A stretch of DNA of 64,000 bases from an uncultured Chloroflexia bacterium (lineage in GTDB: Bacteria; Chloroflexota; Limnocylindria; Limnocylindrales; CSP1-4). The position numbers were made by a program, and so were the translations under genes. The stretch lies in contig CAVPEU010000026.1 of NCBI GenBank assembly GCA_963703575.1, positions 65,850 through 129,849 on the forward strand, written 5' to 3'. Below the pieces are notes generated by a model. The model saw only the letters and a list, made by a program, of their open reading frames with translations, was not told the origin of the DNA and ran no database searches. This document shows positions 1 through 64,000 of the stretch, piece by piece; positions within the stretch are counted from its first letter, which is position 1, and the number at the start of each line of letters is the position of its first letter.

Positions 1-354
1 CGTCGACGAGCGCCTGCGGGTTCGCGGTGTCGGCGGACAGGAACACGTCGATCGGCGCGCCCTGTTCGATCTGCGTCCGGAGGGCCGCCGAGGAGTCGGT
101 CGCGACCACGAAGGTCGTGCCCGGATGGGCGGCCGAGTACGCGTCCGCGAGGTCGGTGGCGGCCACCCGGAGGGATGCCGCGGCGGCGACGTGCAGCTCT
201 GTCCGGCCGGCGTCATTGCCGGTGGCGGCGGGCCCGCAGCCGCCCACCAGGACGGCGGCCAGGACGGCGGCCAGGACGGCGGCCGGGACGCCGATGGCCG
301 CGATCGACCTCCGCCGGGCAGGACGGCGCGCCGCGGCCGGGGCGCCCTCCCCGG
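1..354 (-). CDS. modA: Molybdate ABC transporter substrate-binding protein, 5' part; gene continues beyond the window start
   Basis: The minus-strand translation reads VSPARTGEGAPAAARRPARRRSIAAIGVPAAVLAAVLVGGCGPAATGNDAGRTELHVAAAASLRVAATDLADAYSAAHPGTTFVVATDSSAALRTQIEQGAPIDVFLSADTANPQALVD. This is a lipoprotein-type signal followed by a ModA-like N-terminus. It lies immediately downstream of the TOBE-domain regulator. Confidence 0.6.
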
Positions 355-366
355 TTCGGGCCGGAC

Positions 367-798
367 TCACGATCGCGCCTCGCGGCCCGCGGGGACCTCC
401 ACCACGACGTTCGTGGCCTTGACCATGCACACGGCCTCGTCGCCCACGCGGAGGCCCAGCTCGTCCACCGCCTCCGCCGTCATGAGGCTCACGACCCGGT
501 GCGGCCCCGCGAGCACCTCGACGACGGCGACGACGCGGTCCCGTTCGATCCGGGTGACGATGCCCGCGAACCGGTTGCGGGCGGACTGCGCGACGATCGG
601 CCGGTCCGCGACGGTTCGACGCCGCTCGGCGAGCAGCCGGGTCACCTCCGCCACGGGCACCAGGCGCTGGCCGCCGCGCGAACGGTCCACGCGCAGGCGA
701 CCCGCCGTCTCCCAGCGGCGCAGCGTCTCCACCGTGACGCCGAGCATCTCGGCAGCCTGCCCGACTCGAAGCTGATCCCTGGGGTTGGAGTGGTCCAT
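367..798 (-). CDS. MerR/excisionase-type HTH regulator fused to a TOBE (Mop, molybdopterin-binding) domain; putative molybdate-responsive regulator
   Basis: The N-terminus LRVGQAAEMLGVTVETLRRWETAGRL is an HTH. The C-terminus NRFAGIVTRIERDRVVAVVEVLAGPHRVVSLMTAEAVDELGLRVGDEAVCMVKATNVVV is a TOBE/Mop fold. It sits upstream of modA on the same strand. Confidence 0.75.
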   Translation of the reverse strand: MDHSNPRDQLRVGQAAEMLGVTVETLRRWETAGRLRVDRSRGGQRLVPVAEVTRLLAERRRTVADRPIVAQSARNRFAGIVTRIERDRVVAVVEVLAGPHRVVSLMTAEAVDELGLRVGDEAVCMVKATNVVVEVPAGREARS

Positions 799-862
799 CC
801 CCAGATATTAGCGACTGATCAGCATCCAGAACAGATGGATGGCCGACTTTGGCTCCTGGGCC

Positions 863-1566
863 CTACGTCCCGTCCGGCGCGCTCGTGGGCGAGGCCAGCG
901 CCGGGGTCATCTCGTGGCACAGCACGCAGGTCGAGTCCGCGCGCAACGCGTGGTTGATCGGGAGGGCGCCCACGTCCGCCGCCTGGTGGCAGGTCCGGCA
1001 GGTCAGGTCGGGCCGGTCCGGGTGCGGCTTCTGGGGTGGCGGCAGGGAGGCGGGCTTGTGGCACAGCCAGCAGTTGTCCTGGTTGCGCCCGACCATGCTC
1101 GATGGCAGGTGCGCGACCGATCCGTGGCACTCGAGGCACGGTCGGTTGAGGTTCGCGTGCGCCTGCGTGATCGCCGGGCCGTCCGGGGCCTCCTTGTGGC
1201 AGTTGAGGCATTCGCCCTGGGCGATGCCCTCGTGGCCCGGCGCCTTCCGCCCCAGCTCCTCGTTCGTGTGGCAGACGAGGCACGCCGTCCAGCCCGTCAG
1301 CGGGTGGCCGACGGCCGGGATCGTCTTGAGCCCGGCCGAGCCACCGGAGACATGGCACAGCAGGCAATCGGCGGAGGTCGGGATATGCGCCAGCCCCATC
1401 TCCATGGTCGGCACCGACGGTGACGCCGAGGCCGCGGGGCTCGCGTCGCCGGTCTGCGGCGGCAGGATCTCCAGCCAGTCCGCGATCATCGCGAAGGCGA
1501 GCAGGCCGACGACCAGGATGTTGGCGACGATCAGGGCCCGAAGGCCGAGGTCGACCTTGCTGTTCA
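863..1566 (-). CDS. Membrane-anchored heptaheme cytochrome c, last gene of the hydrogenase operon
   Basis: There are seven CxxCH motifs: CLLCH, CLVCH, CLNCH, CLECH, CWLCH, CRTCH, CVLCH. An N-terminal hydrophobic anchor reads LRALIVANILVVGLLAFAMIADWL. The ATG overlaps the hupD stop (ATGA). Confidence 0.8.
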
Positions 1567-2139
1567 TGCCGTCGCTCCTGTGGGCAGACCCGGTTGCGCG
1601 CGTCGAGCGGAGCCCGAGGCGGCGGCACGGGCATCGAGCGCCGCGAGCTCCCGGCGCGCCGCCGCCACCGCCCGCGGCATGGCGGCCGCCACGCGGGCGG
1701 ACAGCGCCGGGCCGGGCCCGATCTCCCCCACCCCGATCCCGACCACGGATACCGCGGCCGGCAGGACGCCCAGCATCGCCGCCACCGCCAGCAGCTCTTC
1801 GACCCCCCGGCCGCCGCCGCGCGCCGCGCGCCCGGCCCAGCCGCCGGTCGCGTGCGCGTCGCGCCGCGCGGTCACCGTCCCGGCGGGCGCGCCGAGGTCG
1901 GCGTCCACGATCAGCAGCCCCCGCGCGCCGTCGAGGTACCGGAGCAGGTCCAGGCCGAGCGTCCCGCCATCCACGAGGCGGGTCTCCGGCGGCAGGGCGT
2001 CCGGGTCCGCCTCGGCCGGTTCCCGCAGCGCCTCGGCCGGTTCCCGCAGCGCCTCGACCACGCGGACGCCGACCCCGTCGTCGCCGAGCAGGATGTTGCC
2101 GATCCCGATCGCGACCAGGGGCCCGTGCGTGGCGCTCAC
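1564..2139 (-). CDS. hupD: Hydrogenase maturation endopeptidase (HyaD/HupD/HybD family)
   Basis: LVAIGIGNILLGDDGVGVRVVEAL...LVDGGTLGLDLL is typical of the hydrogenase large-subunit C-terminal processing protease. It contains an in-frame 21-bp duplication (REPAEALREPAEA). It is translationally coupled to its neighbours. Confidence 0.8.
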   Translation of the reverse strand: MSATHGPLVAIGIGNILLGDDGVGVRVVEALREPAEALREPAEADPDALPPETRLVDGGTLGLDLLRYLDGARGLLIVDADLGAPAGTVTARRDAHATGGWAGRAARGGGRGVEELLAVAAMLGVLPAAVSVVGIGVGEIGPGPALSARVAAAMPRAVAAARRELAALDARAAASGSARRAQPGLPTGATA

Positions 2140-2927
2140 CCGATCCGCTCCAGGAGCTCGGGGCCGCCATCACGGGACTCCACGACCTCTTCCCGGGTCG
2201 GGAACTTGTAGCCCGCGATCATGCTCGACACCAGCCCGTTGTTCTCGATGTGGTCGACGAGGATGCAGCTGTACACGTGGAACACCGCGATCGCGAGGAT
2301 GGCCCACATCGCCAGGTGGTGCACCAGCCGCAGCAGCTGCGGCCCGAGCAGCTCGCGCAGCCAGCCGAACAGCGTCGCGCCGGGCTGGGCACCGGTGAGC
2401 CCGTCCAGCGCGAACCCGGTGACCACTTCGACGAGCAACAGCGCGAACAGCGCGAGGTACGCGGCCGCGGCCAGCTGGTTGTGCCCCAGGACCTTCGGGA
2501 TCTCCTTGCGGATGAACCCGTAGAAGCCGGCCTGCCGGAACAGCTCCATCGCCTGGTTGCGCGTCGTCGGGATGAACGCGGACCAGCGCGAGAACCGGTT
2601 GCCCGCCAGGAGCCAGTACGTGCGCACGAGGCCCGACAGGAGGAAGGCGAACGCGGTCAGGATGTGGACCGTCCTGATCGTGGACATCACGTTGCCGCCC
2701 GGGGGGATGAGGAACGGGTCGGCGATGTAGCCGCCGGTCAGGCTCAGGATCACGATGCAGGCCGCCGTCACCCAGTGCGTGACGCGGACGGGGATCTGCC
2801 ATACGTACAGGCGGACGCGCTCGTGCGGGCGATCGATGGCGTGGGCGGGCGCACCAACCGCAGTCGCGACGGGTTCGCCCACGCGGACGCGGCGCCGGAG
2901 CCGCAACCTGGACCGGATGGCGGTCAT
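2136..2927 (-). CDS. hupC: Ni/Fe-hydrogenase b-type cytochrome subunit
   Basis: The RLYVWQIPVRVTHWVTAACIVILSLTGGYIADPF motif is HyaC/HupC-like, and the protein has four TM helices. The start is the internal Met MTAIRS, whose ATG overlaps the large-subunit stop. Confidence 0.85.
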   Translation of the reverse strand: MTAIRSRLRLRRRVRVGEPVATAVGAPAHAIDRPHERVRLYVWQIPVRVTHWVTAACIVILSLTGGYIADPFLIPPGGNVMSTIRTVHILTAFAFLLSGLVRTYWLLAGNRFSRWSAFIPTTRNQAMELFRQAGFYGFIRKEIPKVLGHNQLAAAAYLALFALLLVEVVTGFALDGLTGAQPGATLFGWLRELLGPQLLRLVHHLAMWAILAIAVFHVYSCILVDHIENNGLVSSMIAGYKFPTREEVVESRDGGPELLERIG

Positions 2928-4690
2928 CGACGGGCCTCCCCGCCCAGCACGCGGACCTCGATCCCGCCGCTCGGGCGGTCGAGCGCGTGCACCGCGCACG
3001 CGGTGCACGGGTCGAACGAGTGGACGGTGCGCAGGATCTCGAGCGGCTGGGTCGCGTCCGCCACGGGCGTCCCGACCAGCGCCTCCTCCATCGGGCCCCG
3101 GGCGCCCGTCGCATCGCGCGGGGAGGCGTTCCACGTCGTCGCGTCCACCACCTGGTACCGCCGGACGACCCGGTCGCGGATGGTGACCCAGTGCCCGACC
3201 GCTCCCCGCGGGCCTTCGCCCAGCGACCACCCTTCGGCGGTGTCGGGCCAGGTCGACGGATCCCAGCGGCTCAGGTCGGCAACGGCGAGGTCCCCGGTCG
3301 ACAGGCTCGACTTGAGCTCCCGCAGCCAGCCGTCGGCTCGCCTGACGACGATGCTGGTCTCGACGGCCTTGGCCACGATCCGGCCCATCGTGCTCACCAG
3401 CCCGTCCGGCGACATGCCGACGGCGGTCATCGCGGTGCCGAGCGCCGACTGCGCATCGGTGTACCCGTCCGCGTAGGCCACCAGCAATCGCGCGAGCGGT
3501 CCCACCTCCATCGGCCGGCCGTCGTAGCGGGGCGCCTTGATCCAGCTGTACTGCGCCGATCCCTCCAGGGAGGTGACCGGCAGCGCCGGGCCCGAGTACA
3601 GGGGGCTGGTCTCGCCCGCGGCCGGGTGGCGGAGCGTCGCGATACCCTCCTGGTCCGTGTACCAGGCGTTGGCCACGGTCTCCGCCACGGCCTGCTGGTC
3701 CACGCTGTCCACGGCGGCCAGCCCCGGGGCCGCGACGCGGCCGCGCGGCAGGTAGAGCGAAGGCTTCGCACCGTCGCCCTCGGGGAACTCCCCGTAGGAG
3801 AGGAACCGCCCGACCCCGGCCCCGATGCCGGTCCAGTCCGGGTAGGCCTTCGCCAGCGCCAGCACGTCCGGCAGGAACAGCTGGTCAACGAAGGTCAGGG
3901 CGGCGTTCGTGAGGTCGTCCACGATCCTGAGGCCGGCCTCGCTCAGGGCCATGGGTGCGTCGTGCTCCGGCACGGGTGGGTGGGTACCCGGCCCGAGGGG
4001 ACCGCCCCATACCGGCGACAAGGTCATGCCGCCCACGAGATACGACTGCGGGTGCGGGTCCCGGCCGCCCAGCAGCGCATGGATCCGCATGTACCCGCGC
4101 TGCCAGTTCAGGGCCTCGAGCCCGTGCGCCAGGAGCAGCAGGTCCTGCTCCGGCGACAGCCGGTAGGCCGGGTGACCCCAGTAGCCGTTCGCGTACGGTC
4201 CGCCCTGCCCGGACGCCATCGCCGCCGAGAGGCGGTCGCGGATGCCGCTGAAGTAGTCCGGGCTGGACTGCGGCCAGCCGCCGAGCGAGCGAGCGAGCGT
4301 CGAGGTGGCCGCCGGGTCGGCGCCGAGCGCCGCCTCCGCATCGACCCAGTCGGGCAACTGGGCGAGGTAGAACTGGACGACGTGGTCGCGCACCAGCTGC
4401 GTGGCGGCCAGCAGGTTGCGGATGAGCCGGGCGTTGGTGGGGATCGTCACGCCCAGCGCACGCTCGACGGCGCGCACCGAGGCCAGCGCATGCACGCCGG
4501 TGCAGGTGCCGCAGATGCGCTCGGCCACCATCCAGGCATCCCGCGGATCGCGGTTCCGAAGGACGAGCTCGATGCCCCGGAACATCGTGCCGGAGCTCCA
4601 TGCGTCGGTGACCGTTCCGCCGGTGACCTCCGCCTCGACGCGCAGGTGGCCGCCGACACGCGTGACGGGATCGATCGCCATGCGCGCCAT
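2924..4690 (-). CDS. hupL: [NiFe] hydrogenase large subunit (group 1, membrane-bound uptake type)
   Basis: The N-terminal Ni-binding motif is RICGTCTGVH and the C-terminal motif is DPCTACAVH. The true start is MARMAIDPVTRVGGHLRVEAEV (ATG 4690..4688), 1 nt after the small-subunit stop. Confidence 0.9.
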   Translation of the reverse strand: MARMAIDPVTRVGGHLRVEAEVTGGTVTDAWSSGTMFRGIELVLRNRDPRDAWMVAERICGTCTGVHALASVRAVERALGVTIPTNARLIRNLLAATQLVRDHVVQFYLAQLPDWVDAEAALGADPAATSTLARSLGGWPQSSPDYFSGIRDRLSAAMASGQGGPYANGYWGHPAYRLSPEQDLLLLAHGLEALNWQRGYMRIHALLGGRDPHPQSYLVGGMTLSPVWGGPLGPGTHPPVPEHDAPMALSEAGLRIVDDLTNAALTFVDQLFLPDVLALAKAYPDWTGIGAGVGRFLSYGEFPEGDGAKPSLYLPRGRVAAPGLAAVDSVDQQAVAETVANAWYTDQEGIATLRHPAAGETSPLYSGPALPVTSLEGSAQYSWIKAPRYDGRPMEVGPLARLLVAYADGYTDAQSALGTAMTAVGMSPDGLVSTMGRIVAKAVETSIVVRRADGWLRELKSSLSTGDLAVADLSRWDPSTWPDTAEGWSLGEGPRGAVGHWVTIRDRVVRRYQVVDATTWNASPRDATGARGPMEEALVGTPVADATQPLEILRTVHSFDPCTACAVHALDRPSGGIEVRVLGGEARR

Positions 4691-4691
4691 G

Positions 4692-5927
4692 TCAGCGCAC
4701 CTCCGGGACAGCGGGCCCGGCAGGCTCCGGCTCGGGCGCCACGGCCTCGACCTCGGGCGCCACGGCCTCGGCGGGCGCCTCCGCCTCGGCGGGCGCCTCC
4801 GCCACGGCAGCCGCCCCCTCCGGCGCGCCGGCGAGCGCGACCGCAGCCCGTCGATCTGCCGCATCACGCCGTTTTCGGACGACGGTCATGCCCGCGCCAT
4901 GGAGCACCGCAAGACCGCCGACCCCGCCGACCAGCGCCGCGCCGACCAGGTCGGCCGTCAGGCCCGGGAACGCGGGCACCGGCGAAGGGAGCCGCAGGTA
5001 GAACGGGCTCATCGCGTCCCAGAAGCCGGGCATCGTGCAGCCGATGCAGCCGTGCCCGGCGCGCACGGGCCAGCTCGTGCCCTGCGCGAAGCGCTTCGAC
5101 GCGCAGTTGCCGAACGCCTCGGGGCCCTTGCACCCCATCTTGTACAGGCACCAGCCCTTCTGGGCGCCCTCGTCACCCCAGGACCGGACGAACTCGCCGA
5201 ACTCGAAGTGGGGCCGCCGTTCGCACTCGTTGTGGATCAGCATCCCGTACGCGAACAGCGGGCGACGCATCATGTCGGTCGCCGGCCACTCCTTGAACGC
5301 GAGGTAGTGGACGATCGTGGCGACCAGGTTCTCGACGTTCACCGGGCAGCCGGGAAGCGCGATCGTGGGCGTGTTCGAGACGACCTCGCGCAGGCTCGCG
5401 CTGCCGGTCACGCCACCCCCGGCGCCGGGCACGCCTCCGTCGAACGCGCACGCCCCGACCGCGATCGTCGCGAGGGCACCGTTGGCCACCTCGCGCACGA
5501 TGTCCACGAACGGCCGCCCGCCGACCAGGCAGAAGGCGCCGCCGGCCGCGGTCGGGATGCCGCCTTCCACCACGACGACGTACCCGTCCGGGTACCGCTC
5601 CATCGCGCTCGTCAGGGACAGGTCCGTCGCGGCGCCGGCCGGGGCCATCAGCGTCTCGTGGTACTCGAGCGAGAGGATGTCCAGCAGCAGCGAGGCGGTC
5701 GAGGGGTCCGGCGCCCGGAGGAAGGCCTCCGTCTCACCGCCGCAGTCCTGGCCGCGCAGCCAGATGACGGGCAGCCGCGGCGCCGTCTCCACCGCCTTCG
5801 CGATCCGCGGCGCGTACGCGGCCGGCAGGGCAAGGGCGGCCGTCATCGCGGTCGTGAACTGGAGGAATGCGCGGCGGGACATCCCGCGCCGAACCAGCGC
5901 GGCATAGATCCCGTCGTCTGCCATCAC
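4692..5927 (-). CDS. hupS: [NiFe] hydrogenase small subunit with Tat signal peptide
   Basis: SRRAFLQF is a twin-arginine motif. The Fe-S cluster cysteine pattern (GCxGC..., CIGCT) is present, followed by a C-terminal TM anchor and an Ala/Pro/Glu-rich repetitive tail. Confidence 0.9.
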   Translation of the reverse strand: MMADDGIYAALVRRGMSRRAFLQFTTAMTAALALPAAYAPRIAKAVETAPRLPVIWLRGQDCGGETEAFLRAPDPSTASLLLDILSLEYHETLMAPAGAATDLSLTSAMERYPDGYVVVVEGGIPTAAGGAFCLVGGRPFVDIVREVANGALATIAVGACAFDGGVPGAGGGVTGSASLREVVSNTPTIALPGCPVNVENLVATIVHYLAFKEWPATDMMRRPLFAYGMLIHNECERRPHFEFGEFVRSWGDEGAQKGWCLYKMGCKGPEAFGNCASKRFAQGTSWPVRAGHGCIGCTMPGFWDAMSPFYLRLPSPVPAFPGLTADLVGAALVGGVGGLAVLHGAGMTVVRKRRDAADRRAAVALAGAPEGAAAVAEAPAEAEAPAEAVAPEVEAVAPEPEPAGPAVPEVR

Positions 5928-6183
5928 GTCACGCTCGCACGCTCGCCGTGGCGGGCGGGTACCGGAGGCCCCACATCGGCCATGGCGCGATCAGGGGGAC
6001 GCCGGCACCGATGATGGCCGACGCGCGTGTTCCGGCCATGGGCCACAGGTCGCCCGCGGGGATGGCCCAGGGCATGGCCGGGGGGCCGGATGGCAAGGGG
6101 GACCCCGGGCCCCAACGGCACGGCCCACGACGCGACACGGCCCCTCCGCGACGGTCGGAGGGGCCCGTGGATGGGCGGACGGG

Positions 6184-6258
6184 TGGTGAGCCGGCAGGGA
6201 TTCGAACCCTGAACCTAGTGATTAAGAGTCACTTGCTCTACCGTTGAGCTACCGGCCC
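6184..6258 (-). tRNA. tRNA-Lys (anticodon CTT)
   Basis: The reverse complement folds as a cloverleaf: acceptor GGGCCGG/CCGGCTC, anticodon arm AGTGA-CTCTTAA-TCACT, T-arm GGTTCGAATCC, and an encoded CCA. Confidence 0.8.
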
Positions 6259-6315
6259 GAACCGGCGGAAGGATAGCGCACCTCGCGAGCGGCGGGCGCG
6301 ACCCCGTCCCCTCCG

Positions 6316-7825
6316 TCACCCCGGCTGGTTGTCGATCTGCGCCCGCTGCAGCCGGCCGCTGTAGTCCACGTACACGGCCTTCCACTCGGTGAACGTGTCC
6401 AGCGCGGCGTGGCCCGCCTCGCGGTGGCCGTTGCCGGTGTCCTTCCAGCCGCCGAACGGGAGGTGCGTCTCGGCCCCGGTCGTGCCGGCGTTGACGTAGA
6501 CGATGCCGGCCTCGAAGTCGCGCATCGCGCGGAAGGCGGTGTTCACGTCGCGGGTGAAGACGGACGCCGAGAGCCCGTACTTCACCTGGTTCGCGGCCGT
6601 CATCGCCTCCGCGTAGCCGTCGACCGGGACGACGGACAGCACGGGGCCGAAGATCTCCTCCTGGGCGATGGTGGCCATCGGCGCCACGCCCGTGAAGATC
6701 GTCGGGCGGTAGAAATGGCCGTGCTCGAGCCCGGCTCCGGTCGCGCGCTCGCCGCCCGTCACCAGCTCGCCCTCGCGGCGGCCGATGCCGACGTACCGCT
6801 CGACCTTGTCCACCGCCGGGGCGTTGACGAGCGGCCCGACGTCGGTGGCCTCGTCCAGGCCCGGGCCGAGGCGGAGGACCTTCGTGCGCGCCTCCAGCCG
6901 CGCGACCAGGTCGTCGGCCACGGGACCGGTCCACGATCACCCGCGAGCACGCCGTGCAGCGCTGGCCGGCCGTCCCGAACGCCGACCACAGGATCCCGTC
7001 CACGGCGAGGTCCAGGTCCGCGTCCCGGAGCACGACCACCGCGTTCTTGCCGCCGAGCTCCAGGCTCAGGCGCTTGAGCCGGCGTCCGGCGCGCTCCGCG
7101 ATCCCCCGCCCCGTCGCGGACGAGCCCGTGAACGAGATCACGCGCACGTCCGGGCTCTCGACGATCGCGTGCCCCACCTCCGCGCCGGCGCCGGTCACCA
7201 GGTTGACGACGCCGGGCGGGACGCCTGCCTCGTCCATGAGCTCCACCAGGAGGGTGGCGCAGTGCGGCGCGTCGGAGGCGGGCTTGAACACCACCGTGTT
7301 GCCGGTCACCAGCGCGGGCATCAGCTTCCAGCACGGGATCGCCACCGGGAAGTTCCAGGGCGTCACGATTCCGGCCACGCCGATCGGCTGGCGGATGCTC
7401 ATCGCCCACTTGTCCGGGAGCTCGGACGGGACCGTGTCGCCGAACATCCGCCGGCCCTCGCCGGCCATCAGGAACGCGATGTCGATCCCTTCCTGGACGT
7501 CGCCGCGGGCCTCGGTGAGGACCTTGCCCATCTCGCGGGTCATCGCGCGGGCAAGGCGCTCCTTGTGCTCCGCCATGAGCGCGCCGAAGCGATACAGGAT
7601 CTCGCCGCGCCTGGGGGCCGGTGTCGCCTTCCAGGCCGGCAGCGCCTCCTCGGCGGCGTGGATCGCCATGGCGGTGTCCGCGGCGGACCCGGCCTGGAAG
7701 CGGCCCACGATGTCCCGCGTGTCGGCGGGGTTGACGCTGTCGAAGGTCTCGCCGGAGACGCCGTCCACCCAGCGGCCGGCGATGAACAGGCGGAACACGG
7801 GAGCCTCGACGGCGGCCTCGGACAT
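6316..7825 (-). pseudogene. Aldehyde dehydrogenase (NAD(P)+) disrupted by a single-base frameshift near 6925
   Basis: The N-terminal part reads to ...ELGGKNAVVVLRDADLDLAVDGILWSAFGTAGQRCTACSRVIVDRS in one frame. The C-terminal part (V)ADDLVARLEARTKVLRLGPGLDEATDVGPLV... continues in the +1 frame from 6921. The junction gaccggtcccgtggccgac has an extra C in a CCC run. Confidence 0.7.
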
Positions 7826-8009
7826 CGGACAACCTCGCGTGACGGATGGGTCGACGTGCGGGTCGATCGTCCGGCGCACGGGGCACCCGCGTCAAACGCC
7901 GGGGGCCGTCGTCTCCCCGGCACCCGAGCCGATGAAGGCGTCACGCCCGTGGAGGCGTCAGACCGGTGGACGCGTCAGACCCGCTCGAAGGCCATCGCGA
8001 CGGGCCGCG

Positions 8010-9246
8010 TCAGGCCCGCTCGAAGGCCATCGCGACGGACCCACCGCCCCCCAGGCACAGGGTGGCCATGCCGTACCGGCCCTCGCGGCGGCGCAGCTCG
8101 TGGAGCAGCGTCGCGACGATGCGCGCGCCGCTGGCCCCGATCGGGTGCCCCAGCGCGATCGCCCCGCCGTTCACGTTCACCTTCGACCAGTCGAAGCCGA
8201 GCTCGCGCCCGTCCGCCAGGACCTGGGCGGCGAATGCCTCGTTGATCTCGATCAGGTCGAACGCGTCCGGCCCGAGGCCGGTCCGCGCCTCGAGCCCGCG
8301 GACGCCGTCGACCGGCGCCAGGAACAGCCACCTGGGCGTGACCTCGGCCTGCGCGTACCCGACGATCCGGGCGAGCGGCTTGAGGCCGTACCGCTCGACC
8401 GCCCGCTCCGAGGCGACGACCGTGGCCGCCCCGCCGTCGGTGATGCCCGGCGCGTTGCCCGCGGTGACCGTGCCGGTCGTGGCGGTGCCCCGGTCCTCGC
8501 CGGTCGGGAGGTCGAACACGGGCGCGAGCCGGGCCAGCGCCTCCGGGGTGGTGTCGCGGCGGGGGCTCTCGTCGGTGCTGATGACGGTCTCGCGGCCCTT
8601 CGCGTCGCGGATGGTCACCGGCGCCATCTCGTCGTCGAAGCGGCCGGCGTCCTGGGCCGCGATCGCATTCCGGTGGCTCGCCAGCGCCAGCGCGTCCTGG
8701 TCCTCGCGGCTCACCCCGGCCTTGATCGCCACGCGCTCGGCGTGGGTGCCCATGTGGCAGTCCTCGATCGAGCACCACAGGCCATCGAGCACGGTCGAAA
8801 TCCTCCAGTGTCCCGTTGCCCAGCCGGTAGCCGAAGCGGGCCTTGCGCAGGAGGAACGGCGCCTGGTTCATCGACTCCATGCCGCCCGCGACGTACAGGT
8901 CGCCGTCGCCGGCCTTCACCGAGGCTGCCGCGAACATGATCGCCTTGAGCCCGGAGCCGCAGACGCGGTTGATCGTGGTGGCGGGCGTCGTGTCCGCGAG
9001 GCCGGCCCGCAGGAGCGCCTGGCGTGCCGGGGCCTGGCCCGCGCCGGCCTGCAGCACCTGGCCCATGATCACCTCGTCGATCGGCGCCTCCGCCGGCAGC
9101 CCGGACCGGGTCACCGCCGCGCGGATGGCGGTCGCGCCGAGCTCCACCGCGGGCACGCCCGCCAGCGCGCCCCCGAACTTGCCGATCGGCGTGCGCGCCG
9201 CGCTGACGAGATAGACATGGCCGCTGGGGCCGCTCGTGAGGTCCAT
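8010..9246 (-). pseudogene. Acetyl-CoA acetyltransferase (thiolase) disrupted by a frameshift near 8795
   Basis: The N-frame [26 protein letters not shown]...[11 protein letters not shown]...[10 protein letters not shown] then loses the thiolase sequence. The C-frame (8792 downward) continues [25 protein letters not shown]...[25 protein letters not shown]...[15 protein letters not shown]. Confidence 0.7.
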
Positions 9247-9302
9247 CGGGGCAATCTACGCCGACTCGACCGGCGCCGCGCGGCACGGGTGCCGCGAGCG
9301 CG

Positions 9303-9441
9303 CACCCTGCCGGGTGCCCACCCACCGTGCCGGGTGCCACGCACCCTGCCGGGTGCCCACCCACCGTGCCGCGTGCCACGCACCCTGCCTCGTGCCCACC
9401 CACCCTGCCTGGTGCCCGCAGACCCTGCCTCGTGCCCACCC
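9303..9441. repeat. Intergenic tandem repeat, about 7 copies of a 19-20 bp unit (acccTGCCgGGTGCCCACCc)
   Basis: The copies are directly abutting and degenerate, at 9303-9441, in the non-coding region upstream of the thiolase gene. Confidence 0.8.
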
Positions 9442-9633
9442 AGTGGACACTCGCCAACGGCGGGGTCGACTCCCGACCCCGTTCCGCCCCGGCGTTCGGC
9501 CCAGTCGTTGCTGACGCCCACCGGACCGGGCATTTGACACGGACGTCGAGGTTCCAGGGCAGGCTGGCCCGGCGAGCGCCCACCACATGGGCGTCCGTCA
9601 GGCGAACAGGGCCCGGGGCCGAAGCACCAGGCC

Positions 9634-9713
9634 CCCGCCCCCTGCCCGGTCGCCTGGCCCCCGCCCGGTCGCCTGGCCCCCGCCCGGTCGCCTGGCCCCT
9701 GCCCTAAACGCCG
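9634..9713. repeat. Intergenic tandem repeat, 3-4 copies of a 19 bp unit (CCCGCCCGGTCGCCTGGCC)
   Basis: The copies are perfect and lie between the thiolase and the XRE regulator. Confidence 0.8.
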
Positions 9714-9848
9714 GAGCCGAAGACGCCAGGCCCGGCGCCCGCACGCCGAGCCGCGTGGGCCGGGGCCCACGCGGACGGCGCACACGCGTGACGCGTGCGG
9801 CAAACGCGGCGTAAGGCCGCGATGAGTGACGCCGGCCACACTGGCCCC

Positions 9849-10547
9849 ATGTCGGATGTCCATGTCGGCCGAGTGTTCCGCGCGGTGCGCATCCACCTCG
9901 GCAGGCGCCAGCAGGACGTGGCGGACGAGTCGGGCGTCTCGAGGCAGGTCGTGTCGCGGATCGAGTGCGGCCGGCTCGACGACGTCTCCGTTTCGGCGCT
10001 ACGCAAGGTCGCCGACAAGCTGCAGATCCGCCTGGACACTACCGCCCGCTGGCGGGGCGGTGAGCTGGATCGCCTGCTCAATCGGCGCCACGCCGCCCTT
10101 CACGAGGCCGCGCTCGGGATGTTCGCCCAATTGCCTGGCTGGCAGGTCGTGTCCGAGCTGTCGTTCAACGTCTGGGGCGAACGCGGTGTGATCGACCTCG
10201 CGGCGTGGAATCCGGAGCGTCGCGCGCTCGCGCTCGACGAGCTGAAGAGCGAGTTCGTCGACCCCGGTGAGCTCGTCGGGACCATGGACCGGCGACGGCG
10301 CCTGGCCGCCGAGATCGCCAGGTCACGCGGATGGGACCCGGCCATCGTCGGCATGTGGGTCATCGCCGCCGACACGCGCACGAACCGGCGCCACCTGGCA
10401 GCGTCGAGGCGCCTGCTGCGCGGAGCCTTTCCCGCCGATGGCCATGCGATGGCGAAATGGCTGCGGAACCCCGTCGGGCCGATCGCCGGGCTCGCGTTCC
10501 TCCCCGTTCCACGGGTGACCGGCGAGGGCCGGCGCGTCCGCCGGTGA
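9849..10547 (+). CDS. XRE-family (Cro/CI-type HTH) transcriptional regulator with an uncharacterised C-terminal domain
   Basis: RIHLGRRQQDVADESGVSRQVVSRIECGR is an HTH_3 motif. The start is uncertain: Met codons lie at 9795, 9822 and 9849. Confidence 0.55.
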   Translation: MSDVHVGRVFRAVRIHLGRRQQDVADESGVSRQVVSRIECGRLDDVSVSALRKVADKLQIRLDTTARWRGGELDRLLNRRHAALHEAALGMFAQLPGWQVVSELSFNVWGERGVIDLAAWNPERRALALDELKSEFVDPGELVGTMDRRRRLAAEIARSRGWDPAIVGMWVIAADTRTNRRHLAASRRLLRGAFPADGHAMAKWLRNPVGPIAGLAFLPVPRVTGEGRRVRR

Positions 10548-10859
10548 GCCGGCCTTTCGAGGGAGCCACCGGGCGCGGCCGGCCGATAGCGGCGCGGACG
10601 ACGCGGCCGCCCGGGTCGCGGGGGTGCATGACATTCGCTCATCAGGCGGGCACTCGCTGCCGGGACCACCGACCGGTGCCCGGTTCGTGCTGGTCGTGAC
10701 GCTCGAGATGCCCGATACGCCCATGTCAGGGGCAAATGGCAGGCGGCTCCATCGCGACGATCCCCCACCGGTGGCGAGTGCCCTGCGGGCGGGCATGTGG
10801 CAGGAAGGTCCGGGCTCGCGGGCTCGCGGGCTCGGTTGCCCGGCCTGGAGGCCGCGTGA

Positions 10860-10985
10860 CGGCCGGTGGCGGCCGCGCGGACCGGCGGCCGCGTGACGGC
10901 CGGTGCCGTGGTGCGGACCGGCGGCCGCGCGAGATGCGGGTCAGCGCGGAGATGCGGGTCAGCGCGGAGATCCCGGTCAGCGCGG
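10860..10985. repeat. Tandem repeats 3' of hbd: an approximately 36 bp unit x2, then an 18 bp unit (GATGCGGGTCAGCGCGGA) x3
   Basis: Read directly from the sequence. The last copy overlaps the hbd stop codon. Confidence 0.75.
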
Positions 10986-11837
10986 GTAGGTGTGGAACCC
11001 GCGGCCCGTCTTCTGGCCGAGATGGCCGGCCGCGACCAGGTCCTCCAGCACGCGCGGTGGCCGGAAGTGTTCCTGGCCGAACCCCTCGTGCAGCACGCGC
11101 ATCACCCCGAGGCAGACGTCCAGGCCGATGAAGTCCGCCAGCTCCAGCGGGCCCATCGGGTGGTTGAGCCCGACCTTCGCCCCGGTGTCGATGTCCTCGG
11201 CCGTGCCCAGGCCCTCCTCGTAGGCCCGCATCGCCTCCGCCAGGAACGGCATCAGGATCCGGTTGACGATGAACCCCGGCCGGTCCGCGGACGCGATGAC
11301 CTGCTTGCCCAGCTCCGCGGCAAGCGCCCGGACCGCGGCCTCCGTCTCGTCGCTGGTGGCGGAACCGCGGATGAGCTCGATCAGCGGCATCACCGGCACG
11401 GGGCTGAAGAAGTGCATCCCGACGAAGCGGGCTCGCCGCTCCTCGGACACCGCCGCCGCCAGCCGGTCGATCGAGATCGAAGACGTGTTGGAGGCAAAGA
11501 TCGCGCCCGCCGGGGCGATCCCGTCGAGCGCCGCCCACAGGCCGGTCTTCACGTCGACATCCTCGAACACGGCCTCGACCACGAGGTCCGCATCGCCGGC
11601 GGCCGCGAGGTCCGAGGTCGCCGCCAGGCGGGCCAGCGTCGCCTCCCGGGCCTCGGGCGACAGCTTCCCCTTCGCGACCGCCCGGTCGAGGTTGCCGGCG
11701 ATCCGGTCTCGCCCGGCCTGCGCCCGCGCGGGATCCGGCTCGTAGATCGTGACGGCCTTGCCGGTCGCGGCATGGACCTGGGCGATCCCGTGCCCCATCA
11801 GGCCGGCACCGGCGACGAACACGCGCTCCATCGTCAT
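10977..11837 (-). CDS. hbd: 3-hydroxybutyryl-CoA dehydrogenase
   Basis: MTMERVFVAGAGLMGHGIAQV is the NAD-binding GxGxxG motif. Hbd/FadB C-terminal domain signatures include NTSSISI and FFSPVPVMPLIELIRG. An AGGAG ribosome-binding site precedes the ATG. Confidence 0.85.
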   Translation of the reverse strand: MTMERVFVAGAGLMGHGIAQVHAATGKAVTIYEPDPARAQAGRDRIAGNLDRAVAKGKLSPEAREATLARLAATSDLAAAGDADLVVEAVFEDVDVKTGLWAALDGIAPAGAIFASNTSSISIDRLAAAVSEERRARFVGMHFFSPVPVMPLIELIRGSATSDETEAAVRALAAELGKQVIASADRPGFIVNRILMPFLAEAMRAYEEGLGTAEDIDTGAKVGLNHPMGPLELADFIGLDVCLGVMRVLHEGFGQEHFRPPRVLEDLVAAGHLGQKTGRGFHTYPR

Positions 11838-12826
11838 CGTGGCTCCTCGCTGCTCAGGGCGGCCAGCAGGCGGTCCGCCGCCGCATACGGATCCAGGTCG
11901 TGGGTGGCGACCGCCGTGATCGCCGCGTCCGTGGCGGGGGCCATGGGCGCGGCCTCCAGGCGCTCCCACAGCCGCTCGACGACCACCGCCCGCACCTGCG
12001 CCGCCGCACGGGCTCGCCGCGCTGCGGCGGTCGCCCCGTCGCCACCGATGGCGCGATGCCGGTCCAGCGCCACCAGCAGCTCCGGGATCCCCTCGCCGGT
12101 GACCGCGGTCGTGACCAGGACCTCCGGCCGCTTGGGCGCCGGTCGGGCCGGGTCCGCGTCACGCGCGGCCGCCGGGACCAGCATCGCGCGCAGCTGGGCC
12201 GCCGTCCGCTGCGCGCCCGGCCGGTCGCCCTTGTTGACCACGACGATGTCCGCGACCTCGAGCAACCCGGCCTTGATCGCCTGGACCTCGTCGCCCATCT
12301 CGGGTGCCTCGAGGACCACCGTCGTGTCGGCGGCCGCCGCGACCTCGACCTCGCTCTGCCCGGTCCCGACCGTCTCGAGCAGCACGACGTCGAACCCGGC
12401 CGCCGCGAGGACGGCGGCTGCGGCCGTGGAGGTCGCCGCAAGCCCCCCGGCGTGCCCTCGCGAAGCCATCGACCGGATGAACACGCCGTCGTCCGCGGCA
12501 TAGGCCTGCATCCGGACGCGGTCTCCCAGCAGCGCGCCGCCGGTGATCGGCGAGCTCGGGTCCACGGCCACGACGGCGACGGTCCGGCCGGCGCGGCGCA
12601 GCTCCGCGATGAGCGCGGCGACCAGCGTGGACTTGCCGGCGCCCGGCGGACCCGTGATCCCGACCAGGTGCGCGGCACCGGCGAACGGGTACAGCCGGCG
12701 CAGGGCGAACTCGGCCAGCGACGTCCGGTTCTCGACGGCGGTCAGGAGCCGCGCAAGCGCGCGCCGATCCCCGCCGCGCGCGGCGTCGGCAAGGGTCGCG
12801 GCGCGCTCCGCCGACGCGTCCGCCAC
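11834..12826 (-). CDS. meaB: Methylmalonyl-CoA mutase-associated G-protein chaperone (MeaB/ArgK family)
   Basis: GITGPPGAGKST is a P-loop. The MeaB-like layout includes VVNKGD. The probable GTG start at 12826 overlaps the hbd start by 4 nt. Confidence 0.8.
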   Translation of the reverse strand: MADASAERAATLADAARGGDRRALARLLTAVENRTSLAEFALRRLYPFAGAAHLVGITGPPGAGKSTLVAALIAELRRAGRTVAVVAVDPSSPITGGALLGDRVRMQAYAADDGVFIRSMASRGHAGGLAATSTAAAAVLAAAGFDVVLLETVGTGQSEVEVAAAADTTVVLEAPEMGDEVQAIKAGLLEVADIVVVNKGDRPGAQRTAAQLRAMLVPAAARDADPARPAPKRPEVLVTTAVTGEGIPELLVALDRHRAIGGDGATAAARRARAAAQVRAVVVERLWERLEAAPMAPATDAAITAVATHDLDPYAAADRLLAALSSEEPR

Positions 12827-12836
12827 GTTACGCGCG

Positions 12837-13241
12837 CTACTCGCGCGGCTTCGCGTTCGCCCGGATGAACTCGGCGACCTCGCGGATCGTCGTTCCCGGC
12901 CCGAACACCCCCGCCACGCCCGCAGCCTTGAGCGGCTCGACGTCATCGTCCGGGATGATCCCGCCGACGGTCACCAGGACGTCGTTCAGGCCTCGCTCGC
13001 GTAGCTGCGCGCACACCCGGGGCACGAGCGTCATGTGGGCGCCCGACAGGATCGACAGGCCCACCACGTCGACGTCCTCCTGGAGCGCCGCGGTCACGAT
13101 CATCTCGGGTGTCTGGCGAAGGCCCGTGTACACGACCTCGAAGCCCTCGTCGCGGAGGCCGCGCGCGAGCACCTTGGCGCCGCGATCGTGGCCGTCGAGG
13201 CCGGGCTTCGCGATCAGGACCTTGAGCGGTCGATCGGTCAT
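12837..13241 (-). CDS. B12-binding small subunit of a split acyl-CoA mutase (IcmB/HcmB/MCM C-terminal-domain-like)
   Basis: [49 protein letters not shown] carries the DxHxxG cobalamin-binding motif. Confidence 0.8.
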
Positions 13242-13326
13242 GCGCCGATCGTACATCGAGCCCGGGGTCGTGGAGACCCCGGGCTCGAAGGGTTGCGCGT
13301 TCACCCGGCCGATGCCGGGCGCTGAC

Positions 13327-14442
13327 CTACCAGGCGATCCGGAGCACCTGGCCCTGGTGCGGGAAGACGCCGAAGTTCGAGACGTACGCGGCACCGTCGG
13401 GACCGACCGCGACGCCGCCGGGCGCGACCAGGCCGTCCGTCAGCAGCGTGTGCTGCGTCCCGTCCTCCGCGACGCGGACCAGGCGGCCGGTCGGGTCACC
13501 CGACAGCAGGCTGTTGGCCGCGATCTCCAGCACCAGAAGGCTGCCGTCCCGCGCGAAGGCGAGGTCGATGATGTTCGTGAACCCTGTCGCGAACACCTCG
13601 GGCGCATGCCCGGGGACGACCCGGAACACCTTCGCGGCACCCACCGGGAACGGAAACCCCGTCAGCTCGCCCACGTACCAGGCGCCGTCGGGACCCCGGA
13701 CGACCGAGTTCGGGACGGCCTGCATCGGGATCATCGTCCCGGCCGGCAGCCCGAGGAACGCGGGGGCGTCCACCATCGTGTCGGGGAAGACCGCCAGCGT
13801 GGACACGTGCCGGTTGGGCGTCACCCACAGCAGCGCGTTCGCGCCCGCATCGGCGACGGCCACGCCCTGCGGCGAGCCGGCCGCCGAGTAGGGGTTGGTA
13901 TCGTAGGCGCCGCCGTCCGGGTTTGCCAGGCGCTCGTACGCCGACACGTCTGCCCAGCGCGCCCACGCACCGGTGCGCAGGTTCGCGCGGACCAGCCACC
14001 CGGCCGCCTGCACCTCGGCGGGCAGTCCCGCCCGGACGTCAGGATCCGCGCCGAGGTTGATCGGCACGTAGGCGTTGCCGAGGCCACGGAACGTGACATC
14101 GCTGGGCCCGCCGGCCGAGAAGCCGGCGGGGTCGGCCGCGGACGGCAACCCGGTGACGACCCGGCGCTGCGATCCGGCACTGATGCGGGTGATCGCACCA
14201 CTCAGGCCGAAGCATTGCTGGCCTTCGGGGCCCTGCCGGCACGCGAGGTCGCCCCCGACCCCCGCCTCCGCGACATACAGGGCACCGTCCGGACCGAACG
14301 CCAGGCCGCGCGGGTTGTCGAGGCCGCTGGCAACAACCTGGACCGATGGTCCGGCCGCGCTGACTGGTACGGCCGCGATCGCCAGTGCCATGAGGGCGCT
14401 GGCAAGCGCGGCGAAAGCTGGATGCCTGGGACGCAGCGGCAC
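13327..14442 (-). CDS. Secreted ScyD/ScyE-like beta-propeller protein
   Basis: A signal peptide ([26 protein letters not shown]) is followed by [21 protein letters not shown] repeats. The GTG start at 14442 has an AGGAGG site 5 nt upstream. Confidence 0.55.
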
Positions 14443-14646
14443 CGTGTTCCTCCTGAGCTCCGGGACGGGCGGGGCTCGCCATTGGCTCGACGCGACCCGA
14501 GCGATCCGGGTTGTGGGTCGCGCGTCAACGCCTCCCGTCGGGGAACGCGGCGGAGTATGCGGGATCGGGTGATGCTGCGCCCACGCAGACCACGTGGTGC
14601 AACGGAGTCCGGTGCGCGGACGCACCGATCGCCGGCTGCGCCCGCG

Positions 14647-15330
14647 TCAGGCGCCCGGCGCCGGCCGCCCGATGTGCGCGAAGAACTCCGCGCGGGTCTT
14701 GTCGTTGCGCCGGAACAGCCCCAGCACCGCGGCGGTCGTCATCACCGTGCCCGGCTTGCGGACCCCGCGCATCGCCGCGCACAGGTGCGTCGCCTCGAGC
14801 ACGACGCCGACCCCCTTGGGCGCCAGGCGCTCCATCAGGAAGACCGCCACCTGCTGGGTCATCCGCTCCTGCACCTGGAGCCGCCGCGCGTACATCTCCA
14901 CGATCCGCGGGATCTTGGACAGCCCGATCACCCGCCCGTCCGGCACGTAGGCGACGTGGGCGTTGCCGAAGAACGGGAGCATGTGGTGCTCGCACAGCGA
15001 GTAGAACGGGATGTCCTTGACGACCACCATCTCCGAGTAGTTCACGTCGAACACGGCGTGATTGATCAGGCGGTCGGGGTCCACGTGGTACCCGGCCGTC
15101 AGCTCCTGGTACATCCGGTGCATCCGGTCCGGTGTCGCACGCAGCCCGTCCCGGCTCGGGTCCTCGCCGATCTCGACCAGGATCTGGCGCACGGCCGTCT
15201 CGATCCTGCCGTTCGTGCCGGCGCGGGGCGGCGACGGGACGGTCTCCTCGTCGCCGATCTCGTTCTCGATCTCCTCGACGATGAGGCGCACGTGATCGGG
15301 GAGGTCGCGGTTCTCGGGTCGATCGGTCAT
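14647..15330 (-). CDS. folE: GTP cyclohydrolase I
   Basis: [43 protein letters not shown] and CEHHM are FolE active-site signatures. Confidence 0.9.
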
Positions 15331-15369
15331 CGTCGGGCGATGGTAGCGCGGGCGCGGGCGTGAGGTCCC

Positions 15370-15575
15370 GACGTGAGGCGCCGGGCGCGAGGCGCGGGCG
15401 ACTGGCTGCCGCCGGACGTGAGGCGCCGGGCGCGAGGCGCGGGCGACTGGCTGCCGCCGGACGTGAGGCGCCGGGCGCGAGGCGCGGGCGACTGGCTGCC
15501 GCCGACACGCTGCCCCGACACGCTGCGCCGACACGCTGCCGCCGACGCGCTGCCGCTGCCGACACGCTGCCAACA
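15370..15575. repeat. Perfect 45 bp x3 tandem repeat (15370-15504), then about 5 copies of a degenerate 12-13 bp unit (ACACGCTGCCGCCG)
   Basis: The block begins 40 bp upstream of the folE ATG. The 45-mers are identical and in frame with folE, encoding [15 protein letters not shown] x3. Confidence 0.85.
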
Positions 15576-15813
15576 CCTTCATGCCATGCGCTCCCCGGAC
15601 GGGCACTCGCCAGCGATTCCGGGGTGCCCCGCGCTGTGGGCCTGACGTTCGTCCACGAGGCGGGCATTACACGACGTTCAAGTCCGGTCCGGATGCCTGG
15701 CGAGGCGCAAGCCGACCTCGACGGTGGCGAGTGCCCGCGTGGCGAGCACATGGCACGCGCACACCGCACGATCGGCGATCCCGTCCTGCCCCGGCTCGTG
15801 CGGCCCCGCACCG

Positions 15814-16785
15814 TCAGGGGCCGGCCGGCTCCAGGATCGCGGCGGCCACCTCGGCGGGGCGGTAGCGCATGAGGTTGTGGGCATCGAACGGGAAGCCGGC
15901 CGCGCGGAGCGGCGGGCGGCCTGCCGTCCCGCGCGCCGCCGCCGTCCGTCGAAGCTCGTCCATTCGAGCCTCCGCATCACCGGCCCCGAGCGCGACCAGG
16001 GCCGTCACCGGGGCCGCCACCGCCGCCACGACGACCGACGGCTGGTACGCGAACATCGTCCGGACCATCTGCTCCACCACGAACGGCCGCACCGCGCGCA
16101 CGACGTGCCCGGCGGCGGTCTCGACCACCGAATCCCGCGCGGACCGCTCCTGGTCCGCGTCCCAGGTGGTCGGATCGAAGTCGCGGCGGTCGGCGAGGTA
16201 GGCCGCCATCGAGCGCATCACCTCCGGTGGCTCGTCGAGGCCGCGCAGGAACTCGCCCACGTCCTGGTCGGTCGTGACCTCGAGCCGCTCCCAGCCTCCG
16301 TCCACGAGGACCAGGCCCGCGCACCGGGAGCCCAGCCGCGCGGCCGCTGCCGCGGCGACGGTCCCCCCGAACCCGTGGCCGGCCACCGTGACCGGAGCGC
16401 CCTGCTCGACGAGCAGCCCCGACCCCTCGGCCACGGCGATCACATCGGCCGCCAGGGTGTCGAGGTCGTAGCCATCCATGGGCGCGTCCGACAGGCCCTG
16501 GCCGCGCAGGTCGGCGACGACCGTCCGCCGGGCGTGGACCAGCCGGCGCGCCACCGGTGTCCAGCTGCTCGCCGGCTGGAGCAGCCCCGGCACGAGGAGC
16601 ACGCCGCCGCTGCCGGGGCCGGCCGCCGGATCGCTCCAGTCGAGGAAGTGGAGCCGCACGTCCGCGTCGGCGACGACCATGAAGCCCTGGGGCACGGCTC
16701 CCGGATCCGGAACCGGGGCGGCGGACGGGTCCGGCGACCACGGGCGGACGATCTCGCCCGGATCGACGCCAGGAGGCACGGTCAT
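15814..16785 (-). CDS. Alpha/beta-fold hydrolase
   Basis: A GHGFGG nucleophile elbow sits in a typical hydrolase context. The start is MTVPPGVDPG. Confidence 0.7.
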   Translation of the reverse strand: MTVPPGVDPGEIVRPWSPDPSAAPVPDPGAVPQGFMVVADADVRLHFLDWSDPAAGPGSGGVLLVPGLLQPASSWTPVARRLVHARRTVVADLRGQGLSDAPMDGYDLDTLAADVIAVAEGSGLLVEQGAPVTVAGHGFGGTVAAAAAARLGSRCAGLVLVDGGWERLEVTTDQDVGEFLRGLDEPPEVMRSMAAYLADRRDFDPTTWDADQERSARDSVVETAAGHVVRAVRPFVVEQMVRTMFAYQPSVVVAAVAAPVTALVALGAGDAEARMDELRRTAAARGTAGRPPLRAAGFPFDAHNLMRYRPAEVAAAILEPAGP

Positions 16786-16806
16786 CGCCGCTAGGATACG
16801 GGCGCC

Positions 16807-17226
16807 ATGACCAAGCGCCGCCGTGGGTCCAGGTTCGCCGACCGACGGCCCCGCGCCGCCCGACACGAGCGCTTCGACCGCCTCGTGGATCGCGCGGTCG
16901 CGGGCATTCCCTCCCCGTTCCGGGCGGCGCTCGACGAGATCGCGCTGGTCATCGCGGACGAGCCGACTCGCGAGCAGCGCCGCGAGAACGGCCTCGGCCC
17001 CGACGAGATGCTGTACGGCCTGTACGAGGGGATCCCGCGGACCGAGTGGGGTGCGGACTGGGTCCCGATCCCGACCCGCATCGTCATCTTCCGGTTGCCG
17101 CTGGAGGAGGACTTCCCGGATCCCGACGACCTCGCCGACGAGGTCCGGATCACCATCCTCCACGAGCTCGCGCACCACCTGGGCATCGACGACGAGGGCC
17201 ACCTGGCGGACCTCGGGATCGATTGA
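16807..17226 (+). CDS. Zinc metallopeptidase family protein (zincin-like small protein)
   Basis: It contains a C-terminal HELAHHLGIDDE (HExxH) motif. It is divergently transcribed from the hydrolase. Confidence 0.7.
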   Translation: MTKRRRGSRFADRRPRAARHERFDRLVDRAVAGIPSPFRAALDEIALVIADEPTREQRRENGLGPDEMLYGLYEGIPRTEWGADWVPIPTRIVIFRLPLEEDFPDPDDLADEVRITILHELAHHLGIDDEGHLADLGID

Positions 17227-17349
17227 ACCGGTGCGGCTCCGGTAAACCCGCGCGGCGCCGGCGAGCGGCGCCCGGGGCCTGACGGGCGGCCACGCGCATC
17301 GCGCCCGGGCAAGCGGCGCCCGGGCCGGGCGAGCGGCGCCCGGGCCTGC

Positions 17350-18564
17350 CTACGCCTGGACCGGCAGCGAGAGGATCCCGCCCACCAGCGCGAGCAGCGC
17401 GATCGCCGCCCCGATCGCGAGCCCCGGCGTGACGAACGGATCCCACGCCCGGCGCACGGGAAGTGGCTCTCGGCGACCCAGCTCCAGGCCGCGCGTGTAG
17501 TGCGTCAGGGCCGCGAACGCGTAGACGGCGGGTGCCGCCGCGATCGCCTCCACCAGGAACGTGAGCGTGCCCAGCGCGAACACGAGCGCGGCGCCAACCG
17601 GCACCGCGAGCGCTGGCGGGACACCATGCTGCAGGCCGGCCCCGATCGCCACCCGGAACACGGTATCCAGCCCGACGCTGAGCCCGAGGACCACGATGAG
17701 CTGCGACAGCACCCCGAACAGCATCACCAGCACCGCCAGCGGGGGACGCGCCCCCACCAGGCGCAACGAGCGGCGGATGGCGTCCACGATCCCCACCTCG
17801 CCGATGACGATCCCGGCCGTCACGTACACGAAGGGCGCCCCCGCGAGAAGCCCGACGGCCAGCGAGATCCCGAAATCCACGGCCGCCACCGGCCCGATCA
17901 GGGCGTCCGCGACGGAGCTGGCCGCCAGCGTCGCGGACGAGGTGACGGTGCCGACCACCAGCTGGGCGCCGAGCACGCGCCAGAACCGTCGCCTCACGAC
18001 GGCGATCGACTCGCGGAGCCGGAGCGGCCGGCCCTCGGCGCGTCCACCGATGACCGCCGTGGCGAGCACGCGTGCATCCACGCTTGCCGCCAGGTAGCCC
18101 GGCACCGCGGGGAGCACCGCGAGCCCCAGCCAGCCCGCCCAGGCGCCGGGCTCCACGTTCGCCGCGAGCGCATCGTCGCCCACCGTCAGCAGGACCAGCC
18201 CGAACAGGATCGCGAGCGGACCGACCGTCAGCAGCATCACGAAGCCGATGTAGAAGGAGGCGGAACGCAGCCCGGCGTCGGTCCGGGTCAGCAGGTCCAG
18301 GGCGGTCGCGACCAGCCGGCGCGTGCCCAGCGGAATCGACAGGACAGCCTCGCTCACGATGGGCGCCGCGGTCGCGGCGGCACCCGACGACACGGGCGAC
18401 GAAGGAGGCAGCAACGGGCCCACGAACGTGCCGTCGAACACGCTTCGCACGGGCACGACCGGCGGCGCAGGCTGCGGAGGCTGCGACAACGGGACCGCGG
18501 GAGCCTCCGCGGCTGCCTCCGCGGCGGCCTCCGCGCGAGCCTCCGCCACATGCTCCCCGCTCAT
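17350..18564 (-). CDS. Polytopic membrane protein of unknown function
   Basis: About 8 predicted hydrophobic helices. The N-terminus is AEA-rich (AEARAEAAAEAAAEAPA). It overlaps the upstream threonine dehydratase gene by 4 nt. Confidence 0.5.
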   Translation of the reverse strand: MSGEHVAEARAEAAAEAAAEAPAVPLSQPPQPAPPVVPVRSVFDGTFVGPLLPPSSPVSSGAAATAAPIVSEAVLSIPLGTRRLVATALDLLTRTDAGLRSASFYIGFVMLLTVGPLAILFGLVLLTVGDDALAANVEPGAWAGWLGLAVLPAVPGYLAASVDARVLATAVIGGRAEGRPLRLRESIAVVRRRFWRVLGAQLVVGTVTSSATLAASSVADALIGPVAAVDFGISLAVGLLAGAPFVYVTAGIVIGEVGIVDAIRRSLRLVGARPPLAVLVMLFGVLSQLIVVLGLSVGLDTVFRVAIGAGLQHGVPPALAVPVGAALVFALGTLTFLVEAIAAAPAVYAFAALTHYTRGLELGRREPLPVRRAWDPFVTPGLAIGAAIALLALVGGILSLPVQA

Positions 18565-19577
18565 CGGTCCGCGGCAAGCGGCCCGGCGGCGGCGACCAGG
18601 TCCGCCAGCCGGTCGATCGCGACGTTCCCGCCGGACAGGATCACGCACACCCGGTCACCGCCCCTGAGCGGGATCGCGCCCGACAGCACGGCGGCAAGCG
18701 CGGCCGCGCCGGCCGGCTCGACCACCTGCTTGAGCCGCTCCAGGGCGAACCGGAGCCCGGCCAGGATCGTCGCGTCATCGACCAGGACGACGTCGTCGAC
18801 GTACCGCCGCGCGATGTCGATCGCGAGCACGCCGGCCTCGGCCGCACCCAGGCCGTCCGCGACGCTGTGCGGCGTGATCCGTACCGGCTCACCGGCATCG
18901 ATCCCCCTGCGCAGGGCGTCCGAGTTCACGGGCTCCACGCCGTACATGCGCACCGACGGACGGCTCTCCTTGAGCGCCACGGCCAGCCCGCCGATCAGCC
19001 CCCCACCGCCGACGGCCACGACGACGACGTCCACGTCCGGCAGGTCCTCCAGGATCTCCAGGCCGCACGACCCGTTCCCGATCAGCACTTCGGGATCGTC
19101 GTAGGGGTGGACCAGGGTGAGGCCGCGCTCCGCGCGCAGCTGCTCGACGTAGGCGGCTGACTCCCCCACGTGGGCGCCGTGGAGCACGACGTCGGCGCCG
19201 TACTCCAGGCAGGCGGCCACCTTGGACGCGACGGCGCCCTCCGGCATCACCACCGTGACCGGGACGCCGGCCTCACGTCCGGCCCACGCGTAGGCCTGGC
19301 CGGCATTCCCGGCCGAGATCGTGACCGCGCCCCGCCGGCGCTCTTCCGGCGTGAGCGTGGACATCCGCGCGAGGGCCGCCCGCGGCTTGAACGAACCCGT
19401 CTTCTGGAGGTGCTCCGCCTTGAGATACAGCCGCCCGTCGCCGAGCGACGTGCCCGAGGCAGCGCCGGCCACGCGGGCCGCCGTCGCCGATGACAGCATC
19501 GGGGTGTGGTGGACGCGGCCGCGCAACAGCACCCGCATCTCGCGGATCGCGGCCAGGTCCACGCGCAGATCGGTCAT
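18561..19577 (-). CDS. Threonine dehydratase / threonine ammonia-lyase (PLP-dependent)
   Basis: KAEHLQKTGSFKPRAA contains the PLP-lysine motif. GGGGLIGG is a glycine-rich loop. Confidence 0.85.
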   Translation of the reverse strand: MTDLRVDLAAIREMRVLLRGRVHHTPMLSSATAARVAGAASGTSLGDGRLYLKAEHLQKTGSFKPRAALARMSTLTPEERRRGAVTISAGNAGQAYAWAGREAGVPVTVVMPEGAVASKVAACLEYGADVVLHGAHVGESAAYVEQLRAERGLTLVHPYDDPEVLIGNGSCGLEILEDLPDVDVVVVAVGGGGLIGGLAVALKESRPSVRMYGVEPVNSDALRRGIDAGEPVRITPHSVADGLGAAEAGVLAIDIARRYVDDVVLVDDATILAGLRFALERLKQVVEPAGAAALAAVLSGAIPLRGGDRVCVILSGGNVAIDRLADLVAAAGPLAADR

Positions 19578-19678
19578 GGCCGCGAGTATGCGACGGCCCC
19601 CGGCCGTTCACACGGGCTCGATTCACGCGGCCCCACAGACCACTTGCGTTGTTGCGCAATTAGTGACAGACTGGCGTC

Positions 19679-19975
19679 GTGATCGACACCTATCCGAGGT
19701 CCGAGGCCGAGCGCCAGCGGTCAGCCGCCGTCGCGCGTGCCCTCGGCGACCCGAAGCGCCTGTGCGTCCTCGAGTCCCTCGCCGGCGGCGAGGCGTCCGT
19801 GGGCGAGCTCGCGGCGCGGGTGAGCTGCCACGTGCCGAACATGAGCCAGCACCTCGCGGTGCTGCGCTCGGCCGGTCTCGTCACCGCCCGCCGGGATGGG
19901 AACACGGTCTACTACCGCCTCGCGGACCCCCGGGTCCTGGAGGCATACCAGCTACTTCAGACCATCGCCCGCTGA
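19679..19975 (+). CDS. ArsR/SmtB-family transcriptional regulator
   Basis: LADPKRLCVLESLAGGEASVGELAARVSCHVPNMSQHLAVLRSAGLV is a winged helix. Confidence 0.85.
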   Translation: MIDTYPRSEAERQRSAAVARALGDPKRLCVLESLAGGEASVGELAARVSCHVPNMSQHLAVLRSAGLVTARRDGNTVYYRLADPRVLEAYQLLQTIAR

Positions 19976-20022
19976 TCGGGCCTGGGACGTCCCGCCGCCG
20001 AGCGGGAGAAAGGAGCCGCCTC

Positions 20023-20364
20023 GTGGCGGAGATCAAGCACGCGACCGACAGCACGTTCGAGGCGCTCGTGCTCAAGAACGACAAGCCGGTGGTCGTCGAC
20101 TTCTGGGCCACCTGGTGCGGGCCCTGCAAGCTGGTCGCTCCCGAGATGGAGAAGATCGCGGCCAAGTACAACGGCGTGGTCGACGTCGTCAAGGTCGACG
20201 TGGACGCGAACCCGGGTCTGTCGCAGGCGTTCGGGATCATGAGCATCCCGACCATCGCGTTCTTCAAGCCCGGCGCACAGCCGCAGGGCGTGGTCGGCTT
20301 CCGGCCGATGGAGCAGCTCGAGGAGGCGTTCGGCCTGTCGGGTCTCGCGGTTCCGGAGGCGTAG
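20023..20364 (+). CDS. trxA: Thioredoxin
   Basis: The WCGPC active site is present. The GTG start is preceded by a GAAAGGAG site. Confidence 0.85.
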   Translation: MAEIKHATDSTFEALVLKNDKPVVVDFWATWCGPCKLVAPEMEKIAAKYNGVVDVVKVDVDANPGLSQAFGIMSIPTIAFFKPGAQPQGVVGFRPMEQLEEAFGLSGLAVPEA

Positions 20365-20444
20365 CCCCCTCCAGACCAGCACGGCCCCGGTCACCGACCG
20401 GGGCCTTTCGAATTCCAGCCCGCCCCCGGGACCCACGGACGCCG

Positions 20445-20873
20445 TCAGTGGCTTCGATCCCCGCCGGCGGCACGCCGATGCGCGAACCGCACCCAGGCCT
20501 CGGCCCGATCCAGCGCGAACCGGTCCGTCACGGCGGGGCTGAACGTGACCCAGCCGGCACCACGCGACGAGGGCCGCGTGTCCGGGGTGGCGAGGGCCGC
20601 CCTGGCCACGGAGCCTTCGAGCGCGACGTCCAGCGTCTCATCACCCAGGATCGCGAACACGCGACCACCGACGCCGAGCATCTCCCGGCCGCCGTCCCGC
20701 GTCCGCGCGACGCCCTCCAGCTCCTCGATCACCGCGCCGACGCGCTCGTCCAGCGACTCGTCGGCCGCCGCCGCGGCGGCTGCGGCACCGGCGGCCGCCT
20801 CGATCTCCTCCAGCGGCAAGTCGTCGTCCTCGTCCTCCGGCTCGAGCCCGTGTCCGTTGCGCTCGTCCGTCAT
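20445..20873 (-). CDS. Hypothetical protein with an acidic N-terminus and a TfoX-N-like C-terminal domain
   Basis: The N-terminus reads EPEDEDDDLPLEEIEAAAG followed by A10. The C-terminus reads GGRVFAILGDETLDVAL...GWVTFSP. Confidence 0.4.
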   Translation of the reverse strand: MTDERNGHGLEPEDEDDDLPLEEIEAAAGAAAAAAAADESLDERVGAVIEELEGVARTRDGGREMLGVGGRVFAILGDETLDVALEGSVARAALATPDTRPSSRGAGWVTFSPAVTDRFALDRAEAWVRFAHRRAAGGDRSH

Positions 20874-21355
20874 CGACCGGCGGCCTCGAGGATCGCGCGC
20901 AGCTCCTTGAGGTGCTCCTCGTAGTGCTCGGTCGTCTCCCCGAAGAACCACTCCTGGTGCTTCGCGTGCTTGATCCAGCGGGCCTCGGGCACGGCGGTCA
21001 GGTAGCCGCGGAGCTCGCCGGCCGTCTCCCGGAACCGGCGCCGGACCTCGGGCAGCGGCATCGCGCGGAAGCGATCCATCGCCTCCGCGTTCATCCGGTC
21101 ACCGGCCCCCGGGACCTCCCACTCGGCGTCGAGCCGCTCGAAGGTCGGGCTCGCCTCCCCCAGCGCGAGCTCCTTCGCCGTGGCCAGCGCGGCCTCCTGC
21201 CACGCGACCATGTGGCCCATGAGATCCCGGCCGGACCAGCCGTTGGCGGCCTCCACCGGCCTGTCCAGCTGCTCGTCCGTCAGGGCGTCGAGGGCCTCGT
21301 AGGCGCGAAACATGTCGCGCTCGTCTTCCAGGAAGGAGAGGGCGTCGAGGTACAT
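20870..21355 (-). CDS. ClbS/DfsB (DinB-like four-helix-bundle) family protein
   Basis: About 160 aa with conserved GWSGRDLMGHMVAWQE and WIKHAKHQEWFFGETTEHYEEHL blocks. It overlaps the downstream gene by 4 nt. Confidence 0.5.
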   Translation of the reverse strand: MYLDALSFLEDERDMFRAYEALDALTDEQLDRPVEAANGWSGRDLMGHMVAWQEAALATAKELALGEASPTFERLDAEWEVPGAGDRMNAEAMDRFRAMPLPEVRRRFRETAGELRGYLTAVPEARWIKHAKHQEWFFGETTEHYEEHLKELRAILEAAGR

Positions 21356-21380
21356 GCCCGCATCGTAGACCCGGGGACCG

Positions 21381-23174
<1,794 letters not shown>

Positions 23175-23314
23175 GGCCACGACTCTAGCACGCGGTCCGC
23201 TCCGGTCTCCGGGGCCGGGGTGCGGCCTCATCCTCGGCCCACCGGTCGCGGCAGGCGAGTGGCGCGCCACGCCTCCGGCGGCGAGCGGCGGCGCGCCGCG
23301 CCTCCGGCGGCGGC

Positions 23315-23935
23315 CTACCTCGAGGCGAACGTCTCCAGCGCCGCGAGCACCTTCGCGTCGCCGAGGTCGGCGGCCAGCAGCACGTTCACGGTCCCCGGCT
23401 CCGTGGACGGCCACGCGACGATCGTCTGGCCGGTGCCGTCCGTCTGGAGCACGTCCAGGCGGCTCGCAGCCCTCCCGCCGACGGTGGATTCGGCGATCTG
23501 CGCCTTCTCGGTCTTGCTGTTGGCGCGTGCGCCGGCGGCATAGAAGGCGATCATCGCCGAGGGCGTGAGGCCCTCGGCCTGGAACACGGCGACAGTCAGC
23601 GCCGTCGTCCCGCCAAGATCCCAGGTGGCGCCCGCGAACCGCAGCTCCGCGACCCCGGTCGAAGCCAGCGTCCCGAGCGCGCTCGTCGTGCAGCTGCGCC
23701 CGGAGTCCACGTTGACCGGTGCCTGGCCCTCGTACGTCCTGGGCAAGGTCGCCTCCAGGTCCGGGTAGGCGCCCGGCTGGCGGCCGTCGGTCGTGCACGC
23801 GCTGGCCGGGTCGAAGCTGGTCACCGGGATGGATGGGCCGCAGGCGGCGATGACGAGGCTGAAGACGACGGCCACCAGGCCGACCGGACGGACGACTGTG
23901 GGCGTGACGGGGCGTGACGGGGCGTGACGGGGCAT
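23315..23935 (-). CDS. Putative lipoprotein
   Basis: [16 protein letters not shown] is a signal plus lipobox. The 5' end carries a 10 bp x3 tandem repeat (GGGCGTGACG) encoding [11 protein letters not shown]. Confidence 0.5.
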
Positions 23936-24446
23936 GCGATGAGCGTACCGGCGGCGCCCGGAACCTGCCGCGACGTGGCTCGCGCGCGGGCGGACGTGAC
24001 GCGGCCGACGGCTCGGAGATCTGCCGGCCGCGCGGCCCATTGACCTGTTGACCCATGACCCATGACCCCATCGTCCCGGCGGTGCCAGCATGCGCCTGAC
24101 CATCGCACGGCACCGACCCCGGACCTGCCGCCCATTGCCTCCGGTCCGGCGCAGTCGTACGGTGACGCCGCGTTCGACACGCGCCGACCCCACGACGAAC
24201 CGGGGGATACCTGGGGCGTCGGTCACGGGTCCGGGGCTGGACGACCCGGCCGTCGGGGACGCTCGACGGCCCGGGGGTTCCTCGTCCCGGATCACGAGCC
24301 GAGTAACCAAGGACGGACCGGCCAGCAGGCCCGGACGTGGGGCGGCAGCACTCATCGCACATCATCCGCGCCCCCGGCGAGTTTCCGCCGAGGGCGCGAT
24401 CATTGCGTGCCTCCGCACGGTGGCGTGCCGGCTCGGCGCGGTGGCC

Positions 24447-25247
24447 CTACCCGAACGGGCTCGAACGCCAGCCCGGGCGCGGGTCCCGGTGCATCCGGCG
24501 GATCCCGCGCCGGTCCAGCTCGTCGCAGATCACGCGCGCGGCCATCGCGAGGTCAGGCTCCCGGGTCACGGTGCACGCGAGCCAGTCGATGTATGAGGGC
24601 TCGAAGGCCGCGATCTCGCCCAGCGTGTGGCCATGGAACTTGCCGAAACCGACCTCCGCGTCGAGCGCCTCGTCGAGCGTCGGGGGCTCCGGCTTCAGGT
24701 GGCCGGCGAGCCTCCCGCGGCCGACCGGCCCGGACGGCTGGGAGGCGCGAAGCTCCGACGCGGACCGGGCGCGACGCAGCGGCGGCTGGCCGGCCAACGG
24801 GAGCCGGGTCCCGGGCGGCGTGGTCGTCTGGTTGCGGGGACGGAACGTTCCCGAGAGGTCCAGGCGCCCGGTCACGGGTCGAGTCGCTCGCGGTGGCGGA
24901 GGCCCGGCTGGACGGCCGTTCGCGCCTGGGGCCCCGGCTCCGGACGCGGCACCGGGCGCGGCGGCACCGGCAGCGCGCACGCCGGCTCGCGCCCTGGTGG
25001 GCGGTCGGCTCTCCGTGGTCTCGCCGGCTCGCGTGAGCGCGGCATAGGCGGCGTTGATCTCGGCCATCCGGCGTGTCGCGCCGCGGGCCGTCTCGGGGTC
25101 GTCGCCGATCAGGTCCGGGTGGTTCTCGCGGGCGAGCGCTCGCCAGGCGGCCTTGATGGCGCCGGGGGAGGCGCCGGGCTGGACACCGAGCACGACGTGG
25201 GGTTCCTTCGGGGACACGCCCAGAGTGTAGCCCGGCGCTTGCCTCAT
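24447..25247 (-). CDS. J-domain (DnaJ-like) protein with Gly/Pro/Ala-rich linker and conserved C-terminal domain
   Basis: GASPGAIKAAWRALARENHPDL contains the HPD motif. The C-terminus reads FGKFHGHTLGEIAAFEPSYIDWLA. Confidence 0.6.
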   Translation of the reverse strand: MRQAPGYTLGVSPKEPHVVLGVQPGASPGAIKAAWRALARENHPDLIGDDPETARGATRRMAEINAAYAALTRAGETTESRPPTRARAGVRAAGAAAPGAASGAGAPGANGRPAGPPPPRATRPVTGRLDLSGTFRPRNQTTTPPGTRLPLAGQPPLRRARSASELRASQPSGPVGRGRLAGHLKPEPPTLDEALDAEVGFGKFHGHTLGEIAAFEPSYIDWLACTVTREPDLAMAARVICDELDRRGIRRMHRDPRPGWRSSPFG

Positions 25248-25407
25248 CCCGGCGCCGGTCCGTGATCCCGGCGCCGGTCCGTGATCCCGTCGCCGGTCCG
25301 GGCACGCGAACGCCCCGTCGCTTGACAGCCGGCGTCGCTCGCAGTCCCCTTGCCACGACCCACGCCGATGCCCATGCCGGCCGCATGCCGGCGGAGGACC
25401 CCGCCCG

Positions 25408-25980
25408 ATGACCACCTGGGACGCCGTGCACGGCAAGCGAGCCGTCCGCGAGTTCGCCGATCGCCCGCTCGACCCCGCCCACCTCGACCGGATCCTGGAG
25501 GCCGGCCGCCGCGCCCACAGCTCCAAGAACCTGCAGCGCTGGGCGTTCATCGTCGTCCGGGATCGCGACCGGCTCCGGGAGCTGTCCACGCTCGGCCCGT
25601 GGGCCGGACACATCGCGGGGGCGGCGGCCGCCGTGGCGCTCGTCATGCCGGACCCGCGCACGGCGGACTCGCCCCTGAGCGTGACCTGGGACCTGGGCGG
25701 TGCCGCGGCCCAGATGATGCTGGTCGCGTGGGAGCTCGGCATCGGCAGCTGTCCCGCGACGGTCTACGAGCACGACCGCGCCCGCGAGATCCTCGGCTAC
25801 CCGCCGGAGATGTACTGCGAGTACATCCTCTCGTTCGGCTACCCGAAGGACCCCTCGGTGATGACCCGCCCCAACCGGCCCGGCGGAAGGCGCCCGGAGG
25901 ATGAGATCGTCCACGAGGAGCGCTGGGGCGGGTCGCCGGACATCGACCAGCTCGAGGCCGGGTCGCCGGACCGCGCCTAG
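25408..25980 (+). CDS. Nitroreductase-family protein
   Basis: RAHSSKNLQRWAFIVV and GAAAQMMLVAWELGIGSC fit the nitroreductase fold. Confidence 0.8.
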   Translation: MTTWDAVHGKRAVREFADRPLDPAHLDRILEAGRRAHSSKNLQRWAFIVVRDRDRLRELSTLGPWAGHIAGAAAAVALVMPDPRTADSPLSVTWDLGGAAAQMMLVAWELGIGSCPATVYEHDRAREILGYPPEMYCEYILSFGYPKDPSVMTRPNRPGGRRPEDEIVHEERWGGSPDIDQLEAGSPDRA

Positions 25981-25987
25981 CCGCCGC

Positions 25988-27274
25988 CTAGCCGGACCGC
26001 GCCTGGTTCGGGGGCCCCTCGTACTCGCCTCCGTCGACCTCCACGTCCAGCGTCGCGAGGGCCGCGTCCAGCGCCGAGTCCGGCCGTTCCGGCGCCGGGG
26101 CACCCTCGGCGAGGTAGGACTCGATGGCGGTCTCCAGGCCGACATCCAGGCCCGCGTGCTCGGACAGCAGCCACTTGTGCTCCAGCACGTCGCAGTAGGC
26201 CTGGACGAGGTCCCGGTCCGGACCGACCGCCCGCGCGATCCGCGCCTGCGTCGGCCGGTAGACCTCCCGCAGCCAACGCTCCGCCGCCTCCTCCGGGGTG
26301 ACCGTGCGCCGCTCGTGGTACTCGAGCCACGTGGCGTACTCGGTGAGGTCGTTGAGCAGGATCCGTGCCTGCCCCTCGAGGGTCCGGAGGCGCGTCCGGC
26401 GCTCCAGCTCGTTCGCGTGGTAGCGGCGGGTCGTCACCGACGTCCGCAGCCGCACCGCCCCCCTCGAGACCGGGTCCACCTCCAGGTCAACGGAGAAGCC
26501 CAGCTCGTTGAGGCGCCGCAGCCGGGCCCGGATCGTCTGCCGGTCGCCCGCGACCAGCTCGGGCTGGTCGTGGAGCTCCGCCCACACGGCCCCATACCTC
26601 GCCCGCACGGATTCGGCGGCGTCGATGGCGGCGTCGGCATCGTCGGGCCGGCCCTGGTAGAGGGCAAGATCGGCGAGGCCGAAGGCGACGTTCTCGACGA
26701 GGATGTCGAGATCGAACCGGCGCTGGCCGTCGGACAGCGAGGGATGGACCTCGGCCGTCTCCGCGTCCACGAGGTAGGCCTGGATCCGGTCGCCGTCACG
26801 CCGGAACAGCGTGTTCGCGAGCGAGCAGTCGCCCCAGTAGACGCCGCCGCGGTGGAGGTCCACGAGCAGCAGCGACATCGCGTCCAGGAGCCGGTCAAGG
26901 TATGGCGTCGCGCTCGCTCCCAGCCGCATCAGCAGGCGCCGGTACTGCATCGAGTGGCGGAGGTACTCCGTCACGAGGATCGCCTCGCCATCCTCCGGCC
27001 GCTGCGCCAGCCCGACCGCGCGAACGGCCGGCAGCCCGGCATCCTCGAGGCGGCGAAGGGCGGAGAACTCGCGCTCCGCGACCTCGGCCGGGAGCTCCTT
27101 GAGCGCGTACACGATGCCGCCGGAGACCAGGAACCGCACGAGATGGCGCGACGGGCCCACGGACAGCTCGCGGAAGCGGAGCACGCTGTCGTCCCAGGCC
27201 ACGAGCGGGCGCTCCCAGGGCAGGTCGAGCAGGGCGGTGACCTCGTCCCGCAGGCGCAGGCGCGGGAAGGTCAT
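25988..27274 (-). CDS. DUF4032-like protein with an N-terminal Kdo/protein-kinase-like fold
   Basis: About 430 aa. It contains a GGVYWGDCSLANTLF (kinase catalytic-loop-like) region and LVDAETAEVH. Confidence 0.5.
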   Translation of the reverse strand: MTFPRLRLRDEVTALLDLPWERPLVAWDDSVLRFRELSVGPSRHLVRFLVSGGIVYALKELPAEVAEREFSALRRLEDAGLPAVRAVGLAQRPEDGEAILVTEYLRHSMQYRRLLMRLGASATPYLDRLLDAMSLLLVDLHRGGVYWGDCSLANTLFRRDGDRIQAYLVDAETAEVHPSLSDGQRRFDLDILVENVAFGLADLALYQGRPDDADAAIDAAESVRARYGAVWAELHDQPELVAGDRQTIRARLRRLNELGFSVDLEVDPVSRGAVRLRTSVTTRRYHANELERRTRLRTLEGQARILLNDLTEYATWLEYHERRTVTPEEAAERWLREVYRPTQARIARAVGPDRDLVQAYCDVLEHKWLLSEHAGLDVGLETAIESYLAEGAPAPERPDSALDAALATLDVEVDGGEYEGPPNQARSG

Positions 27275-27329
27275 CGAGAGGACACCCCGGTCTTGGGCGG
27301 GAAGCGAAGGGCGCCGGGCGGAGGCCGGT

Positions 27330-27770
27330 TCAGGGCCGCTTGCGGAGGTAGGCAGTCACCCCCGCCTCGTACCCGAGCGACTCGTACAGCTGCCGCGCTT
27401 CCGGCCGGTGATGGCCGGCGGTGATCTCGATGAACGCGGCGCCCTCCTCGTTCGCGACGCGCTCCGCCTCTGCCATCAGCAACCGCCCGATACCCCGCTC
27501 CCGGCCGCCGGGATCCACGACCAGGGCGACGATCCGGACGAAATGGTCGCCGGTCGCGAACCGGGGCATGACGTGGAAGGCGACGAACCCGATGACCTCT
27601 CCGCCCGCCTCCGCGACGACGACCCGCGACTCCGGCGAGGAGAAGCGCGCGATGCGCAGCGCGAGGTCGCTGGCACCGGCCGGGTAGCCCTCGTCGGTGA
27701 GCATGGTGGCGAGGCGTTCGGCGTCCCCCGCCGTGGCGTTCCGGAGCGTGACCTGGCCGGCGTCGTTCAT
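27330..27770 (-). CDS. GNAT-family N-acetyltransferase
   Basis: VVDPGGRERGIGRLLMAEAERVANEEGAAFIE contains the acetyl-CoA-binding Q/RxxGxG/A motif. The start is the internal Met MNDAGQ. Confidence 0.7.
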   Translation of the reverse strand: MNDAGQVTLRNATAGDAERLATMLTDEGYPAGASDLALRIARFSSPESRVVVAEAGGEVIGFVAFHVMPRFATGDHFVRIVALVVDPGGRERGIGRLLMAEAERVANEEGAAFIEITAGHHRPEARQLYESLGYEAGVTAYLRKRP

Positions 27771-28483
27771 GGCGCGATGGTACCCGGCGAGGCGTCCCCG
27801 GACGAGGGGCGCGGGGCATCGACCAGCAGGAGGTGCGGCCCGGCGACGGGCGTACCGCGGACCAGGACCGAGCGCCCGAAGGGCCCCCGGCGGACCGCCG
27901 ACACCGCCGCGTGGCGGGCGCGAGCCCCGGCGATCCAGGCGTCGAGCCCGCCGGCGGGCCGCAGGTACAGCCCGCACGGCCCCTCGTCGTCCCGCGCGAG
28001 CGAGGCGGCCAGGCGGCCCTCGGTCACCGGCTCCGACAGGACGAGCACCTCGCCGGGCAGCCCGGGTGCGCCACGGACGCGGCTCCGCGCCCCGAGGTGA
28101 GGGTCCGTGCCGTCGGCGGGCCGGCCGCTCGCCGGAGCGGGCTCGAGCCACGGCGCCAGGTCCGCCTCCGCCCGCTCGATGTCGACCGTGCACCACGCCA
28201 CGCCGACCAGGGTGAGGGCGAGCGACGGGGACGGGTCGGGCAACGCATCCGGGGCGGCGTTCCCGGCAGGCTCGAACACGAGGCGGCCGCCGGCCGCCGG
28301 GTCGTCGGCCGGGCTCTCGCGCCGCCAGGGCACGACCTCGAGGTCCGCCGTCCCGAGCGAGAGGAGGAACGCGCCCGTGACGGCTGGGTGCGCCGCGAAT
28401 GCCGCGCCCAGCCGCCGCCCGAGATCCGCGGCCAGCGCCGCCGGGTCCGCTGCCTGCCAGTTGAGGCGCGCCCAGCGGATCAA
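27767..28483 (-). CDS. Hypothetical protein (glyoxalase/VOC-like fragment similarity)
   Basis: LTLVGVAWCTVDIERAEADLAPW is present. It overlaps the GNAT start by 4 nt. Confidence 0.4.
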   Translation of the reverse strand: MIRWARLNWQAADPAALAADLGRRLGAAFAAHPAVTGAFLLSLGTADLEVVPWRRESPADDPAAGGRLVFEPAGNAAPDALPDPSPSLALTLVGVAWCTVDIERAEADLAPWLEPAPASGRPADGTDPHLGARSRVRGAPGLPGEVLVLSEPVTEGRLAASLARDDEGPCGLYLRPAGGLDAWIAGARARHAAVSAVRRGPFGRSVLVRGTPVAGPHLLLVDAPRPSSGDASPGTIAP

Positions 28484-28493
28484 GGACGAACCG

Positions 28494-29324
28494 TCACTCG
28501 AGCATCATGTCCGGCGCCTCGCCGATCGAGGCGAACCCGAGCCGCTGGTAGAGGTGCCGTGCGGTCACGTTGCCGCTGAACACGCCGAGGTAGGTGAACC
28601 TGGAGCCGCGGCTCCGGCCGGTCGCGACCGCCGCCCGGGTCACGAGCCCGGCCAGCCCGCGGCCCCGGAACATCGGCCGGGTGCCGATGGACGAAAGGTA
28701 GGTGCAACCGTCGAACGTGGTGGCCTTGGCGACGGCGGCCGGCACGCCGTCCACGCGCGCGAGGACGAGCGCAACACGCGGGTCATCCAGCGTCTGGCGC
28801 AGGTCCCCGGCGAGCTCCGGCGCACGTGGTGGCGGGGCGCCGAACGCCTCCGCGAGCACGCCTGCCGCGCCGTCCACGTCACCCTCGCCGGCATCCCGGG
28901 CACGGGCGATCGTCCGGACGGACACGCCCGGCTCGACCTCGCCGGCCGACACGGGCGGGCACGCGGCCGGGTCCTGGAGCAGCATGACGTGCCCGCCGCC
29001 CACGTCGCGGAAGCCGTTCGCCTCCAGCCGGGCCGCGAGGTCCCCGGGCTCGCCGTGCTGGGGCGAAGGCCAGATGTGGGGCCGTCGGGCGAGCAGGCCG
29101 AACAGCGCCAGCGCCTGCGTGAGCCGGCGGTCGAACGCGTCCGGGTCCGCGGGCCAGCGGACGCTCACCATCCGGTTCCAGAACGGATCGGCGTCAACCG
29201 GGTCGTACAGCACGAGCGCGTCGCCGAGGTCCCGCACCTCGCGGCGCGGGATGGCATGGGCGTCCGACTCGTGCCGTTCCAGGCGGCGGATCGTTGCGTC
29301 ATCGAGCCTGAGCGAAGGTGTCAC
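28494..29324 (-). CDS. GNAT-family acetyltransferase (two-lobed)
   Basis: FRGRGLAGLVTRAAV and HLYQRLGF are GNAT motifs. Confidence 0.65.
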   Translation of the reverse strand: MTPSLRLDDATIRRLERHESDAHAIPRREVRDLGDALVLYDPVDADPFWNRMVSVRWPADPDAFDRRLTQALALFGLLARRPHIWPSPQHGEPGDLAARLEANGFRDVGGGHVMLLQDPAACPPVSAGEVEPGVSVRTIARARDAGEGDVDGAAGVLAEAFGAPPPRAPELAGDLRQTLDDPRVALVLARVDGVPAAVAKATTFDGCTYLSSIGTRPMFRGRGLAGLVTRAAVATGRSRGSRFTYLGVFSGNVTARHLYQRLGFASIGEAPDMMLE

Positions 29325-29403
29325 ACCATCACAATAGCCAAGGGGTGGGCGCGCGCCCCACCACGTGCAACCGGCCCGGCCGACGCCCGGCCGGCGCGGG
29401 CGG

Positions 29404-30414
29404 TCAGCGGCGCTGCGCGACGATCGCGGAGGCGCCCGATGGCAGGTCGATCAGCTCTGGCGCCGGCACGTCCGCGGCCGCGAACCAGCCCAGGGCCTCG
29501 GATCGGGTGACCAGCCGGGTTCCCTGGAGCAGCTCGTCCAGCTGCATGCCCGCGATCAGCTCCGCGTGACGCGTTCGCAGCTCGTCGGGGTCCGACGGCA
29601 GGTACCAGTCCAGCGCCACCAGCCAGCCCCCCGGCCGCACGGCCGCCCAGGCGGAGCGGATCGCCGCCGCCGGGTCCGGGAGCTGGTGGAGCGCGTACTG
29701 GAAGTAGGCGAGCTGGACCTCGCCCTCGTGGCCGACGGCATCGACATCGCCCTGCTCGATCGTGATCCGGCCGGCCAGCCCGGCCGCCTCGACGTTGGCG
29801 CGCGCCCGGGTCACGGAGTCCGGCTCGAACTCCACGCCGGTCAGCACGACCTCCGGGAAGCGGCGCGCCATCGCCAGCAGCCACCGACCACCACCGCAGT
29901 GGACATCCAGCACCCGCTCGCCCGGACGCAGGTCCGCGACCAGCTGGGGCAGCGCCGCGAGGACCTCCTGGAAGAACACCGCGATGTCCTGGACCGTGAG
30001 CCGCTCGATCGCCGCGCGATACCGGTCCGGGCGCCCGGTGACCGGCCGGCCGGTCCGGAACACGTCCACCAGGCTGCCGTAGTCCAGGCTGCCCGTGGCC
30101 GCGTGGAGGTACTGGCCTCCGAGGTACTCGGCGCGATCGGCGTCCAGGAGCACCGCGGCGACGTCCTCGGGCATGTGGAGCCGGCCCTCGCCGATCTCCA
30201 GGAGGTCGTGCGCGTCGGCGCCCCAGGCCCAGCTGTCGACCAGCCGGGCCTCGGTGCCGGTCGCCGCGGCCAGCTCCTCGACCGTCAGGCCGGTACGCCC
30301 GGCGGCTCGCAGCCGCTCGAACAGCCCGAGCTCCAGGCCGACGTACACCAGCCACGTCCGGTAGAAGCCTCCCAGGCTGGCGACCAGGTCATCGAAGCGG
30401 TCGTCGAGGCTCAT
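29404..30414 (-). CDS. Class I SAM-dependent (O-)methyltransferase with N-terminal winged-helix dimerisation domain
   Basis: VLDVHCGGGRWLLAMA is motif I. A plant-OMT-like N-terminal HTH is present. Confidence 0.7.
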   Translation of the reverse strand: MSLDDRFDDLVASLGGFYRTWLVYVGLELGLFERLRAAGRTGLTVEELAAATGTEARLVDSWAWGADAHDLLEIGEGRLHMPEDVAAVLLDADRAEYLGGQYLHAATGSLDYGSLVDVFRTGRPVTGRPDRYRAAIERLTVQDIAVFFQEVLAALPQLVADLRPGERVLDVHCGGGRWLLAMARRFPEVVLTGVEFEPDSVTRARANVEAAGLAGRITIEQGDVDAVGHEGEVQLAYFQYALHQLPDPAAAIRSAWAAVRPGGWLVALDWYLPSDPDELRTRHAELIAGMQLDELLQGTRLVTRSEALGWFAAADVPAPELIDLPSGASAIVAQRR

Positions 30415-30538
30415 GCCCCGATTGTGACATGCGCGTGAGCCGCAAGGAACATGCTAGCGGCAAGTAACACGTAGTGGCTCGGAGGTGCTACGATCCGGCC
30501 AGCTTCCCCTCCGCCTATCGCCCGGAGCCAACCTCGCA

Positions 30539-32608
30539 ATGCAGATGCTCGCCCGCCCCATCGGTCTCGGTCTCGCCGCCCGCGGCGACGTGGATGAGGT
30601 CACCGGCTGGGCGAAGCAGGCCCGTGACGGCGGCCTCGACTCCGTCTGGGTCCACGACAGCTACTTCGAGCGCGACGGCGTCAGCTTCACGACGGCCATC
30701 GCGCAGGCCATCGCTGCCGAGGACGACGGTGACGAGGCGGGCTTCCGGGTCGCCCTGGGGGCCGTGAACCCGTTCACGCGCCATCCGGTCGTGCTGGCGA
30801 TGACCGGCTCCGCCCTGGACGAGATCCTGCCCGGGCGCATCGTGATGGGGATCGGCACCGGCCTGCCCCTCCGCCTCAGGCAGATGGGGATCCCGTACGA
30901 CCCCGACACCGCCATCGAGGTCGTGTCCGGGGCGATGGACCAGATGCGCGCCCTGTGGGCCGGCGAGCGGCTCCCGTCCGCGACCCCGGGACTGCCGCCC
31001 ATCCAGCCGATGTTCCCGCCCACCCACCGGATCCCGCTCGTGATCGCGGCCTATCGCAAGGCGTTCGTGGAGCTGGCCGGCCGCAAGGCCGACGGCTACC
31101 TCGCCCGACCGGCGGAGTCGATCCCCTCCCTGGGCGGGATCATCGAGCGGCTCCGGGCATCCGCCGAGGCCGCCGGGCGCGATCCCCTGTCGATCGAGAC
31201 CGCGGGCTACCTCCTGTCGCTCGTGGACAAGACGCGGCGCGAGGCACTGAACCGGGCGAAGCGCGAGCCGTTCGTGATCTACATGATGGCCATCCTGTCG
31301 GATGTGTCCCTCCAGCGCGCGGGCTTCGACGCGGAGCTGCGCGACCGGATCGCCGCGGCCTGGCGGGTCGAGGACTACACGACGGCGGGCAACCTCATCC
31401 CGGACGAGCTGCTGGACGCGTTCATGCTGTGCGGCACCCGCGAGGACGTCGCCGCGGGCGCGATGGCGTTCCACGCGCGGGCGGGCCTCCAGCTGCCGTT
31501 GCTCCAGCCGGTGCTCCAGGAGGACCGGCAGATCGAGGAGCTGATCGCCGCCGCCGCGGTCTACGCGCAGGTCGCGCAGGCTGCCCCCGCCCGCGAGCCG
31601 GGCGTGGCGGCGACCGTGTCCGCCTCCGGCGCGCCGGAGGCCGGGAGCGGCGCCCTAGCCCCCTCCCTCGCGGACGATCGGACCCTCGGGTCCGGCGAGC
31701 GCCTCCGGCGGCGAGCGGGCGCGCTGTGGGAGATCCTGCGGCCGTTCGCGTTCACGGCCTCGATCGTCCCCGTCCTCGCCGGCAGCGCCCTGGCCTGGGC
31801 GGATGGCCTGTGGAGCTGGCCACCGTTCGTCGCCGCCCTCGTCGCCGGGGTGCTCCTGCACTCCGGGACCAACATCGTCAACGAGGTGTACGACGTCCGG
31901 AAGGGCATCGACACGATCACCAGCCCACGCGCCAGCCACGCCATCGTGGAGGGACGCATGAGCGAGCGAAACGCGCTGGTCGCCGCGGCGGTCGCGTTCG
32001 CGCTGGCCACCGCCGTGGGCGTGTACCTCGCCTGGCTGCGGGGCCCCGCCATCGTTGCCCTGGGGCTCCTCGGGCTCGTCGCCGGCTGGGGATACACGGC
32101 GCCGCCGCTCGAGTACAAGAACCGCGCCCTGGGCCTGCCGCTGGTGTTCCTGCTCATGGGCCCGCTGATGACCGTGGGCGGCTACTTCGCCGTCAGCGGC
32201 GCGTGGTCCGGGACCGCGCTCGTGCTCTCGGTCCCGGTGGGACTGCTGGTGGCGGCGATCCTCCACGGCAACGAGTGGCGCGATATCCGCGAGGACACCC
32301 GGGCCGGGATCTCGACGCTGTCCGCCCGGGTCGGGCGGCAGTGGGCGCACTACGGCTACGTGGGCCTGGTCCTGGGCGCCTACATGGTGCTCGCCCTGTC
32401 CGTGATCGCGCGCATCCTGCCGCCGGCGACCATGCTGGCCGTCCTGTCGCTGCCGTTCCTGGCCCAGGTCATCCGCTCGGCGGAGCTGGGGGCCACCGGC
32501 CAAGCGCGCGCGATCGCGATGATCGACCTCCAGACCGCTCGGCTGCACATGACCTTCGGCCTGCTCCTGGTGCTGGGCCTGGTGCTGTCGAGGGTGATGG
32601 GTGGCTAG
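30539..32608 (+). CDS. In-frame fusion of an LLM-class (F420/flavin-dependent luciferase-like) oxidoreductase to a UbiA/MenA-family aromatic prenyltransferase
   Basis: Residues 1-340 carry the LLM TIM-barrel (GLDSVWVHDSY..., GIGTG). A roughly 45 aa Ala/Pro/Gly linker follows. Residues 390-690 have 8-9 TM helices with NIVNEVYDVRKGID (NDxxDxxxD-type) and a second Asp-rich region. No stop separates the two parts. Confidence 0.6.
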   Translation: MQMLARPIGLGLAARGDVDEVTGWAKQARDGGLDSVWVHDSYFERDGVSFTTAIAQAIAAEDDGDEAGFRVALGAVNPFTRHPVVLAMTGSALDEILPGRIVMGIGTGLPLRLRQMGIPYDPDTAIEVVSGAMDQMRALWAGERLPSATPGLPPIQPMFPPTHRIPLVIAAYRKAFVELAGRKADGYLARPAESIPSLGGIIERLRASAEAAGRDPLSIETAGYLLSLVDKTRREALNRAKREPFVIYMMAILSDVSLQRAGFDAELRDRIAAAWRVEDYTTAGNLIPDELLDAFMLCGTREDVAAGAMAFHARAGLQLPLLQPVLQEDRQIEELIAAAAVYAQVAQAAPAREPGVAATVSASGAPEAGSGALAPSLADDRTLGSGERLRRRAGALWEILRPFAFTASIVPVLAGSALAWADGLWSWPPFVAALVAGVLLHSGTNIVNEVYDVRKGIDTITSPRASHAIVEGRMSERNALVAAAVAFALATAVGVYLAWLRGPAIVALGLLGLVAGWGYTAPPLEYKNRALGLPLVFLLMGPLMTVGGYFAVSGAWSGTALVLSVPVGLLVAAILHGNEWRDIREDTRAGISTLSARVGRQWAHYGYVGLVLGAYMVLALSVIARILPPATMLAVLSLPFLAQVIRSAELGATGQARAIAMIDLQTARLHMTFGLLLVLGLVLSRVMGG

Positions 32609-33299
32609 CGGCGACGATGGCCCCGATCTGCCCGGGGTGACTCGCCGCGTGGCGCCCGGGGCGCTCGCGGTCGGGCTCGTCGCGGCGCAGGCGGCGTTCG
32701 CGGCGACGTTCCGCGGCCCGCGCGAGCGGTTCTGGACGCGGATGACGTACACCGGGCTCGGGCTGGGCTCGCTCGCGCTCGCCGCCAGCCCGCCGGCACG
32801 CCGGCTGCGGATCGGGCCGAAGGAGGTCGGGCTCGGCCTCGTCTCGGCCGGGACCCTGTACCTCACGTTCAAGGCCGGCGACGTCTTCGCCCGCCGGTTC
32901 GTCCCGCGCGGCGACGCCCAGATCCGGGACATCTACACGCTGCGCACGCTCCGCCCGAAGGAGGAGGTCGCCGCCCGGCTGGCGACGGTCATCGGGCCGG
33001 CCGAGGAGGTGTTCTGGCGCGGCCTCGTCCAGGAGGCGCTGATGGCCCGCTACGGGCGCTGGCCGGGTGCCGCGCTGGCGGCCATGGCGTACGGCGGGGT
33101 CCACATCGTCACCGGCAACTTCACGCTGTTCGGCGCGGCGGGGATCGCGGGCGCGCACTGGTGCACGCTGTACGCGGCGGGGGTCCCGCTGGGTGCGCTG
33201 GTCGTGAGCCACGTGGCCTGGGACGTGTGGATCTTCCTCGTCCAGCCCACGGGCGAGATCACGCCGCTGGCTCCCCTCGACGCGACCACGACCGCCTGA
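32601..33299 (+). CDS. CPBP-family intramembrane glutamic endopeptidase (CAAX protease-like)
   Basis: EEVFWRGLVQ is the EExxxR motif, and conserved His residues lie in FGAAGIAGAHW/SHVAWD. The GTG start overlaps the upstream gene by 8 nt. Confidence 0.7.
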   Translation: MASGDDGPDLPGVTRRVAPGALAVGLVAAQAAFAATFRGPRERFWTRMTYTGLGLGSLALAASPPARRLRIGPKEVGLGLVSAGTLYLTFKAGDVFARRFVPRGDAQIRDIYTLRTLRPKEEVAARLATVIGPAEEVFWRGLVQEALMARYGRWPGAALAAMAYGGVHIVTGNFTLFGAAGIAGAHWCTLYAAGVPLGALVVSHVAWDVWIFLVQPTGEITPLAPLDATTTA

Positions 33300-33330
33300 C
33301 GGGGCCCATGCAACCGGCGGGCCGCCGGGC

Positions 33331-33924
33331 GTGTTGTGGATGGTGATGGACGACGCCGAGCTCACCGAACACCTCGCACGCGACCTCGACGGCTCGTTCG
33401 AGATCCTCGTCCGCGCCCACGTGGATCGCTGCCACGGGATCGCGCTGCGCGTCCTGGGAAACCCGCACGATGCCGAGGAGGTCACGCAGGACGCGCTGGT
33501 CAGGGCCTACCGGGCGCTCGAGGGCTGGCCCCCCGGGCGGATCCGGGAGCTCCGCCTGCGGCCCTGGCTCGCGACGATCGTCGTGAACCTGTGCCGGAAC
33601 CGCGCCCGGCGCCACGCGCCGCCGACGACGCCGCTGGCGCCGCTGGTCGAGGCCGGCGCCGAGCCGGCCGCGGATGCGGCCGGGGACCCGGACCGCCAGG
33701 CGGCGCGCGCGGCCGAGCGCGAGCAGCTGGCGTCGCTCCTCGCCGGGCTGCCGGACCGCTACCGCGTGCCGGTCGTCCTGCGCCACGTGGACGGCCTCTC
33801 GTATGCCGAGCTGGCCGAGGCCCTCGGCCGGCCCGAGGGAACGCTCAAGGCCCAGGTCCACCGGGGTCTCGCGCTCCTGCGGGAGGCCGCTGCCGGGACC
33901 GAGCTCGAGGAGCTGATCGCATGA
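33331..33924 (+). CDS. ECF (sigma-70 family) RNA polymerase sigma factor
   Basis: The sigma-2 region reads AEEVTQDALVRAYRAL. The sigma-4 region reads VLRHVDGLSYAELAEALGRPEGTLKAQVHRGL. Confidence 0.8.
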   Translation: MLWMVMDDAELTEHLARDLDGSFEILVRAHVDRCHGIALRVLGNPHDAEEVTQDALVRAYRALEGWPPGRIRELRLRPWLATIVVNLCRNRARRHAPPTTPLAPLVEAGAEPAADAAGDPDRQAARAAEREQLASLLAGLPDRYRVPVVLRHVDGLSYAELAEALGRPEGTLKAQVHRGLALLREAAAGTELEELIA

Positions 33925-34727
33925 CTCGAAACGCCTGCCTTGCCGACGACGCCGCCGGGGGCCTCTCGTCGCTGGCCGTCCCCGCGCCCGCCCACGTCGC
34001 CGAGGACGTGCTGGCCGAGGTGGGCCTGGCCGACCGCATGGCGCCGATCGAATCGCCGCTCGGGACGGTGTGGGTGGCCTGGAACGGCCGCGGCGTATCC
34101 GAGGTCGTGCTGGCCGAGGACGGCCCGTCCGCCGCGGCCCGCCACGAGACGCGGGTCGGGCGCCGGACGTCGCCGGCGGCGTCCCTGCCCCCGACCCTGG
34201 CCGACGCCGTCTCGCGGCGCCTCGCCGGGGAGCGGCGCGTGCGCATCCCGCTGGACCTGCGCGGCCGGTCCGGGTTCGAGGTCGTCGTGTGGACCAAGGC
34301 GCTGGACATCCCGCGCGGCGAGGTCCGGCCATACGGCTGGATCGCGGCGGAGATCGGGCGGCCGAAGGCGGTCCGGGCCGTGGGCACGGCGCTCGGACGC
34401 AATCCGGTGCCGCTCGTCGTCCCGTGCCACCGCGTCGTGCGCACGGACGGGTCGATCGGCCAATACAGCCTGGGCGGTCCCGGCAACAAGCGGGCCATGC
34501 TGGCGGCCGAGGGGCTGGACCCCGACGCGCTCGAGGGCGCCGCGCGGCGCGGGGAGCGGCTGCTCGCGTCCGCGACCACCGGGATCGTGTGCTGGCCGAC
34601 GTGCCGCAACGCGAAGCGCATCGAGGCTCGCAACCGGGTGCCGTTCCGCACGCTTCGCGAGGCGACCGCCGCCGGCTACCGTGCCTGCCGGGTCTGCCGC
34701 CCGACGGCGATCTCGGTCGCGGCCTGA
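33921..34727 (+). CDS. Methylated-DNA-[protein]-cysteine S-methyltransferase (Ogt/MGMT) with a C-terminal Ada-type Cys4 zinc domain
   Basis: The PCHRVV active site is present. The C-terminal domain VCWPTCRNAKRIEARNRVPFRTLREATAAGYRACRVCRP resembles the Ada methylphosphotriester-repair Zn domain. Its ATG overlaps the sigma-factor stop (ATGA). Confidence 0.75.
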   Translation: MTRNACLADDAAGGLSSLAVPAPAHVAEDVLAEVGLADRMAPIESPLGTVWVAWNGRGVSEVVLAEDGPSAAARHETRVGRRTSPAASLPPTLADAVSRRLAGERRVRIPLDLRGRSGFEVVVWTKALDIPRGEVRPYGWIAAEIGRPKAVRAVGTALGRNPVPLVVPCHRVVRTDGSIGQYSLGGPGNKRAMLAAEGLDPDALEGAARRGERLLASATTGIVCWPTCRNAKRIEARNRVPFRTLREATAAGYRACRVCRPTAISVAA

Positions 34728-34740
34728 GGCGGTCCCGCGA

Positions 34741-35946
34741 TCAGCCGGGGCGCTGGAACCCCTGTGCCGGCCATGGCTCGCAGCGCAGGGGCCGGTCCTC
34801 GCGGTATCCCAGCGCATAGTCCGCCTGGATCAGCGTGTGCAGCTGGCTCGTGCCCTCGTAGATCACGGCCGCCTTCGCGTTCCGCAGGTAGCGCTCCACG
34901 GGGAACTCGTTGCTGTACCCGTTGGCGCCGTGGATCTGGATCGCGTCCAGCGCCGCCTGCACCGAGTGCTCCGTGGCATGCCACTTGGCGAGCGAGGTCT
35001 GGCGCGTGTTGCGCAGGCCCTGGTTCTTGAGCCAGCCCGCCTGGAACACCAGCAGCCGCCCGATCTCGACCCCCTTGGCCATGTTCGCGATCATCTGCTT
35101 GACCAGCTGGTGCCGGCCGATCTCCTGGCCGAACGTCCGGCGCTCGTGGGCGTACCGCAGGGACGCGTCGAGGCACGCCTGGCCGAGGCCCACGGCCCCG
35201 GCGGCGACCGTGTAGCGCCCCTGGTCGATCGCGCTCATCGCGACCAGGAAGCCCTCGCCCTCCTCGCCGATCCGGTTCTCGACCGGCACCCGCACGTCCT
35301 CGAAGTTGACGAGGCCGGTGTTCCCGGCCCGGATCCCGAGCTTGCCGTGGAGCGTGCCGGTGGTGAGGCCCGGCATCCCGCGCTCGACCATGAACGCGGT
35401 GATGCCCTTGTGCCGCTTCTCGCGATCCAGCGTGGCGAACACGAGGAAGTGGTCCGCGATGTCCGCCAGCGAGATCCAGATCTTGCCGCCGTTGAGGACG
35501 TAGGAGTCCCCGTCCCGGCGCGCCGTCGTCGCCAGGTTCGAGGCGTCCGTGCCGACGCCCGGCTCGGTCAGCGCGAAGGTCCCCAGCTTGTCGCCCTTCG
35601 CCTGGGGCACGAGCCAGCGCTGCCGCTGCTCCTCCGTCCCCCACTGGAGCAGCGTGAGCGAGTTCAGCCCCACGTGCACGCTCTGGACGACCCGGAACGC
35701 GGTGTCGGCACGCTCCAGCTCCTCGCACAGCAGCGCGAAGCTGATGTAGTCCATACCGGACCCGCCGTACCGCTCCGGGATCGGCGCGCCCAGGAACCCC
35801 AGCTCGGCCATCCTCGCGAACACCTCGCGGTGGACCTCGCCGCGCTCGTCCCACTCGCGGATGTAGGGCAGGATCTCCGCCTCCGCGAAGGCGCGGGCGG
35901 CGTCGCGCACGAGGCGGTTCTCGTCGCTCAGGCTGAAATCGATCAC
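34741..35946 (-). CDS. Acyl-CoA dehydrogenase
   Basis: LTEPGVGTDASNL, YEGTSQLHTLIQA and a catalytic Glu near the C-terminus are typical ACAD motifs. Confidence 0.85.
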   Translation of the reverse strand: MIDFSLSDENRLVRDAARAFAEAEILPYIREWDERGEVHREVFARMAELGFLGAPIPERYGGSGMDYISFALLCEELERADTAFRVVQSVHVGLNSLTLLQWGTEEQRQRWLVPQAKGDKLGTFALTEPGVGTDASNLATTARRDGDSYVLNGGKIWISLADIADHFLVFATLDREKRHKGITAFMVERGMPGLTTGTLHGKLGIRAGNTGLVNFEDVRVPVENRIGEEGEGFLVAMSAIDQGRYTVAAGAVGLGQACLDASLRYAHERRTFGQEIGRHQLVKQMIANMAKGVEIGRLLVFQAGWLKNQGLRNTRQTSLAKWHATEHSVQAALDAIQIHGANGYSNEFPVERYLRNAKAAVIYEGTSQLHTLIQADYALGYREDRPLRCEPWPAQGFQRPG

Positions 35947-36080
35947 GGCGATCTGGGGACCTCGGTCGGGGGGGTCACGGACGCGCCGCCATCCTACCGC
36001 CCGGCCATGCTGCCCGGCCCGTCACCGCGGAGCCGGGTGGCACGCGGCGAGCGGCCCCCGGCCCTCCCTATACTCGGTCC

Positions 36081-37385
36081 GTGGACACCATCGACCCCTC
36101 CCCCGACGCCCTCGACCTCGCCGCGCTCGCGGAGCCCAACATGTCGCCGGTCCTCGGCCGATACATGGATCGCAGCTGGTCCCACGGGATCGGCCACCGC
36201 CTGTACGACACCGCCGGCCGCGAGTACCTGGACTTCGCCAACGGCATCGCCGTGACGGCCCTCGGGCACACCCATCCGCGGGTGACCGCGGCGATCCATG
36301 CCCAGGTGGACCGGCTGATCGGGCCGGTGCACGCGATCGGATTCGCGGAGTCCACCGTGACGCTCGGGCGGATGCTGGCCGAGACGTTCCCCGACCCGCT
36401 CGACACGGTGCTGTTCCTGAACTCCGGGTCGGAGGCCATCGATGGCGCGATCAAGCTCGCCCGCCGCGTCACCGGACGGCCGGCGATCATCGCGTTCCGG
36501 GGCGCCTTCCACGGACGGACCATCGGCGCGACCAGCGTGACCAGCTCGAACCTCAACTACCGTGCCGGGTACGAGCCGCTGCTGCCGGGCGTCTACCACC
36601 TGCCCTACCCGGCCGCGTACCGCGACTTCGGCGGGAACGAGGAAGCGGCGACGCACGCCTGCCTCGAGGCCATCCGGGACCTGCTCCACACCGTCGTGTC
36701 CCCGTCGGAGGTGGCGGCCGTGCTCATCGAGGCGGTCCAGGGCGAGGGTGGCTACTACCCCGCGCCCGCCCCGTTCCTGCGCTCGCTCCGGGAGCTGTGC
36801 GACGAGCACGGCATCCTGCTGGTCGCGGACGAGGTCCAGTCCGGCTTCGGACGGACCGGCGAGATGTGGGCCTTCGAGCACGCCGGGATCGTGCCGGACG
36901 TGGTGTGCGTCGCCAAGGCCATCGCCAACGGGCTTCCCCTGTCCGCGATCGTGACGCGACGCGAGCTCCAGGAGCGCTGGGGCCGCGGCGCCCACGGGAC
37001 GACGTACGGCGGGAACCCCGTCGCCTGCGCGGCCGGGGTCGCGGTCCTGGAGACCATCCGGGACGAGGGCCTGGTGGCCAACGCGCGTGCCCGGGGCGCG
37101 GAGCTGTCCGGCGGCCTGCGGGAGCTGATGGCGGAGTTCCCCGGCATCGGGGACGTGCGCGGACCCGGCCTGATGATCGGGGTGGAGTTCGTGAAGGACC
37201 GCGTGACCCGGGAGCCGGACGGGGCGACGTCCGAGGCCGTCGCGGCCCGGGCAGGCGACGCCGGCCTGCTGCTCCTCAACTGCGGCATCCACCACGAGGT
37301 CATCCGGTGGATCCCGCCGCTGGACGTGACGGTGCCCGAGATCGAGGAGGCCCTGCGGGTGTTCGAGGGAGCCCTGCGGGGCTGA
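36081..37385 (+). CDS. Class III (omega-) aminotransferase, GabT/ArgD-like
   Basis: LLVADEVQSGFGRTG and a PLP-Lys within TYGGNP are present. Confidence 0.85.
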   Translation: MDTIDPSPDALDLAALAEPNMSPVLGRYMDRSWSHGIGHRLYDTAGREYLDFANGIAVTALGHTHPRVTAAIHAQVDRLIGPVHAIGFAESTVTLGRMLAETFPDPLDTVLFLNSGSEAIDGAIKLARRVTGRPAIIAFRGAFHGRTIGATSVTSSNLNYRAGYEPLLPGVYHLPYPAAYRDFGGNEEAATHACLEAIRDLLHTVVSPSEVAAVLIEAVQGEGGYYPAPAPFLRSLRELCDEHGILLVADEVQSGFGRTGEMWAFEHAGIVPDVVCVAKAIANGLPLSAIVTRRELQERWGRGAHGTTYGGNPVACAAGVAVLETIRDEGLVANARARGAELSGGLRELMAEFPGIGDVRGPGLMIGVEFVKDRVTREPDGATSEAVAARAGDAGLLLLNCGIHHEVIRWIPPLDVTVPEIEEALRVFEGALRG

Positions 37386-37488
37386 TTCGCGGCGTGCCGG
37401 GAGGCCCGGGGATCGGGTCGCGGCCAGGTGACGGACGGGCCGGGTACGCAGGCCCTGGGCGACGCCGGACGCGATCAGCGGTACGGGA

Positions 37489-37686
37489 TCAGCGGTTGCG
37501 GGCCAGGAAGTTCAGCACGTCCTCGAGGCGAAAGCGACGGTCGCCGCGCTTGCACACGCGGTAGAACGGGAGCTCGCCGCGGTCACCGAGACGCTTCACG
37601 GTGTTGACGTGGAGGTGGAGCATCTCGGCCACCTCGCTCGCGGTGAGCATCGGTCCGAGATCGTTGATCGCCATTGACGCCATCTG
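37489..37686 (-). CDS. Excisionase-family helix-turn-helix DNA-binding protein
   Basis: MLTASEVAEMLHLHVNTVKRLGDRGELPF. The start is uncertain (alternative Met at 37734). Confidence 0.5.
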   Translation of the reverse strand, partial: QMASMAINDLGPMLTASEVAEMLHLHVNTVKRLGDRGELPFYRVCKRGDRRFRLEDVLNFLARNR

Positions 37687-38199
37687 GGGCTTGCCTCTTC
37701 TGACACTGGGAGCTGCCCTGTCCGGGATGGTCACTGCGGTGCGGTCCGGCTGGCTGCTGGGTAGAGTGTCCCGGTGAGGGGCGCGCGAAACAAGCCGTAC
37801 TCTCGTCCAGCCGGTGGTACCAAACCGCCCGTCAGCACCGGGTCATCAGCACCGGGTCATCCGGCCCGCATGCCGGCCCTTGACCAAATCTTGAGCAAGG
37901 CTTGCCTCTTCCCGCGTCGGCTGGCGGGTACATTTCGTCGAACATCCTCAAGTCAGCCGAACCGCTCCAGGAGCATGCGTCCCGATGCCCACGAACGAGT
38001 CCGCCGACCAGGGCCGTGCACGTCGACACGCCCGCCGGCATCCACGACCGCGAACGCCAACCCGACCTTGATCATGGTGGGACCCGGCAGGCGTCGACCC
38101 GGACACGCCGCGACTCGACGCTTCCACGCCCCGCGCGCGACGGCCGGGTCACGGCCGCGCCCCATCGTCACCCCACCCATCCCCTGATCGGAGGGCACC

Positions 38200-38667
38200 A
38201 TGCGTCTCGCTCGACTCGCCCCGCTCGCCATCGTCGCCGCCCTTGCCGCCGCCTGCTCCGGCGGCGGCGGAACCCCTGCCCCGGCAACCAGCGCTCCATC
38301 CGCCTCGGCCGAAGCGTCGGCAGCCACCACCCGCATCGAGGTCAGGCTCACCGACGCGCTGAAGATCGAGCCGGCGGCCATGACCGTGCCCGCAGGGCAG
38401 CCCATCACGTTCGTCGTCACCAACGCCGGCACGGGTCTTCACGAGTTCGTGCTCGGCGACGAGGCCGCCCAGGCCGATCACGAGCAGGAGATGGCGTCGG
38501 CGGGCGGGATGAGCATGCCGAACGACGAGGCGATGGCCATCGGCGTCGAGCCTGGCACGACCAGGGAGTTGACCGTCACGTTCGACGAGCCGGGCACGAT
38601 CCTCGCCGGCTGCCACGTCGCCGGGCATTACCCGGCCGGCATGAAGGCGACCATCGAGATCGAGTGA
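38200..38667 (+). CDS. Cupredoxin (type-1 blue copper) lipoprotein
   Basis: The lipobox is LAIVAALAAACSGG. The ligand set is H(LHEF)...C-x4-H-x4-M (GCHVAGHYPAGM). Confidence 0.7.
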   Translation: MRLARLAPLAIVAALAAACSGGGGTPAPATSAPSASAEASAATTRIEVRLTDALKIEPAAMTVPAGQPITFVVTNAGTGLHEFVLGDEAAQADHEQEMASAGGMSMPNDEAMAIGVEPGTTRELTVTFDEPGTILAGCHVAGHYPAGMKATIEIE

Positions 38668-39827
38668 CCAGGCTCCCCGGAATCCTTCCAGGCCTGGTTG
38701 GCCAGCCCGTGACGACCCTGCCGCCGGTACTCGGCGAACCCGTCGCCGTCCGCGTCGCCGTAGGTCAGCGCCCAGTCGAGGCAGCGCTCGACGGCGGGCA
38801 CCAGCCGTTCGACGGCATCGGGCGCCGTTCCCCAGCGATGGACCTCGGCCACGAGCGTGACGAACAACAGCGTGGCATCGATCGTGCCGTAATAGGCCCG
38901 ACCGAGGAACCCGCGCCGGACGGCGAGCGGCCCGGCTCGCAGCTCGTGGAGGATCTTGCCCGGCTCCTCGGCGCTGGCGCGGTCAACCCGGCTGCCCTGA
39001 TAGGCGGCCAGCACCTCGAGGCTGTCGGCGGCGAGCTCCGGCGCGAACGGCAGGGCCATGTACGCGGTGATCAGGGAGTCGCGTCCGAACAGCGCCATGA
39101 ACCACGGGATCCCGGCTGCCACGACAATCCGACTGGACCCGTCCGGGCTGGCCACCCGGAGCGCGCCCAGATCGGCGAGTGACCGCCGGTAGAGATGGCC
39201 GAGGGCGTCGTCGTTCGTGTCCATGGTCGGGAAGCCCGCCTGCCAGCGGCGTGACCGCTCGGCCATCGGGTTCTCGAGGAACCCGAATGCGTCACACCGG
39301 CAACGCGGTTCGTATGCGACGTCGTCGTGGACCGGGACGATGTCGATGCAGGTCCGCCACGTCTGGCGGATCGCCGCGCCGACCCTCCGGCGCGGTCCTC
39401 ACGCGACCAGCCGCTTGACCTCGAACAGATCGGCGAAGTCGGCGTTCAGCAGCACCCGAAGGTCCACCGCTGCCGGGTCGGAGCCGTGGTTCTCGACGAC
39501 GAGGTCCTCGTGGACGCCGTCGCCGATGAAGCGGCGTCGCTCGATGACGATCGGCGCCGCGTCCCCGTCCCCGCCCGCCGGTCGCAGGTAGATCCGCGCG
39601 GAGAACGCGTCGACCGTCCCGCCGGCGAGCAGGTCCGGCGGGCGCCCGTTGACCTCCAGCCGGAACCCGCTCAGGAACCGCGTGTCGCGGTAGAACAGCC
39701 CGTCGCCCGTGCCCGGTCGGACGTCGCCGAGCGGGTCGGCGATCATGAACGCGTCGCCCTCGACCACGGTGATCCCGGGCAAGCCCGGCAGGCGAGGCAC
39801 GTTGCCCCACGGATCGACCTGCGTCAT
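38628..39827 (-). pseudogene. Amylo-alpha-1,6-glucosidase (glycogen-debranching enzyme family) remnant: frameshifted and 3'-truncated
   Basis: The N-terminal-domain fragment 39399-39827 (GITVVEGDAFMIADPLGDV...) ends in a stop. The middle fragment 38628-39266 is in another frame and stops after the GLANQAWKDSGE motif, with about 250 expected C-terminal residues missing. The 3' end overlaps the convergent cupredoxin gene. Confidence 0.6.
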
Positions 39828-39837
39828 CGCAGCTCGA

Positions 39838-40620
39838 TCACGGGCGTCCGAGCGGCGGCCGGCCGGGCTTCGAAGAACGATCGGGCCGCGAAACGTCGTC
39901 ACGGCGCGATGTCGTCACGGCGCGACGCCGGCCCACCGTCGCGACGCCGTCCACCGTCGCCACGATCTCGCGCCAGACTCCCTCGCGGCGGACCGCGCTC
40001 AACGCCAGTCCGGCGGCCGTGACGTTCGCCTCGGTCCGCCGGTTCAGCTCGGGTCCCGCCAGACGTCGGGTCAGGGGGCTCACCAGGTCGGCCAGCCAGC
40101 CGCCCAGCCGATGGCTGGGCCGGACATGCTCGAGGAGCAGGACCTGGCCATCACGCTTGACCACCCGCCGCACCTCGGCGAGGGCGCGGACCGGATCGGC
40201 CACCGAGCAGAAGACGCACGCGGCCGCGACCGTATCGAACGTCTCGTCGGCGTACGGCAGCGCGTGGACGTCGGCGCGTTCGAGGCGGACGAGGAGGCCG
40301 AGCCGCGCGGCGCGCCGGCCGGCTCGCTCGAGCATGCGCCCGGACACGTCGATCCCGGTCAGGTTGACCCCCGGCGGGTAGTGCTCGAGGTTGCGCCCGG
40401 TGCCGATCCCCACCTCGAGGACCTCGCCGCGCGCCTGCGACAGGAGCCGGTGCCGGCGCTGGGCGCCACCAGCCCGCTCCATCGGGGCGTCGTACAGATC
40501 GTAGACGGCCGCGAGGCGCTCGTAGCGGCGGGTCACCCGGTCCTGCTCTGCGCTCCACGGACCGATCGCACGCGATCCGGTCCGCTGGTCTCCTGCGAGT
40601 GGAGCCTCAGGGTCGGGCAT
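39838..40620 (-). CDS. Class I SAM-dependent methyltransferase (UbiE/COQ5-like)
   Basis: VLEVGIGTGRNL is motif I. The post-I motif reads LPYADETFDTV. Confidence 0.7.
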   Translation of the reverse strand: MPDPEAPLAGDQRTGSRAIGPWSAEQDRVTRRYERLAAVYDLYDAPMERAGGAQRRHRLLSQARGEVLEVGIGTGRNLEHYPPGVNLTGIDVSGRMLERAGRRAARLGLLVRLERADVHALPYADETFDTVAAACVFCSVADPVRALAEVRRVVKRDGQVLLLEHVRPSHRLGGWLADLVSPLTRRLAGPELNRRTEANVTAAGLALSAVRREGVWREIVATVDGVATVGRRRAVTTSRRDDVSRPDRSSKPGRPPLGRP

Positions 40621-40801
40621 TTGTGACCGGATCCGGGAGGCGCGCAAAGAACGGACGGTCCTCGGCGAACTGCTCGTGGCAGGCGACGCTGCAGAAGGAG
40701 AACGTGCGTCCCTCGTAGTCCTCGGTGACAGCCACGTCCTCGGGCCGAATCCGCATCCCGCAGACCACGTCGACGATCAAGCCGGCCTTCCCACGGTTCA
40801 T
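40607..40801 (-). CDS. YHS/TRASH-domain metal-binding protein
   Basis: VVCGMRIRPEDVAVTEDYEGRTFSFCSVACHEQF. It lies downstream of the ATPase on the same strand. Confidence 0.6.
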   Translation of the reverse strand: MNRGKAGLIVDVVCGMRIRPEDVAVTEDYEGRTFSFCSVACHEQFAEDRPFFARLPDPVTNARP

Positions 40802-40964
40802 GTTGGTGTCCTCGTGCATCAGGTGGACGACGGGGAGCATCCGGGCCGGGGCTGAGTCACGGCTGAGGGCAGGCTGAGAATGGGAACCGGGCAGGCTGAG
40901 GAGCTCACGCTGCTGCACCTCGTCCTGCCCGAAGGCCACAGGCGCGCCCAGGCGAACGGGTCGC

Positions 40965-43148
40965 TCACTGCGGTCGCACCGCCGCCGTCTGCGGTCTCCG
41001 CTCGCCTGCGGGCTGCTCGGACGGGGCCCGGCGCAGGAGCCGCAGCCCGTTGGCGATGATGAGGATGGCGGTCCCCTCGTTGAGCAGGAGCCCCTCGGTG
41101 AGCGACAGCCAGCCCGCCAACGCGCCGGCGACCAGGAGGACGACCGTCGCGAGCGAGAGGGCGATGTTCTGGCGGATGTTGGCGAGCGTGCGGCGGGCGA
41201 GCCGGACCGCGGCCGGAAGCGCGGCAAGGTTGTCCGCCATGAGCGCCACATCGGCCGTTTCGAGTGCGACATCGGTGCCGGCGGCGCCCATCGCCACGCC
41301 GACGTCGGCGAGCGCCATCGACGGGGCGTCGTTCACGCCGTCTCCGACCATCGCGATCGTGCCGTGCTGGCGGCGGAGGGCCTCGACTGCGGCCGCCTTG
41401 TTCTCCGGCAGCAGCCCCGACCGCCACTCGGTGATGCCGACCGCCCGGGCGATCGCCTCGGCCGTCCGCTCGTTGTCGCCAGTCAGCATGACCAGCCGCT
41501 CGACGCCGAGCGAGCGCAGCTCGGCGATCACGTCTCCGGCTCCGTCGCGGAGCGCATCGGCGACCGCCAACAGGCCGATCGGTCCGTCCTCGGCGGCGAG
41601 GAGGACGGCCGTCTTGCCCTCCGCCTCGAGTCGGGCCAGCTCCTCCTGGACGCCATCGGGCAGGCTCGCGGCCCGCTCGCCAACCGGCCGCCCGACGAAC
41701 AGGCGCCGGCCGCCGAGGCTGGCCTCGACCCCGACGCCGGGGGTCGCCCGCAGCTCGGAGCCGGCCTCCAGCGGCAGCCCGCGCTGGCGGGCGGCGTCCA
41801 TGATCGCCGCCGCCAGGGGATGCTCGCTCGCAGCCTCGACCCCGGCCGCCAGGCGGAGGATCTCGTCGGGTGATCGGCCGTCGAGCGGCACGATGTCGGT
41901 GAGCGCTGGCTGCCCACGGGTGAGCGTGCCGGTCTTGTCGAAGGCCACGGCCCGCACGGCGGCGAGCCGCTCGAGGTAGACGCCGCCCTTGACGAGGATC
42001 CCGTCGCGCGCCGCCCGCGAGATCGCCGCCACGACCGAGACCGGAACCGAGATGACGAGCGCGCACGAGCACGACACGGTGAGGACCACGAGGCCGCGAT
42101 ACAGCCATTCGCGCAGGTCGGCGCCAAGCAGCGGCGGCACGACCGCGACGACCGCGGCGAGCACGAACATGGCCGGGGTGTAGACGGCGCCGAAGCGATC
42201 GGCGAACCGCTCGGCGCGACCCTTGGCCGCCTGGGCCTCCTCGACCTGGCGGATGATGCGGACGAGGGTCGTGTCCGCCCACTCCCTGGTCACTTCGATC
42301 TCGAGGGCGCCCGCGCCGTTGACGGTGCCGCCGAAGACGGCCGTCCCGGGCGCCACTTCGACCGGGATCGACTCGCCGGTGATCGGGCTCTGGTCGACCG
42401 AGGAAGTCCCCGACACGACCCGCCCGTCGGTCGGCAGGCGCTCACCCGGGCGCACGACGACGAGATCAGCCGGGACGAGCGTCTCGACCGGGACGAGCGT
42501 CGGCAGCGACCCCGGCGGGCCCTTGAGCAGGGCGACCGGCGGGGCGAGCGCCATCAGGGCGCGGATCGAGCCCCGGGCCCGGTCACTGACGTAGTCTTCG
42601 AGGACCTCGCCGAGCGAGAAGACGACGATGAGCGTCGCCGCCTCGCCGATGACCCCCAGGCCCACCGCCCCGAGCGTGGCCACGACCAGGAGGGTGGTGA
42701 TCGTCAGTCGCCGATCGCGGAGCGCCTGGAGCGCGCTCCGGAGCGGGTGGACGCCGGCCACCACGATCGTGGCCGTATACGGGACCAGGGCGACCTGCGG
42801 CAGGCCGAGCAGGTACTCGAATGCGAGCCCGACGAGGAGCAGCAGCGCTCCGGCGGCCAGGGCGAGGGACTTGGGCTGGCGCCACCAGGCCGGTTCGCCC
42901 TCCGCCGGCCGGCGGGCATCGGCCGGGGCGAGGCCAAGGCCGATCCGCCGGGCGGCTCGCTCGATCTGCTGGTCGGTGACCTGGCCGTCGTGCTCGACGC
43001 CGACGATCCCGGCGGCCTCGAAGACCTCGACCGACCGAACACCCGGGACCCGCAAGAGCGTCCCGGCCACGTCGCCCGCGCAGTCGAGGCACGAGCCGTC
43101 GACGACGCGATAGCGCCGGCGGGCGAGCGTAGACACCGGGGCACTCAT
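40965..43148 (-). CDS. Heavy-metal translocating P1B-type ATPase with atypical transmembrane metal-binding motifs
   Basis: An N-terminal CxxC domain (SCLDCAG), DKTGTLT, SEHPL and GDGVNDAP are present. TM6 reads SCSCAL in place of CPC, and TM8 reads NEGT in place of HEG. Confidence 0.9.
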
Positions 43149-43456
43149 GCCGCAGCGACCTTGCCGATGACCTCGGAGAGGTCGATCTCGTCGACGATCG
43201 CGGTCAGCTCGTCGCAGTAGTCGCACAGGCCCGGGCAGGCCTGGACGCGAGCCGTGAGCTCGCGCGTCAGCTGCTCGCGGGCGCTCTCCTCCAGGGCAAG
43301 CCGCAGCGCCCGGTCGGTCCCGGCGCGCATCGCCCGGAGCTGGATGACGACGTCCACGCTCGACGATCCGGTGTCGAGCATCCGCCCGAGGCCCTCCGCC
43401 TGCCCGCGGAGGTAGTTGACCTGGTTGCGCAGTTTGCGAGGCGGTTGCTGGGCCAT
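43145..43456 (-). CDS. CsoR/RcnR-family (DUF156) metal-sensing repressor-like protein, atypical
   Basis: [43 protein letters not shown] fits the CsoR helical scaffold. The stop overlaps the ATPase start (ATGA). The canonical Cys/His sensing positions appear replaced, and the C-terminus reads [11 protein letters not shown]. Confidence 0.75.
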
Positions 43457-43508
43457 GGGTGAGGCTCCGTTTCTCCTGTTTCGACACCCCCTGGGGGTGT
43501 CTACGTGA

Positions 43509-43883
43509 AGCGTACCAGACGAGCCCCACTCGCGGAACCGACCGCAACCCGCGCCGATCTCGATCTTCGCGGGCTTCCTCGGCGTGGGTCCCGGTTTCCT
43601 CCTGATGCCGACCCTCACCCTGATCGGGTACAGCGCCCGCCTCGCCGCCGCGACGAACTCGGTGGCGGTCACGCTGCCGTCGTTCTCCGCCTTCATCAGC
43701 CACCTGCCGACGGCCACCTTCGACTGGCCGCTCGTGATCGTGACGTCGATCGCGGCGGTCATCGGCTCCTGGTTCGGCGCCCGCTTCACGGCCGGTCGGG
43801 TCAAGTCTGCCGCCCTGTCGCGCATCTTCGCGATCGCGCTCGTCGCGCTCGCCGTGCAGCGCGCCTGGATCCTCGTCTCATGA
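43509..43883 (+). CDS. TauE/SafE (DUF81)-family membrane protein, half-size or 5'-truncated
   Basis: [18 protein letters not shown] is the GxGGG repeat motif. Only about 125 aa lie in frame after a stop at 43506, and the first possible start is GTG 43584. It is divergent from the CsoR-like gene. Confidence 0.4.
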
Positions 43884-43917
43884 CGACCGTCCGCCCGAAG
43901 TACGCCGCCGCACCGCC

Positions 43918-44262
43918 ATGAGGAGACCTTCCATGCGAACTGAGCTTCCGGTCCTCCAGGACCTGCGGATGAGCCTCCCCGCCCCCGACGTGAACGACGC
44001 GACAGCGACCGCTTCGCTCCTGGCCGACCCGATCCGGGCCAGCATCGTGCGGATGCTCCGCGACGGCCCCGTCTGCGTGTGCGAGATGGCCGCCGCCCTC
44101 GGCGCGCGCGAAAACAACGTCAGCAACCATCTCGCCCGGCTCCGCGACGCGGGCCTCGTGCGCGCGAGCCGGTACGGCGCGGACTCACGGCGCGCCTACT
44201 ACGAGCGCGACGATGCGGCATGTCGCCGGGCGCTCGAAGCGCTGGGAGACTTGCTCGGATAG
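43918..44262 (+). CDS. ArsR/SmtB-family metalloregulator
   Basis: LADPIRASIVRMLRDGPVCVCEMAAALGARENNVSNHLARLRDAGLV. Confidence 0.8.
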   Translation: MRRPSMRTELPVLQDLRMSLPAPDVNDATATASLLADPIRASIVRMLRDGPVCVCEMAAALGARENNVSNHLARLRDAGLVRASRYGADSRRAYYERDDAACRRALEALGDLLG

Positions 44263-44319
44263 CGACGCCTGCACCCCGCGTCCCTGCAGGTTCATCGCCG
44301 CCCAACACGAGGAGAGCGC

Positions 44320-44556
44320 ATGAAGAAGATCGAGGTCCTGGGGCCAGGCTGCCACAACTGCCATCTCCTGGAGGAGGCCGCGAGGGAGGCCGTTGCGATG
44401 GCGGGGGTCGAGGCAGAGATCCTGCACGTCACCGATGTCGCCCGCATCGCGAGCTATGGCGTGATGCGCACGCCCGGCCTGGTCATCGACGGCAAGGTGG
44501 TCAGCGCGGGGCGCATCCCCTCCGCAGGCGACATCGTGGTCTGGCTGACCGAGTAG
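44320..44556 (+). CDS. Small thioredoxin-fold protein (redox-active disulfide protein 2-like)
   Basis: GPGCHNCH is a CxxC motif, in a roughly 78 aa Trx-like fold. Confidence 0.7.
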   Translation: MKKIEVLGPGCHNCHLLEEAAREAVAMAGVEAEILHVTDVARIASYGVMRTPGLVIDGKVVSAGRIPSAGDIVVWLTE

Positions 44557-44631
44557 CACGGGAGGTTCGGGCCGGACGCCGTACAGCTGCCTCAGGTCCA
44601 TCAGTGATCGCCCGATTCGCGGCCGTCACCG

Positions 44632-44707
44632 TAGGAGGTGTGGCGCCCCCGACAGGAATCGAACCTGTGACCTACCGCTTAGAAGGCGGCTGCTCTATCC
44701 GCTGAGC
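44632..44707 (-). tRNA. tRNA-Arg (anticodon TCT)
   Basis: The reverse complement GCCCCCGTAGCTCAGCGGATAGAGCAGCCGCCTTCTAAGCGGTAGGTCACAGGTTCGATTCCTGTCGGGGGCGCCA forms a cloverleaf with complementary acceptor stems and T-arm GGTTCGATTCC. Confidence 0.8.
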
Positions 44708-44831
44708 TACGGGGGCGTCGGTTACCGGCTCAGTCTACGCAGGCGCCCGGGTATCTGACCGCCGGCCGGTTCGATCCCGGCTCTCGACCAATCCGCGACG
44801 GGCGACCGGATTCGCCACCCATCCCGGGCAG

Positions 44832-45101
44832 CTAATGCCGAATCGAGCTGCTCGGTGCTCCGCCCTGCGTGCTGGCGGCCAGCATCTGGGCCAGGCCCTC
44901 CGCCAGCTTCTGCGCAAGCTCGCGGCTGAACCGCAGCCGTGCGATGGTCGCGCTCGGATCTTCGTGCGGTCCGGGCTCGCCGGTCGGCTGACTCAGCGCG
45001 AGGGTCACGGTCACGCCGAAGGGCCCAGCGGTGATGCTGAAGCCATCGGCATAGATGTCAGGATGATCGGACACGGCACATCTCCTGTCGGGCAGGTCCA
45101 T
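44832..45101 (-). CDS. DUF3467-like small protein
   Basis: IYADGFSITAGPFGVTVTL...ATIARLRFSRELAQKLAEGLAQMLAA. Confidence 0.5.
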   Translation of the reverse strand: MDLPDRRCAVSDHPDIYADGFSITAGPFGVTVTLALSQPTGEPGPHEDPSATIARLRFSRELAQKLAEGLAQMLAASTQGGAPSSSIRH

Positions 45102-45278
45102 CCGCGAGTGTGAGCGCCTGGCGGATCAGCGGTGGACACGGTGCACCCCCGCATTCTCCGCCCGCCGAGGACGACCGAATGGGGCATTCGACCCACTCCC
45201 CCGTCCCGTGGGGCGCGTGATACGCTTCGCGCCCTTCGTGCGGTGCGCCCAGTCCCGCACGTGACGTCGAGCCCGGGA

Positions 45279-46673
45279 ATGCCCGACCAGACCAGACGAC
45301 CGAATCCGGGGCAGCTCGCCCTCGAGCTGCCGAGCACGCTTCCCAGCCTCGGGATGGAGCTGGAGTGGAAGGCGCAGGCCCGCCTGTGGGGCCCGAGCCT
45401 CCACCCGATGTGCTCCTACCTCGCGAGCTTCCCCGCCGCGCTCGCGCATGCTTTCATCGCCCGCTACAGCCGATCGGGCGACGTGGTCCTGGACCCGTTC
45501 TCCGGCCGCGGCACGACGCCGCTCCAGGCCGTCGCGGAGGGCCGCATCGGCGTCGGCAACGACCTCAACCCGTTCGCCCACCTCCTCACGGCGGCCAAGG
45601 TCCAGCCGGCCACGCCCGCGGAGACGCGCACCCGGCTCGCCGCGCTCCGCCTCGCCTGGGCCGCCGACGCCGCCGCCTGGCTCGCCCTCGGCGAGCGCGT
45701 GGTCGCGCGCCCGCGTCACCCGTCGGCACGCGTGCCCGCGCCCGGCAGCGGCGACGGCCCGGACGCCCGCACCGAGACGGTCCCGGACGAGGTGGCCCTC
45801 GCGTTCCACCCGCGGACCCTGGGCCAGCTGCTGTTCGTGCGGTCCCGGCTGCGGCTGGACGATCGCACGGACCGGTTCCTGGCCGGGGCGGTGGCCGGGA
45901 TCCTGCACGGGAAGACGCCGTCCTACCTGTCCACCGTGATGCCCAACACGTTCAGCATGGCCCCACGCTACGTCCGGGATTTCGTGGCCCGGACCGGCTT
46001 CGAGTCCCCGGAGCGCGACGTGTTCGACGCCCTGTCCGCCAAGTTGGACCGGCTCTACCGCCAGGCTCTGCCCGCGACGGGCGGGCTCGCGCTCCTGGGC
46101 GACGCGCGGACGGCCGGACGCCGGGCGCGCACGGCCCTGCGGGCGCGCGGCCTCCCCGACCGCGCCCGGCTCATCGTCACCTCACCGCCGTACCTGCGCG
46201 TGCTCAAGTACGGCTATTACAACTGGCTGCGGACATGGTTCCTGGGCTTCGACGCGCAGGCCATCGATACCGCCCTCGACGACGCGCACCAGCGCGAGCC
46301 CTACCTCGTGTTCCTGCGCGAGGTCCTGGCCGACCTCCGGCCGGCGCTCACGGACGACGGGATCGCGGTGCTCGTGATCGGCGATGTCGAGACCGACCGG
46401 GGCAAGCCGTCGGACATCGGCCTCGACCTGGCCGAGCGCGTGTGGGAGGAGGCCGCCTACCCCGCCGGGTACCGGCTGGCGGGCCTGGTGCGTGACGAGA
46501 TCGCCGCCAACCGCAAGATGACCCGCCTGTGGGGCGAGCAGGCCGGGCGGGCGACCAAGACCGATCGCATCCTGGTGCTGGGCGCGACCGAGGCCGGGCG
46601 CCGGCGGGCGCTTGCCGCCGCCGACCTGCCGATCGACTGGTCGTGGCCGCCGACGAGGCTTCGCGCGATCTGA
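45279..46673 (+). CDS. DNA (N4-cytosine/N6-adenine) methyltransferase, no cognate restriction gene apparent
   Basis: The AdoMet motif I block SGDVVLDPFSGRGTTPLQAVAEGRIGVGNDLNPFAHL lies near the N-terminus. The catalytic motif IV LIVTSPPY lies about 250 aa downstream, so the motif order is permuted relative to typical PF01555 beta-class enzymes. The start is uncertain (Met at 45132/45279/45354). Confidence 0.7.
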   Translation: MPDQTRRPNPGQLALELPSTLPSLGMELEWKAQARLWGPSLHPMCSYLASFPAALAHAFIARYSRSGDVVLDPFSGRGTTPLQAVAEGRIGVGNDLNPFAHLLTAAKVQPATPAETRTRLAALRLAWAADAAAWLALGERVVARPRHPSARVPAPGSGDGPDARTETVPDEVALAFHPRTLGQLLFVRSRLRLDDRTDRFLAGAVAGILHGKTPSYLSTVMPNTFSMAPRYVRDFVARTGFESPERDVFDALSAKLDRLYRQALPATGGLALLGDARTAGRRARTALRARGLPDRARLIVTSPPYLRVLKYGYYNWLRTWFLGFDAQAIDTALDDAHQREPYLVFLREVLADLRPALTDDGIAVLVIGDVETDRGKPSDIGLDLAERVWEEAAYPAGYRLAGLVRDEIAANRKMTRLWGEQAGRATKTDRILVLGATEAGRRRALAAADLPIDWSWPPTRLRAI

Positions 46674-46752
46674 GCCTGCGCGGCGGCTCCGCCCGTTGCC
46701 CCGTCCCCGGCCCGGGGCGTCCCCGGCCCGGGGTAGGATTCGGGCGAAGCCG

Positions 46753-49017
46753 ATGACCCATCCGGAGGCGTCGCAGGTGGGGATCCCGTCACACCACGAG
46801 CCTGATCGCGTCCGGCGCACGATCGTGGGCGCCCTGACCGGGCTGACGACCGCCGCCCTGACCGGGCTGGCGACCGCCGCCCTGGTGCTGGCCGCGCTTG
46901 CGCCGGCGGCGGCCCTCGCCCAGGGTGAGCCGCGGCTCCGGACGGCGATCACCGACGAGGCCGGCGTCCTGTCCGCCGCCGACGAGACGCACATCGGGGA
47001 CGCGCTCCGGGCGTTGCGCGACCAGCGGAACGTCCAGCTGTTCGTCGCCTTCGTCACCACGACGGGAAGCGCGACGGTCACGGAGTTCGCGCAGTCGACG
47101 GCCGTCGCGAACTCGCTGGGCAACAACGACGCGCTGCTGCTGGTCGCGATCGAGGACCGATCGGACGCGCTCTGGGTGGGACCCTCACTGACGGGCGTCA
47201 CGGACACCGAGATCGACGGCATCCTGGTTAACGCCGTGGAGCCGCAGCTCGCCGCCGGCAACTTCGCGGACGCCGTGATCGACGGGGCGGGCGCGCTCAG
47301 CGACGCGCTCGTCGCCGACATCCCGGCGACCGTTCCGCCGGCCACCGCGGCCCCGGCCACACCGGCAACAGGCGAGACCGGCGGCGAGACCGGGGGCGGC
47401 ACCGGATCGTCTCGCGGGCTCGATCTCCGGCCGGTGCTGGCGGTGCTCCTCGTGGCCGGCGGCCTGTTCCTCGTCGGCCGCACCCTGTTCCTGCGCCGTG
47501 CCGCCTCGAAGCTGGATGCCGCCGAGCGCGACAGGCTCTCCCGGGAGGCGAACGCCGCGCTCCTCGCCACGGACGAGGCGGTGCGGGATGCGGACGAGGA
47601 GGTCGGATACGCGGAGGCGCAGTGGGGCGAGGCCGAGGCGGCGCCCTACCGGGAGGCGCTCGCCAGGGCCCGCGACGAGCTGCGCGCCGCGTTCGCGGTC
47701 CGCCAGCAGCTGGACGACGCGGTGCCCGACACGCCGGAGCAGCGCCGCGCGATGCTCCGGGAGATCATCAGCCGCACGACCGCGGCCAACCAGCTGCTGG
47801 CCGCACAGGCGGACCGGCTCGCGCAGCTGCGCGACCTGGAGCGGACCGCCCCCCAGGGGCTGGCCGCCCTGCCCCCCGCCATCGATGCGCTGCAGGCGCG
47901 CCGTGCGGCCGCCGCCGCGACCCTGGAGCGGCTCACGGCCACGTACGCCCCTTCGGCGGTCGCGTCGGTCGGCGGCAACCTCGTCGAGGCCGGCAAGGCC
48001 CTGGCCTCCGCCACCTCGGAGACCGAGCGCGGCCGTGCGCTGCCGGACGCCAGGCGCTCCGAGATGGTCGTGGCGCTCCGGCGCGCCCAGGCGGGCACGG
48101 CCTCCGCAACGCATCTCGTCGAGGCGGTGGAACGCCTTGCCGCCGGCCTGGACGACGCCGCCGCCCGGCTGCCGCAGGAGCTGTCCGCGGCCGCCGCGGA
48201 CATCGAGACCGCGAGGGCCGGCGTCGCACGCTCCTCGGCCGTGCCGCCGCTGCCGCCGGTTCCGGCATCGCCCGGATCGCCCGCAGCGCCGCCCGCGCCC
48301 GATTCCGCGGCCGCCCTGGCCGCCGCCGAGCGAACGCTGGCGGAGGCCCGTCGCGCGGCCGCGGCGAGGCCGCTCGACCCCCTGGCGGCCCTCGAGGTGA
48401 CCACCTCGGCCAACCAGGCCGCGGATGCGATCATCGCCGGCCTCCAGGCCGCCGAGATCCAGCGCCAGCGCCGGTTCCAGGTCGCGGCGGCGGCCGTCGC
48501 CGCGGCGCGCGGGCGGGTGGACCGCGCCGTGGACTACATCAAGACCCGACGCCACGGCGTCGGGCAGCAGGCACGAACGCGCGCGGCGGAGGCGGAGGCC
48601 CGCCTGGCAGACGCCCAGCGGCTGGCCGCCACGGACCCGGAGGCGGCCGTCGCCGCGGCGCAACGGGCGGTCGGGCTCGCGGACGAGGCCTATCGCCTGG
48701 CCGCGAGCGAGTTCGACGCCTGGGACGCGGGCAACGGCCCGGTGGCGGGCCCGTACACCCGGACCGGCCGCGCGGGCTCCCCCGGCGCCGACATCGCCGG
48801 CGCGATCCTGGGCGGGATCATCGGCGGGATCCTGTCCGGCGGCGGCCGGGGCAGCGGCTGGGGCGGCTCGTCCTGGGGCGGTTCCGGTGGCGGTCGCTCC
48901 GGGGGCGGTGGCTTCGGCCCCCCGAGCGGGCCGTTCGGCGGCGGGGGCCGCGTCGGGGGTGGCGGGTTCGGTGGGGGTGGCGGGGGTGGAGGTCGCGCCC
49001 GCGGAGGCCGCTGGTAG
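46753..49017 (+). CDS. TPM-domain (TLP18.3/Psb32/MOLO-1) protein with signal peptide, one TM helix, long cytoplasmic coiled-coil region and Gly-rich C-terminal tail
   Basis: ITDEAGVLSAADETHIGDALRALRDQRNVQLFVAFV...NDALLLVAIEDRSDALWVG is the TPM fold. The TM helix is LRPVLAVLLVAGGLFLVG. About 450 aa of heptad-like Ala/Arg/Glu/Leu-rich sequence follow, and the C-terminus is GGGGFGGGGGGGG. Confidence 0.7.
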   Translation: MTHPEASQVGIPSHHEPDRVRRTIVGALTGLTTAALTGLATAALVLAALAPAAALAQGEPRLRTAITDEAGVLSAADETHIGDALRALRDQRNVQLFVAFVTTTGSATVTEFAQSTAVANSLGNNDALLLVAIEDRSDALWVGPSLTGVTDTEIDGILVNAVEPQLAAGNFADAVIDGAGALSDALVADIPATVPPATAAPATPATGETGGETGGGTGSSRGLDLRPVLAVLLVAGGLFLVGRTLFLRRAASKLDAAERDRLSREANAALLATDEAVRDADEEVGYAEAQWGEAEAAPYREALARARDELRAAFAVRQQLDDAVPDTPEQRRAMLREIISRTTAANQLLAAQADRLAQLRDLERTAPQGLAALPPAIDALQARRAAAAATLERLTATYAPSAVASVGGNLVEAGKALASATSETERGRALPDARRSEMVVALRRAQAGTASATHLVEAVERLAAGLDDAAARLPQELSAAAADIETARAGVARSSAVPPLPPVPASPGSPAAPPAPDSAAALAAAERTLAEARRAAAARPLDPLAALEVTTSANQAADAIIAGLQAAEIQRQRRFQVAAAAVAAARGRVDRAVDYIKTRRHGVGQQARTRAAEAEARLADAQRLAATDPEAAVAAAQRAVGLADEAYRLAASEFDAWDAGNGPVAGPYTRTGRAGSPGADIAGAILGGIIGGILSGGGRGSGWGGSSWGGSGGGRSGGGGFGPPSGPFGGGGRVGGGGFGGGGGGGGRARGGRW

Positions 49018-49101
49018 CGGGACGGAACGACACGCGGGGGTCGACGGCGCCGCCGGACGGCCCGACAATCGATGGACCACAGGGGAACCGGAGGCGACGA
49101 C

Positions 49102-49851
49102 ATGGCACAGACCACGATCCTCGGCCGCATCGGCCAGCTCATGCGCGCGAACGTCAACTCGATCCTGGACCAGGCCGAGGACCCGGAGAAGATGCTCGAC
49201 CAGCTGATCCGGGACTTCACCAGCAACATCGCCGAGGCGGAGGAGGCGGTGGCCCAGACCGTGGGCAACCTCCGCCTGCTCGAGGACGACGAGAGGGAGG
49301 CACGCGAGGCCTCCACCGAGTGGCTGACCAAGGCGAAGGCCGCCTCTGAGCGCGCCGACGCGCTCCGCGCCCTGGGCAACACGGCCGAGGCCGACCGCTT
49401 CGACAGCCTGGCCAGGATCGCGCTCAGCCGCCAGCTGTCGTTCGAGAACCAGGTCGCCACCTTCGGCCCGCAGATCGCGCAGCAGCAGGTGTTCACGGAC
49501 CAGCTCAAGGATGGGCTCAACCGGCTCCGCGTGAAGCGGGAGGAGCTGGTCCAGAAGCGCGACGAGCTGGTCTCCCGGGCGAAGATGGCCCAGGCGCAGC
49601 TGCAGGTGACGCAGAGCCTGAAGGAGGTCTCGGTCCTCGACCCCACCTCCGAGCTCAGCCGGTTCGAGGAGCGGATCCGGCGCCAGGAGGCGCAGGCCCG
49701 CGGCATGGCCGAGGTCGCCGCCTCGTCGCTCGACGACCAGTTCGCGGAGCTGCGGAGCGGCGAGGAGGAGGCCGAGGTCGAGGCGCGCCTGACCGAGCTC
49801 AAGGGCAAGACCCTCACGAGCGGCGCACCCTCGCTCGGATCCGGCAGCTAG
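49102..49851 (+). CDS. pspA: PspA/IM30 (phage-shock protein A/Vipp1) family protein
   Basis: MAQTTILGRIGQLMRANVNSILDQAEDPEKMLDQLIRD is the conserved PspA N-terminal amphipathic helix, in a coiled-coil body. Confidence 0.85.
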   Translation: MAQTTILGRIGQLMRANVNSILDQAEDPEKMLDQLIRDFTSNIAEAEEAVAQTVGNLRLLEDDEREAREASTEWLTKAKAASERADALRALGNTAEADRFDSLARIALSRQLSFENQVATFGPQIAQQQVFTDQLKDGLNRLRVKREELVQKRDELVSRAKMAQAQLQVTQSLKEVSVLDPTSELSRFEERIRRQEAQARGMAEVAASSLDDQFAELRSGEEEAEVEARLTELKGKTLTSGAPSLGSGS

Positions 49852-49943
49852 GACGAGGGTCGGCGCTCACGATCGGACGTGCCCGGGGGCGACGGCGGCA
49901 GGAGCCGCCGTCGCCCCCGACGTTGGGCTAGCATGGGGCCTCG

Positions 49944-50171
49944 ATGAACGAGATGTATCCCCCGTCCGACCTCGCCTCGATGGATCCGCTGGTCCTCATG
50001 AAGAACCTGGACCACGTGCGGATGACCAGCCGGCGGCTGTCGTACATCCTCCAGCAGCAGGTCCACCTCTACACGCCCGAGGCGAACCAGCTCCGGGAGC
50101 AGATCGACCGGTACGTGGAGGCGGAGCGCCAGATCGAGGGCGAAATGGCCCGGCGGCGCATCCGCGCCTGA
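49944..50171 (+). CDS. Small hypothetical protein downstream of pspA
   Basis: A 75 aa ORF with strong GC3 codon bias and a proper ATG, charged and helical; no recognisable motif. Confidence 0.35.
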   Translation: MNEMYPPSDLASMDPLVLMKNLDHVRMTSRRLSYILQQQVHLYTPEANQLREQIDRYVEAERQIEGEMARRRIRA

Positions 50172-50228
50172 CGCGGAAGGGCGGATGACGTGCGCCGCGG
50201 GTCGCGGGAGCGCGGCCCCGGAGCGTCC

Positions 50229-50567
50229 CTACGCGGCTCCCGCCGTCGTGACCAGCGACAGGCGCTCCTCCTCGGTCGCCCTCGCCGCCTCGAGGGCCGC
50301 CGCCCGCGCCGCCCGACGCGCCGCCTGCTCCTCCATCACGATCCGGGTGACGAGCTGCGCCAGCCTAGGCGTCTCGAACAGGCTGAAGCCGATGCCGATC
50401 TCGGCCAGCGCGTCGTGGTCCATGCCCCGGAACAGGCCGCGCGTGGCCACCGCGCACATCTCGTCATACAGCTCCGGCCAGCCCACGCTTCGACGCTGGT
50501 AGCAGAACCGGACGAACGCCTCCGCCTCGGGCGTCGGTGACCAGGCAGTAAGGCCGGCGGGCAGCAT
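50229..50567 (-). CDS. Hypothetical protein
   Basis: The ORF has coding-like codon bias (FVRFCYQRRSVGWPELYDEMCAVATRGLF). The start is uncertain (alternative at 50693). Confidence 0.3.
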   Translation of the reverse strand: MLPAGLTAWSPTPEAEAFVRFCYQRRSVGWPELYDEMCAVATRGLFRGMDHDALAEIGIGFSLFETPRLAQLVTRIVMEEQAARRAARAAALEAARATEEERLSLVTTAGAA

Positions 50568-50907
50568 CGATGCAGGTCCTCCTCTCCCCTCGGAACGCGC
50601 CGGGTCATGGCCGACGGACGGGCGGGTCGTGCCCGGCCATCGGCGGGTGACAAGGCTGTGAGCTCCCGGCGCGCCTCCCTCCAGGCTCCTCACTCGCGCC
50701 GGCGATCCGATGATGCTACGTCCTCCGGCCGGGCTGCCGGAAGGGGATTCTCCACCATGTTACTCACCGACTTGTCCACACCCCGACGAGGTCGGTGGAC
50801 AGGCCCGCCGGCGGCCCCGGAGGCTGTGGATCCGGTCGCCGCCGGATGCGCTACCCGCGGCTTGCGGCGTGCCCGGGGGCGATGGCGCAGCGCGTCCGAA
50901 ACCCCGG

Positions 50908-51984
50908 TCAGGCCCGCCGGACCAGCCCCAGGCCCGGCGCGTCGGGGAGGCGCCAGCGCTTGTCGGGCCCGATCTCGAGACCCGCGATCGGGTCCTCCGC
51001 CAGCAGCAGGCAGCCGTCGAGGTCGACCCAGTCGGCGAGAGGCGACACGACGGCTGACGCGGCGATCGCGATCGACGTCTCCTCCATGCACCCGAGAAAG
51101 GTGCGGAAGCCGAGCGCCCGCGCACGCTCGAGCATCCGCTTCGCCGGACCCATGCCACCACATTTCGCCAGCTTGACGTTCACGCCCGCCACCACGCCCA
51201 CGAGCGCGTCCAGGTCCTCGCTGAACACGGCACTCTCGTCTGCGACCAGCGGCAGCGGCGACCGCTCCTGCAACCACCGGAGCTGGTCCAGGCGACGCGC
51301 CGGGAACGGCTGCTCGATCAGCTCGACGCCCAGCCGCTGCAGCTCCGGGACCAGGGCGAGCGCACCGTCCGGCGTCCAGCCGGTGTTCGCATCCACGCGG
51401 ATGGGGCCCCCGAACACGGACCGGACCGCCTCCAGCGTCTCGACGTCCGCGGGTCCGCCGACCTTGACCTTGAGCGCGGGGAAGTCCGCCGCGCGCCGGG
51501 CTCGCTCGGCGACCACCGAGGGCACGTCGATGCCCAGCGTGAAGTCGGTCGGCGGAATCTCGCCCGGCACGTCGAGCAGGGCGCGCACCGGCAGCCCCAG
51601 GCGCTTGCCGACGAGGTCGTGGAGGGCGATGTCGATGGCGCACTTGGCGGCGCCGTGGTTGCGGATCGCCGCCGCCATCAGCGACTCGGAGGCCTCGAGC
51701 GCCGTCCGCGCCTCCGCCACGGCCCCCCGGAGGCCTGCCTCGATCGGCGCCAGGGCCTCGAGCAGGAGGGGCGCAACCGCCGCCATCGTCGCCGGCGTCT
51801 CGCCGTAGTAGGCGTCCGGGTAGCCCTCGCCCAGGCCCACCGGTCCGTCCGGCCCATCCGCCCCGTCCCGCAGCTCCGCCAGCACGGTGGTGATGACGCG
51901 GCCCTCGCCGTGCGAGGAGCGGGCGATCAGGAACGGGTCCCGCAGCGGCAGGACCAATGTCTCCAGGCGGATCGAGAGCGTCAT
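50908..51984 (-). CDS. Dipeptide (L-Ala-D/L-Glu) epimerase, enolase superfamily
   Basis: The KxK motif sits in LKVKVGG. Metal ligands are DANTGWT, ELIEQP and ADES. KCGG is also present. The start overlaps the DUF1611 gene by 4 nt. Confidence 0.8.
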   Translation of the reverse strand: MTLSIRLETLVLPLRDPFLIARSSHGEGRVITTVLAELRDGADGPDGPVGLGEGYPDAYYGETPATMAAVAPLLLEALAPIEAGLRGAVAEARTALEASESLMAAAIRNHGAAKCAIDIALHDLVGKRLGLPVRALLDVPGEIPPTDFTLGIDVPSVVAERARRAADFPALKVKVGGPADVETLEAVRSVFGGPIRVDANTGWTPDGALALVPELQRLGVELIEQPFPARRLDQLRWLQERSPLPLVADESAVFSEDLDALVGVVAGVNVKLAKCGGMGPAKRMLERARALGFRTFLGCMEETSIAIAASAVVSPLADWVDLDGCLLLAEDPIAGLEIGPDKRWRLPDAPGLGLVRRA

Positions 51985-53126
51985 CCGCCGGTCCCGTGCC
52001 GCTCGTCCGCGGCCGGCTCCGGCTCCTCCGGGAGGGTCACCCAGGGCAACCCGTCCACCGCCGACTCGATCTCCCGCCACAGCCCGCCGCCGCCGAACCG
52101 GACGGGGTCGTCGCACGGAAGCCCGGTCTCGGCCGCGGTCGCCGCGACGATCCGCCGTGCCTCGGCCTCATCGTGGATCAGCGACGTGTTGAGCGCCACG
52201 GCAACGACCTTCGACGGGGCGACCAGCCCCGCCACCTGCTCGTGCACGGCGATGAACCCGGGCAGCGAGGCGATCGGGAACCGCGCCTCCGGCAGGTGGT
52301 CGAAGTCGTGATCGGCCATGCCCGGCTTGTGCACCATGACCATCGCCTGCGGCGTCCCGCCATGGATCAGGCCCAGGGTCACGCTGCTGTACGCCGGGTG
52401 GTCGAGCGAGCCCTGGCCCTCGACCAGCACCCAGTCGCCGCGGCGTTCCCCCTCCTCGACCATCCACTCGATCGTGCCCTGGAGGAAGTCCGCGATCACC
52501 CGGTCCACGGCCACGCCCCAGCCCTCGATCATCATCCCGGTCTGCCCGGTCGGCACGAACGACGCCGAACGTCCCGCGGCCACCGCCGCCCGCCGCAGCT
52601 CGAGCGCCACGGACATCTTGCCGATGGCGCAGTCCGTGCCGACCGTGAGGATCACGCGCTTGCCCGGTCCGTGGCGCCGGCCGACGGCGGTCTCGGTCCG
52701 CTCGGGGGGCCGGCGATAGTCCACGATCCGCACGCCGAACGACCTGGCGGCTTCCGCGAACTCCGGGTCATCGCCCAGGAACGTGTGCAGGCCGGACAGG
52801 ATGTCGAGGCCGGACCGGATCGCCGACAGCACGACCTGGCGCCAGGCCTCGGGCAGCCTGCCACCCGTCGGCGCGATCCCGATCAGCAGCGCGTTGGCCC
52901 GCGGCAGGGACCCGAGCGCATCGTCGAGGGACGCCACGATCGGGATGTCGAACCGCCCGGAGTCGCCCAGCCACTCGCGGACGTTCCGTCCGGCCTGGGT
53001 CGAGTCGATGACGGCGACCACCCGCTCCGACCCGAAGCGGATCACGCCCATCGCGGTCTTGCCGTGGTGGAACCCGAAGTTCCCCTCGGCGAGGATCACG
53101 AGGCGGCGATCGGGCGTCGGCGACAT
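51981..53126 (-). CDS. DUF1611-domain protein (conserved partner of dipeptide epimerases)
   Basis: A P-loop-like ILTVGTDCAIGKMSVALEL is present. The conserved gene pair is translationally coupled. Confidence 0.7.
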   Translation of the reverse strand: MSPTPDRRLVILAEGNFGFHHGKTAMGVIRFGSERVVAVIDSTQAGRNVREWLGDSGRFDIPIVASLDDALGSLPRANALLIGIAPTGGRLPEAWRQVVLSAIRSGLDILSGLHTFLGDDPEFAEAARSFGVRIVDYRRPPERTETAVGRRHGPGKRVILTVGTDCAIGKMSVALELRRAAVAAGRSASFVPTGQTGMMIEGWGVAVDRVIADFLQGTIEWMVEEGERRGDWVLVEGQGSLDHPAYSSVTLGLIHGGTPQAMVMVHKPGMADHDFDHLPEARFPIASLPGFIAVHEQVAGLVAPSKVVAVALNTSLIHDEAEARRIVAATAAETGLPCDDPVRFGGGGLWREIESAVDGLPWVTLPEEPEPAADERHGTGG

Positions 53127-53264
53127 CGGCCATCCAGCGGCTGCGGCAGGGACGGCAGCGAGTCTAGGCGATCGCCCCCGGACCGTGCCGCCCGCCGACG
53201 TCAACGTCATCGGAACAAGGGGACGCCCCCGGGGCGCGGGCCGGGGGCGTCGGAGCGTTCAGGT

Positions 53265-53341
53265 TGGTACCGCATACCGGATTCGAACCGGTGGTCTCCG
53301 CCTTGAGAGGGCGGCGTCCTTGGCCTCTAGACGAATGCGGC
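53265..53341 (-). tRNA. tRNA-Glu (anticodon CTC)
   Basis: The reverse complement GCCGCATTCGTCTAGAGGCCAAGGACGCCGCCCTCTCAAGGCGGAGACCACCGGTTCGAATCCGGTATGCGGTACCA closely resembles canonical bacterial tRNA-Glu (TTCGTCTAGAGGCC D-arm). Confidence 0.8.
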
Positions 53342-53424
53342 GCAGTCCGGCCGGTATGCCCGACCGGTGGCGGAGGATACCTTGGGCCCGCCGGTTTCGG
53401 CAAACGCGAACCCGCCTCCGGGCG

Positions 53425-54306
53425 TCACAGCCGGTTGGCCTCCAGGAACCCGCGCAGCGTCTCCGCGACCTGCAGGTAGCTCCGCTCGCCGAGCACCAGG
53501 CCGAAGTGCGAGTGGGCGCCGAACGGCTCGTACGCGGCACCCAGCCACTCGGCCAGCCGCTCCACGTCCGCCTCCGGGACGTAGGCATCCAGGCCCGCAC
53601 CGATCACCAGGCGCGGCACGTCCGGCAGCGCCGCGTGGTCCACGGGCACGCCCTGGAGGACCTGGCGCCGGGCGCGACCGGACTCGAAGGGCTTCTGCCC
53701 CAGCATGTGCTGGATCCGGAGGACGTCCGCCAGTGTCAGGTCACGGTGCTCGCGGACGAGCTTCTCCGGCAGCGTCTCCCAGCCCAGCGCCGCGCGCCCG
53801 TACACGTCCGGGACATCACGCACGACGTGGGGCCGCACCGGATCGCGGAAATCCTTGGGCGGCTCCGGCGCGATCAGCACGTAGGCGGAGACCGGCGCCC
53901 GCTCGATCGCCTTGAGCACCAGCAGCCCGCCCAGGCCGTGGCTCACGGCGACGACACCGGGTCCCAGCCGGTCGATCGCGGCGACCACGTCCTCCGTGTA
54001 GGACTCGATGTCCAGCGTGGCGGGGTCCGCCGTCCGGGACCAGAAGTGGTTGCGCAGGTTGAGCGCGTGCCCCTCCCAGCCGCGAGCGGCGAAGTGGTGG
54101 AGGTAACGCTCCCAGATCCAGGAGCCGCCCAGCTCGCCGTGGACGAACAGGATCGGCTTGCGGCGGGAGCGGCGTTCCGGCAGCCAGGATTCGATGTACA
54201 GGCCGCGGTCGGCAAGCTCGATCTCATCCTTGCGGACGTGCCGCCCGTTCTGGGGCGGCGTGGCGCCATGGGCGAGGAAACCGTCGGGTGCGTCGAGGTT
54301 GGTCAT
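53425..54306 (-). CDS. Alpha/beta hydrolase (lysophospholipase-like)
   Basis: The nucleophile elbow is VSHGLGG. HG is present in ILFVHGELGG. Confidence 0.7.
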   Translation of the reverse strand: MTNLDAPDGFLAHGATPPQNGRHVRKDEIELADRGLYIESWLPERRSRRKPILFVHGELGGSWIWERYLHHFAARGWEGHALNLRNHFWSRTADPATLDIESYTEDVVAAIDRLGPGVVAVSHGLGGLLVLKAIERAPVSAYVLIAPEPPKDFRDPVRPHVVRDVPDVYGRAALGWETLPEKLVREHRDLTLADVLRIQHMLGQKPFESGRARRQVLQGVPVDHAALPDVPRLVIGAGLDAYVPEADVERLAEWLGAAYEPFGAHSHFGLVLGERSYLQVAETLRGFLEANRL

Positions 54307-54322
54307 GGGTCCTGTTGGCGGC

Positions 54323-55642
54323 CTACCACTCGAGGGGGTTGAACAGGAGCCCGGTCAGGGCCTTGGGATAGAAGTAGGTGGATTTCTGGGGCATCACGTC
54401 GCCGTCCCGCGCGACCGCGAGGATCGAGGCGACCGGCGTGGGCTCGAGCAGGAACGCGGCGTCGGAGCCCTCGGTGCCGGATGCCACCAGGTCGGCGGCC
54501 TCCGCTGCCGATTTCGTGTAGCCGATCCGCTCCCCGTCGGCGACCGCGGCCGGATCGATGCCCGCCAGTGCCCCGACGGCCGCGCCCAGCAGCGTCACGT
54601 CCAGCGACCGGAGCGCGCTCCCGCCCGCGCCCACCAGGTCGGCGAAGGCCGGCCGGTGAGCCACCAGCTCCCACGCACCCTCGCGCGTGATCAGGCCGAA
54701 CCGGCCGGCGCCGCCCGCCAGCTCCCCGGCCGCACCGAACTTCGCGACCAGCGCCTCGGCGCTGGCGGGCCTGACGGCGAACAGGCGATCGAGGCCCTCG
54801 CGCAGCCGGCGCGTGCCCGTCTCGCCCAGGTCGCGCAGCACGCGGTGGGTCGGCAACACCGTCAGCTCATCCGCGGCGTCCAGGAACAGCATCAGCAGGA
54901 AGTCGAACGGCGGGTCCGCCTCGCAGGAACGGGTCATCCGCCGCTCGTCCCGGTAGCGGAGGGCGGTCTCGTAGCGGTGGTGCCCGTCCGCGATGAACAC
55001 GGGCCCCGCGCCCGCCGCCGCGATCAGCGTCGAGACGTCACCGGACGGGAGCCCGTCGTCGGCGATCGCCCACAGGCGGTGCTGGACGCCGTCATCGTCG
55101 GTCACGACCGTCGCCGGGTCCGTAGCCGCGATGTCGGCCAGCCGCGCCGCGGCCGTACGCCCCGGGTCCTCGTACAGCCCGACGACCGGCGACGTGTTGG
55201 TGCCGGTCGCCCGCAGCAGGCGGTAGCGGTCCTCCCGGGGGCCGGACAGCGTGCGCTCGTGGGGCAGGACGCCGCTGCCCGGCCCGAACGGCTCGATCCG
55301 CAGCCGGGCGAAGAAGCCGCGCTGCGTCCGCTCCACGCTCGCGCCCGGTGCGCGATAGGTCTGCTCGTACACGTAGACGGACGGCTTCGGATCCTTGCGC
55401 AGCGTGCCGTCGGTGCGCCACGCCGCGAGGTACCGGGCCACCCGACGGTACCGCTCGTCGGGATCCTCGCCCGGCTCGCCGTGCGGGAGGTCGAGGCGCA
55501 CCGCGTTGCGCGGATGGCGCGCCAGCAGCGTCTCGCGGAACTGCGGGCCGACCACGTCGTACGGAGGCGCGACGATCGGCCCCAGGTCGCCGACCACCTC
55601 GGGGTCGTAGCGGAGCGCTCGGAAGGGTCGGAGGTCGGGCAC
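54323..55642 (-). CDS. DUF1015-family protein
   Basis: FRALRYDP...IADGHHRYETAL is the conserved DUF1015 core. The GTG start is assumed at 55642. Confidence 0.65.
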   Translation of the reverse strand: MPDLRPFRALRYDPEVVGDLGPIVAPPYDVVGPQFRETLLARHPRNAVRLDLPHGEPGEDPDERYRRVARYLAAWRTDGTLRKDPKPSVYVYEQTYRAPGASVERTQRGFFARLRIEPFGPGSGVLPHERTLSGPREDRYRLLRATGTNTSPVVGLYEDPGRTAAARLADIAATDPATVVTDDDGVQHRLWAIADDGLPSGDVSTLIAAAGAGPVFIADGHHRYETALRYRDERRMTRSCEADPPFDFLLMLFLDAADELTVLPTHRVLRDLGETGTRRLREGLDRLFAVRPASAEALVAKFGAAGELAGGAGRFGLITREGAWELVAHRPAFADLVGAGGSALRSLDVTLLGAAVGALAGIDPAAVADGERIGYTKSAAEAADLVASGTEGSDAAFLLEPTPVASILAVARDGDVMPQKSTYFYPKALTGLLFNPLEW

Positions 55643-55774
55643 TGGATCCTCTGGGGCAGGGGCACGCCGGGCACGGGGATACGCGTTCGGACCCGGGGTC
55701 AGTGCATCGTACGATAGGCGCGGTCGAACGGCCACCGGTTGCGCTGGCGACCGGGTGGCTGAAGGGGACGGAGC

Positions 55775-58288
55775 GTGCAACTTTTCCGGCGACCGGGGCG
55801 TCGATCCTCCGACCGTCACCCGTTCCGTGGTCGAGGATTGCGCGTGCCCCGTCACCTCCCGAGCCGCACCGGCCGCACCGCGCTGGGCGCCCTCGCGGCC
55901 GCCCTCATCCTGCTCGGCCTGCTGCCCGCCCTCCCCGTGGCGGCGACCGGGCTCACGATGGAGGCGCACGCGCTGGTCCAGGGACACGTGCGAGCCGGCG
56001 CCTGGTTCGCGGTGGCCGTGGACGTCGCCAACGGGGGGCCGACGGTGACGGGCGAGCTCCGGATCGCGGGTGGCTCGGACTCCCGGACGCGGTTCGGAAC
56101 CCCGGTGGAGCTGGCCACCGGCTCGCGCAAGGAGTACCTGCTCTACGCCCTGCCGCCCACCTTCGGCGGCAACATGACGGTCGAGCTGGTGACCGGCGAC
56201 ACGCAGGTCGCGAAGGCGACGGTGGCCATCGCGCTGCACGACCAGTCCCAGCTCGTGGTCGGGGTGGTGGCCGAGAACCCCGGCCGGATCGTCGGCCAGC
56301 TGGACCTCCTCCCGTCACAGAACGGCAGCCCGGCCACGATCGTGCCGCTGCTCCCGGCCGACCTCCCCGAGCGACTCCAGGCCTGGGCGGCGCTCGACCG
56401 CCTCGTGTGGCAGGACCAGGATGCCGCCGCGCTGACCCCCGGGCAGCTGACCGCGCTCCGCGGCTGGATCGCCGGCGGCGGGCGCCTCGTGATCGTCGGT
56501 GGCACCGCCGGCGCCGACGTCCTCACCGCGTTCCCGGACGACCTGCTCCCCTACCGGCCGACGACCGTCCTCGACGTCGATCCGTCGGTGCTGCGCCCGG
56601 TCCTGGGCGGGCTCCCCGCCTCCGCGACGACCCTGACCGCCCTGGCCGGCGAGCTCGCCCGCGGTCGTGCGCTGGCCACGTCCGGCGACCGGGTCATCGC
56701 CGCGGACATGACCTACGGCACCGGGTCGGTGACGATCCTCGGGTTCGATCCGGCGACCTCCTGGATCGCGGAGGGCGATGCCTGGGACGCGCCCCTGTGG
56801 CGCCGCCTGCTGCCCAACCGCGCCGGCGGCAACGTGTCGCTGACCGACGACCAGACGATCGTCGGCGCCGTCTCGAACCTGCCCAGCCTGGCGCTGCCGC
56901 CGATCGGCGGGCTCCTCGTCCTGCTGGTCGGGTACATCCTGCTCATCGGACCGGTGAACTACCTGCTGCTCCGCTGGCTGGACCGGCGGGAGTGGGCGTG
57001 GGTCACGGTCCCCGCGCTGATCGTGGTCTTCGCCGTGGGCGCGTTCGGGTTCGGGGCGCTGCTGCGCGGGTCCGACGTGATCGTGCACGAGGTCGCGATC
57101 GTCCGAGGCGCGGCGGGCACCGACCAGGCGGTCACGCAGTCCTACCTGGGCATCTTCAGCCCGTCGCGGGCCACCTTCCAGCTCAGGGTCGCCGGCAACG
57201 CCCTCCTCGCCGCGCCGATGAACGGCGAGATGTTCGGCACCCCGGCGTCTGGGCTGGACGTCATCGAGGGCGATCCGTCCCGGATCCGCGACCTGGCCGT
57301 GGGCTACGGCTCGCTGCGCACCGTCCGCGCCGAGGCGCAGACGACCGGCCCGACCGTGGACACGAGCCTGCGCCTCGAGAACGGACGCGTGGTCGGCACC
57401 ATCACCAACCGGTCCGAGCGGACGCTCGTCGCGCCCGCGCTCGCGTTCGGGGCATCGTCCGTGACGCTCGGCGACCTGGCGCCGGGGGCGACCGCGGACG
57501 TGAGCCTGGCCCTGGCGGCCAACCCGCTCAACCAGGGCTCACTGTCGGAGCGCATCGTGGGGCAGATCTCGTTCGGCGGCAGTGGCGGGACGAACGAGAC
57601 CGAGCAGCGCAGGCTCGTGCGCCGCGCCGTGCTGGACCAGCTGTCGATCGACCCGATGACCGGGCACCCGAGCGCGCTTGCCGCGGACACGCCGGTGCTG
57701 CTCGCCTGGGGGGACGATCCGGTGCTGGCGGTGGACATCGAGGGCGTGCCCGTGAGGCGCGTCGCGGACGTCCTGTACGAGATCCCGCTGCCGCTCGCGA
57801 TCAGCGGCGAGGTCACGTTCCGCAACGACCTGCTCCGGAGCAGTGTCCTGGAGATGGACACCAACTTCTTCTCCAAGGACCCGTTCACGATGAGCTTCGG
57901 GCCGGGCAGGATGCGCGTCGCCTACCGTCCGGTCCCCTTCGACGGCACGTTCGAGGCCCAGCAGGTCGTGATCGCGCTCTCGTTCGGTGGCGACACCACG
58001 CTTCCCGGCGGCGAGGCCCAGGCACTCGCGGAGACGACGCGTTGCGATCCGTCGGCCGCCGGCTGCACGGTGCCCCAGGACGGCCTGCCCGACGTCGAGG
58101 TCCTCGATGTCCGGGCCGGCACGTGGGTGCAGTTCGTCCACATGGTCCAGGGTCGCGCCTACCGGCTCGCCGACCCGGCGCGCTGGGTGGACCCGGCCAG
58201 CGGCGAGATCCAGGTCCGGTTCGTCAACGAGCGCCAGGACCAGATCGGGTTCCAGTTCCCGATCGCGATCACGGGTGTGGTCCGGTGA
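55775..58288 (+). CDS. Large exported/membrane protein (DUF4350/GldG-like?), first gene of the ABC-MoxR-DUF58 cluster
   Basis: A signal peptide/TM (ALGALAAALILLGLLPALPVAA) is followed by two central TM helices around aa 395-470. Its stop overlaps the ABC ATPase GTG (GTGA). Confidence 0.5.
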   Translation: MQLFRRPGRRSSDRHPFRGRGLRVPRHLPSRTGRTALGALAAALILLGLLPALPVAATGLTMEAHALVQGHVRAGAWFAVAVDVANGGPTVTGELRIAGGSDSRTRFGTPVELATGSRKEYLLYALPPTFGGNMTVELVTGDTQVAKATVAIALHDQSQLVVGVVAENPGRIVGQLDLLPSQNGSPATIVPLLPADLPERLQAWAALDRLVWQDQDAAALTPGQLTALRGWIAGGGRLVIVGGTAGADVLTAFPDDLLPYRPTTVLDVDPSVLRPVLGGLPASATTLTALAGELARGRALATSGDRVIAADMTYGTGSVTILGFDPATSWIAEGDAWDAPLWRRLLPNRAGGNVSLTDDQTIVGAVSNLPSLALPPIGGLLVLLVGYILLIGPVNYLLLRWLDRREWAWVTVPALIVVFAVGAFGFGALLRGSDVIVHEVAIVRGAAGTDQAVTQSYLGIFSPSRATFQLRVAGNALLAAPMNGEMFGTPASGLDVIEGDPSRIRDLAVGYGSLRTVRAEAQTTGPTVDTSLRLENGRVVGTITNRSERTLVAPALAFGASSVTLGDLAPGATADVSLALAANPLNQGSLSERIVGQISFGGSGGTNETEQRRLVRRAVLDQLSIDPMTGHPSALAADTPVLLAWGDDPVLAVDIEGVPVRRVADVLYEIPLPLAISGEVTFRNDLLRSSVLEMDTNFFSKDPFTMSFGPGRMRVAYRPVPFDGTFEAQQVVIALSFGGDTTLPGGEAQALAETTRCDPSAAGCTVPQDGLPDVEVLDVRAGTWVQFVHMVQGRAYRLADPARWVDPASGEIQVRFVNERQDQIGFQFPIAITGVVR

Positions 58289-59250
58289 GCGGGATCGTGG
58301 TCGCGCGCGGCCTCGTCAAGCGCTACGACCGTACCCTGGCGCTCGGCGGTCTCGACCTCGACGTGGCCCAGGGGGAGATCTTCGGCCTGGTCGGCCCCAA
58401 CGGTGCCGGCAAGACCACGGCGCTGCGGATCCTGGGCACGCTCCTCGTCCCCGATGCGGGGGACGCGGAGGTCGCCGGCGCCTCGGTCCGCCGCAATCCC
58501 AACGACGTGCGCCGCGCCCTCGGGTTCATGCCGGACGTGTTCGGCGTCTACGACGACATGAAGGTCTGGGAGTACCTCGACTTCTTCGCCCGCTGCTACG
58601 GCATCCCGGCCGATCGACGCCGGCGGATGATCGGCGACCTGCTGGATCTCGTGGACCTGGGCGCCAAGCGCGACACGTACGTCCAGGGCCTCTCGCGCGG
58701 GATGCAGCAGCGCCTCTGCCTCGCCCACACGCTGGTCCACGACCCGCAGGTCCTGCTGCTCGACGAGCCGGCATCGGGCCTCGACCCGCGCGCCCGCGTC
58801 GAGCTGCGGGAGCTGCTCCGCGAGCTCCGGGCGCTGGGCAAGACGATCCTCGTGTCCTCGCACATCCTCCCCGAGCTCGAGGAGCTGTGCACCTCGGTCG
58901 CGATCATCGACAACGGCCGGGTGCTGGCCCACGGCCGGGTCGCGGAGATCGAGCGCCGGCTGCGGGTGGGTGCCGTGTACCGCGCCCGGATCATCGCGGA
59001 GGGCGAGGCGCTGGAGGCGGGTCGCGCGTGGTTCGCGGCCCAGCCCGACGTGGTGACGGCCGACCTCCTGCCCGACGGCACGATCGAGATCGGGTTCCAC
59101 GGCGAGGACGAGGGCGCGGCCGGGCTGCTGGCGGCCGCGGTGGGCGGCGGCCTGCGCGTCGTGTCGTTCGCTCGAGCCGCGAGCGATCTCGAGGAGCTGT
59201 TCCTCCAGGTCACGGCACCGGACCCGGCGCCGTCGGAGGCCCGGGCATGA
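58285..59250 (+). CDS. ABC transporter ATP-binding protein
   Basis: GLVGPNGAGKTT is Walker A. LSRGMQQRL is the signature motif. LLLDEP is Walker B. Confidence 0.85.
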   Translation: MSGIVVARGLVKRYDRTLALGGLDLDVAQGEIFGLVGPNGAGKTTALRILGTLLVPDAGDAEVAGASVRRNPNDVRRALGFMPDVFGVYDDMKVWEYLDFFARCYGIPADRRRRMIGDLLDLVDLGAKRDTYVQGLSRGMQQRLCLAHTLVHDPQVLLLDEPASGLDPRARVELRELLRELRALGKTILVSSHILPELEELCTSVAIIDNGRVLAHGRVAEIERRLRVGAVYRARIIAEGEALEAGRAWFAAQPDVVTADLLPDGTIEIGFHGEDEGAAGLLAAAVGGGLRVVSFARAASDLEELFLQVTAPDPAPSEARA

Positions 59251-60292
59251 GCGCCGTCGTCGGGCGGCCGCCCCGGTTCCGGGCCCTGCGAGACGTGTTC
59301 GGCGGCATCGCCGCGATCGGCGCCAAGGAGCTGCGCGGGCGGATGCGCGGGCGCCGGGCATTCGTGATCCTGACGGTCAACCTGGTGCTCATCGCGGGCT
59401 TCGCCTGGATGATCGAGACGCTGATGGAGCGGTCGTACTCGGGCGGCTTCGGGAGCTCGTTCGGGGCATCGGCCGAGATCGGGCGAGCGCTGTTCGTCGC
59501 CCTGCTCATGCTGCTCACCCTCATCGTCCTCGTCCTGGCCCCGGCCTCGACCGCCGGTGCCATCAGCCTGGAGCGGGAGAAGCAGACCCTGGACCTGCTG
59601 GCCGCCACGCCGATCTCGTCGCTGGCGATCGTGCTGGGCAAGCTGCTCTCGGCCCTGAGCTGGATCCTGCTGCTGCTCCTGTCCTCGATCCCGGTGACGG
59701 CGCTGGTGTTCACGTTCGGCGGCGTGGGCCCCGAGGACATGATCCGGGGCTACGCGGTGCTCCTGGTGTCCGCGATCTTCTTCGGCTCGATCGGGCTGTT
59801 CATGTCGGCCCTCGTGAAGCGGACCCAGGCCGCGACCGTCCTCAACCTCGTGACCACGATCGTGCTGACGGCCGGGACCGCGTTCATCTTCGTGTTCTGG
59901 TCCGCGATGGTGGGCAGCGCCCTGGGCACCGATCCGGTCCGGGACACGGGCTTCGTCCAATCGATCACCCGGCGGCCGCCCGAGGCGCTGATGTGGTTCG
60001 ACCCGTTCGTGAGCCAGATCGATGTCGTGTGCGGGACCGAGACGGGCACCGGGGGGACGTGCGCGATCATCAGCAGCCTCACGAACCGGGACACCGTGGT
60101 CAACGACCAGGTCGGCGGCATCGACCCGCAGCTCGGCGTTCGGCGCGACAGCTACTGGCCGCGGTCGCTGGCGGCGATGGGCGTGGCGTCGCTGATCCTG
60201 GTCGTGCTGTCCGTGCAGCTCGTGTCTCCGACGCGGCGCTGGCACATCCGGCTGCCGCGGCGCGGCGGCTCGGACACGGGGGGCGGTGGCTG

Positions 60293-60293
<1 letters not shown>
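59247..60293 (+). CDS. ABC-2 type transporter permease
   Basis: Six TM helices. Translationally coupled on both sides (ATGA). Confidence 0.7.
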
Positions 60294-62296
<2,003 letters not shown>

Positions 62297-62342
62297 GCGT
62301 GGGACCCGGTCATACCGGACCCTCGCCCGCCCCGGAGGACTC

Positions 62343-63371
62343 ATGGACGCTGCCACCGCCCCCAACCCGACCGCCGCGGACGGCGCCACACGGCTTGCCC
62401 CGGAGGCCTTCGCAGAAAGGGCACACGCGATCGAGGCCGAGATCGGCACGGTCATCGTGGGCCAGCACGAGCTGGTGAGGCAGACGCTGGTCGGCCTCCT
62501 CGCCAACAGCCACGTGCTGCTCGAGGGCGTGCCGGGCCTGGGCAAGACGATGCTCATCCGGACGATCGGCGACGTCATCGACTGCACGTTCAACCGGATC
62601 CAGTTCACGCCCGACCTCATGCCGGCCGATATCACCGGCACGAACATCCTCGTCGAGGAGGGCGGCTCGCGGGTCTTCCGGTTCCAGCCCGGCCCGGTGT
62701 TCGCCAACCTCGTGCTCGCCGACGAGATCAACCGCGCCACCCCCAAGACGCAGTCCTCGCTGCTCGAGGCCATGCAGGAGCACCAGGTCACCGTCGCGCG
62801 CAACCGTTACCCGCTGGACCCGCCGTTCTTCGTGCTCGCGACGCAGAACCCGCTCGAGATGGAGGGCACGTATCCGCTCCCCGAGGCACAGCTTGACCGG
62901 TTCCTGCTCAAGGTGATGGTCCCGTTCCCGTCCGAGGAGGACCTCGTCTCGATCATCGACCGGACCACGGGCGCGGACGGCCCGGGCGCCAGGAAGATCG
63001 CCACCGCCGCCGAGATCGTCGACATGCAGCAGCTCGCGCGCGCGGTCCCGATCGCCCCGCACGTCACCGCCTACGCGGTCTCCGTGCTCGCGGCCACGCA
63101 CCCGGACAACCGGCGCGCCCCGAACATCGTGCGCCAGTACGTGCGCTACGGCGGCTCGCCTCGCGGCGCCCAGGCGCTGGTGTCCGCAGGCAAGATCATG
63201 GCCCTCATGGACGGCCGGTTCAACGTGTCGATGGACGATGTCCGGGCGGCCGCGCTGCCCGCGCTGCGTCATCGCGTGATCCTCAACTTCGAGGGCGAGG
63301 CCGAGGGGATCACCTCCGAGGCGGTCATCCGGTCGATCCTGGACGAGGTGGCCCCGCCCGCCGTCGAGTAG
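62343..63371 (+). CDS. MoxR-family AAA+ ATPase
   Basis: VLLEGVPGLGKT is Walker A. LLADEINRATPKTQSSLLEAMQE and VLATQNPLE are also present. Confidence 0.9.
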   Translation: MDAATAPNPTAADGATRLAPEAFAERAHAIEAEIGTVIVGQHELVRQTLVGLLANSHVLLEGVPGLGKTMLIRTIGDVIDCTFNRIQFTPDLMPADITGTNILVEEGGSRVFRFQPGPVFANLVLADEINRATPKTQSSLLEAMQEHQVTVARNRYPLDPPFFVLATQNPLEMEGTYPLPEAQLDRFLLKVMVPFPSEEDLVSIIDRTTGADGPGARKIATAAEIVDMQQLARAVPIAPHVTAYAVSVLAATHPDNRRAPNIVRQYVRYGGSPRGAQALVSAGKIMALMDGRFNVSMDDVRAAALPALRHRVILNFEGEAEGITSEAVIRSILDEVAPPAVE

Positions 63372-63385
63372 GCAGGGACACGGCG

Positions 63386-64000
63386 ACCCGCGACCATGAC
63401 GACCTCCCCCACTCCGGGCACCGAGCCGGGCGAGGAGCGCCCGGCCGGGCGGCCTGCCGGTGTCCGGGCGTTTCTGCCCAACGAGCTGGACCCGACCGTC
63501 TTCGACGAGGGGTTCCTGCGCCAGCTCGAGCGACTCGGCGTGCTCATGAAGCGGCCGGTCCGGGGCGGGCTCAAGGGGGGCCGCCGGAGCGTGAAGCGCG
63601 GCCAGTCCGTGGAGTTCGCCGACTACCGGGACTACACGCTGGGCGACGATCTCCGCCAGCTCGACTGGAACGTGTACGCGCGGCTCGAGAAGCTGTTCGT
63701 GAAGCTGTTCATCGAGGAGGAGGACGTCACGATCTCCTTCCTCATCGACGCCAGCTCGTCGATGGCCTTCGGCCGGCCGCAGAAGCTGCTGTTCGCGAAG
63801 CGGGCGGCGGCGGCGCTCGGGTACATCGGCCTGGCGTCCGAGGACCGGGTCGTGGTCACGGCCCTGTCCGGGCGCACGGCGCGGCGGCAGGGCGGGCTGC
63901 GCGGCTCCGGACGCGTCCTGCGCCTGCTGGCCAACCTGTCGTCCATCCGGCCCGTGGAGGGCGAGACCGACCTCGTCACGGCAGCCCGACATGCAGCCGC
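63386..64000 (+). CDS. DUF58-domain protein (MoxR partner), 5' part; continues beyond the window end
   Basis: GGRRSVKRGQSVEFADYRDYTLGDDLRQLDWNVYARLEKLFVKLFIEEED is the DUF58 signature. Confidence 0.75.

Follow-up and report, generated by a model that had tools for sequence, protein, structure and literature searches.

In soils and aquifers, Chloroflexota of the Limnocylindria type (Ellin6529, RIF-CHLX, 'Eulabeiota') rank among the dominant uncultured bacteria, and their H2 metabolism has so far been framed mainly as cytosolic-type group 1h/1l. The 64-kb stretch of DNA analyzed here (the window) carries a hup operon whose last gene encodes a c-type cytochrome with seven CxxCH motifs (Table 1). 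What does such a protein do beside a hydrogenase that already has a cytochrome b?

Domain models and motifs of HupS, HupL, HupC, and HupD confirmed that the operon encodes a complete Tat-dependent, cytochrome-b-linked group-1 module, as the first-pass annotation had proposed. The small-subunit domains of HupS are Oxidored_q6 and NiFe_hyd_SSU_C (Pfam); the protein carries an RRAFLQF Tat motif and a C-terminal TM helix, followed by a cytoplasmic tail rich in Ala, Glu, and Pro. HupL contains the motifs RICGTCTGVH and DPCTACAVH and a C-terminal extension that is the cleavage target of HupD. HupC belongs to the Ni_hydr_CYTB family and scored over the TIGR02125 cutoff of 121.5 bits, and its four His ligands line up with those of E. 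coli HyaC in an alignment to 4gd3_A. A perfect 21-bp tandem duplication lies within hupD at 2008-2056 (TRF).

Table 1. Features of the hup operon, its flanks, and its cytochrome in window coordinates
Feature	Position	Strand	Basis
hupS, [NiFe]-hydrogenase small subunit, 411 aa	4692..5927	-	PF01058 + PF14720; TIGR00391 398 bits
hupL, [NiFe]-hydrogenase large subunit, 588 aa	2924..4690	-	PF00374 (NiFeSe_Hases) 600 bits
hupC, diheme cytochrome b membrane subunit, 263 aa	2136..2927	-	PF01292 99.8 bits; TIGR02125 138.6 bits
hupD, large-subunit maturation endopeptidase, 191 aa	1564..2139	-	PF01750; TIGR00072 91.8 bits (HycI)
Heptaheme cytochrome c gene, 234 aa, last in operon	863..1567	-	PF14522 37 bits; PF09699 29.9 bits
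Cytochrome N-terminal TM helix, residues about 8-34	1466..1546	-	AF2 + conservation
Cytochrome linker, Ala/Ser/Pro-rich, residues 35-56	1400..1465	-	Variable; pLDDT below 50
Cytochrome heme domain, residues 57-220	908..1399	-	Ligand conservation
tRNA-Lys (CTT), upstream flank of the operon	6184..6258	-	ARAGORN
MerR-HTH + TOBE (Mop) regulator ('modE-like')	367..798	-	Pfam/NCBIfam
modA 5' part, molybdate-binding lipoprotein, lipobox LVGGC	1..370	-	Translation; runs off window start

The genes of the operon are tightly packed. A single nucleotide separates hupS from hupL (TGA-c-ATG), the hupL stop and hupC start codons share ATGA, and those of hupC and hupD share GTGA. The previously annotated ATGA overlap between the hupD stop and the cytochrome start was read directly from the sequence. 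Overlapping or lying 1 nt apart, the five genes show translational coupling in their arrangement. The position of the operon between tRNA-Lys and a modE-like/modA pair was likewise verified, by ARAGORN, Pfam/NCBIfam, and translation. The modE-like gene lies 66 nt 3' of the cytochrome stop codon, and its own stop overlaps modA (GTGA). It was found downstream in only 8 of 32 genome loci (L001-L005, L013, and L031 by tblastn; L033, on the contig of L031, by gene calls), and in L033 the gene calls placed an SBP_bac_11 gene where the window has modA. The modE-like gene is a flank, outside the conserved unit. Elsewhere in the window, the reported absence of hyp maturation genes held for the 30 further ORFs, a subset of all window ORFs, that were covered by a Pfam scan. 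Among the window ORFs scanned for an acceptor, other genes for cytochromes c, oxidases, or reductases were absent. Every other candidate ORF of the window has zero CxxCH motifs, and the seven in the cytochrome are therefore not due to chance.

The operon has the features of group 1: a Tat signal, the cluster ligands, RxCGxCxxxH, DPCxxCxxH, a four-His cytochrome b, and an endopeptidase. In the proximal-cluster motif of HupS, C-G-G-E-T-E replaces C-x-G-C-x-E (alignment to 1h2a_S), and the second proximal-cluster Cys is Glu in the window and Asn, Glu, Asp, or Ser in the orthologous loci that cover the motif. Group 1f is marked by replacement of this Cys, a long HupS (410-420 aa in Frankia), and S-L-C-D gene order (PMC5364354, PMC11879354), and the window operon has all of these traits. 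The enzyme looks group-1f-like, an assignment made by proximal-cluster Cys, HupS length, and gene order rather than by HupL phylogeny or HydDB. The nearest relative without the cytochrome (L098) has hypA in its position, as in Frankia group 1f. The best PDB relative of HupL was 3myr_B (550 bits), the group-1e enzyme of Allochromatium vinosum, followed by Hyd-5/Hyd-1 (1d). We rejected group 1e (Isp-type), given the 1-nt spacing of hupS and hupL and a membrane subunit that is a PF01292 cytochrome b; Isp1/Isp2 genes are absent, and the Isp-type analogy drawn in the first-pass annotation is not supported. Group 1d, with its 6-Cys [4Fe-3S] cluster, was rejected because the window has Gly at both supernumerary-Cys positions (CGGE; GACAFDGG). 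These positions are also Gly in most relatives, the first being Gly or Ala, and no relative has Cys at either. Group 1h/1l was rejected as well, since 5aa5 matched with just 111 bits, on the C-terminus.

The cytochrome contains exactly seven CxxCH motifs (residues 68, 96, 120, 144, 166, 190, and 214), 14 Cys, all within these motifs, and 14 His, with a heme spacing of ~24 residues. Another seven invariant His lie outside the motifs (61, 88, 112, 137, 153, 182, and 206). As the 7 CxxCH and the 7 further His are all invariant across 32 orthologues, we infer seven bis-His hemes. AlphaFold (AF2) placed a helix at residues 3-34 (pLDDT 84-98), which, with the motif count, bears out the single N-terminal TM helix and seven CxxCH sites first described. 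The positive-inside rule predicts an N-in orientation. Invariant residues occupy 9/27 positions of the TM helix (Asn16, Met27, and Trp31 among them, the Asn in mid-membrane); the linker has 1/22 invariant positions and differs in length between sequences in alignment A1. This contrast argues that the helix packs specifically and is neither cleaved off as a signal peptide nor a mere passive anchor.

A sequence search yielded 458 homologues of the cytochrome. PF14522 (Cytochrome_C7) matched over residues 116-171, against a cutoff of 24.8 bits, and PF09699 also scored over its cutoff, while PF02085 (19.4 bits) fell under its cutoff of 22.9. Class III (c3/c7) cytochromes have several bis-His hemes, at about 25-30 residues each, and match c3/c7 models; the predicted bis-His ligation, the heme spacing, and the PF14522 match place the window cytochrome with them. 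A small soluble c3/c7 protein with 3-4 hemes was rejected in view of the 234 residues, seven hemes, and conserved, uncleaved-looking TM helix. The NapC/NirT/NrfH/CymA family was also rejected: the NrfH model TIGR03153 gave 24.5 bits against a cutoff of 134.2, there are seven hemes where that family has four or five, and heme 1 comes after the linker. NCBIfam models for decaheme DmsE/MtrA, HmcA, TmcA, and GSU2203 gave 19-29 bits against cutoffs of 114-400, and a PDB structure comparison with the AF2 model, built without hemes, returned zero matches.

To what extent is the cytochrome tied to the hydrogenase? The genes hupS-hupL-hupC-hupD lie 5' of it in 32 species-representative genomes, as far as the contigs extend, with hupD immediately 5' in 31 of them, its end often 4 nt inside the cytochrome gene. 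In the reverse direction, the cytochrome was present in 36 of 39 metagenome loci collected by HupC, each with at least 750 nt downstream of hupC. In the three loci lacking it, HupC is distant, at 48-57% or about 31% identity; among loci with a close HupC, it was present in 36/36. Six loci without hupD keep the cytochrome directly after hupC, overlapping the hupC stop, which ties it to the structural genes. Median identity to the window proteins was 65% for the cytochrome, 66% for HupC, 62% for HupS, 58% for HupL, and 47% for HupD; judged by these values, the rate of change of the cytochrome is as low as that of the structural subunits. The genes 3' of it differ between relatives, with no linked acceptor gene among them, which counts against an outward branch; both flanks of the operon are variable, and within this orthologous group the cytochrome gene was found only with hup genes. 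The linkage of the cytochrome to the hup genes is thus conserved wherever the sequence suffices, and the unrelated, independently transcribed cytochrome that the first-pass annotation had allowed for was not seen. Linkage and conservation, like gene structure, heme-ligand inventory, topology signals, and translational coupling, are visible in the sequences themselves. The position after hupD is usually that of accessory genes, which counts against reading the protein as a redox subunit. The cytochrome-bearing relatives belong to an uncultured soil and sediment lineage of Chloroflexota.

Paralogues of the cytochrome (~40% identity) stand at the end of MHC/DsrO-like FeS/NrfD operons, where they overlap the NrfD gene, and some are fused to the NrfD C-terminus (P0142, P0135). 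The FeS subunit of these operons scored 206 bits with the DsrO model (cutoff, 200), and their NrfD subunit is nearest to QrcD/DsrP. Because the paralogues follow or fuse to NrfD, the heme module is, by gene context, a habitual partner of quinone-interacting membrane subunits. Giant cytochromes contain the module too, in up to ~26 copies. Such repetition, and its attachment to NrfD-type complexes, suggest a 'wire' element that can be reused. The sole apparent fusion of HupC to the cytochrome (P0170/L041) was an artefact of a locus full of frameshifts, and Rosetta-stone support for HupC itself is therefore absent.

We propose, with a probability of about one half, that the cytochrome adds a fourth redox subunit to a group-1f-like membrane-bound uptake hydrogenase, or is its obligate partner, and forms an outward-facing electron branch. 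HupSL, exported by the Tat system, would oxidize H2 on the outside of the cytoplasmic membrane. By way of the three HupS Fe-S clusters, electrons would reach the diheme cytochrome b HupC and then menaquinone, the standard route of such hydrogenases. The conserved TM helix would keep the cytochrome beside the HupSLC complex, and the flexible linker would let seven bis-His hemes, of c3/c7 type and presumably of low potential, form a compact chain outside. This heme wire may exchange electrons with HupS, at its distal cluster, or with HupC, at its outer heme b, and relay them to other outward-facing redox proteins, as a quinone-independent branch; the physical association, the way the electrons flow, and what accepts them are what we infer. 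The second outlet suggested earlier, to a periplasmic or extracellular acceptor, may reasonably be supposed. The host lineage is probably monoderm and, as such, cannot keep a soluble c3/c7 pool in a periplasm, so the cytochrome would be a tethered equivalent of the Desulfovibrio/Geobacter pool. An outward branch ending at an outward-facing reductase would conserve zero energy at that step, which counts against it. More doubtful is the proposal that HupSLC and the tethered seven-heme wire make up an enzyme with four cofactor-bearing subunits, in which H2 electrons bypass quinone straight to outward partners, or in which the wire acts as a buffer replacing the [4Fe-3S] cluster for O2 tolerance. 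Partners in such a bypass could be cytochrome c oxidase, peroxide- or oxygen-detoxifying enzymes, the paralogous NrfD-octaheme complex, or extracellular acceptors.

An unrelated gene, or a nonfunctional ORF, that merely happens to adjoin the operon is scarcely credible: invariance of the heme-ligand His (14/14) and Cys (14/14), and linkage in 32 genomes and 36/36 close metagenome loci though both flanks vary, effectively refute this at the level of conservation. We consider it unlikely that the protein is a stand-alone quinol dehydrogenase, an analogue of NapC/NrfH/CymA or ImcH that reoxidizes HupC-made menaquinol for outward-facing reductases or extracellular acceptors, with gene linkage reflecting a shared pathway and not a complex. 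One N-terminal TM helix and an outward multiheme domain do make a NapC/NirT-like architecture; there is a weak partial NrfH match (TIGR03153, E 2.3e-5), one JGI autoannotation reads 'nitrate/TMAO reductase-like tetraheme cytochrome c subunit', and the conserved mid-helix Asn could form part of a quinol site. However, the NrfH score is far below its cutoff, with the TM-proximal heme outside the match. The first CxxCH lies ~34 residues past the helix, beyond a variable, low-confidence Ala/Ser/Pro linker; in NapC/NrfH-type enzymes, heme 1 is held at the membrane surface. Moreover, since the paralogues are appended or fused to NrfD, which already has a quinone site, a second quinol site would be redundant.

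An electron reservoir that protects against O2, returning stored H2 electrons via HupS to O2 or passing them to peroxide- or oxygen-detoxifying enzymes, is hardly a probable role either. It would suit an enzyme with group-1f traits and the 'oxygen-protecting' role proposed for group 1f; in Geobacter this group has been tied to defence against oxidative stress, and in Acidobacterium ailaaui to the scavenging of H2 under aerobic conditions (PMC6896113; PMC6776052). The host lineage is mainly aerobic or facultative, and an alternative electron buffer could be useful because HupS has no 6-Cys [4Fe-3S] cluster such as group 1d has. The case is nevertheless purely circumstantial: the 1f-like L098 and Frankia 1f operons do without the cytochrome, and no peroxidase or oxidase gene linked to the operon was found. 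Less likely still is a reverse flow, in which the heme wire would take electrons from outward-facing donors or cytochromes and deliver them through HupC to menaquinone, like Qrc, with the hydrogenase complex as a shared entry point. The paralogue operons, with an FeS subunit at the DsrO cutoff and an NrfD subunit nearest to QrcD/DsrP, are consistent with this, Qrc-type complexes being cytochrome c:quinone oxidoreductases (PMC8076601). Yet no donor gene linked to the operon was found, the orthologous group is confined to hup loci, and bis-His c3/c7-type hemes are poised near the H2 couple, making the hydrogenase the obvious donor.

Known systems share parts of this arrangement. Group 1f operons (Frankia synton-3, Roseiflexus, Geobacter Hya) resemble the window in S-L-C-D order, Tat signal, cytochrome b, long HupS, and replacement of the second proximal-cluster Cys by Asn/Asp/Glu/Ser (PMC5364354, PMC11879354). 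In them the next genes are hypA or other hyp genes, and a c-type cytochrome is absent, whereas the window and all close relatives have the TM-anchored heptaheme cytochrome in that place. In the Desulfovibrio hydrogenase-TpIc3/Qrc/Nhc systems, where Qrc is a TpIc3:quinone oxidoreductase (PMC8076601), and with Geobacter c7 (PpcA), H2 is oxidized outside the membrane, as in the window. The c3/c7 electron takers are, as is predicted for the window cytochrome, bis-His, low-potential, multiheme proteins with about 24-27 residues per heme, but they are small and soluble, have 3-4 hemes, and are encoded outside cytochrome-b-containing hydrogenase operons; the window cytochrome has 7 hemes, is membrane-tethered, and stands alongside HupC. 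In CbcL/MtrH/MtoC, a HydC/FdnI-type diheme cytochrome b is fused to a multiheme c domain, and CbcL, in the inner membrane, serves as the gateway that joins outward cytochromes to the quinone pool (PMC6295460). Compared by architecture, CbcL resembles the window in combining a PF01292-type cytochrome b with an outward multiheme c domain, but it is one polypeptide with the heme c domain N-terminal, outside any hydrogenase. A single polypeptide of the CbcL/MtrH/MtoC type was rejected for the window and all relatives, in which the cytochrome and hupC are separate genes.

The multiheme c subunit ActA of alternative complex III is anchored by an N-terminal TM helix. In ActA/NrfD-type complexes, a c subunit stands beside a quinone-interacting membrane subunit, as the paralogues of the window cytochrome do with NrfD; the window cytochrome itself pairs with cytochrome b. 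ActA has 5 hemes (PMC8076601) compared with 7, and the sequence match to a 'cytochrome c7-like' chain (8k9e_A) was insignificant (E 0.68). MmcA, described as an intracellular and extracellular electron conduit and encoded with Rnf of Methanosarcina acetivorans (PMC10153276), is also a heptaheme cytochrome c co-encoded with a membrane energy-converting complex, but the partner complex and the domain of life differ.

A seven-heme cytochrome added to an otherwise ordinary H2-uptake operon points to an undescribed route for electrons from H2. The significance rests on comparative genomics, and the cytochrome may amount to no more than an additional electron-transfer subunit with a modest effect on physiology. 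If the proposed reading is true, the operon would encode a cytochrome-b-linked [NiFe] hydrogenase whose set of subunits is undescribed, and it would show how a soluble c3/c7 pool is replaced in a cell without an enclosed periplasm. A quinone bypass or O2-tolerance buffer, if real, would be a new wiring of [NiFe] hydrogenase. The cytochrome would also offer a testable clue to the long-standing question of the physiological role of group 1f, whether in oxygen/peroxide defence, in respiration, or in electron transfer to extracellular acceptors.

The first 6 kb of the window, which has a G+C content of 73.5%, contain five co-oriented minus-strand genes: hupS, hupL, hupC, hupD, and a gene for a cytochrome c. 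The junctions between them read, in order, TGA-c-ATG, ATGA, GTGA, and ATGA. Since neighboring genes overlap or lie 1 nt apart, the five form one translationally coupled unit. In HupC, the cytochrome b membrane subunit, four haem-ligand histidines align with those of Escherichia coli HyaC in 4gd3. A Pfam scan of 30 other ORFs of the window identified ordinary housekeeping genes, and no ccm or further cytochrome c genes were found among these 30. Moreover, not one CxxCH motif occurs in any other candidate ORF of the window. The first-pass annotation had described an uptake hydrogenase operon ending in a membrane-anchored heptahaem cytochrome. This observation was borne out in every particular (gene calls, domain matches, junctions, flanks, and CxxCH count), including the ATGA overlap of hupD and the cytochrome gene, which we read from the sequence, and the lack of hyp genes among the 30 ORFs scanned.

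Features of the hup region, parts of the cytochrome, and paralogue operons of related contigs
Feature	Position	Strand	Properties
hupS	4692-5927	minus	411 aa; RRAFLQF Tat motif; Oxidored_q6 and NiFe_hyd_SSU_C; C-terminal TM helix
hupL	2924-4690	minus	588 aa; NiFeSe_Hases, 600 bits; RICGTCTGVH and DPCTACAVH motifs
hupC	2136-2927	minus	263 aa; Ni_hydr_CYTB; TIGR02125, 138.6 bits (cut-off 121.5)
hupD	1564-2139	minus	HycI/TIGR00072
Cytochrome c gene	863-1567	minus	234 aa
Cytochrome, part 1			short N-terminus, basic
Cytochrome, part 2	residues ~8-34		helix, AlphaFold pLDDT 84-98; acidic residues after
Cytochrome, part 3	residues 35-56		variable Ala/Ser/Pro linker
Cytochrome, part 4	residues 57-220		haem domain
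tRNA-Lys(CTT)	6184-6258		upstream of the hup operon
MerR-HTH/TOBE regulator (modE-like)	367-798		downstream of the hup operon; overlaps modA start
Paralogue operon, L037	1897-5730		related high-G+C contig
Paralogue operon, L038	4767-8897		related high-G+C contig
Paralogue operon, L039/L040	5013-8813		related high-G+C contigs
Paralogue operon, L042	5881-10040		related high-G+C contig

No promoter or terminator consensus was detected in 300-6400, where such a scan is uninformative at 73% G+C. The spacer that runs from the cytochrome stop to the modE-like ATG (799-862, minus strand; 66 nt) is locally AT-richer, and it carries a TAATAT hexamer that ends 8 nt 5' of this ATG. The hexamer could be the -10 box of a leaderless modE-like/modA transcript; if so, the cytochrome would be the last gene of the hup transcript. 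Using TRF, we also detected a perfect 21-bp tandem duplication in hupD (2008-2056), which encodes EALREPA twice, and 18- to 21-bp tandem repeats at the 3' end of hupS (4731-4808), which encode the Ala/Glu/Pro-rich cytoplasmic tail of HupS. Further along the minus strand, the genes for an aldehyde dehydrogenase (~6215-7879) and an acetyl-CoA acetyltransferase (thiolase; ~7975-9246) are each split over two frames, with apparent frameshifts near 6920 and 8795, respectively. Their orthologues in two compared loci, L033 and L021, are intact. The split genes are either pseudogenes or products of long-read assembly indel errors. With at least two frameshifted genes, the window possibly comes from an error-prone long-read assembly; the hup genes, unlike these, are intact.

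We then examined the cytochrome itself. The basic N-terminus and the acidic residues after the helix indicate an N-in/C-out orientation, as c-type haem attachment requires. The protein has exactly 14 cysteines, every one within the seven CxxCH motifs (residues 68, 96, 120, 144, 166, 190, and 214), and exactly 14 histidines, seven in these motifs and seven at positions 61, 88, 112, 137, 153, 182, and 206. All 28 positions are invariant in an alignment of 32 orthologues, down to 62% identity. The simplest reading is that the protein would carry seven bis-His haems at ~24 residues per haem, the same packing density as in c3/c7-type cytochromes. The Pfam cut-offs of Cytochrome_C7 and Paired_CXXCH are reached over residues 116-171, and the protein falls far below every cut-off of the curated NCBIfam multihaem models (NrfH, DmsE, HmcA, TmcA, and GSU2203). 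Invariant residues make up 9 of 27 positions in the TM helix, including a mid-membrane Asn, versus 1 of 22 in the linker. This argues for a helix that packs specifically on another membrane protein, rather than one that is cleaved off as a signal peptide or serves as a passive anchor. A structure model built from 32 close orthologues was unusable (pLDDT 49); AlphaFold confidence rose to a pLDDT of 77.6 with a 64-sequence alignment including paralogues. A structure search with the AlphaFold model, which lacks haems, matched nothing. A PDB sequence search with the orthologue profile returned nothing significant, the best match being an unnamed cytochrome c (E = 0.009); a "cytochrome c7-like" chain appeared at a nonsignificant E of 0.68. 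By the tests run, the protein falls outside the c3, c7, NapC/NrfH, DmsE/MtrA, HmcA, or ActA families, and it may work like a class III (c3/c7) cytochrome.

A search of ~5.8 billion proteins recovered 458 homologues. The best 120 of these are unnamed or "hypothetical protein," except for one automatic NapC-like label; the few organism names they carry are all Chloroflexota (Chloroflexi/Chloroflexota bacterium and Candidatus Limnocylindrales), and none is a named isolate. To follow the linkage in both directions, we scanned one genome per species for the cytochrome and metagenomes for HupC. The genome scan yielded 32 cytochrome loci, all in Chloroflexota MAGs, and hupS-hupL-hupC lies upstream of the cytochrome in every locus with enough upstream contig. 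The first-pass annotation had proposed checking the hupD-cytochrome linkage in relatives, and it proved conserved: hupD directly precedes the cytochrome gene in 31 of the 32 loci, the two genes often overlapping by 4 nt. The same layout appears in the precomputed gene calls for RBG_16_72_14. Among the 67 loci of the metagenome scan, 39 have at least 750 nt downstream of hupC, and the cytochrome is present in 36 of them; the other three have a distant HupC (48-57% and ~31% identity). Genes past the cytochrome vary among relatives, with the modE/modA pair in the closest ones only, so the conserved part of the operon ends with the cytochrome gene. Relative to the window proteins, the median identity of the cytochrome (65%) is on a par with that of HupC (66%), HupS (62%), and HupL (58%) and above that of HupD (47%).

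Six loci (L064, L069, L074, L083, L102, and L106) form a sub-clade that lost hupD from the operon, and here the cytochrome directly follows hupC. Since these loci keep the cytochrome, it is tied to the structural genes rather than the protease. Their cytochrome ORF opens with MSAT, apparently reusing a remnant of the old hupD start, which overlapped the hupC stop. The fifth haem motif in these six loci is CTLCH, not CWLCH. An apparent HupC-cytochrome fusion (P0170) was rejected as Rosetta-stone evidence because its locus, L041 (ENA contig_11942), is frameshifted: hupS, hupL, hupC, and the cytochrome are each broken over several frames, with 3 CxxCH motifs in frame. L041 also lacks hupD and is a pseudogene cluster or a poor assembly. 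An apparent downstream displacement of hupC in L028 (CAVQVT010000005.1) was likewise rejected; the operon appears twice in tandem there, with two hupL copies and two cytochromes, through either tandem operon duplication or an assembly repeat.

The operon belongs to the group 1 membrane-bound uptake hydrogenases. Among solved structures, HupL comes closest to the Allochromatium vinosum enzyme (3myr_B, 550 bits) and next to Hyd-5/Hyd-1, and its match to the group 1h structure 5aa5 is weak. The enzyme is therefore not of the 1h/1l type that is generally considered for this lineage, to which a preprint describes group 1l as exclusive; the Tat signal, the cytochrome b, and the adjacent small- and large-subunit genes also led us to reject this assignment. 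In HupS, the proximal-cluster motif C-x-G-C-x-E reads C-G-G-E-T-E (5730-5750, minus strand; residues ~60-68), with the second ligand Cys changed to Glu. In the orthologues with the motif covered (L002-L032), this position is Asn, Glu, Asp, or Ser, never Cys, and neither they nor the window HupS have the two supernumerary cysteines of group 1d. This implies a predicted three-Cys proximal site, holding a [3Fe-4S] cluster or a [4Fe-4S] cluster with an O/N ligand. A change of this Cys to Asn/Asp has been described in group 1f of Roseiflexus, Geobacter, and Frankia (PMC5364354); we found no report of Glu or Ser at this position in the group 1f literature examined. Frankia 1f enzymes have a HupS of 410-420 aa and the gene order hupS-hupL-hupC-hupD-hyp (PMC11879354). 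In L098, the nearest relative without the cytochrome, hypA lies exactly in the cytochrome's place and the motif is C-A-G-N-T-E, the second Cys being replaced as in the window clade. The 1f traits open to test (the Cys replacement, the HupS length, and the S-L-C-D order) are all present. Given these and the likeness to L098, we provisionally treat the enzyme as group-1f-like, subject to phylogenetic placement. Its operon carries the cytochrome as an addition specific to the lineage.

Searching 1.84 billion cluster representatives without a profile gave 343 relatives of the cytochrome. Paralogues of 250-300 aa (~40% identity) have the same TM-linker-haem plan with eight CxxCH motifs. Their operon encodes a LuxR-type response regulator, a multihaem cytochrome (204-254 aa), a 4x[4Fe-4S] protein that reaches the DsrO model cut-off, an NrfD-type subunit, and, last, the TM-octahaem protein, whose gene overlaps that of NrfD. 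P0142 and P0135 are fusions in which an extra TM helix joins the octahaem to the NrfD C-terminus. The operon appears to encode a so far undescribed Qrc/DsrJOP/ACIII-like cytochrome c:quinone module; L038 also has hypA, ~2 kb upstream. Giant cytochromes (P0145, P0148, P0159, and others) carry a unit related to the haem domain in 15-26 tandem copies, with up to 26 in P0128 (3274 aa), which suggests that very long haem chains are built from the module too. Together, the NrfD operons, the fusions, and the giant cytochromes point to a reusable haem "wire," habitually placed on membrane subunits that interact with quinone, a part that HupC would play in the hup operon.

In enzymes of this class, H2 is oxidized by HupSL at the outer face; three Fe-S clusters then carry the electrons to HupC, whose two b haems hand them to menaquinone. 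According to our model, to which we assign a probability of about 0.5, the heptahaem protein would be a fourth redox subunit of the hydrogenase. Its conserved TM helix would hold it beside HupC/HupS. Electrons would pass between the haem chain and the outer-face end of the complex, and the chain would deliver them to further partners facing outward, a branch independent of quinone. Alternatively, the protein could be a stand-alone quinol dehydrogenase in the style of NapC/NrfH; we consider this unlikely, as the family test failed and a long variable linker precedes haem 1. A role as an electron reservoir or O2-protection device fits the group 1f context and is also rather improbable in our judgment. 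Published work regards group 1f as polyphyletic and little studied, and proposes roles in defence against oxidative stress and in aerobic or sub-atmospheric H2 oxidation (PMC6896113; PMC6776052). Reverse electron entry, as in Qrc, seems very doubtful, and the possibility that the cytochrome is an unrelated gene is effectively excluded.

Architectural analogues of the proposed fourth subunit include Geobacter CbcL, in which a multihaem c domain and a HydC-type cytochrome b are fused (PMC6295460), and MmcA of Methanosarcina, a heptahaem cytochrome encoded with Rnf (PMC10153276); ActA of alternative complex III and Qrc are also among the closest (PMC8076601). In the literature covered, which was limited in scope, we found no cytochrome-b-linked [NiFe] operon with a dedicated co-encoded multihaem cytochrome c. 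The lineage reportedly lacks outer-membrane genes and reportedly encodes cytochrome c oxidases. The tethered wire would then be, by analogy, what a monoderm cell has in place of the soluble c3/c7 pools found in Desulfovibrio and Geobacter. The cytochrome of the hup operon is a real, strongly conserved, and clade-specific feature, and it would be of greater interest still if the haem wire turns out to be a direct outlet that bypasses quinone or to confer O2 tolerance.

Follow-up and report, generated by a model that had tools for sequence, protein, structure and literature searches.

A putative split B12-dependent isobutyryl-CoA mutase, with a MeaB-type chaperone and a 3-hydroxybutyryl-CoA dehydrogenase, encoded by uncultured Limnocylindria

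The window, the whole 64,000-nucleotide stretch of DNA analysed here, encodes a B12-dependent acyl-CoA mutase in two separate parts, together with its chaperone and enzymes of C4 acyl-CoA metabolism. The features discussed below are as follows.

12837-13241, minus strand: B12-binding small subunit (IcmB-like), 134 aa (PF02310, 95.6 bits; TIGR00640, 182 bits against a cutoff of 57)
11834-12826, minus strand: MeaB-type G-protein chaperone, 330 aa (TIGR00750, 330 bits against a cutoff of 240.75; PF03308, 296.6 bits)
10977-11837, minus strand: 3-hydroxyacyl/3-hydroxybutyryl-CoA dehydrogenase (Hbd), 286 aa, the last gene of the operon (PF02737 and PF00725)
21381-23174, minus strand: acyl-CoA mutase large (catalytic) subunit, 597 aa (PF01642, 697.8 bits; PDB alignments; signature tables)
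8010-9246, minus strand: acetyl-CoA C-acetyltransferase (thiolase) (TIGR01930, 282.9 bits; Thiolase_N and Thiolase_C)

The small-subunit, meaB and hbd genes run in the same direction and are tightly packed: the GTG start codon of meaB lies 10 nt past the stop codon of the small subunit, and an ATGA overlap joins the stop of meaB to the start of hbd. This three-gene cluster agrees with the original prediction in its coordinates and in the overlap. A search for promoter-like or terminator-like sites around the operon found none. The large-subunit gene, which begins with ATG at 23174 (or alternatively GTG at 23180), is located 8.1 kb away from the operon, between an upstream lipoprotein-like open reading frame and, downstream, a DinB-family gene and another small open reading frame. 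Its product was correctly described beforehand as a catalytic subunit without a B12 domain, since PF01642 is its sole domain match, covering residues 97-589 of 597. The gene layout is kept across Limnocylindria (Chloroflexota), and the large subunit keeps 77-91% identity over 80 genome species of this class.

Sequence alignment of the small subunit revealed a GLDGHDRG segment, which corresponds to the DxHxxG motif of base-off/His-on cobalamin binding. In pairwise comparison the subunit is closest to the Streptomyces IcmB orthologue, with 58% identity, compared to 47-49% for HcmB and 47% for the PcmB sequence. The MeaB protein has the P-loop GPPGAGKST and an NKGD motif, and scores above the equivalog cutoff of TIGR00750. 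As had been proposed, the B12 subunit is predicted to be functional rather than MutA-like and to be served by a MeaB chaperone. Hbd reaches 345.8 bits against NF004474, under the cutoff of 408, so that its assignment holds at the family level. The hbd gene follows meaB in 17 of the 20 related loci that could be evaluated; at the other three, the gene after meaB is membrane-transporter-like (L004 and L033) or a different gene (L013), and a universal hbd linkage was therefore ruled out.

The thiolase gene belongs to a transcription unit of its own, and a single extra T near 8793-8797 interrupts its reading frame, with Thiolase_N divided over two frames and Thiolase_C following. It is a possible downstream enzyme of the pathway discussed below.

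At one related locus (L014), a c-di-GMP-II-GCG/GAG variant riboswitch aptamer precedes the start codon of the small subunit by 134 nt. We know of no validated ligand for this variant. Searching 83 sources with a model based on three riboswitch hits yielded no additional convincing copy, and a weak match at L013 (25.5 bits, E 0.06) was disregarded; the idea that the riboswitch generally accompanies the small-subunit operon was hence rejected. Such control, if true, would tie a signalling molecule to the expression of a B12 mutase.

The specificity positions of the large subunit were fixed from PDB sequences and one secondary citation, a passage of which (PMC7238569) credits Jost et al. 2015 with defining two specificity sites, occupied by Tyr and Arg in methylmalonyl-CoA mutase (MCM). 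The numbering of the Propionibacterium shermanii MCM reproduces the residues Y75, T77, M78, R82, T85, R87, Y89, R207, Y243 and H244. Where the 1REQ numbering gives RQYAGFS, the entry 5REQ reads RQFAGFS and the window protein RMFAGFG. We take 5REQ to be the Y89F mutant of MCM, and its Phe at position 89 places Tyr89 opposite Phe123 of the window protein. Accordingly, the specificity residues are Phe123 (Tyr89 in MCM), Ala150 (Asp117 in 2-hydroxyisobutyryl-CoA mutase, HCM) and Gln241 (Arg207 in MCM), and Tyr277/His278 are conserved. The 23-residue stretch quoted in the original prediction is indeed present, but the His highlighted in it, His109, aligns with Tyr75 of MCM rather than with the site that carries Tyr, Phe or Ile in characterised enzymes. 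The different specificity once read from this His was based on a misaligned position, and 79 of the 120 IcmA orthologues from Streptomyces also have His there.

Comparison at positions 89/116/207 revealed distinct signatures. The MCM references have Y-A-R; four HCM or HCM-context proteins (4R3U, PM1, Xaut_5021 and ELW1) have I-D-Q; and Xaut_5043, which together with Xaut_5044 presumably is the characterised pivalyl-CoA mutase PcmAB, has L-L-N. The window protein has F-A-Q, as do the 566-aa IcmA orthologues of Streptomyces, which are 93% identical to the S. cinnamonensis IcmA sequence and are labelled isobutyryl-CoA mutase large subunit in some sources. F, A and Q occur without exception in the window protein and 120 of its homologues, as well as in 120 orthologues from Streptomyces. 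The expectation of a split acyl-CoA mutase distinct from MCM is thus upheld, with Phe/Gln replacing the Tyr/Arg pair of MCM; the substrate is probably a C4 acyl-CoA as anticipated, isobutyryl-CoA mutase (ICM) having been among the options listed.

Given these residues, we propose that the four genes probably encode a heteromeric AdoCbl-dependent isobutyryl-CoA mutase (butyryl-CoA:isobutyryl-CoA mutase) and its accessory and follow-on enzymes. It is most likely an ordinary two-part B12 enzyme, and nothing points to a new specificity. We infer the steps of its mechanism from the enzyme family. The 134-aa subunit would pair with the large subunit and hold AdoCbl in the base-off/His-on state via the His of GLDGHDRG, whereas the acyl-CoA would be bound by the 597-aa TIM-barrel subunit. 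There, Phe123 and Gln241, in place of the Tyr/Arg that hold the carboxylate of methylmalonyl-CoA, would leave room for a C4 acyl group that bears no charge. A radical 1,2-shift between isobutyryl-CoA and n-butyryl-CoA would then be set off by homolysis of the Co-C bond, and the MeaB GTPase would gate both the loading of cofactor and the clearance of cofactor that has been damaged. Hbd may act on 3-hydroxybutyryl-CoA and acetoacetyl-CoA, perhaps along with the thiolase encoded nearby. Butyryl-CoA of valine or isobutyrate origin would in this way be connected to acetyl-CoA, or the route would operate in the reverse direction. Other F-A-Q proteins, encoded on Haloterrigena and Deinococcus plasmids, are located near genes of acyl-CoA dehydrogenase or MaoC hydratase, which is consistent with a butyryl-CoA product. 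Neither a butyryl-CoA dehydrogenase gene nor a crotonase gene accompanies the operon, and the sole acyl-CoA dehydrogenase of the window (34741-35946) lies ~11.6 kb from the large subunit.

An ICM-like Phe/Gln pocket might also serve another or broader natural substrate, such as isovaleryl-CoA or pivalyl-CoA, through lineage-specific changes next to the pocket, although we regard this as unlikely. Compared to Streptomyces IcmA, the window protein has Met122 for Gln88, Tyr151 for Phe117, Asp for Asn366 and Tyr for Leu368. Every member of the Limnocylindria clade has Met122 (121/121), Tyr151 occurs in 114 of 121 members, and Asp is found at position 366 in both clade members tabulated; Gln88 is shared by all references for MCM, HCM and the ICM of Streptomyces. 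Moreover, the core identity to the characterised type of IcmA is 53.5%, and the grouping with that type is weakly supported, as only 20 of 100 neighbour-joining (NJ) bootstraps recover a single clade that holds every F-A-Q protein, Streptomyces IcmA among them. IcmF, with the same Phe/Gln pair, has low pivalyl-CoA mutase activity. However, F-A-Q proteins from several phyla differ from one another at position 88 (Q, M or L), and to our knowledge no natural enzyme with the Phe/Gln pair has been characterised as anything other than an isobutyryl-CoA mutase. The presumed dedicated pivalyl-CoA mutase, Xaut_5043, carries the very different L-L-N signature; its active-site pattern, which combines Leu/Leu/Asn with a Gln opposite Tyr243, is not that of the window protein, which has F/A/Q and Tyr277 and shares 40.7% core identity with it. 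Overall, it seems rather improbable that either the clade-fixed changes next to the pocket confer a substrate other than isobutyryl-/butyryl-CoA, or the c-di-GMP-II-GCG/GAG riboswitch controls the operon in some members.

A split methylmalonyl-CoA mutase of the archaeal/Bacillales type is far less probable. The source databases and NCBIfam give these genes only generic MCM-family names, and the core of the large subunit is 59.0% identical to a Y-A-R split mutase of Brevibacillus whose gene adjoins those of methylmalonyl-CoA epimerase and carboxyltransferase. As this similarity is close to that with Streptomyces IcmA, the isobutyryl-CoA assignment rests mainly on a few active-site residues. At these positions, the carboxylate-binding Arg207 is replaced by Gln and Tyr89 by Phe throughout the 121 sequences, whereas all 73 sampled Y-A-R proteins retain both Tyr and Arg. 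Because the NJ tree left the deep branches unresolved, sister-group bootstraps and discriminating positions were used instead. The sister group of the Limnocylindria clade consists of F-A-Q proteins only in 180 of 200 NJ bootstraps, against a single replicate for Y-A-R proteins, and at the positions separating F-A-Q from Y-A-R proteins the window protein has the F-A-Q-group state (3/3). In addition, the scan of the window's predicted genes turned up neither an epimerase nor a propionyl-CoA carboxylase. Firm clustering with MCMs together with a MutA-type small subunit, which the original prediction had named as evidence against itself, was not observed.

The reading preferred in the original prediction, an HCM that converts 2-hydroxyisobutyryl-CoA to 3-hydroxybutyryl-CoA for direct oxidation by the adjacent Hbd, did not hold up and is likewise very improbable. 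HcmA (4R3U) is the best PDB match to the large subunit, with 546 bits against ~470 for MCMs, because the PDB has no unfused IcmA. The plasmid-borne HCM clusters of Methylibium PM1 and Mycobacterium ELW1 do include a 3-hydroxybutyryl-CoA dehydrogenase gene; nevertheless, an hbd neighbour suits ICM equally well, since the β-oxidation of butyryl-CoA also runs via 3-hydroxybutyryl-CoA, and it is missing after meaB in three of 20 loci as noted above. By contrast, Ile90 and Asp117, part of the I-D-Q signature in 4/4 HCM or HCM-context proteins, are replaced by Phe and Ala. At the positions separating F-A-Q from HCM proteins, the window protein shows the F-A-Q-group state at 14/14 and the HCM state at 0/14, and none of 100 NJ bootstraps unites Limnocylindria with the HCM clade. 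The core identity to HcmA is 49%, lower than the 53.5% to IcmA orthologues. Moreover, PM1, Xanthobacter and ELW1 have an AMP-binding ligase and a GntR gene, whereas no AMP-binding 2-hydroxyisobutyrate-CoA ligase, GntR or cob(I)alamin adenosyltransferase domain was found among the scanned predicted genes of the window.

If the isobutyryl-CoA mutase assignment is right, widespread uncultured Limnocylindria of soil and groundwater carry a strongly conserved B12-dependent isobutyryl-CoA mutase and would depend on cobalamin, with a route between valine-/isobutyrate-derived and straight-chain C4 metabolism. It would also correct the generic database name 'methylmalonyl-CoA mutase' for these genes, and add to the family a divergent ICM lineage with an icmB-meaB-hbd operon layout. 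The ICM family is of interest for the production of branched C4 chemicals. The kind of enzyme itself is not new: judged by its residues, this is most likely a member of the known ICM type.

Among the closest known systems is IcmA/IcmB of Streptomyces (S. cinnamonensis; EC 5.4.99.13), which also consists of a B12-less large subunit and a DxHxxG small subunit of ~135 aa encoded by unlinked genes. Besides Phe/Ala/Gln, Streptomyces IcmA and the window protein have in common a His or Tyr opposite Tyr75 of MCM and a Gly opposite Met78 (PTGY). However, the identity to IcmA/IcmB is just 53.5% over the large-subunit core and 58% over the small subunit, and the window protein has Met for Gln88 and an N-terminal insertion of ~36 residues (positions 53-88). 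Furthermore, the small-subunit gene sits here in an operon with meaB and hbd, whereas in Streptomyces the icmB orthologue is a solitary gene without a meaB in its vicinity.

Outside Limnocylindria, the window protein is most closely related to the split Phe/Ala/Gln mutases encoded on plasmids of Deinococcus sp. KNUC1210 and Haloterrigena turkmenica, with core identities of 61.8% and 56.6%, respectively, the former sharing the RMF motif of the window protein. Both enzymes are uncharacterised. Similar to the window, both plasmids carry meaB and small-subunit genes, but the large-subunit, small-subunit and meaB genes lie within ~2 kb of one another, close to the acyl-CoA dehydrogenase or MaoC genes mentioned above, and hbd is absent.

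HcmA/HcmB of Aquincola tertiaricarbonis (4R3U) and Methylibium PM1 resembles the present system in its split architecture, MeaB-like chaperone and nearby 3-hydroxybutyryl-CoA dehydrogenase gene. The HCM genes are contiguous (hcmB-hcl-meaH-hcmA), in contrast to the large subunit 8 kb away and no hcl ligase gene found in the window, and Phe/Ala here take the place of Ile90/Asp117. The fused isobutyryl-CoA mutase/GTPase IcmF (4XC6) likewise combines a B12 domain, a MeaB-like G domain and a substrate barrel. It joins them in one polypeptide and is distant in sequence (270 bits, compared to 546 for HcmA), whereas three separate proteins supply these parts here.

Gene calling relied on third-position G+C content, as the window is G+C-rich (73%). 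Together with Pfam and NCBIfam matches, it confirmed the predicted layout of a separate small subunit, MeaB, 3-hydroxyacyl-CoA dehydrogenase (Hbd) and a remote large subunit:

12837-13241 (-), small subunit, B12-binding, 134 aa (Pfam and NCBIfam)
11834-12826 (-), MeaB, 330 aa (Pfam and NCBIfam)
10977-11837 (-), Hbd, 3-hydroxyacyl-CoA dehydrogenase, 286 aa (Pfam and NCBIfam)
21381-23174 (-), large subunit, 597 aa (PF01642)

The first three genes run head to tail on the minus strand: MeaB has a GTG start 10 nt past the small-subunit stop, and its own stop shares an ATGA overlap with the hbd ATG. The large subunit has PF01642 as its sole domain match and lacks a B12 domain. It is flanked at 23315-23875 (-) on the upstream side, with a lipoprotein-like ORF that has no family match, and at 20445-21355 (-) on the downstream side, with a DinB/MDMPI_N-family gene after 26 nt and a further small ORF, also lacking a family match. 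Relative to HcmA and Streptomyces IcmA, its N-terminal arm carries an acidic, Gly/Pro-rich insertion of ~36 residues (residues 53-88, about 22911-23018), which is less conserved than the barrel across 120 homologues (0.71 vs 0.93).

Alignment of the large subunit with the PDB sequences of solved structures was unambiguous, and position mapping was fixed via P. shermanii MutB numbering, which reproduces Y75, T77, M78, R82, T85, R87, Y89, R207, Y243 and H244. References for methylmalonyl-CoA mutase (MCM) and for HcmA of 2-hydroxyisobutyryl-CoA mutase (HCM) came from the PDB alignments, and HCM clusters from plasmids of Methylibium PM1, Xanthobacter Py2 and Mycobacterium ELW1. Streptomyces orthologues (566 aa) of IcmA, from isobutyryl-CoA mutase (ICM), were found with an S. 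cinnamonensis IcmA query, to which they are 93% identical; in some sources they are annotated as the large subunit of isobutyryl-CoA mutase. PDB 5REQ, which we take to be the Y89F mutant of MCM, has Phe in RQFAGFS. Xaut_5043/5044 is presumably the characterised pivalyl-CoA mutase (PCM). We assume Ile90/Asp117 as the specificity residues of HCM and Phe80/Gln198 as those of ICM, and the reference sequences bear both pairs out.

According to PMC7238569, Jost et al. defined two specificity sites, Tyr and Arg in MCM. In the window, MCM Tyr89 corresponds to Phe123 (context RMFAGFG), MCM Arg207 to Gln241 (YVAQKEF) and HcmA Asp117 to Ala150 (LSIAYDMPT). The resulting F-A-Q signature is invariant in the window protein and its 120 closest homologues.

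Signature at positions 89 / 116 / 207 and core identity to the window large subunit
Window large subunit: F-A-Q
Deinococcus plasmid protein: F-A-Q, 61.8%
Brevibacillus protein, epimerase/carboxylase gene context: Y-A-R, 59.0%
Haloterrigena plasmid protein: F-A-Q, 56.6%
Streptomyces IcmA: F-A-Q, 53.5%
HcmA: I-D-Q (the signature of the HCM group), 49%
Canonical MCM: Y-A-R, 43-46%
PcmA (presumed): L-L-N, 40.7%

Among 150 sampled family representatives, F-A-Q proteins are told apart from Y-A-R proteins by three positions and from HCM proteins by 14, and the window protein has the F-A-Q state at 3/3 and 14/14, respectively. In a neighbour-joining tree it falls among the F-A-Q proteins, beside the HCM clade. 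The Limnocylindria clade has 100% bootstrap support; its sister group contains only F-A-Q proteins in 180/200 replicates and Y-A-R proteins in 1/200, and it never joined the HCM clade (0/100). The F-A-Q proteins form one clade with only 20% support. As core identities are close across several groups, they do not establish orthology of the large subunit with IcmA; the ICM assignment is based on active-site residues and nearest neighbours.

The original interpretation is supported in part, namely for a C4 acyl-CoA mutase distinct from MCM, but not for HCM or for the argument from His. The window mutase is best read as a putative AdoCbl-dependent isobutyryl-CoA/n-butyryl-CoA mutase, a predicted C4 acyl-CoA mutase of known type. 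An ICM-like pocket that accepts a different substrate is possible but unlikely. It would fit the departures from Streptomyces IcmA at Met122, fixed in the Limnocylindria clade, at Tyr151 (114/121 clade sequences), at position 366, which is Asp in both clade members tabulated, and at position 368, which is Tyr in the window and His in the other. The His in which altered specificity had been suspected does not add to these: His109 (GVHPTGY) aligns with MCM Tyr75, and the same position in Streptomyces IcmA orthologues is H in 79/120 and Y in 41/120, so His is already common there and uninformative on a new specificity. HCM, originally preferred, is very improbable, as the Ile/Asp pair is missing, no ligase gene was found within the window and the HCM state occurs at 0/14 discriminating positions; the hbd linkage is compatible with HCM and equally so with ICM. 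A split MCM is no more credible than HCM, with the Tyr/Arg pair missing and no epimerase or carboxylase gene found within the window.

The small subunit contains GLDGHDRG, a DxHxxG motif, and is therefore predicted to be a working B12 domain rather than a MutA-like relic. It is 58% identical to a Streptomyces IcmB orthologue and 47-49% to HcmB and the presumed PcmB, and MeaB scores above its equivalog cutoff. In the isobutyryl-CoA/n-butyryl-CoA mutase proposed here, the small subunit would hold AdoCbl and the barrel subunit the acyl-CoA, with Phe123 and Gln241 replacing the MCM Tyr/Arg pair that binds the substrate carboxylate. MeaB would handle cofactor loading and repair, and Hbd, perhaps with a thiolase 1.7 kb downstream, would link butyryl-CoA beta-oxidation intermediates with acetyl-CoA. 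We infer the pairing of these two subunits, the substrate and the pathway direction.

This thiolase gene is split over two reading frames, and a conserved 10-residue stretch is regained once a single T is deleted from the run in 'gaggatttcgacc'; the cause is either a recent frameshift or an error in sequencing the homopolymer. A nearby aldehyde dehydrogenase has its N-terminal ~300 aa in one frame and its C-terminal 201 aa in another, with 2,5-dioxovalerate and alpha-ketoglutaric semialdehyde dehydrogenases as best NCBIfam matches. That two genes are disrupted within 3 kb points to indels in the assembly. The sole acyl-CoA dehydrogenase of the window lies ~11.6 kb from the large subunit, unclustered with the mutase genes.

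8010-9246 (-), thiolase, break near 8793-8797
about 6316-7900 (-), aldehyde dehydrogenase, junction near 6921-6940
863-5927 (-), [NiFe]-hydrogenase cluster: small subunit, large subunit, cytochrome b, maturation protease, multihaem cytochrome c
367-798, MerR/TOBE regulator
30539-32608 (+), luciferase-like monooxygenase and UbiA prenyltransferase domain fusion, 689 aa
34741-35946 (-), short-chain-type acyl-CoA dehydrogenase
36081-37385 (+), class-III aminotransferase, divergent from the acyl-CoA dehydrogenase
6187-6258, 44644-44716 and 53268-53341 (all -), tRNA genes

A c-di-GMP-II-GCG variant riboswitch aptamer (RF03170; 67.3 bits vs gathering score 47.9) lies at 14459-14544 (-), closely followed by an AGGAGGA ribosome-binding site and GTG. 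It precedes a ScyD/ScyE-family gene, on the same strand as the small subunit, that ends 86 nt ahead of the latter. In the related Limnocylindria locus L014, the aptamer (19000-19088, +) immediately precedes the small-subunit gene, at a distance of 134 nt, and is followed by a G+C-rich hairpin; in another, L055, a GAG variant (19809-19897, +) precedes a ScyE-family gene. When 83 sources were scanned with a model based on all three aptamers, no other convincing copy came up; a weak match in the related locus L013 (25.5 bits, E 0.06) was disregarded.

The best 80 genome loci, at 77-91% identity, are all MAGs of the Chloroflexota class Limnocylindria, whose homologues are named in source databases only as MCM-family proteins. 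Related loci share the order lipoprotein-like ORF (70/82), large subunit and DinB-family gene (75/82), then an unrelated run including thioredoxin, ArsR, a PLP-dependent enzyme and GTP cyclohydrolase I, with the small subunit, MeaB and hbd coming last, indicating that the 8-10 kb subunit separation is stable in the class. No functional link to the mutase was seen among the intervening genes of these loci. Hbd directly follows MeaB in 17/20 evaluable loci, and is replaced by a membrane-transporter-like gene in L004 and L033 and by another gene in L013.

Elsewhere, the Haloterrigena and Deinococcus F-A-Q genes are close to acyl-CoA dehydrogenase or MaoC genes. The Deinococcus sp. KNUC1210 plasmid locus L083, with the closest large subunit outside Limnocylindria, has an unannotated small-subunit ORF (7544-7900, +) between meaB and the large subunit; its N-terminal DxHxxG region is apparently missing, and it may be a pseudogene. 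In Streptomyces, neither the icmA nor the icmB orthologue has a gene for its partner subunit or for MeaB within 8-10 kb. Separate subunit genes are thus nothing new for this enzyme family, and the icmB-meaB-hbd operon is the local variation.

Follow-up and report, generated by a model that had tools for sequence, protein, structure and literature searches.

MenA, the 1,4-dihydroxy-2-naphthoate polyprenyltransferase, and UBIAD1, its homologue in animals, are prenyltransferases of the UbiA superfamily; each has about nine transmembrane (TM) helices and a pair of Asp-rich motifs that face the cytoplasm. UBIAD1 acts on reduced menadiol, and NDC1/NdbB, a type II NADH dehydrogenase, reduces demethylphylloquinone prior to methylation. 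Known F420 quinone reductases have a split beta-barrel fold. One protein of this fold, Ddn/FDOR-A, carries out F420H2-dependent menaquinone reduction (PMC8498797). Mer, the F420-dependent methylene-H4MPT reductase, is a TIM-barrel enzyme, and the CPBP/Rce1 proteins, which include the type II CAAX prenyl endopeptidase, are characterized by EExxxR, xxxxH, and HxxxD motifs.

The locus described here, in a 64,000-nucleotide stretch of DNA from an uncultured Chloroflexia bacterium (the window; GCA_963703575.1 CAVPEU010000026.1:65850-129849), resembles each of these systems in part and matches none of them as a whole. Judged from its reading frame, profile matches, and homologues, the gene product is a single two-domain membrane protein, in which a luciferase-like (LLM) domain is joined to a UbiA domain of the MenA/UBIAD1 type (Table 1). 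Characterized MenA and UBIAD1 proteins lack the 340-aa N-terminal LLM domain; the fused gene is also paired with a CPBP gene instead of lying in a men operon. To Ddn/FDOR-A and NDC1/NdbB, the likeness is one of proposed function only (quinone reduction, for the LLM step of the fusion): the fold of Ddn/FDOR-A is a split beta-barrel and NDC1/NdbB is of the type II NADH dehydrogenase kind, whereas the fusion has a TIM barrel, and neither of the two is fused to a prenyltransferase.

Table 1. Coordinates of the fused gene, its parts, and its neighbors, counted from the first nucleotide of the window
Feature	Position	Strand	Basis or remark
Class I methyltransferase, divergent	29404..30414	-	Pfam/NCBIfam; weak N-terminal O-methyltransferase dimerisation match; context only
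Fused LLM-UbiA gene, 689 aa	30539..32608	+	ORF, two Pfam domains, uniform GC3, homologues
LLM TIM-barrel domain, aa 1-340	30539..31558	+	PF00296, NCBIfam, PDB matches
Interdomain linker, Ala/Pro/Gly-rich, aa ~341-390	31559..31708	+	Alignment gaps, GC3
UbiA prenyltransferase domain, aa 391-689	31709..32605	+	PF01040, NCBIfam, PDB, hydropathy
First Asp-rich motif, N445 IVNEVYDVRKGI D458	31871..31912	+	Predicted TM2-TM3 cytoplasmic loop
Second Asp-rich motif, N578 EWRDIRE D586	32270..32296	+	Predicted TM6-TM7 cytoplasmic loop
CPBP/Rce1-like intramembrane glutamic protease family gene, 232 aa	32601..33299	+	GTG start; PF02517

The fused gene and its distribution

The first-pass annotation had proposed a single ORF that combines an LLM-class oxidoreductase with a UbiA-family prenyltransferase, and this was confirmed by the ORF itself and by Pfam matches to both domains. 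The frame is open on the plus strand from a GTG at 30485 or an ATG at 30539 through 32608. The ATG is taken as the real start because all homologues begin with MxxLARPIGLG; the upstream GTG, considered as an alternative, found no support among them. GC3 stays at 0.92 to 1.00 in one frame over the whole ORF, including the block at 31589, and scans for promoters and terminators gave no match. The linker (AVYAQVAQAAPAREPGVAATVSASGAPEAGSGALAPSLADD...; GC3, 0.94) contains no stop. It varies in both length and sequence among homologues (675 to 765 aa in total length), and the gaps and nonconserved columns of the alignments (A1 to A3) fall there. The earlier description of it as free of stops was borne out in more than 150 independent loci.

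A search for the fused architecture in other genomes, which had been put forward as a check, found it in abundance. An in-frame fusion was present at each of the 80 best genome loci, taken from 379 species genomes in which a relative occurs, and at 74 of the 74 metagenome loci with room for it, all from independent assemblies; across the more than 150 loci, full-length homologues were 55 to 86% identical. All carriers that have names are Chloroflexota/“Ca. Limnocylindria,” and a closed 3.1-Mb chromosome (OY970185.1) is among them. A database protein, P0001, is identical to that of the window. From this recurrence, the near-equal conservation of the two domains (given below), and the variability of the linker, we conclude that the fusion is genuine and maintained by selection. 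Some irregular sequences were encountered: two further genes of the window appear to be truncated or frameshifted, as do the database relatives P0127 (“53%, 673 aa”) and P0318 (450 aa), both of which were rejected as variants and treated as frameshifted copies. Such cases could be taken to mean that the fusion, too, is an assembly or frameshift artifact of two ordinary genes. That reading has a negligible probability and is refuted by the recurrence of the fusion in genome and metagenome loci from many projects and assemblers, the closed chromosome included, and GC3 is uniform across the linker.

To see whether LLM and UbiA also occur as separate neighboring genes, metagenomes were scanned with P0140, the closest stand-alone LLM protein (48% identity); only fused genes were returned. 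At locus L097, what looked like an in-frame stop is the natural stop codon. P0140 itself lies between another LLM gene and an amidohydrolase gene, with no UbiA gene adjoining. The prior supposition that the architecture might prove common and already characterized held in its first part only: it is common, being the usual form throughout a class (379 species genomes), and it is not characterized. The first-pass annotation was aware of no description, and we likewise found no describing paper in the literature searched; the LLM-UbiA-CPBP combination appears to be undescribed.

An AlphaFold2 model built on the 43-sequence alignment was poor (pLDDT, 55.9; pTM, 0.32) because the homologues in that alignment are 76 to 86% identical, and it was kept out of the fold search and of any analysis of domain packing.

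A Mer-like domain on a MenA/UBIAD1-type prenyltransferase

By Pfam, the UbiA domain is found at aa 409 to 643 (PF01040; 109.9 bits vs. a cutoff of 34.2; 1.7e-31). In a hydropathy scan, the stretch from aa 399 to 687 held about nine TM helices, in agreement with the nine first assigned, so that the domain and topology predictions suggested at the outset returned both the expected domains and the expected membrane segment. Since the N-terminal flank and both Asp-rich loops are rich in K/R, the N terminus and the two loops are predicted to be cytoplasmic, as is the LLM domain. Both prenyltransferase motifs are as described earlier. The first reads N445-I-V-N-E-V-Y-D452-V-R-K-G-I-D458 (NxxNExxDxxxGxD), with N445, N448, E449, D452, G456, and D458 invariant in 43 homologues, and aligns with NxxN(D/E)xxD in related MenA-type proteins; in the form NxxNExYDxxKGID, it resembles the NxxNTYYDxxKGID of UBIAD1. 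The second (N578-E-W-R-D582-I-R-E-D586; N578, R581, D582, and D586 invariant in the same 43) lines up with NxxRDxxxD both in relatives and in UBIAD1. The top NCBIfam matches were MenA equivalogs, every one of them below its cutoff (NF004749, 160.5 vs. 277; NF004751, 150 vs. 264; TIGR00751, 77.5 vs. 102.15), and the best solved structure was UBIAD1 (8djk; 2.5e-24). By these matches, the domain belongs to the MenA/UBIAD1 branch.

The LLM domain (PF00296 Bac_luciferase, aa 14 to 313; 140.5 bits vs. a cutoff of 27.9; 1e-40) pointed consistently to F420. All NCBIfam LLM matches with an E value of <1e-9 were to F420 classes, with Mer on top (the others being NP1902A, MSMEG_2249, Rv3093c, MSMEG_2256, Rv2161c, CPS_4043, Rv3520c, MSMEG_4879, and ArgArg_F420), each scoring under its own NCBIfam cutoff; the two Mer equivalog models were missed by a wide range (NF002619, 129.9 vs. 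276; TIGR03555, 102.7 vs. 348.7). In the PDB, the strong matches were Mer proteins throughout (1z69, 1.9e-27; jMer 8qpl, 1.1e-24), and the list also included the lipid-acting hydroxymycolic acid dehydrogenase 9fp4 (1.3e-10). The domain is therefore described here as Mer-like and probably F420-dependent, and Chloroflexi, in general, produce F420 (PMC8498797).

These matches bear on whether the LLM domain might instead be an FMN-dependent monooxygenase that oxygenates the aromatic substrate or product, yielding a hydroxylated or otherwise oxygenated prenyl-quinone. Names speak for such a role, as the Pfam family is called “luciferase-like monooxygenase” and databases auto-annotate the fusion as “LLM class flavin-dependent oxidoreductase” (or as “DHNA octaprenyltransferase”), and so does the match of the stand-alone P0140 to the FMN-dependent family TIGR04020 (3.8e-16). 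Yet no FMN-type family occurs among the 25 best NCBIfam matches of the window protein, the strong structural matches are all to Mer, and no conserved flavin reductase partner gene was seen nearby in the loci compared. Because the LLM matches with an E value of <1e-9 are all to F420 classes, oxygenation is less likely than hydride transfer, and we consider the monooxygenase role improbable.

Resemblance to Mer extends to the fold. A candidate for the F420 “backstop” cis-peptide is the invariant nonprolyl pair G74-A75, which aligns with G61-V62 of jMer, the site of its nonprolyl cis-peptide. The differences lie in the substrate region and in the setting. Glu6 and Asp96 are pterin-binding/catalytic residues in jMer numbering (PMC11094777). 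In the HMMER alignment, Asp96 falls on the invariant Leu109, and Glu6, just beyond the edge of the local alignment, probably corresponds to Gly11, by offset only. Gln178 of the same paper is N178 by count on the aligned chain, and this position was left out of the residue comparison. Moreover, the LLM domain of the fusion is joined to a membrane enzyme, and its host is a bacterium whose window shows no sign of H4MPT metabolism.

Another possible target is the lipid and not the ring: the LLM domain may reduce a double bond or keto group of the polyprenyl chain with F420H2, giving a partly saturated or modified menaquinone, an outcome analogous to that of MenJ by an enzyme of the fPKR/fHMAD family. 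In an LLM phylogeny, Mer and the lipid ketoreductase fPKR form a clade of F420H2-using reductases (PMC6279831), a tree that places the closest characterized relative of the window's LLM domain and not the domain itself. The hydroxymycolic acid dehydrogenase among the PDB matches, the change from a polar Asp96 to an invariant Leu109 (fitting a hydrophobic substrate), and the tether at the membrane surface are all consistent with a lipid substrate. Against this, ordinary polyprenyl chains contain no keto group, we know of no LLM enzyme that reduces isolated isoprenoid double bonds, and known prenyl reductases are FAD-dependent GGR/MenJ types. In addition, fusions of the related UbiA with a PNPOx-type domain, described below, resemble the fold class of the known F420H2:quinone reductases (PMC8498797). 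Reduction of the lipid part is thus regarded as unlikely.

The CPBP partner and related loci

The CPBP gene (PF02517 Rce1-like; 40.3 bits vs. a cutoff of 22.4; 4e-10) was confirmed to overlap the fused gene by 8 nt, as first noted, the shared segment taking in the stop TAG (32606-32608), and proved to be a conserved partner as well. It adjoins the fusion on the downstream side in 80 of 81 genome-set loci with room (the single exception being a scoring artifact) and in 45/45 such metagenome loci, and 40 of 52 ORF calls show an overlap of exactly 8 nt. Its motifs (AEEVFWRG, YGGVH, and SHVAWD), which correspond to the EExxxR, xxxxH, and HxxxD of CPBP/Rce1 proteins, are conserved as well in the CPBP genes that accompany unfused and PNPOx-fused UbiAs; a loose pattern match found all three in 61 of 62 partners, and an alignment of seven partners, which fixed the true motif positions, showed that the exception (L168) reads ADEIFWRG. 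In contrast to described CPBP/Rce1 proteins, the partner is short (about 200 to 230 aa), falls below all NCBIfam CPBP subfamily cutoffs, and has no known or evident prenylated protein substrate. No paper treating CPBP together with menaquinone was found in the literature searched.

The closest stand-alone UbiA relatives adjoin either a CPBP gene or a true UbiE/MenG methyltransferase gene, the latter directly downstream. The methyltransferase genes follow close stand-alone relatives (45 to 50% identity), and their products pass the MenG/UbiE threshold (TIGR01934; 258 and 226 bits vs. a cutoff of 158); such genes were seen beside stand-alone and HTH-fused relatives at 39 to 45% identity as well. 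UbiAs linked to CPBP and those linked to UbiE/MenG do not separate but form a single mixed clade (45 to 60% identity). Beside the fused gene itself, no UbiE/MenG gene was seen at the loci examined, and no LLM gene was found near the closest unfused UbiA+CPBP loci. Another lineage has PNPOx-UbiA fusions, in which a related UbiA carries a PNPOx-type domain, and here too an overlapping CPBP gene follows; the N-terminal domains of these proteins match F420-dependent PPOX classes best (E values of 1e-4 to 5e-7). At locus L167, the fusion is directly preceded by a second UbiA paralogue and by a separate gene for a PNPOx-like protein (TIGR03618; 5e-11), and the 160-aa N-terminal domain of that paralogue has no Pfam or PDB match and is unlike the neighboring PNPOx protein. 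The PNPOx-UbiA fusions, which are independent of the LLM fusion, and the relatives adjoining UbiE/MenG lend indirect support to the earlier idea of a redox step coupled to (naphtho)quinone prenylation.

The tight pairing of UbiA and CPBP genes also permits a different assignment, in which the two carry out prenylation and cleavage on a nonquinone acceptor (an aromatic metabolite or a peptide/protein), analogous to CaaX processing, and the LLM or PNPOx domain is a tailoring reductase of the kind found in some RiPP pathways. The pair persists whether the UbiA is LLM-fused, PNPOx-fused, or unfused, and its start and stop codons overlap; the CPBP partners retain their catalytic motifs, and every MenA equivalog cutoff is missed. 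Peptide natural-product tailoring is known to use F420-dependent LLM and FDOR reductases. TpnL is listed as an example of F420-dependent tailoring (PMC8498797). What speaks against a nonquinone acceptor is that UbiAs linked to UbiE/MenG fall in the same clade as those linked to CPBP, that an ORF-family comparison (70-aa minimum) revealed no conserved small precursor-peptide gene, that the gap upstream of the fused gene spans just ~70 to 120 bp, and that 379 species keep the gene as one conserved locus whose synteny is of a housekeeping kind (dnaK, grpE, hrcA, and lepA), unlike secondary metabolism. We rate this assignment, too, as quite unlikely.

Some N-terminal additions on related UbiAs are not of a redox kind (HTH_17, Cupin_2, and the 160-aa domain), and the N terminus of this UbiA clade may simply tolerate additions, an observation that runs counter to a redox proposal. 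If so, the LLM domain could be a noncatalytic cytoplasmic scaffold or regulatory module of the prenyltransferase, to which the apparent match of the catalytic Glu6 of Mer to Gly11, by alignment offset, would also be suited. However, the LLM domain is conserved at least as well as the UbiA domain (85 to 88% vs. 79 to 82% identity in five near relatives; median identities to the window of 64.5% and 64.3% in metagenome loci), many of its barrel-end residues are invariant, and loss of Mer-substrate residues is to be expected where the substrate differs. A noncatalytic domain is accordingly very unlikely.

Gene context beyond the pair is less uniform. The methyltransferase family found upstream in the window occupies that position in 26 of 81 loci, and elsewhere a GNAT gene or an ABC transporter is found. 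Across the window, and over ~10 kb to either side of the annotated related loci, no men, mqn, or F420-biosynthesis genes were identified. Also encoded in the window is a [NiFe] hydrogenase that has cytochrome b among its subunits. Membrane-bound uptake hydrogenases are tied to quinone-dependent respiration, and the [NiFe] hydrogenase with cytochrome b therefore points to such respiration here.

Proposed function and its implications

Taken from sequence comparisons, our preferred reading, with a probability of roughly 0.45, is that the protein serves this lineage as its menaquinone-type prenyltransferase and includes a cytoplasmic domain for hydride transfer, which would probably act on the quinone/quinol state of the head group. 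In the UbiA domain, Mg2+ held at the two cytoplasm-facing Asp-rich loops would ionize a polyprenyl diphosphate, and the prenyl chain would be joined to an electron-rich (naphtho)hydroquinone head group, a substrate that we infer because relatives adjoin true UbiE/MenG genes. The LLM barrel, which belongs to the F420 reductase branch (Mer and fPKR) and is tethered by the flexible linker, would share the cytoplasmic face of the membrane with the prenyltransferase active site and, most likely, would use F420H2 to reduce the head group from quinone to quinol. The quinol so formed could supply the prenyl acceptor, comparable to the need of UBIAD1 for menadiol; alternatively, the LLM step may re-reduce demethylmenaquinone, comparable to NDC1/NdbB ahead of MenG in phylloquinone synthesis. 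To our knowledge, there is no known case of quinone reduction by an LLM-family enzyme. The CPBP membrane protein would be a translationally coupled, obligatory partner of the UbiA clade.

A broader and speculative extension, which we hold to be rather unlikely, is that the three parts (an F420-type reductase, a MenA/UBIAD1-type UbiA, and CPBP) form a module for redox-gated prenylation that is absent from known menaquinone pathways. The reductase would be LLM in Limnocylindria and PNPOx-type elsewhere, and the CPBP is predicted to be catalytically intact. Such a module could serve (i) the salvage or remodeling of oxidized naphthoquinone head groups or (ii) the processing of a prenylated substrate by CPBP, which would parallel in bacteria the succession of prenylation and Rce1 cleavage.

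Limnocylindria are abundant uncultured Chloroflexota of soil and freshwater, and nothing relevant on their quinones or F420 was found in the literature searched. If the preferred reading of a prenyltransferase with its own hydride-transfer domain is true, the redox state of the head group would be controlled at the prenylation step itself, a job done by separate enzymes both in animals, given the dependence of UBIAD1 on menadiol, and in the plants and cyanobacteria that have NDC1/NdbB. The fusion would then connect an LLM-type F420 enzyme with quinone biosynthesis for the first time and widen what F420 is known to do in aerobic bacteria. The close and broadly conserved association of a MenA-type prenyltransferase with CPBP, of which we found no earlier account in the literature searched, offers a testable handle on the function of the bacterial CPBP family.

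The LLM-UbiA fusion gene and its distribution

A single forward-strand ORF (30485/30539-32608) spans both an N-terminal luciferase-like (LLM) domain and a C-terminal UbiA prenyltransferase domain; ATG 30539 was taken as the start, giving a product of 689 aa, because the homologues' N-termini all read MxxLARPIGLG. Third-position G+C, taken in 150-nt blocks along the gene, stayed between 0.92 and 1.00 in one frame throughout, linker included (whole window, ~73% G+C). The first-pass annotation had described a stop-free LLM-UbiA frame, two Asp-rich motifs, nine transmembrane segments, and an 8-nt overlap with the downstream gene for a CPBP protein (Rce1-like intramembrane glutamic protease family): the ORF, its two Pfam domains, and uniform GC3 through the linker bear out the first, the motifs and the overlap are both present, and a hydropathy scan gave ~9 helices between aa 399 and 687.

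Features of the fusion, its partner gene, related loci in other genomes and metagenomes (L numbers), and the hydrogenase cluster in the window
Feature	Location	Strand	Remarks
Bac_luciferase (LLM) domain	aa 14-313	+	Pfam, 140.5 bits vs cutoff 27.9
Interdomain linker	aa ~341-390	+	Ala/Pro/Gly-rich, stop-free
UbiA domain	aa 409-643	+	Pfam, 109.9 bits vs cutoff 34.2
First Asp-rich motif of UbiA domain	N445-IVNEVYDVRKGI-D458		
Second Asp-rich motif of UbiA domain	N578-EWRDIRE-D586		
CPBP (Rce1-like) gene	32601-33299	+	GTG start, 8 bases before end of fusion's TAG (32606-32608)
Unfused MenA-type UbiA with CPBP directly 3'	L083 8001-9587; L168 7001-8538; L170 1683-3283		
PNPOx-fused MenA-type UbiA with CPBP directly 3'	L171 8001-9958		
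Second UbiA paralogue	L167 8112-9979 (= L011 9155-10912); L007 10146-11564; also L015, L036, L067		
[NiFe] hydrogenase small subunit	4692-5927	-	
[NiFe] hydrogenase large subunit	2924-4867	-	
Cytochrome b561-type membrane subunit of hydrogenase	2136-3230	-	

The same architecture was widespread. A protein search returned >120 full-length clusters (73-86% identity), each with both Pfam domains, whose named sources were Chloroflexota or Candidatus Limnocylindrales MAGs. In a genome set with a single representative for each species, 379 species genomes had a relative, and the best 80 of these were all full-length (66-82% identity), included a closed 3.1-Mb chromosome, and came from Chloroflexota/Limnocylindria MAGs save one labelled Sulfomarinibacteraceae. 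Among 80 further metagenome contigs, both domains lay in one uninterrupted frame in 74 of the 74 loci with enough sequence (55-80% identity to the window), so that the linker stop or frameshift about which the first-pass annotation had cautioned was absent; an apparent in-frame stop in one metagenome fusion was its natural stop codon. Across the metagenome loci, median identity to the window was 64.5% for the LLM domain and 64.3% for the UbiA domain, and the linker varied in length and sequence (homologues, 675-765 aa). Two equally conserved domains around a variable linker are what a genuine two-domain protein is expected to show. No split form, with separate LLM and UbiA genes, was found. 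An assembly artefact as the source of the fusion is ruled out by the same in-frame architecture in independent genomes and metagenome contigs. Some database copies are frameshifted, and these, together with two apparently truncated genes in the window, indicate that assembly errors occur in such data; such errors break the fusion and do not create it.

A putative MenA-type prenyltransferase and its CPBP partner

The best family matches of the UbiA domain were MenA equivalogs and PRK05951 “prenyltransferase,” yet it fell under every curated cutoff (MenA equivalog, 160.5 versus 277; TIGR00751, 77.5 versus 102.15). UBIAD1 was the only solved UbiA-family structure matched (2.5e-24). The closest relatives were stand-alone proteins of ~300 aa (39-50% identity), for which five gene contexts were analyzed: (i) in three, one of them from Chloroflexota (L083), an orthologous CPBP gene lay directly downstream, with coding regions that touch or overlap in two, and (ii) in the other two, L084 (Armatimonadota) and L085 (Chloroflexi), the downstream gene encoded a MenG/UbiE-grade methyltransferase (TIGR01934, 258 and 226 bits; cutoff, 158). 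In a distance tree, CPBP-linked and UbiE-linked UbiAs were interspersed, with the fused clade as their sister. On the strength of the MenA and UBIAD1 matches, the UbiE-linked relatives, and the intermixed tree, we read the domain as the lineage's MenA-type, menaquinone-class prenyltransferase, scoring below the curated MenA level and with an acceptor that we infer. An acceptor that is a peptide or otherwise not a quinone, with the CPBP protein as its processing enzyme, appears improbable, set against these relatives; the CPBP partner does retain its catalytic motifs.

The CPBP gene was the sole neighbor always present, lying directly downstream in 80 of the 81 genome-set loci with room (the lone exception, at the end of a contig, is an artefact of scoring) and in 45/45 such metagenome loci. 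Its 8-nt overlap with the fusion was identical in 40 of 52 ORF calls, a constancy that suggests translational coupling of the two genes. The upstream side was variable: a divergent methyltransferase gene, as in the window, was immediately upstream in 26/81 loci, and other loci had a GNAT gene or an ABC transporter. Wider synteny was of a housekeeping kind (dnaK, grpE, hrcA, lepA, an ECF sigma factor, and acyl-CoA dehydrogenase). In other lineages, small orthologous CPBP genes lie directly downstream of unfused and PNPOx-fused UbiAs (L083, L168, L170, and L171), and the coding regions abut or overlap in three of these four loci. The pairing of a MenA-type prenyltransferase gene with a CPBP gene is thus conserved far beyond the fused gene, and this broader module is apparently unreported; no paper linking CPBP to menaquinone was found in an incomplete literature collection.

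Other genes of the window

After the CPBP gene come an ECF-type sigma-70 gene (33331-33924, +) and a gene for one protein combining a methylguanine-DNA-methyltransferase DNA-binding domain (PCHRV motif) with an Ada zinc-binding domain (~33940-34727, +), an order that recurs in roughly 17-27 related loci. An aldehyde dehydrogenase ORF (6316-6921, -) matches only positions 281-461, the C-terminal part of its Pfam profile, and the match of a thiolase ORF (8010-8792, -) begins at profile position 144. None of the frames tried contained the absent halves; both genes look truncated or frameshifted, as possible assembly indels or pseudogenes. A 994-aa protein (21381-24365, -) has a methylmalonyl-CoA mutase domain only at aa 494-986, with no match at E <= 1e-5 for its first ~490 aa and a MeaB GTPase gene ~8 kb away (11834-12946, -); it may be a fused IcmF-like mutase. 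At the Pfam thresholds applied, five long ORFs matched nothing (13327-14625 and 17350-18648, -; 55775-58288 and 59993-62296, +; 60152-61960, -). Their GC3 is coding-like, and one encodes 837 aa; the two around 60-62 kb overlap on opposite strands, and at most one is real.

The Mer-like domain and a possible redox step

Every LLM family match with E < 1e-9 was to an F420-dependent class, with Mer (F420-dependent methylene-H4MPT reductase) at the top, and among solved structures the best matches were likewise to Mer, one of them the Mer-F420 complex 1z69 (1.9e-27); FMN-dependent oxygenation accordingly sits poorly with these matches and is improbable, the “flavin-dependent” database label notwithstanding. 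In a published phylogeny, Mer and the lipid ketoreductase fPKR form an F420H2-using “reductase” clade (PMC6279831), and F420 production is confirmed in Chloroflexi (PMC8498797). Residues with roles reported for M. jannaschii Mer (PMC11094777) were located by HMMER alignment: the pterin-binding Asp96 aligns with an invariant Leu109, and the catalytic Glu6, which falls immediately beyond the locally aligned region, corresponds by offset to an invariant Gly11. The domain, although nearest to Mer in its profile and PDB matches, is therefore Mer-like and not Mer, and its predicted substrate pocket is more hydrophobic. Reduction of a lipid chain or keto group in the manner of fPKR is unlikely, if somewhat less so than oxygenation. 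The closest stand-alone LLM relative (P0140; 48% identity; JGI annotation, Mer; L172 1-2503) is flanked by another LLM gene and an amidohydrolase-like gene, with no adjoining UbiA, which indicates that Mer-like LLMs of this subtype also act in soluble, prenyltransferase-unrelated contexts.

The segment before TM1 (ERLRRRAGALWE) and both Asp-rich-motif loops are K/R-rich, and the short loops on the opposite side are not. By the topology prediction proposed in the first pass, the N-terminus is thus cytoplasmic and the LLM domain with it, which puts both on the side of the predicted prenyltransferase active site; in solved UbiA-family structures the active site is cytoplasmic.

Other kinds of N-terminal domain precede related UbiA domains (32-40% identity). 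PNPOx-like domains (split beta-barrel class) occur in ~20 clusters and match F420-dependent PPOX classes best, weakly (E 1e-4 to 5e-7); one such gene (L171) is overlapped at its 3' end by a CPBP gene. Five Limnocylindria loci carry, beside the fusion, a second MenA-like UbiA paralogue (~460-470 aa) that has a canonical NDxxD motif and a 160-aa N-terminal domain for which Pfam and PDB gave no match; in L167 this paralogue is itself preceded by a separate PNPOx-like gene (best family, F420-dependent PPOX class TIGR03618; 5e-11). By homology, two unrelated folds typical of F420-/flavin-dependent reductases have been joined independently to CPBP-partnered MenA-type enzymes. Domain fusions of pathway neighbors are common. 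It is chiefly these independent fusions with a common partner that argue, indirectly, for a functional coupling between a redox step and prenylation, an argument made somewhat weaker by nonredox fusions: Cupin_2-UbiA in Gemmatimonadota (cluster P0199; Gemmatimonas sp. SG8_28 and metagenomes) and HTH_17-UbiA in Chloroflexi/Dehalococcoidia (P0157/P0290/P0292), downstream of which lie a true UbiE/MenG gene and another UbiA gene.

The analysis shows, at the level of sequence, a single polypeptide in which a conserved LLM barrel of Mer-like type is joined to a MenA/UBIAD1-type core whose catalytic motifs are intact; a noncatalytic scaffold role for so conserved a barrel is very improbable, even with Mer's Asp96 and Glu6 replaced. 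We propose that the LLM domain would bind F420H2 and pass hydride to a naphthoquinone head group, which would either supply the quinol that accepts the prenyl chain or, after prenylation, re-reduce the product to the quinol ahead of the following step. UBIAD1 needs menadiol, a precedent for a quinol acceptor, and the NDC1/NdbB step of phylloquinone synthesis is one for product reduction. F420H2:menaquinone reductases of the FDOR-A family set a precedent for F420H2-dependent quinone reduction (PMC8498797). No men, mqn, or F420-biosynthesis genes were found within the window. It does contain a [NiFe] hydrogenase cluster (2136-5927, -) with a cytochrome b subunit. Such hydrogenases feed a membrane quinone pool, which points to H2 oxidation coupled to that pool in this MAG.

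Each part of the fusion belongs to a well-known superfamily, and databases already auto-annotate such proteins as “LLM class flavin-dependent oxidoreductase” or “DHNA octaprenyltransferase.” The initial claim of an undescribed architecture holds only for the literature: our incomplete collection yielded no paper on the fused form, nor any on Limnocylindria quinones or F420. What appears new is a lineage-wide conserved, putatively MenA-type enzyme that carries its own F420-type reductase domain and belongs to a UbiA-CPBP module; it is worth testing by specialists in quinone or F420 biochemistry.

What the first reader, a model, noticed from the sequence alone, without database searches (positions are those of the whole stretch)
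33331..34727. ECF sigma factor translationally coupled to an Ogt-AdaZn bifunctional methyltransferase
The gene that overlaps the ECF sigma stop (ATGA) usually encodes an anti-sigma factor. Here it encodes a cytoplasmic protein with a complete O6-alkylguanine-DNA alkyltransferase domain (PCHRV) and, at its C-terminus, an Ada-type Cys4 zinc domain (CWPTC...CRVCRP). This is the reverse order from E. coli Ada, and the AraC HTH is absent. The alkylation repair protein may act directly as the regulator of the sigma factor, sequestering it until irreversibly methylated. That would be an alkylation-sensing ECF circuit. The arrangement could also simply be a co-transcribed repair gene.
Basis: inference. 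Interest (0 to 1): 0.65.

Follow-up and report, generated by a model that had tools for sequence, protein, structure and literature searches.

The report
Sigma factor paired with DNA-alkylation repair protein
A two-gene unit found in several bacterial phyla couples an alternative sigma factor to a "suicide" DNA-alkylation repair protein that probably doubles as the sigma factor's inhibitor, which would let irreversible repair of DNA damage switch genes on; this is not yet tested by experiment.

Summary
An ECF sigma gene (most likely start ATG 33346, not GTG 33331; stop 33924) overlaps by ATGA a 268-aa gene (33921-34727). That gene encodes a two-helix N-terminal segment, a complete O6-alkylguanine alkyltransferase (PCHRV, full catalytic set) and a C-terminal Ada-type Cys4 zinc domain. 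There is no AraC HTH.

The pair is a conserved module. All 51 related two-domain loci with upstream DNA have this sigma directly upstream, across about 9 phyla. A conserved promoter, TGCAACC-N14-CGTGTT, sits just before the sigma start.

Some homologues carry a canonical zinc-binding anti-sigma domain fused in front of the same repair protein. The window protein's N-terminus aligns to the segment after that zinc motif, which includes the sigma2-binding helix 4.

My best reading (about 0.5) is that the repair protein is the cognate cytoplasmic anti-sigma, inactivated by alkyl transfer. No binding, stimulus or regulon has been shown.

The sigma/alkyltransferase neighbourhood is already catalogued without a mechanism (ECF122). 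I therefore rate this a new variant of a known kind, and of real interest.

The parts
33309..33315 (+). -35 element TGCAACC of the conserved ECF-type promoter
   Evidence: Two-block enrichment gives GCAAC...TGTT in 23 of 50 upstream regions against 0.1 expected. The motif lies directly before the sigma start in 38 of 63 loci. There is one match in the 64-kb window against 0.17 expected.
33330..33337 (+). -10 element CGTGTTGT, 14 nt after the -35. It ends about 8-10 nt before the sigma start codon, so the mRNA is probably leaderless or nearly so (inference).
   Evidence: In 732 kb of related loci the strict motif occurs only in front of these sigma genes.
33346..33924 (+). ECF sigma factor gene, 192 aa from ATG 33346. 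The mechanical ORF starts at GTG 33331. Alternative starts are 33340 and 33343.
   Evidence: Pfam Sigma70_r2 and r4_2, and TIGR02937 above its cut-off. The start is inferred from the promoter position and from in-frame stops in relative L002. The closest solved relatives are SigE, SigW and SigH.
33921..33924 (+). ATGA start/stop overlap (translational coupling)
   Evidence: The same -4 overlap occurs in 37 of 50 two-domain loci.
33921..34727 (+). Gene for the 268-aa protein: N-terminal helical hairpin, then O6-alkylguanine alkyltransferase, then Ada-type zinc domain. It is the proposed anti-sigma and sensor.
33933..34019 (+). N-terminal two-helix segment (aa 5-33; consensus L..L...AP..L...VL...GL.D). 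It aligns to the end of helix 3 and to helix 4 of the zinc-binding anti-sigma domains of long homologues.
   Evidence: AF2 helices H5-17 and H26-33. hhalign of short N-termini against ZAS N-termini gives probability 85.7% and E 5e-6.
34032..34514 (+). Alkyltransferase fold: N-lobe aa 38-101 and C-lobe aa 119-198. The alkyl-acceptor is Cys169 in PCHRV (nt 34422-34436).
   Evidence: PF01035 and TIGR00589. Invariant across 50 diverse homologues: Y138, R152, N161, C169, H170, R171, Y182, K190, E197. Fold matches to 1sfe and 4bhb.
34560..34703 (+). Ada-type Cys4 zinc domain (aa 214-261). C224 (nt 34590-34592) corresponds to the methyl-acceptor Cys38 of E. coli Ada. C228, C256 and C259 are the other ligands.
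   Evidence: PF02805. The four Cys are invariant in 50 homologues. Matches 1u8b and 1adn. The correspondence to Cys38 comes from my own alignment to the E. coli Ada sequence.

Best explanation
The unit is a self-contained, positively autoregulated sigma/anti-sigma switch in which the anti-sigma is a suicide DNA-alkylation repair protein.

Proposed mechanism, step by step (all inferred):
1. The sigma transcribes its own two-gene operon from the TGCAACC-N14-CGTGTT promoter.
2. The ATGA overlap makes sigma and partner in roughly equal amounts.
3. The unalkylated partner holds the sigma inactive. Its N-terminal two-helix segment, a remnant of a class I anti-sigma domain that includes the sigma2-binding helix 4, probably takes part.
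4. The protein removes an alkyl group from O6-alkylguanine (to Cys169) and/or from a methylphosphotriester (to zinc-bound Cys224).
5. This irreversible modification changes or destabilises the protein and frees one sigma per lesion repaired.
6. Free sigma makes more sigma and more repair protein. The new protein repairs DNA and re-captures sigma, which shuts the loop off.

Shown here: the anatomy, the conservation of the pair, the promoter, the ZAS-fused homologues, and the conservation of both alkyl-acceptor sites.
Inferred: binding, the stimulus, release and the regulon.
For: 1. Domain anatomy and a confident single-globule model.

2. Conservation of the pair. Among the 80 best genome loci, every two-domain homologue with upstream DNA has a related ECF sigma immediately upstream on the same strand. 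That is 50 plus L004; only the four loci cut at a contig end lack it. The taxa are Chloroflexota, Acidimicrobiia, Streptosporangiales, Acidobacteriota, Dormibacterota, Eremiobacterota, Methylomirabilota, Binatia, Entotheonella and Rubrobacteraceae. 37 of 50 share the exact -4 overlap. Distances between sigmas and between partners correlate (r = 0.87; 0 of 2000 permutations reach it).

3. Promoter. A conserved ECF-type promoter lies right before the sigma start and nowhere else in 732 kb of loci or in the 64-kb window. It fits the self-transcribed promoters usual for ECF sigmas, and such a positive loop needs a brake.

4. ZAS-fused homologues. About 20 of 150 family representatives are longer. 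Twelve of them have invariant C..H-x3-C-x2-C, and 11 of those 12 hit Pfam zf-HC2, the ZAS anti-sigma finger, fused to the same AGT-AdaZn body. Where a locus was fetched (L025, L046) they also follow an ECF sigma.

5. N-terminal homology. The short-form N-terminus aligns to the segment after the zinc motif, including helix 4 (hhalign probability 85.7%, E 5e-6). Helix 4 is the sigma2 (regions 2.1/2.2) binding element. Class II anti-sigma CnrY works with only two helices (PMC7406223).

6. Sigma-linked AGTs have an N-terminal extension. Several unlinked Ogt proteins in the same loci set start directly at the AGT N-lobe.

7. No other sigma, AGT or plausible anti-sigma ORF lies in the window.

8. 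Both alkyl-acceptor sites and the whole AGT catalytic set are invariant across 50 homologues. The domains are therefore working enzymes, not relics.

9. The ECF literature lists the sigma/MGMT neighbourhood as a candidate non-canonical regulator.
Against: - No physical evidence of binding exists.
- The window protein lacks helices 1-2 and the HxxxCxxC site of a canonical anti-sigma domain, and gives no zf-HC2 hit. A two-helix remnant may not suffice.
- The hhalign support is moderate and covers 35 columns.
- The N-terminal helices are modelled with fairly high confidence. They may be packed on the protein rather than free.
- ZAS-AGT fusions could have arisen by fusing an anti-sigma with a downstream target gene. 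In that case the AGT part would be cargo.
- The Ada zinc domain is absent in some members of the same sigma group (L054, L057, L060), so it cannot be the universal sensor.
- The regulon is unknown. The metagenome promoter scan gave only noise.
- Casas-Pastor et al. stress that conserved neighbours may be targets rather than regulators.
Confidence: 0.5

Rival explanations
1. Co-transcribed output gene only. The sigma is controlled by something else (transcription, proteolysis, or an unlinked anti-sigma). The alkyltransferase is simply the main product of the operon and has no regulatory contact with the sigma.
For: Both enzymatic sites are fully conserved, so repair is certainly a function. The window protein has no recognisable anti-sigma Pfam domain. 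The literature warns that conserved neighbours may be targets. Only 64 kb of the genome is visible, so an unlinked regulator cannot be excluded.
Against: It does not explain why homologues carry a ZAS anti-sigma domain fused to this very protein. It does not explain why sigma-linked forms keep a conserved N-terminal segment that aligns to anti-sigma helix 4. It does not explain why the pair keeps a 4-nt overlap across about 9 phyla with no third conserved gene. An autoregulated ECF promoter with no brake would run away.
Confidence: 0.22
2. Anti-sigma, but the signal is not DNA alkylation. The protein sequesters the sigma and releases it on thiol oxidation, direct electrophile attack or zinc loss at its cysteine sites, or on regulated proteolysis. 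DNA repair is then a separate job.
For: ZAS domains in the long forms are classic thiol and zinc sensors (established for RsrA). The protein has a Cys4 zinc site and a hyper-reactive Cys169 that small electrophiles could hit without DNA.
Against: The short form in the window has lost the ZAS zinc site but keeps the complete DNA-directed catalytic apparatus: arginine finger R152, Y138, N161 and the recognition helix. The Ada zinc domain is dispensable in some lineages. Selection has kept an enzyme that reacts with lesions in DNA.
Confidence: 0.13
3. Split-Ada co-activator. After self-methylation the protein does not release the sigma. It stays with it, or binds promoter DNA through the neutralised zinc domain, and stimulates transcription. 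The sigma then supplies the sequence-specific DNA reading that the AraC HTH supplies in E. coli Ada.
For: It has the same two alkyl-acceptor modules as Ada but lacks the HTH. In E. coli Ada, methylation of Cys38 raises DNA affinity (PMC10779285). Methylated Ada contacts sigma70 region 4 (my own knowledge, not checked here).
Against: ZAS-fused homologues point to inhibition, not activation. The Ada zinc domain is missing in some members of the same sigma group. No conserved upstream operator-like element was noticed beside the -35/-10.
Confidence: 0.1

Closest known systems
ECF122-type sigma factors (Casas-Pastor et al. 2021, PMC7826278; de Dios et al. 2022 review, PMC8999054)
   Same: An ECF sigma with no recognisable anti-sigma, whose conserved neighbour is a 6-O-methylguanine DNA methyltransferase. 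It is listed as 'unknown mechanism'.
   Different: Whether the window sigma belongs to ECF122 could not be tested. The actinobacterial sigmas next to Ogt-only proteins (L066-L082) may be ECF122 proper, whose published example is from Cellulomonas. They are only 21-29% identical to the window sigma, no closer than unrelated ECFs, and their partners' N-termini are not detectably related. In the papers read here I found no description of the Ada zinc domain, the ZAS-fused forms, the helix-4-like remnant or the TGCAACC-N14-CGTGTT promoter for this pairing.
E. coli Ada (adaptive response regulator)
   Same: One polypeptide carries an Ada-type Cys4 zinc domain and an O6-alkylguanine alkyltransferase. 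Both are irreversible alkyl acceptors, and the protein is linked to transcription of its own gene.
   Different: The domain order is reversed and there is no AraC-type HTH. The NCBIfam Ada equivalog scores 111 against a cut-off of 345. Output would go through a separate ECF sigma, and probably by release of an inhibitor rather than by DNA-bound activation.
Cytoplasmic zinc-binding (ZAS) class I anti-sigma factors, e.g. RsrA/SigR, ChrR/SigE, RslA/SigL
   Same: A soluble partner encoded immediately after an autoregulated ECF sigma and translationally coupled to it. Long homologues of the window protein carry a true zf-HC2 domain. The window protein keeps the segment that aligns to helix 3-4.
   Different: The window protein lacks helices 1-2 and the HxxxCxxC site. 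Its putative sensor is an enzyme that reacts with DNA lesions, not a redox-sensitive zinc site.
Split Ada systems: B. subtilis AdaA/AdaB, M. tuberculosis AdaA-AlkA plus Ogt
   Same: Alkyl-acceptor modules are rearranged among polypeptides relative to E. coli Ada.
   Different: Those systems keep the AraC HTH with the zinc domain as the transcription factor. No sigma factor is involved.
Class II anti-sigma CnrY
   Same: A minimal two-helix inhibitor that covers sigma4 and sigma2. It is a precedent showing that two helices can suffice.
   Different: No sequence relationship was tested or claimed. CnrY is membrane-linked and part of a metal-sensing complex.

Membership tests
ECF (group IV) sigma-70 factors | Sigma2 and sigma4 domains present, sigma3 absent, and a score above the family cut-off | tested here: met
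   PF04542 and PF08281, with no region 3. TIGR02937 scores 85.8 against a cut-off of 42.9.
ECF122 group | A 6-O-methylguanine DNA methyltransferase gene conserved next to the sigma, and no canonical anti-sigma | tested here: met
   The AGT gene is at +1 with ATGA overlap. No zf-HC2 or other anti-sigma domain is in the neighbours.
ECF122 group | Sequence membership (group HMM or position in the ECF Hub tree) | not testable with these tools
   The group model and the reference sequence WP_057211282.1 are not available here. The window sigma is 21-29% identical to the actinobacterial Ogt-only-linked sigmas and 38-42% identical to the Streptosporangiales, Nocardiopsis and Actinokineospora ones.
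O6-alkylguanine-DNA alkyltransferase (AGT/Ogt) | PCHR(V/I) active site with the Cys-His-Glu network, arginine finger, Asn hinge, and the two-lobe fold | tested here: met
   PF01035 E 6e-29 and TIGR00589 at 89.5 against 46.4. Invariant C169, H170, R171, E197, R152, N161, Y138. Fold match to 1sfe and 4bhb.
O6-alkylguanine-DNA alkyltransferase (AGT/Ogt) | Alkyl-transfer activity | not testable with these tools
   Needs a biochemical assay.
Ada (bifunctional regulator, NF011964 equivalog) | N-terminal zinc domain, then AraC-type HTH, then C-terminal AGT, with a score above the equivalog cut-off | tested here: not met
   Score 111 against a cut-off of 345. No HTH_AraC or HTH_18 hit, and the order is reversed.
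Ada_Zn_binding domain (PF02805) | Four zinc-ligand cysteines (C-x3-C ... C-x2-C) and the N-Ada10 fold | tested here: met
   37.3 bits against a cut-off of 23. C224, C228, C256 and C259 are invariant. 1u8b matches at rmsd 1.8 A and 43% identity. 1adn matches at E 6e-6.
Class I anti-sigma domain, zinc-binding type (ZAS, zf-HC2 PF13490) | H-x3-C-x2-C motif with an upstream Cys or His, in a three-helix bundle followed by helix 4 | tested here: not met
   The window protein has no motif and no Pfam hit. Only the segment aligning to the end of helix 3 and to helix 4 is present. Long homologues do meet it (11 of 12).
Anti-sigma factor (functional class) | Binds its sigma and blocks association with core RNA polymerase | not testable with these tools
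It needs an interaction or transcription assay.

The most novel reading that the evidence does not exclude
This is a stoichiometric 'lesion-counting' sigma/anti-sigma switch. Each irreversible alkyl transfer from damaged DNA to the anti-sigma (Cys169 of the alkyltransferase and/or zinc-bound Cys224) destroys one inhibitor molecule and frees one ECF sigma. A suicide DNA-repair enzyme is then itself the sensor domain of a new class of cytoplasmic anti-sigma factor. This would be the adaptive response to alkylation in Chloroflexota, Acidimicrobiia, many Actinomycetota, Acidobacteriota and candidate phyla that lack an E. coli-type Ada. It would have evolved in parallel at least twice, because a second, unrelated ECF group is paired with Ogt-only proteins.
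Probability: 0.4. Interest if true: 0.85.

Novelty: new variant of a known kind. Interest (0 to 1): 0.66.

Why it matters
Ada is the textbook case of a repair protein turned into a transcription factor by its own irreversible methylation. How most phyla outside Proteobacteria and Firmicutes induce alkylation repair is largely unknown.

If this module works as proposed, three things follow.
- The same chemical logic would be wired into the sigma/anti-sigma mechanism instead of a DNA-binding activator.
- It would give a mechanism to an ECF group type that the field lists as 'unknown'.
- It would add a new kind of soluble anti-sigma, one that current searches cannot recognise.

It would also be a compact, orthogonal two-gene sensor with a defined promoter that responds to DNA alkylation, which could be useful for reporters. 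The hypothesis can be tested directly with a handful of constructs.

Tried and rejected
1. Modelling the sigma/partner complex.

2. Natural sigma-AGT single-chain fusions as Rosetta-stone evidence. P0142, P0239 and P0264 turned out to be multi-frameshift artefacts with Arg/Pro-rich off-frame stretches.

3. Finding the regulon from the promoter.
- Only the operon's own site occurs in the window and in 732 kb of related loci.
- A metagenome-wide scan with TGCAACCG-N13-CGTGTT gave 120 stretches, of which only 3 were sigma promoters.
- Three recurrent hits (L105, L114, L161) lie inside a conserved membrane-protein coding sequence that I judged EamA-like by eye, so they are not promoters.

4. A longer upstream start for the second gene, overlapping the sigma gene. 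The frame is open, but its translation is off-frame Arg/Gly/Pro-rich sequence without any anti-sigma motif. The ATGA junction is conserved.

5. The resemblance of the N-terminus MTRNACLADD to E. coli Ada MKKATCLTDD, which might have hinted at a permuted zinc domain. Close relatives lack the Cys and the motif, so it is coincidence.

6. Homology of the N-termini of the actinobacterial Ogt-only group to the window-type N-terminus or to ZAS domains. hhalign found nothing.

7. AidB-like role for the convergent acyl-CoA dehydrogenase downstream. It is an ordinary 401-aa ACAD on the other strand, and relatives have other genes between it and the pair.

8. Literature searches for an experimentally studied sigma/alkyltransferase pair found none. 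Huang et al. 2015 was not available, and no supplements are held for Casas-Pastor 2021.
Full report
**1. What is in the sequence**

The window is 73.5% G+C. Its closest relatives are MAGs labelled Chloroflexota / Candidatus Limnocylindrales.

On the + strand an ECF sigma ORF ends at 33924. A 268-aa ORF starts at ATG 33921, so stop and start overlap as ATGA.

The sigma has Sigma70_r2 and Sigma70_r4_2 and no region 3. It passes the NCBIfam ECF superfamily cut-off.

The second protein has PF01035 (aa 119-198, PCHRV at 168-172) and PF02805 Ada_Zn_binding (aa 214-261, with C224-x3-C228 and C256-x2-C259). It has no AraC-type HTH. The NCBIfam Ada equivalog is far below its cut-off (111 against 345).

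An AlphaFold2 model built on 50 diverse homologues is confident (pLDDT 94.6, pTM 0.87). From N to C it shows:
- two helices (aa 5-17 and 26-33);
- the AGT N-lobe;
- the AGT C-lobe;
- a small zinc domain.

Foldseek matches the body to E. coli C-Ada (1sfe, E 9e-12) and M. tuberculosis OGT. It matches the tail to the methylated N-Ada/DNA complex 1u8b (rmsd 1.8 A over 51 columns, 43% identity). Sequence searches of the PDB agree.

**2. A correction and an addition**

Upstream of the sigma lies TGCAACC (33309-33315), then 14 nt, then CGTGTTGT (33330-33337).

This two-block motif is strongly enriched in the upstream regions of the related sigma genes: GCAAC...TGTT occurs in 23 of 50 regions against 0.1 expected. 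It sits immediately before the sigma start in 38 of 63 loci from several phyla. A relaxed form of the motif occurs once in the 64-kb window against 0.17 expected. A strict form occurs nowhere in 732 kb of related loci except before these sigma genes.

The mechanical ORF start GTG 33331 lies inside the -10 element. Relative L002 has two in-frame stop codons at that place. The real start is therefore most likely ATG 33346 (MDDAELTEHL), or 33340/33343. The -10 ends only about 8-10 nt before it, so the transcript is probably leaderless or nearly so (inference).

No sigma-70-type promoter or intrinsic terminator was detected in 33150-35000.

The neighbours are unrelated in function:
- upstream, a CPBP/Rce1-like membrane protease and a luciferase-like/UbiA fusion;
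- downstream, a convergent acyl-CoA dehydrogenase and an aminotransferase.

The window holds only this one ECF sigma, one AGT, and no credible zinc-finger anti-sigma ORF.

**3. The pair is a conserved module**

The two-domain architecture is common in metagenomes. About 6000 proteins match at E <= 1e-5 among the candidates scored, and the top 120 all carry PF01035 + PF02805. There are 194 clusters at 50% identity with E <= 1e-30.

In close relatives on megabase contigs the sigma precedes the gene with the same 4-nt overlap, while the flanking genes differ.

I examined the 80 best loci from one genome per species. Every locus that encodes the two-domain protein and has upstream DNA carries a related ECF sigma directly upstream on the same strand. 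That is 50 loci including the window, plus L004. The only exceptions are four loci cut at a contig end.

The taxa are Chloroflexota (Limnocylindria, Ktedonobacteria), Acidimicrobiia, Streptosporangiales (Nonomuraea, Actinomadura, Spirillospora, Streptosporangium), Pseudonocardiales, Rubrobacteraceae, Acidobacteriota, Dormibacterota, Eremiobacterota, Methylomirabilota, Binatia and Entotheonella.

37 of 50 loci have exactly the -4 overlap. Pairwise distances of sigmas and of partners correlate (r = 0.87; 0 of 2000 permutations reach it). The two genes therefore travel as a unit. This does not by itself prove contact.

Plain Ogt genes in the same search have no sigma upstream, even when searched with a profile built from the linked sigmas. 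Several of them start directly at the AGT N-lobe.

**4. Evidence that the repair protein is the regulator**

About 20 of the 150 family representatives are 30-57 residues longer at the N-terminus. Twelve of them have an invariant Cys3 ... His29-x3-Cys33-x2-Cys36, and 11 of those 12 hit Pfam zf-HC2, the zinc finger of ZAS class I anti-sigma domains (6 of 50). Behind that domain they have the same AGT-AdaZn body with all catalytic residues. Where a locus is available (L025, L046) they too follow an ECF sigma. Those proteins are therefore anti-sigma factors by homology and context, with an alkyltransferase where other anti-sigmas carry a sensor domain.

The window protein is a short form. Its N-terminal consensus is L..L...AP..L...VL...GL.D. 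A profile-profile comparison aligns it to the stretch that follows the zinc motif in the long forms, that is the end of helix 3 and helix 4 (probability 85.7%, E 5e-6, 35 columns).

According to Casas-Pastor et al. 2020 (PMC7406223):
- helix 4 binds sigma2 regions 2.1/2.2, the surface that binds the beta-prime clamp helices;
- helix 4 carries most of the co-evolutionary signal between ECF sigmas and class I anti-sigma domains;
- the class II anti-sigma CnrY inhibits with only two helices.

A conserved promoter of the kind ECF sigmas use for self-transcription, together with translational coupling and the absence of any other candidate, is the usual signature of a sigma and its cognate anti-sigma.

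**5. What the sensor would be**

Across 50 homologues of 36-62% identity, including the ZAS forms, two sets of residues are invariant:
- the complete AGT catalytic set: Y138, R152, N161, C169, H170, R171, Y182, K190, E197;
- the four zinc cysteines: C224, C228, C256, C259.

Both modules are therefore kept as working alkyl acceptors. By my alignment to E. coli Ada, C224 corresponds to Cys38, the methylphosphotriester acceptor whose methylation switches Ada on (mechanism summarised in PMC10779285).

Three members of the same sigma group have the same promoter and N-terminal motif but lack the zinc domain altogether: L054 (Acidimicrobiia), L057 (Nocardiopsis) and L060 (Actinokineospora). The constant core is thus the N-terminal hairpin plus AGT, and the Ada zinc domain looks like a second, accessory input.

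From established knowledge, not tested here: alkylation of the AGT active-site cysteine perturbs and destabilises the protein in human and archaeal enzymes. This offers a plausible route to sigma release or degradation of the inhibitor.

**6. Proposed mechanism**

1. Unalkylated protein, made about 1:1 with the sigma, holds it inactive.
2. Alkyl transfer from O6-alkylguanine (Cys169) and/or a methylphosphotriester (Cys224) is irreversible and inactivates the inhibitor.
3. Freed sigma transcribes the operon from TGCAACC-N14-CGTGTT, and possibly other genes.
4. Fresh protein repairs DNA and re-sequesters sigma.

Shown here: the anatomy, conservation, promoter, ZAS-fused homologues, and conservation of both acceptor sites.
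Inferred: binding, stimulus, release and regulon.

I put this at about 0.5. The rivals are:
- a mere co-transcribed output gene (0.22);
- an anti-sigma that senses something other than DNA alkylation (0.13);
- a 'split Ada' co-activator (0.10).

**7. Comparison with what is known**

The ECF classification of Casas-Pastor et al. 2021, as summarised by de Dios et al. 2022, lists ECF122 as a group without an anti-sigma whose conserved neighbour is a 6-O-methylguanine DNA methyltransferase. The mechanism is given as unknown and the example is from Cellulomonas. The 2021 paper cautions that such neighbours may be regulators or targets.

A 2023 review of alkyltransferases does not mention sigma factors. 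Full-text searches found no experimental study of such a pair.

So the association is catalogued but unexplained. Added here are:
- the Ada zinc fusion;
- the ZAS-fused relatives;
- the helix-4-like remnant;
- the promoter;
- the phyletic breadth.

I could not test whether the window sigma belongs to ECF122. Actinobacterial Ogt-only proteins (L066, L070, L072, L074, L076, L078-L082) also follow an ECF sigma, usually with a -4 overlap. Those sigmas are only 21-29% identical to the window sigma, no closer than unrelated ECFs. Their partners' N-termini show no similarity to the window type or to ZAS domains. There seem to be at least two separate sigma/AGT pairings.

The protein is not an Ada orthologue, because a defining feature was tested and not met. 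It is a true AGT with a true Ada-type zinc domain. It does not itself meet the definition of a ZAS anti-sigma domain.

**8. Verdict**

I rate it a new variant of a known kind: an ECF sigma with a soluble cognate inhibitor, where the inhibitor's body is a suicide DNA-repair enzyme. Interest is about 0.66, because the hypothesis is specific, widespread across poorly studied phyla, and testable with a few constructs.

Noticed in passing
L066, L070, L072, L074, L076, L078-L082 (match at about 5001-5480; sigma at about 4350-4895): Actinobacterial Ogt-only proteins of about 200 aa (Mycobacterium sp., Amycolatopsis, Nocardia, Arthrobacter, Ornithinimicrobium and others) also sit right after an ECF sigma, often with a -4 overlap. 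That sigma group is different (21-29% identity to the window sigma). Their conserved N-terminus (L.RLH.RL...A...GLLDVAYRT) is unrelated by hhalign. This looks like a second, possibly independent sigma/alkyltransferase pairing, perhaps the catalogued ECF122.
   Followed up: partly
L054 3765-4353; L057 4976-5531; L060 4907-5480: These are members of the window's own sigma group, with the same promoter and N-terminal motif, whose partner ends after the AGT domain. tblastn finds no Ada zinc domain anywhere in the locus.
   Followed up: yes
window 32601-33299 (+): A CPBP/Rce1-like intramembrane protease gene ends 10 nt before the -35 element. The same gene precedes the pair in L002 but not in L001. 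It is probably only synteny, although relatives of this protease family process some membrane anti-sigmas.
   Followed up: partly
window 30485-32608 (+): A single 707-aa ORF joins a luciferase-like monooxygenase (aa 32-331) to a UbiA-family prenyltransferase (aa 427-661). This is an unusual fusion.
   Followed up: no
window 37489-37734 (-): A small excisionase/MerR-type HTH_17 protein (E 2e-12). It may mark the edge of an integrated element. The nearest tRNA genes are far away (44641-44716 and 6184-6258).
   Followed up: no
L058 and L063 (ORF upstream part of the AGT match at about 5001): The AGT ORF appears to carry an N-terminal Phd/YefM antitoxin-like segment (PF02604, E 3e-6, below the gathering score). 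The start codon was taken mechanically, so these could be two adjacent genes.
   Followed up: partly
L001 6813-6947; L002 6816-6976: In close relatives an EamA transporter gene follows the pair. The spacer holds a sigma-70-like TTGACT-N18-TACACT with a palindrome (CAACTTGGCCTAGTTGAC) conserved between the two loci. The window lacks this gene.
   Followed up: no
P0142, P0239, P0264 (metagenome proteins): These apparent single-chain sigma-alkyltransferase fusions in the protein databases are products of several frameshifts across the overlapping gene pair. Such entries could mislead domain-architecture surveys.
   Followed up: yes
window 29404-30414 (-); L001 4294-5310 (-); L002 3618-4628 (-): A SAM-dependent methyltransferase gene is conserved a short distance upstream of the pair, divergently oriented, in the window and in both close relatives.
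   Followed up: no
P0165, P0167, P0169, P0182, P0229 (N-terminal 60-80 aa): A further set of long homologues has a helical N-terminal extension without the HxxxCxxC motif and without any Pfam hit. This is possibly another kind of sigma-binding module on the same AGT-AdaZn body.
   Followed up: partly
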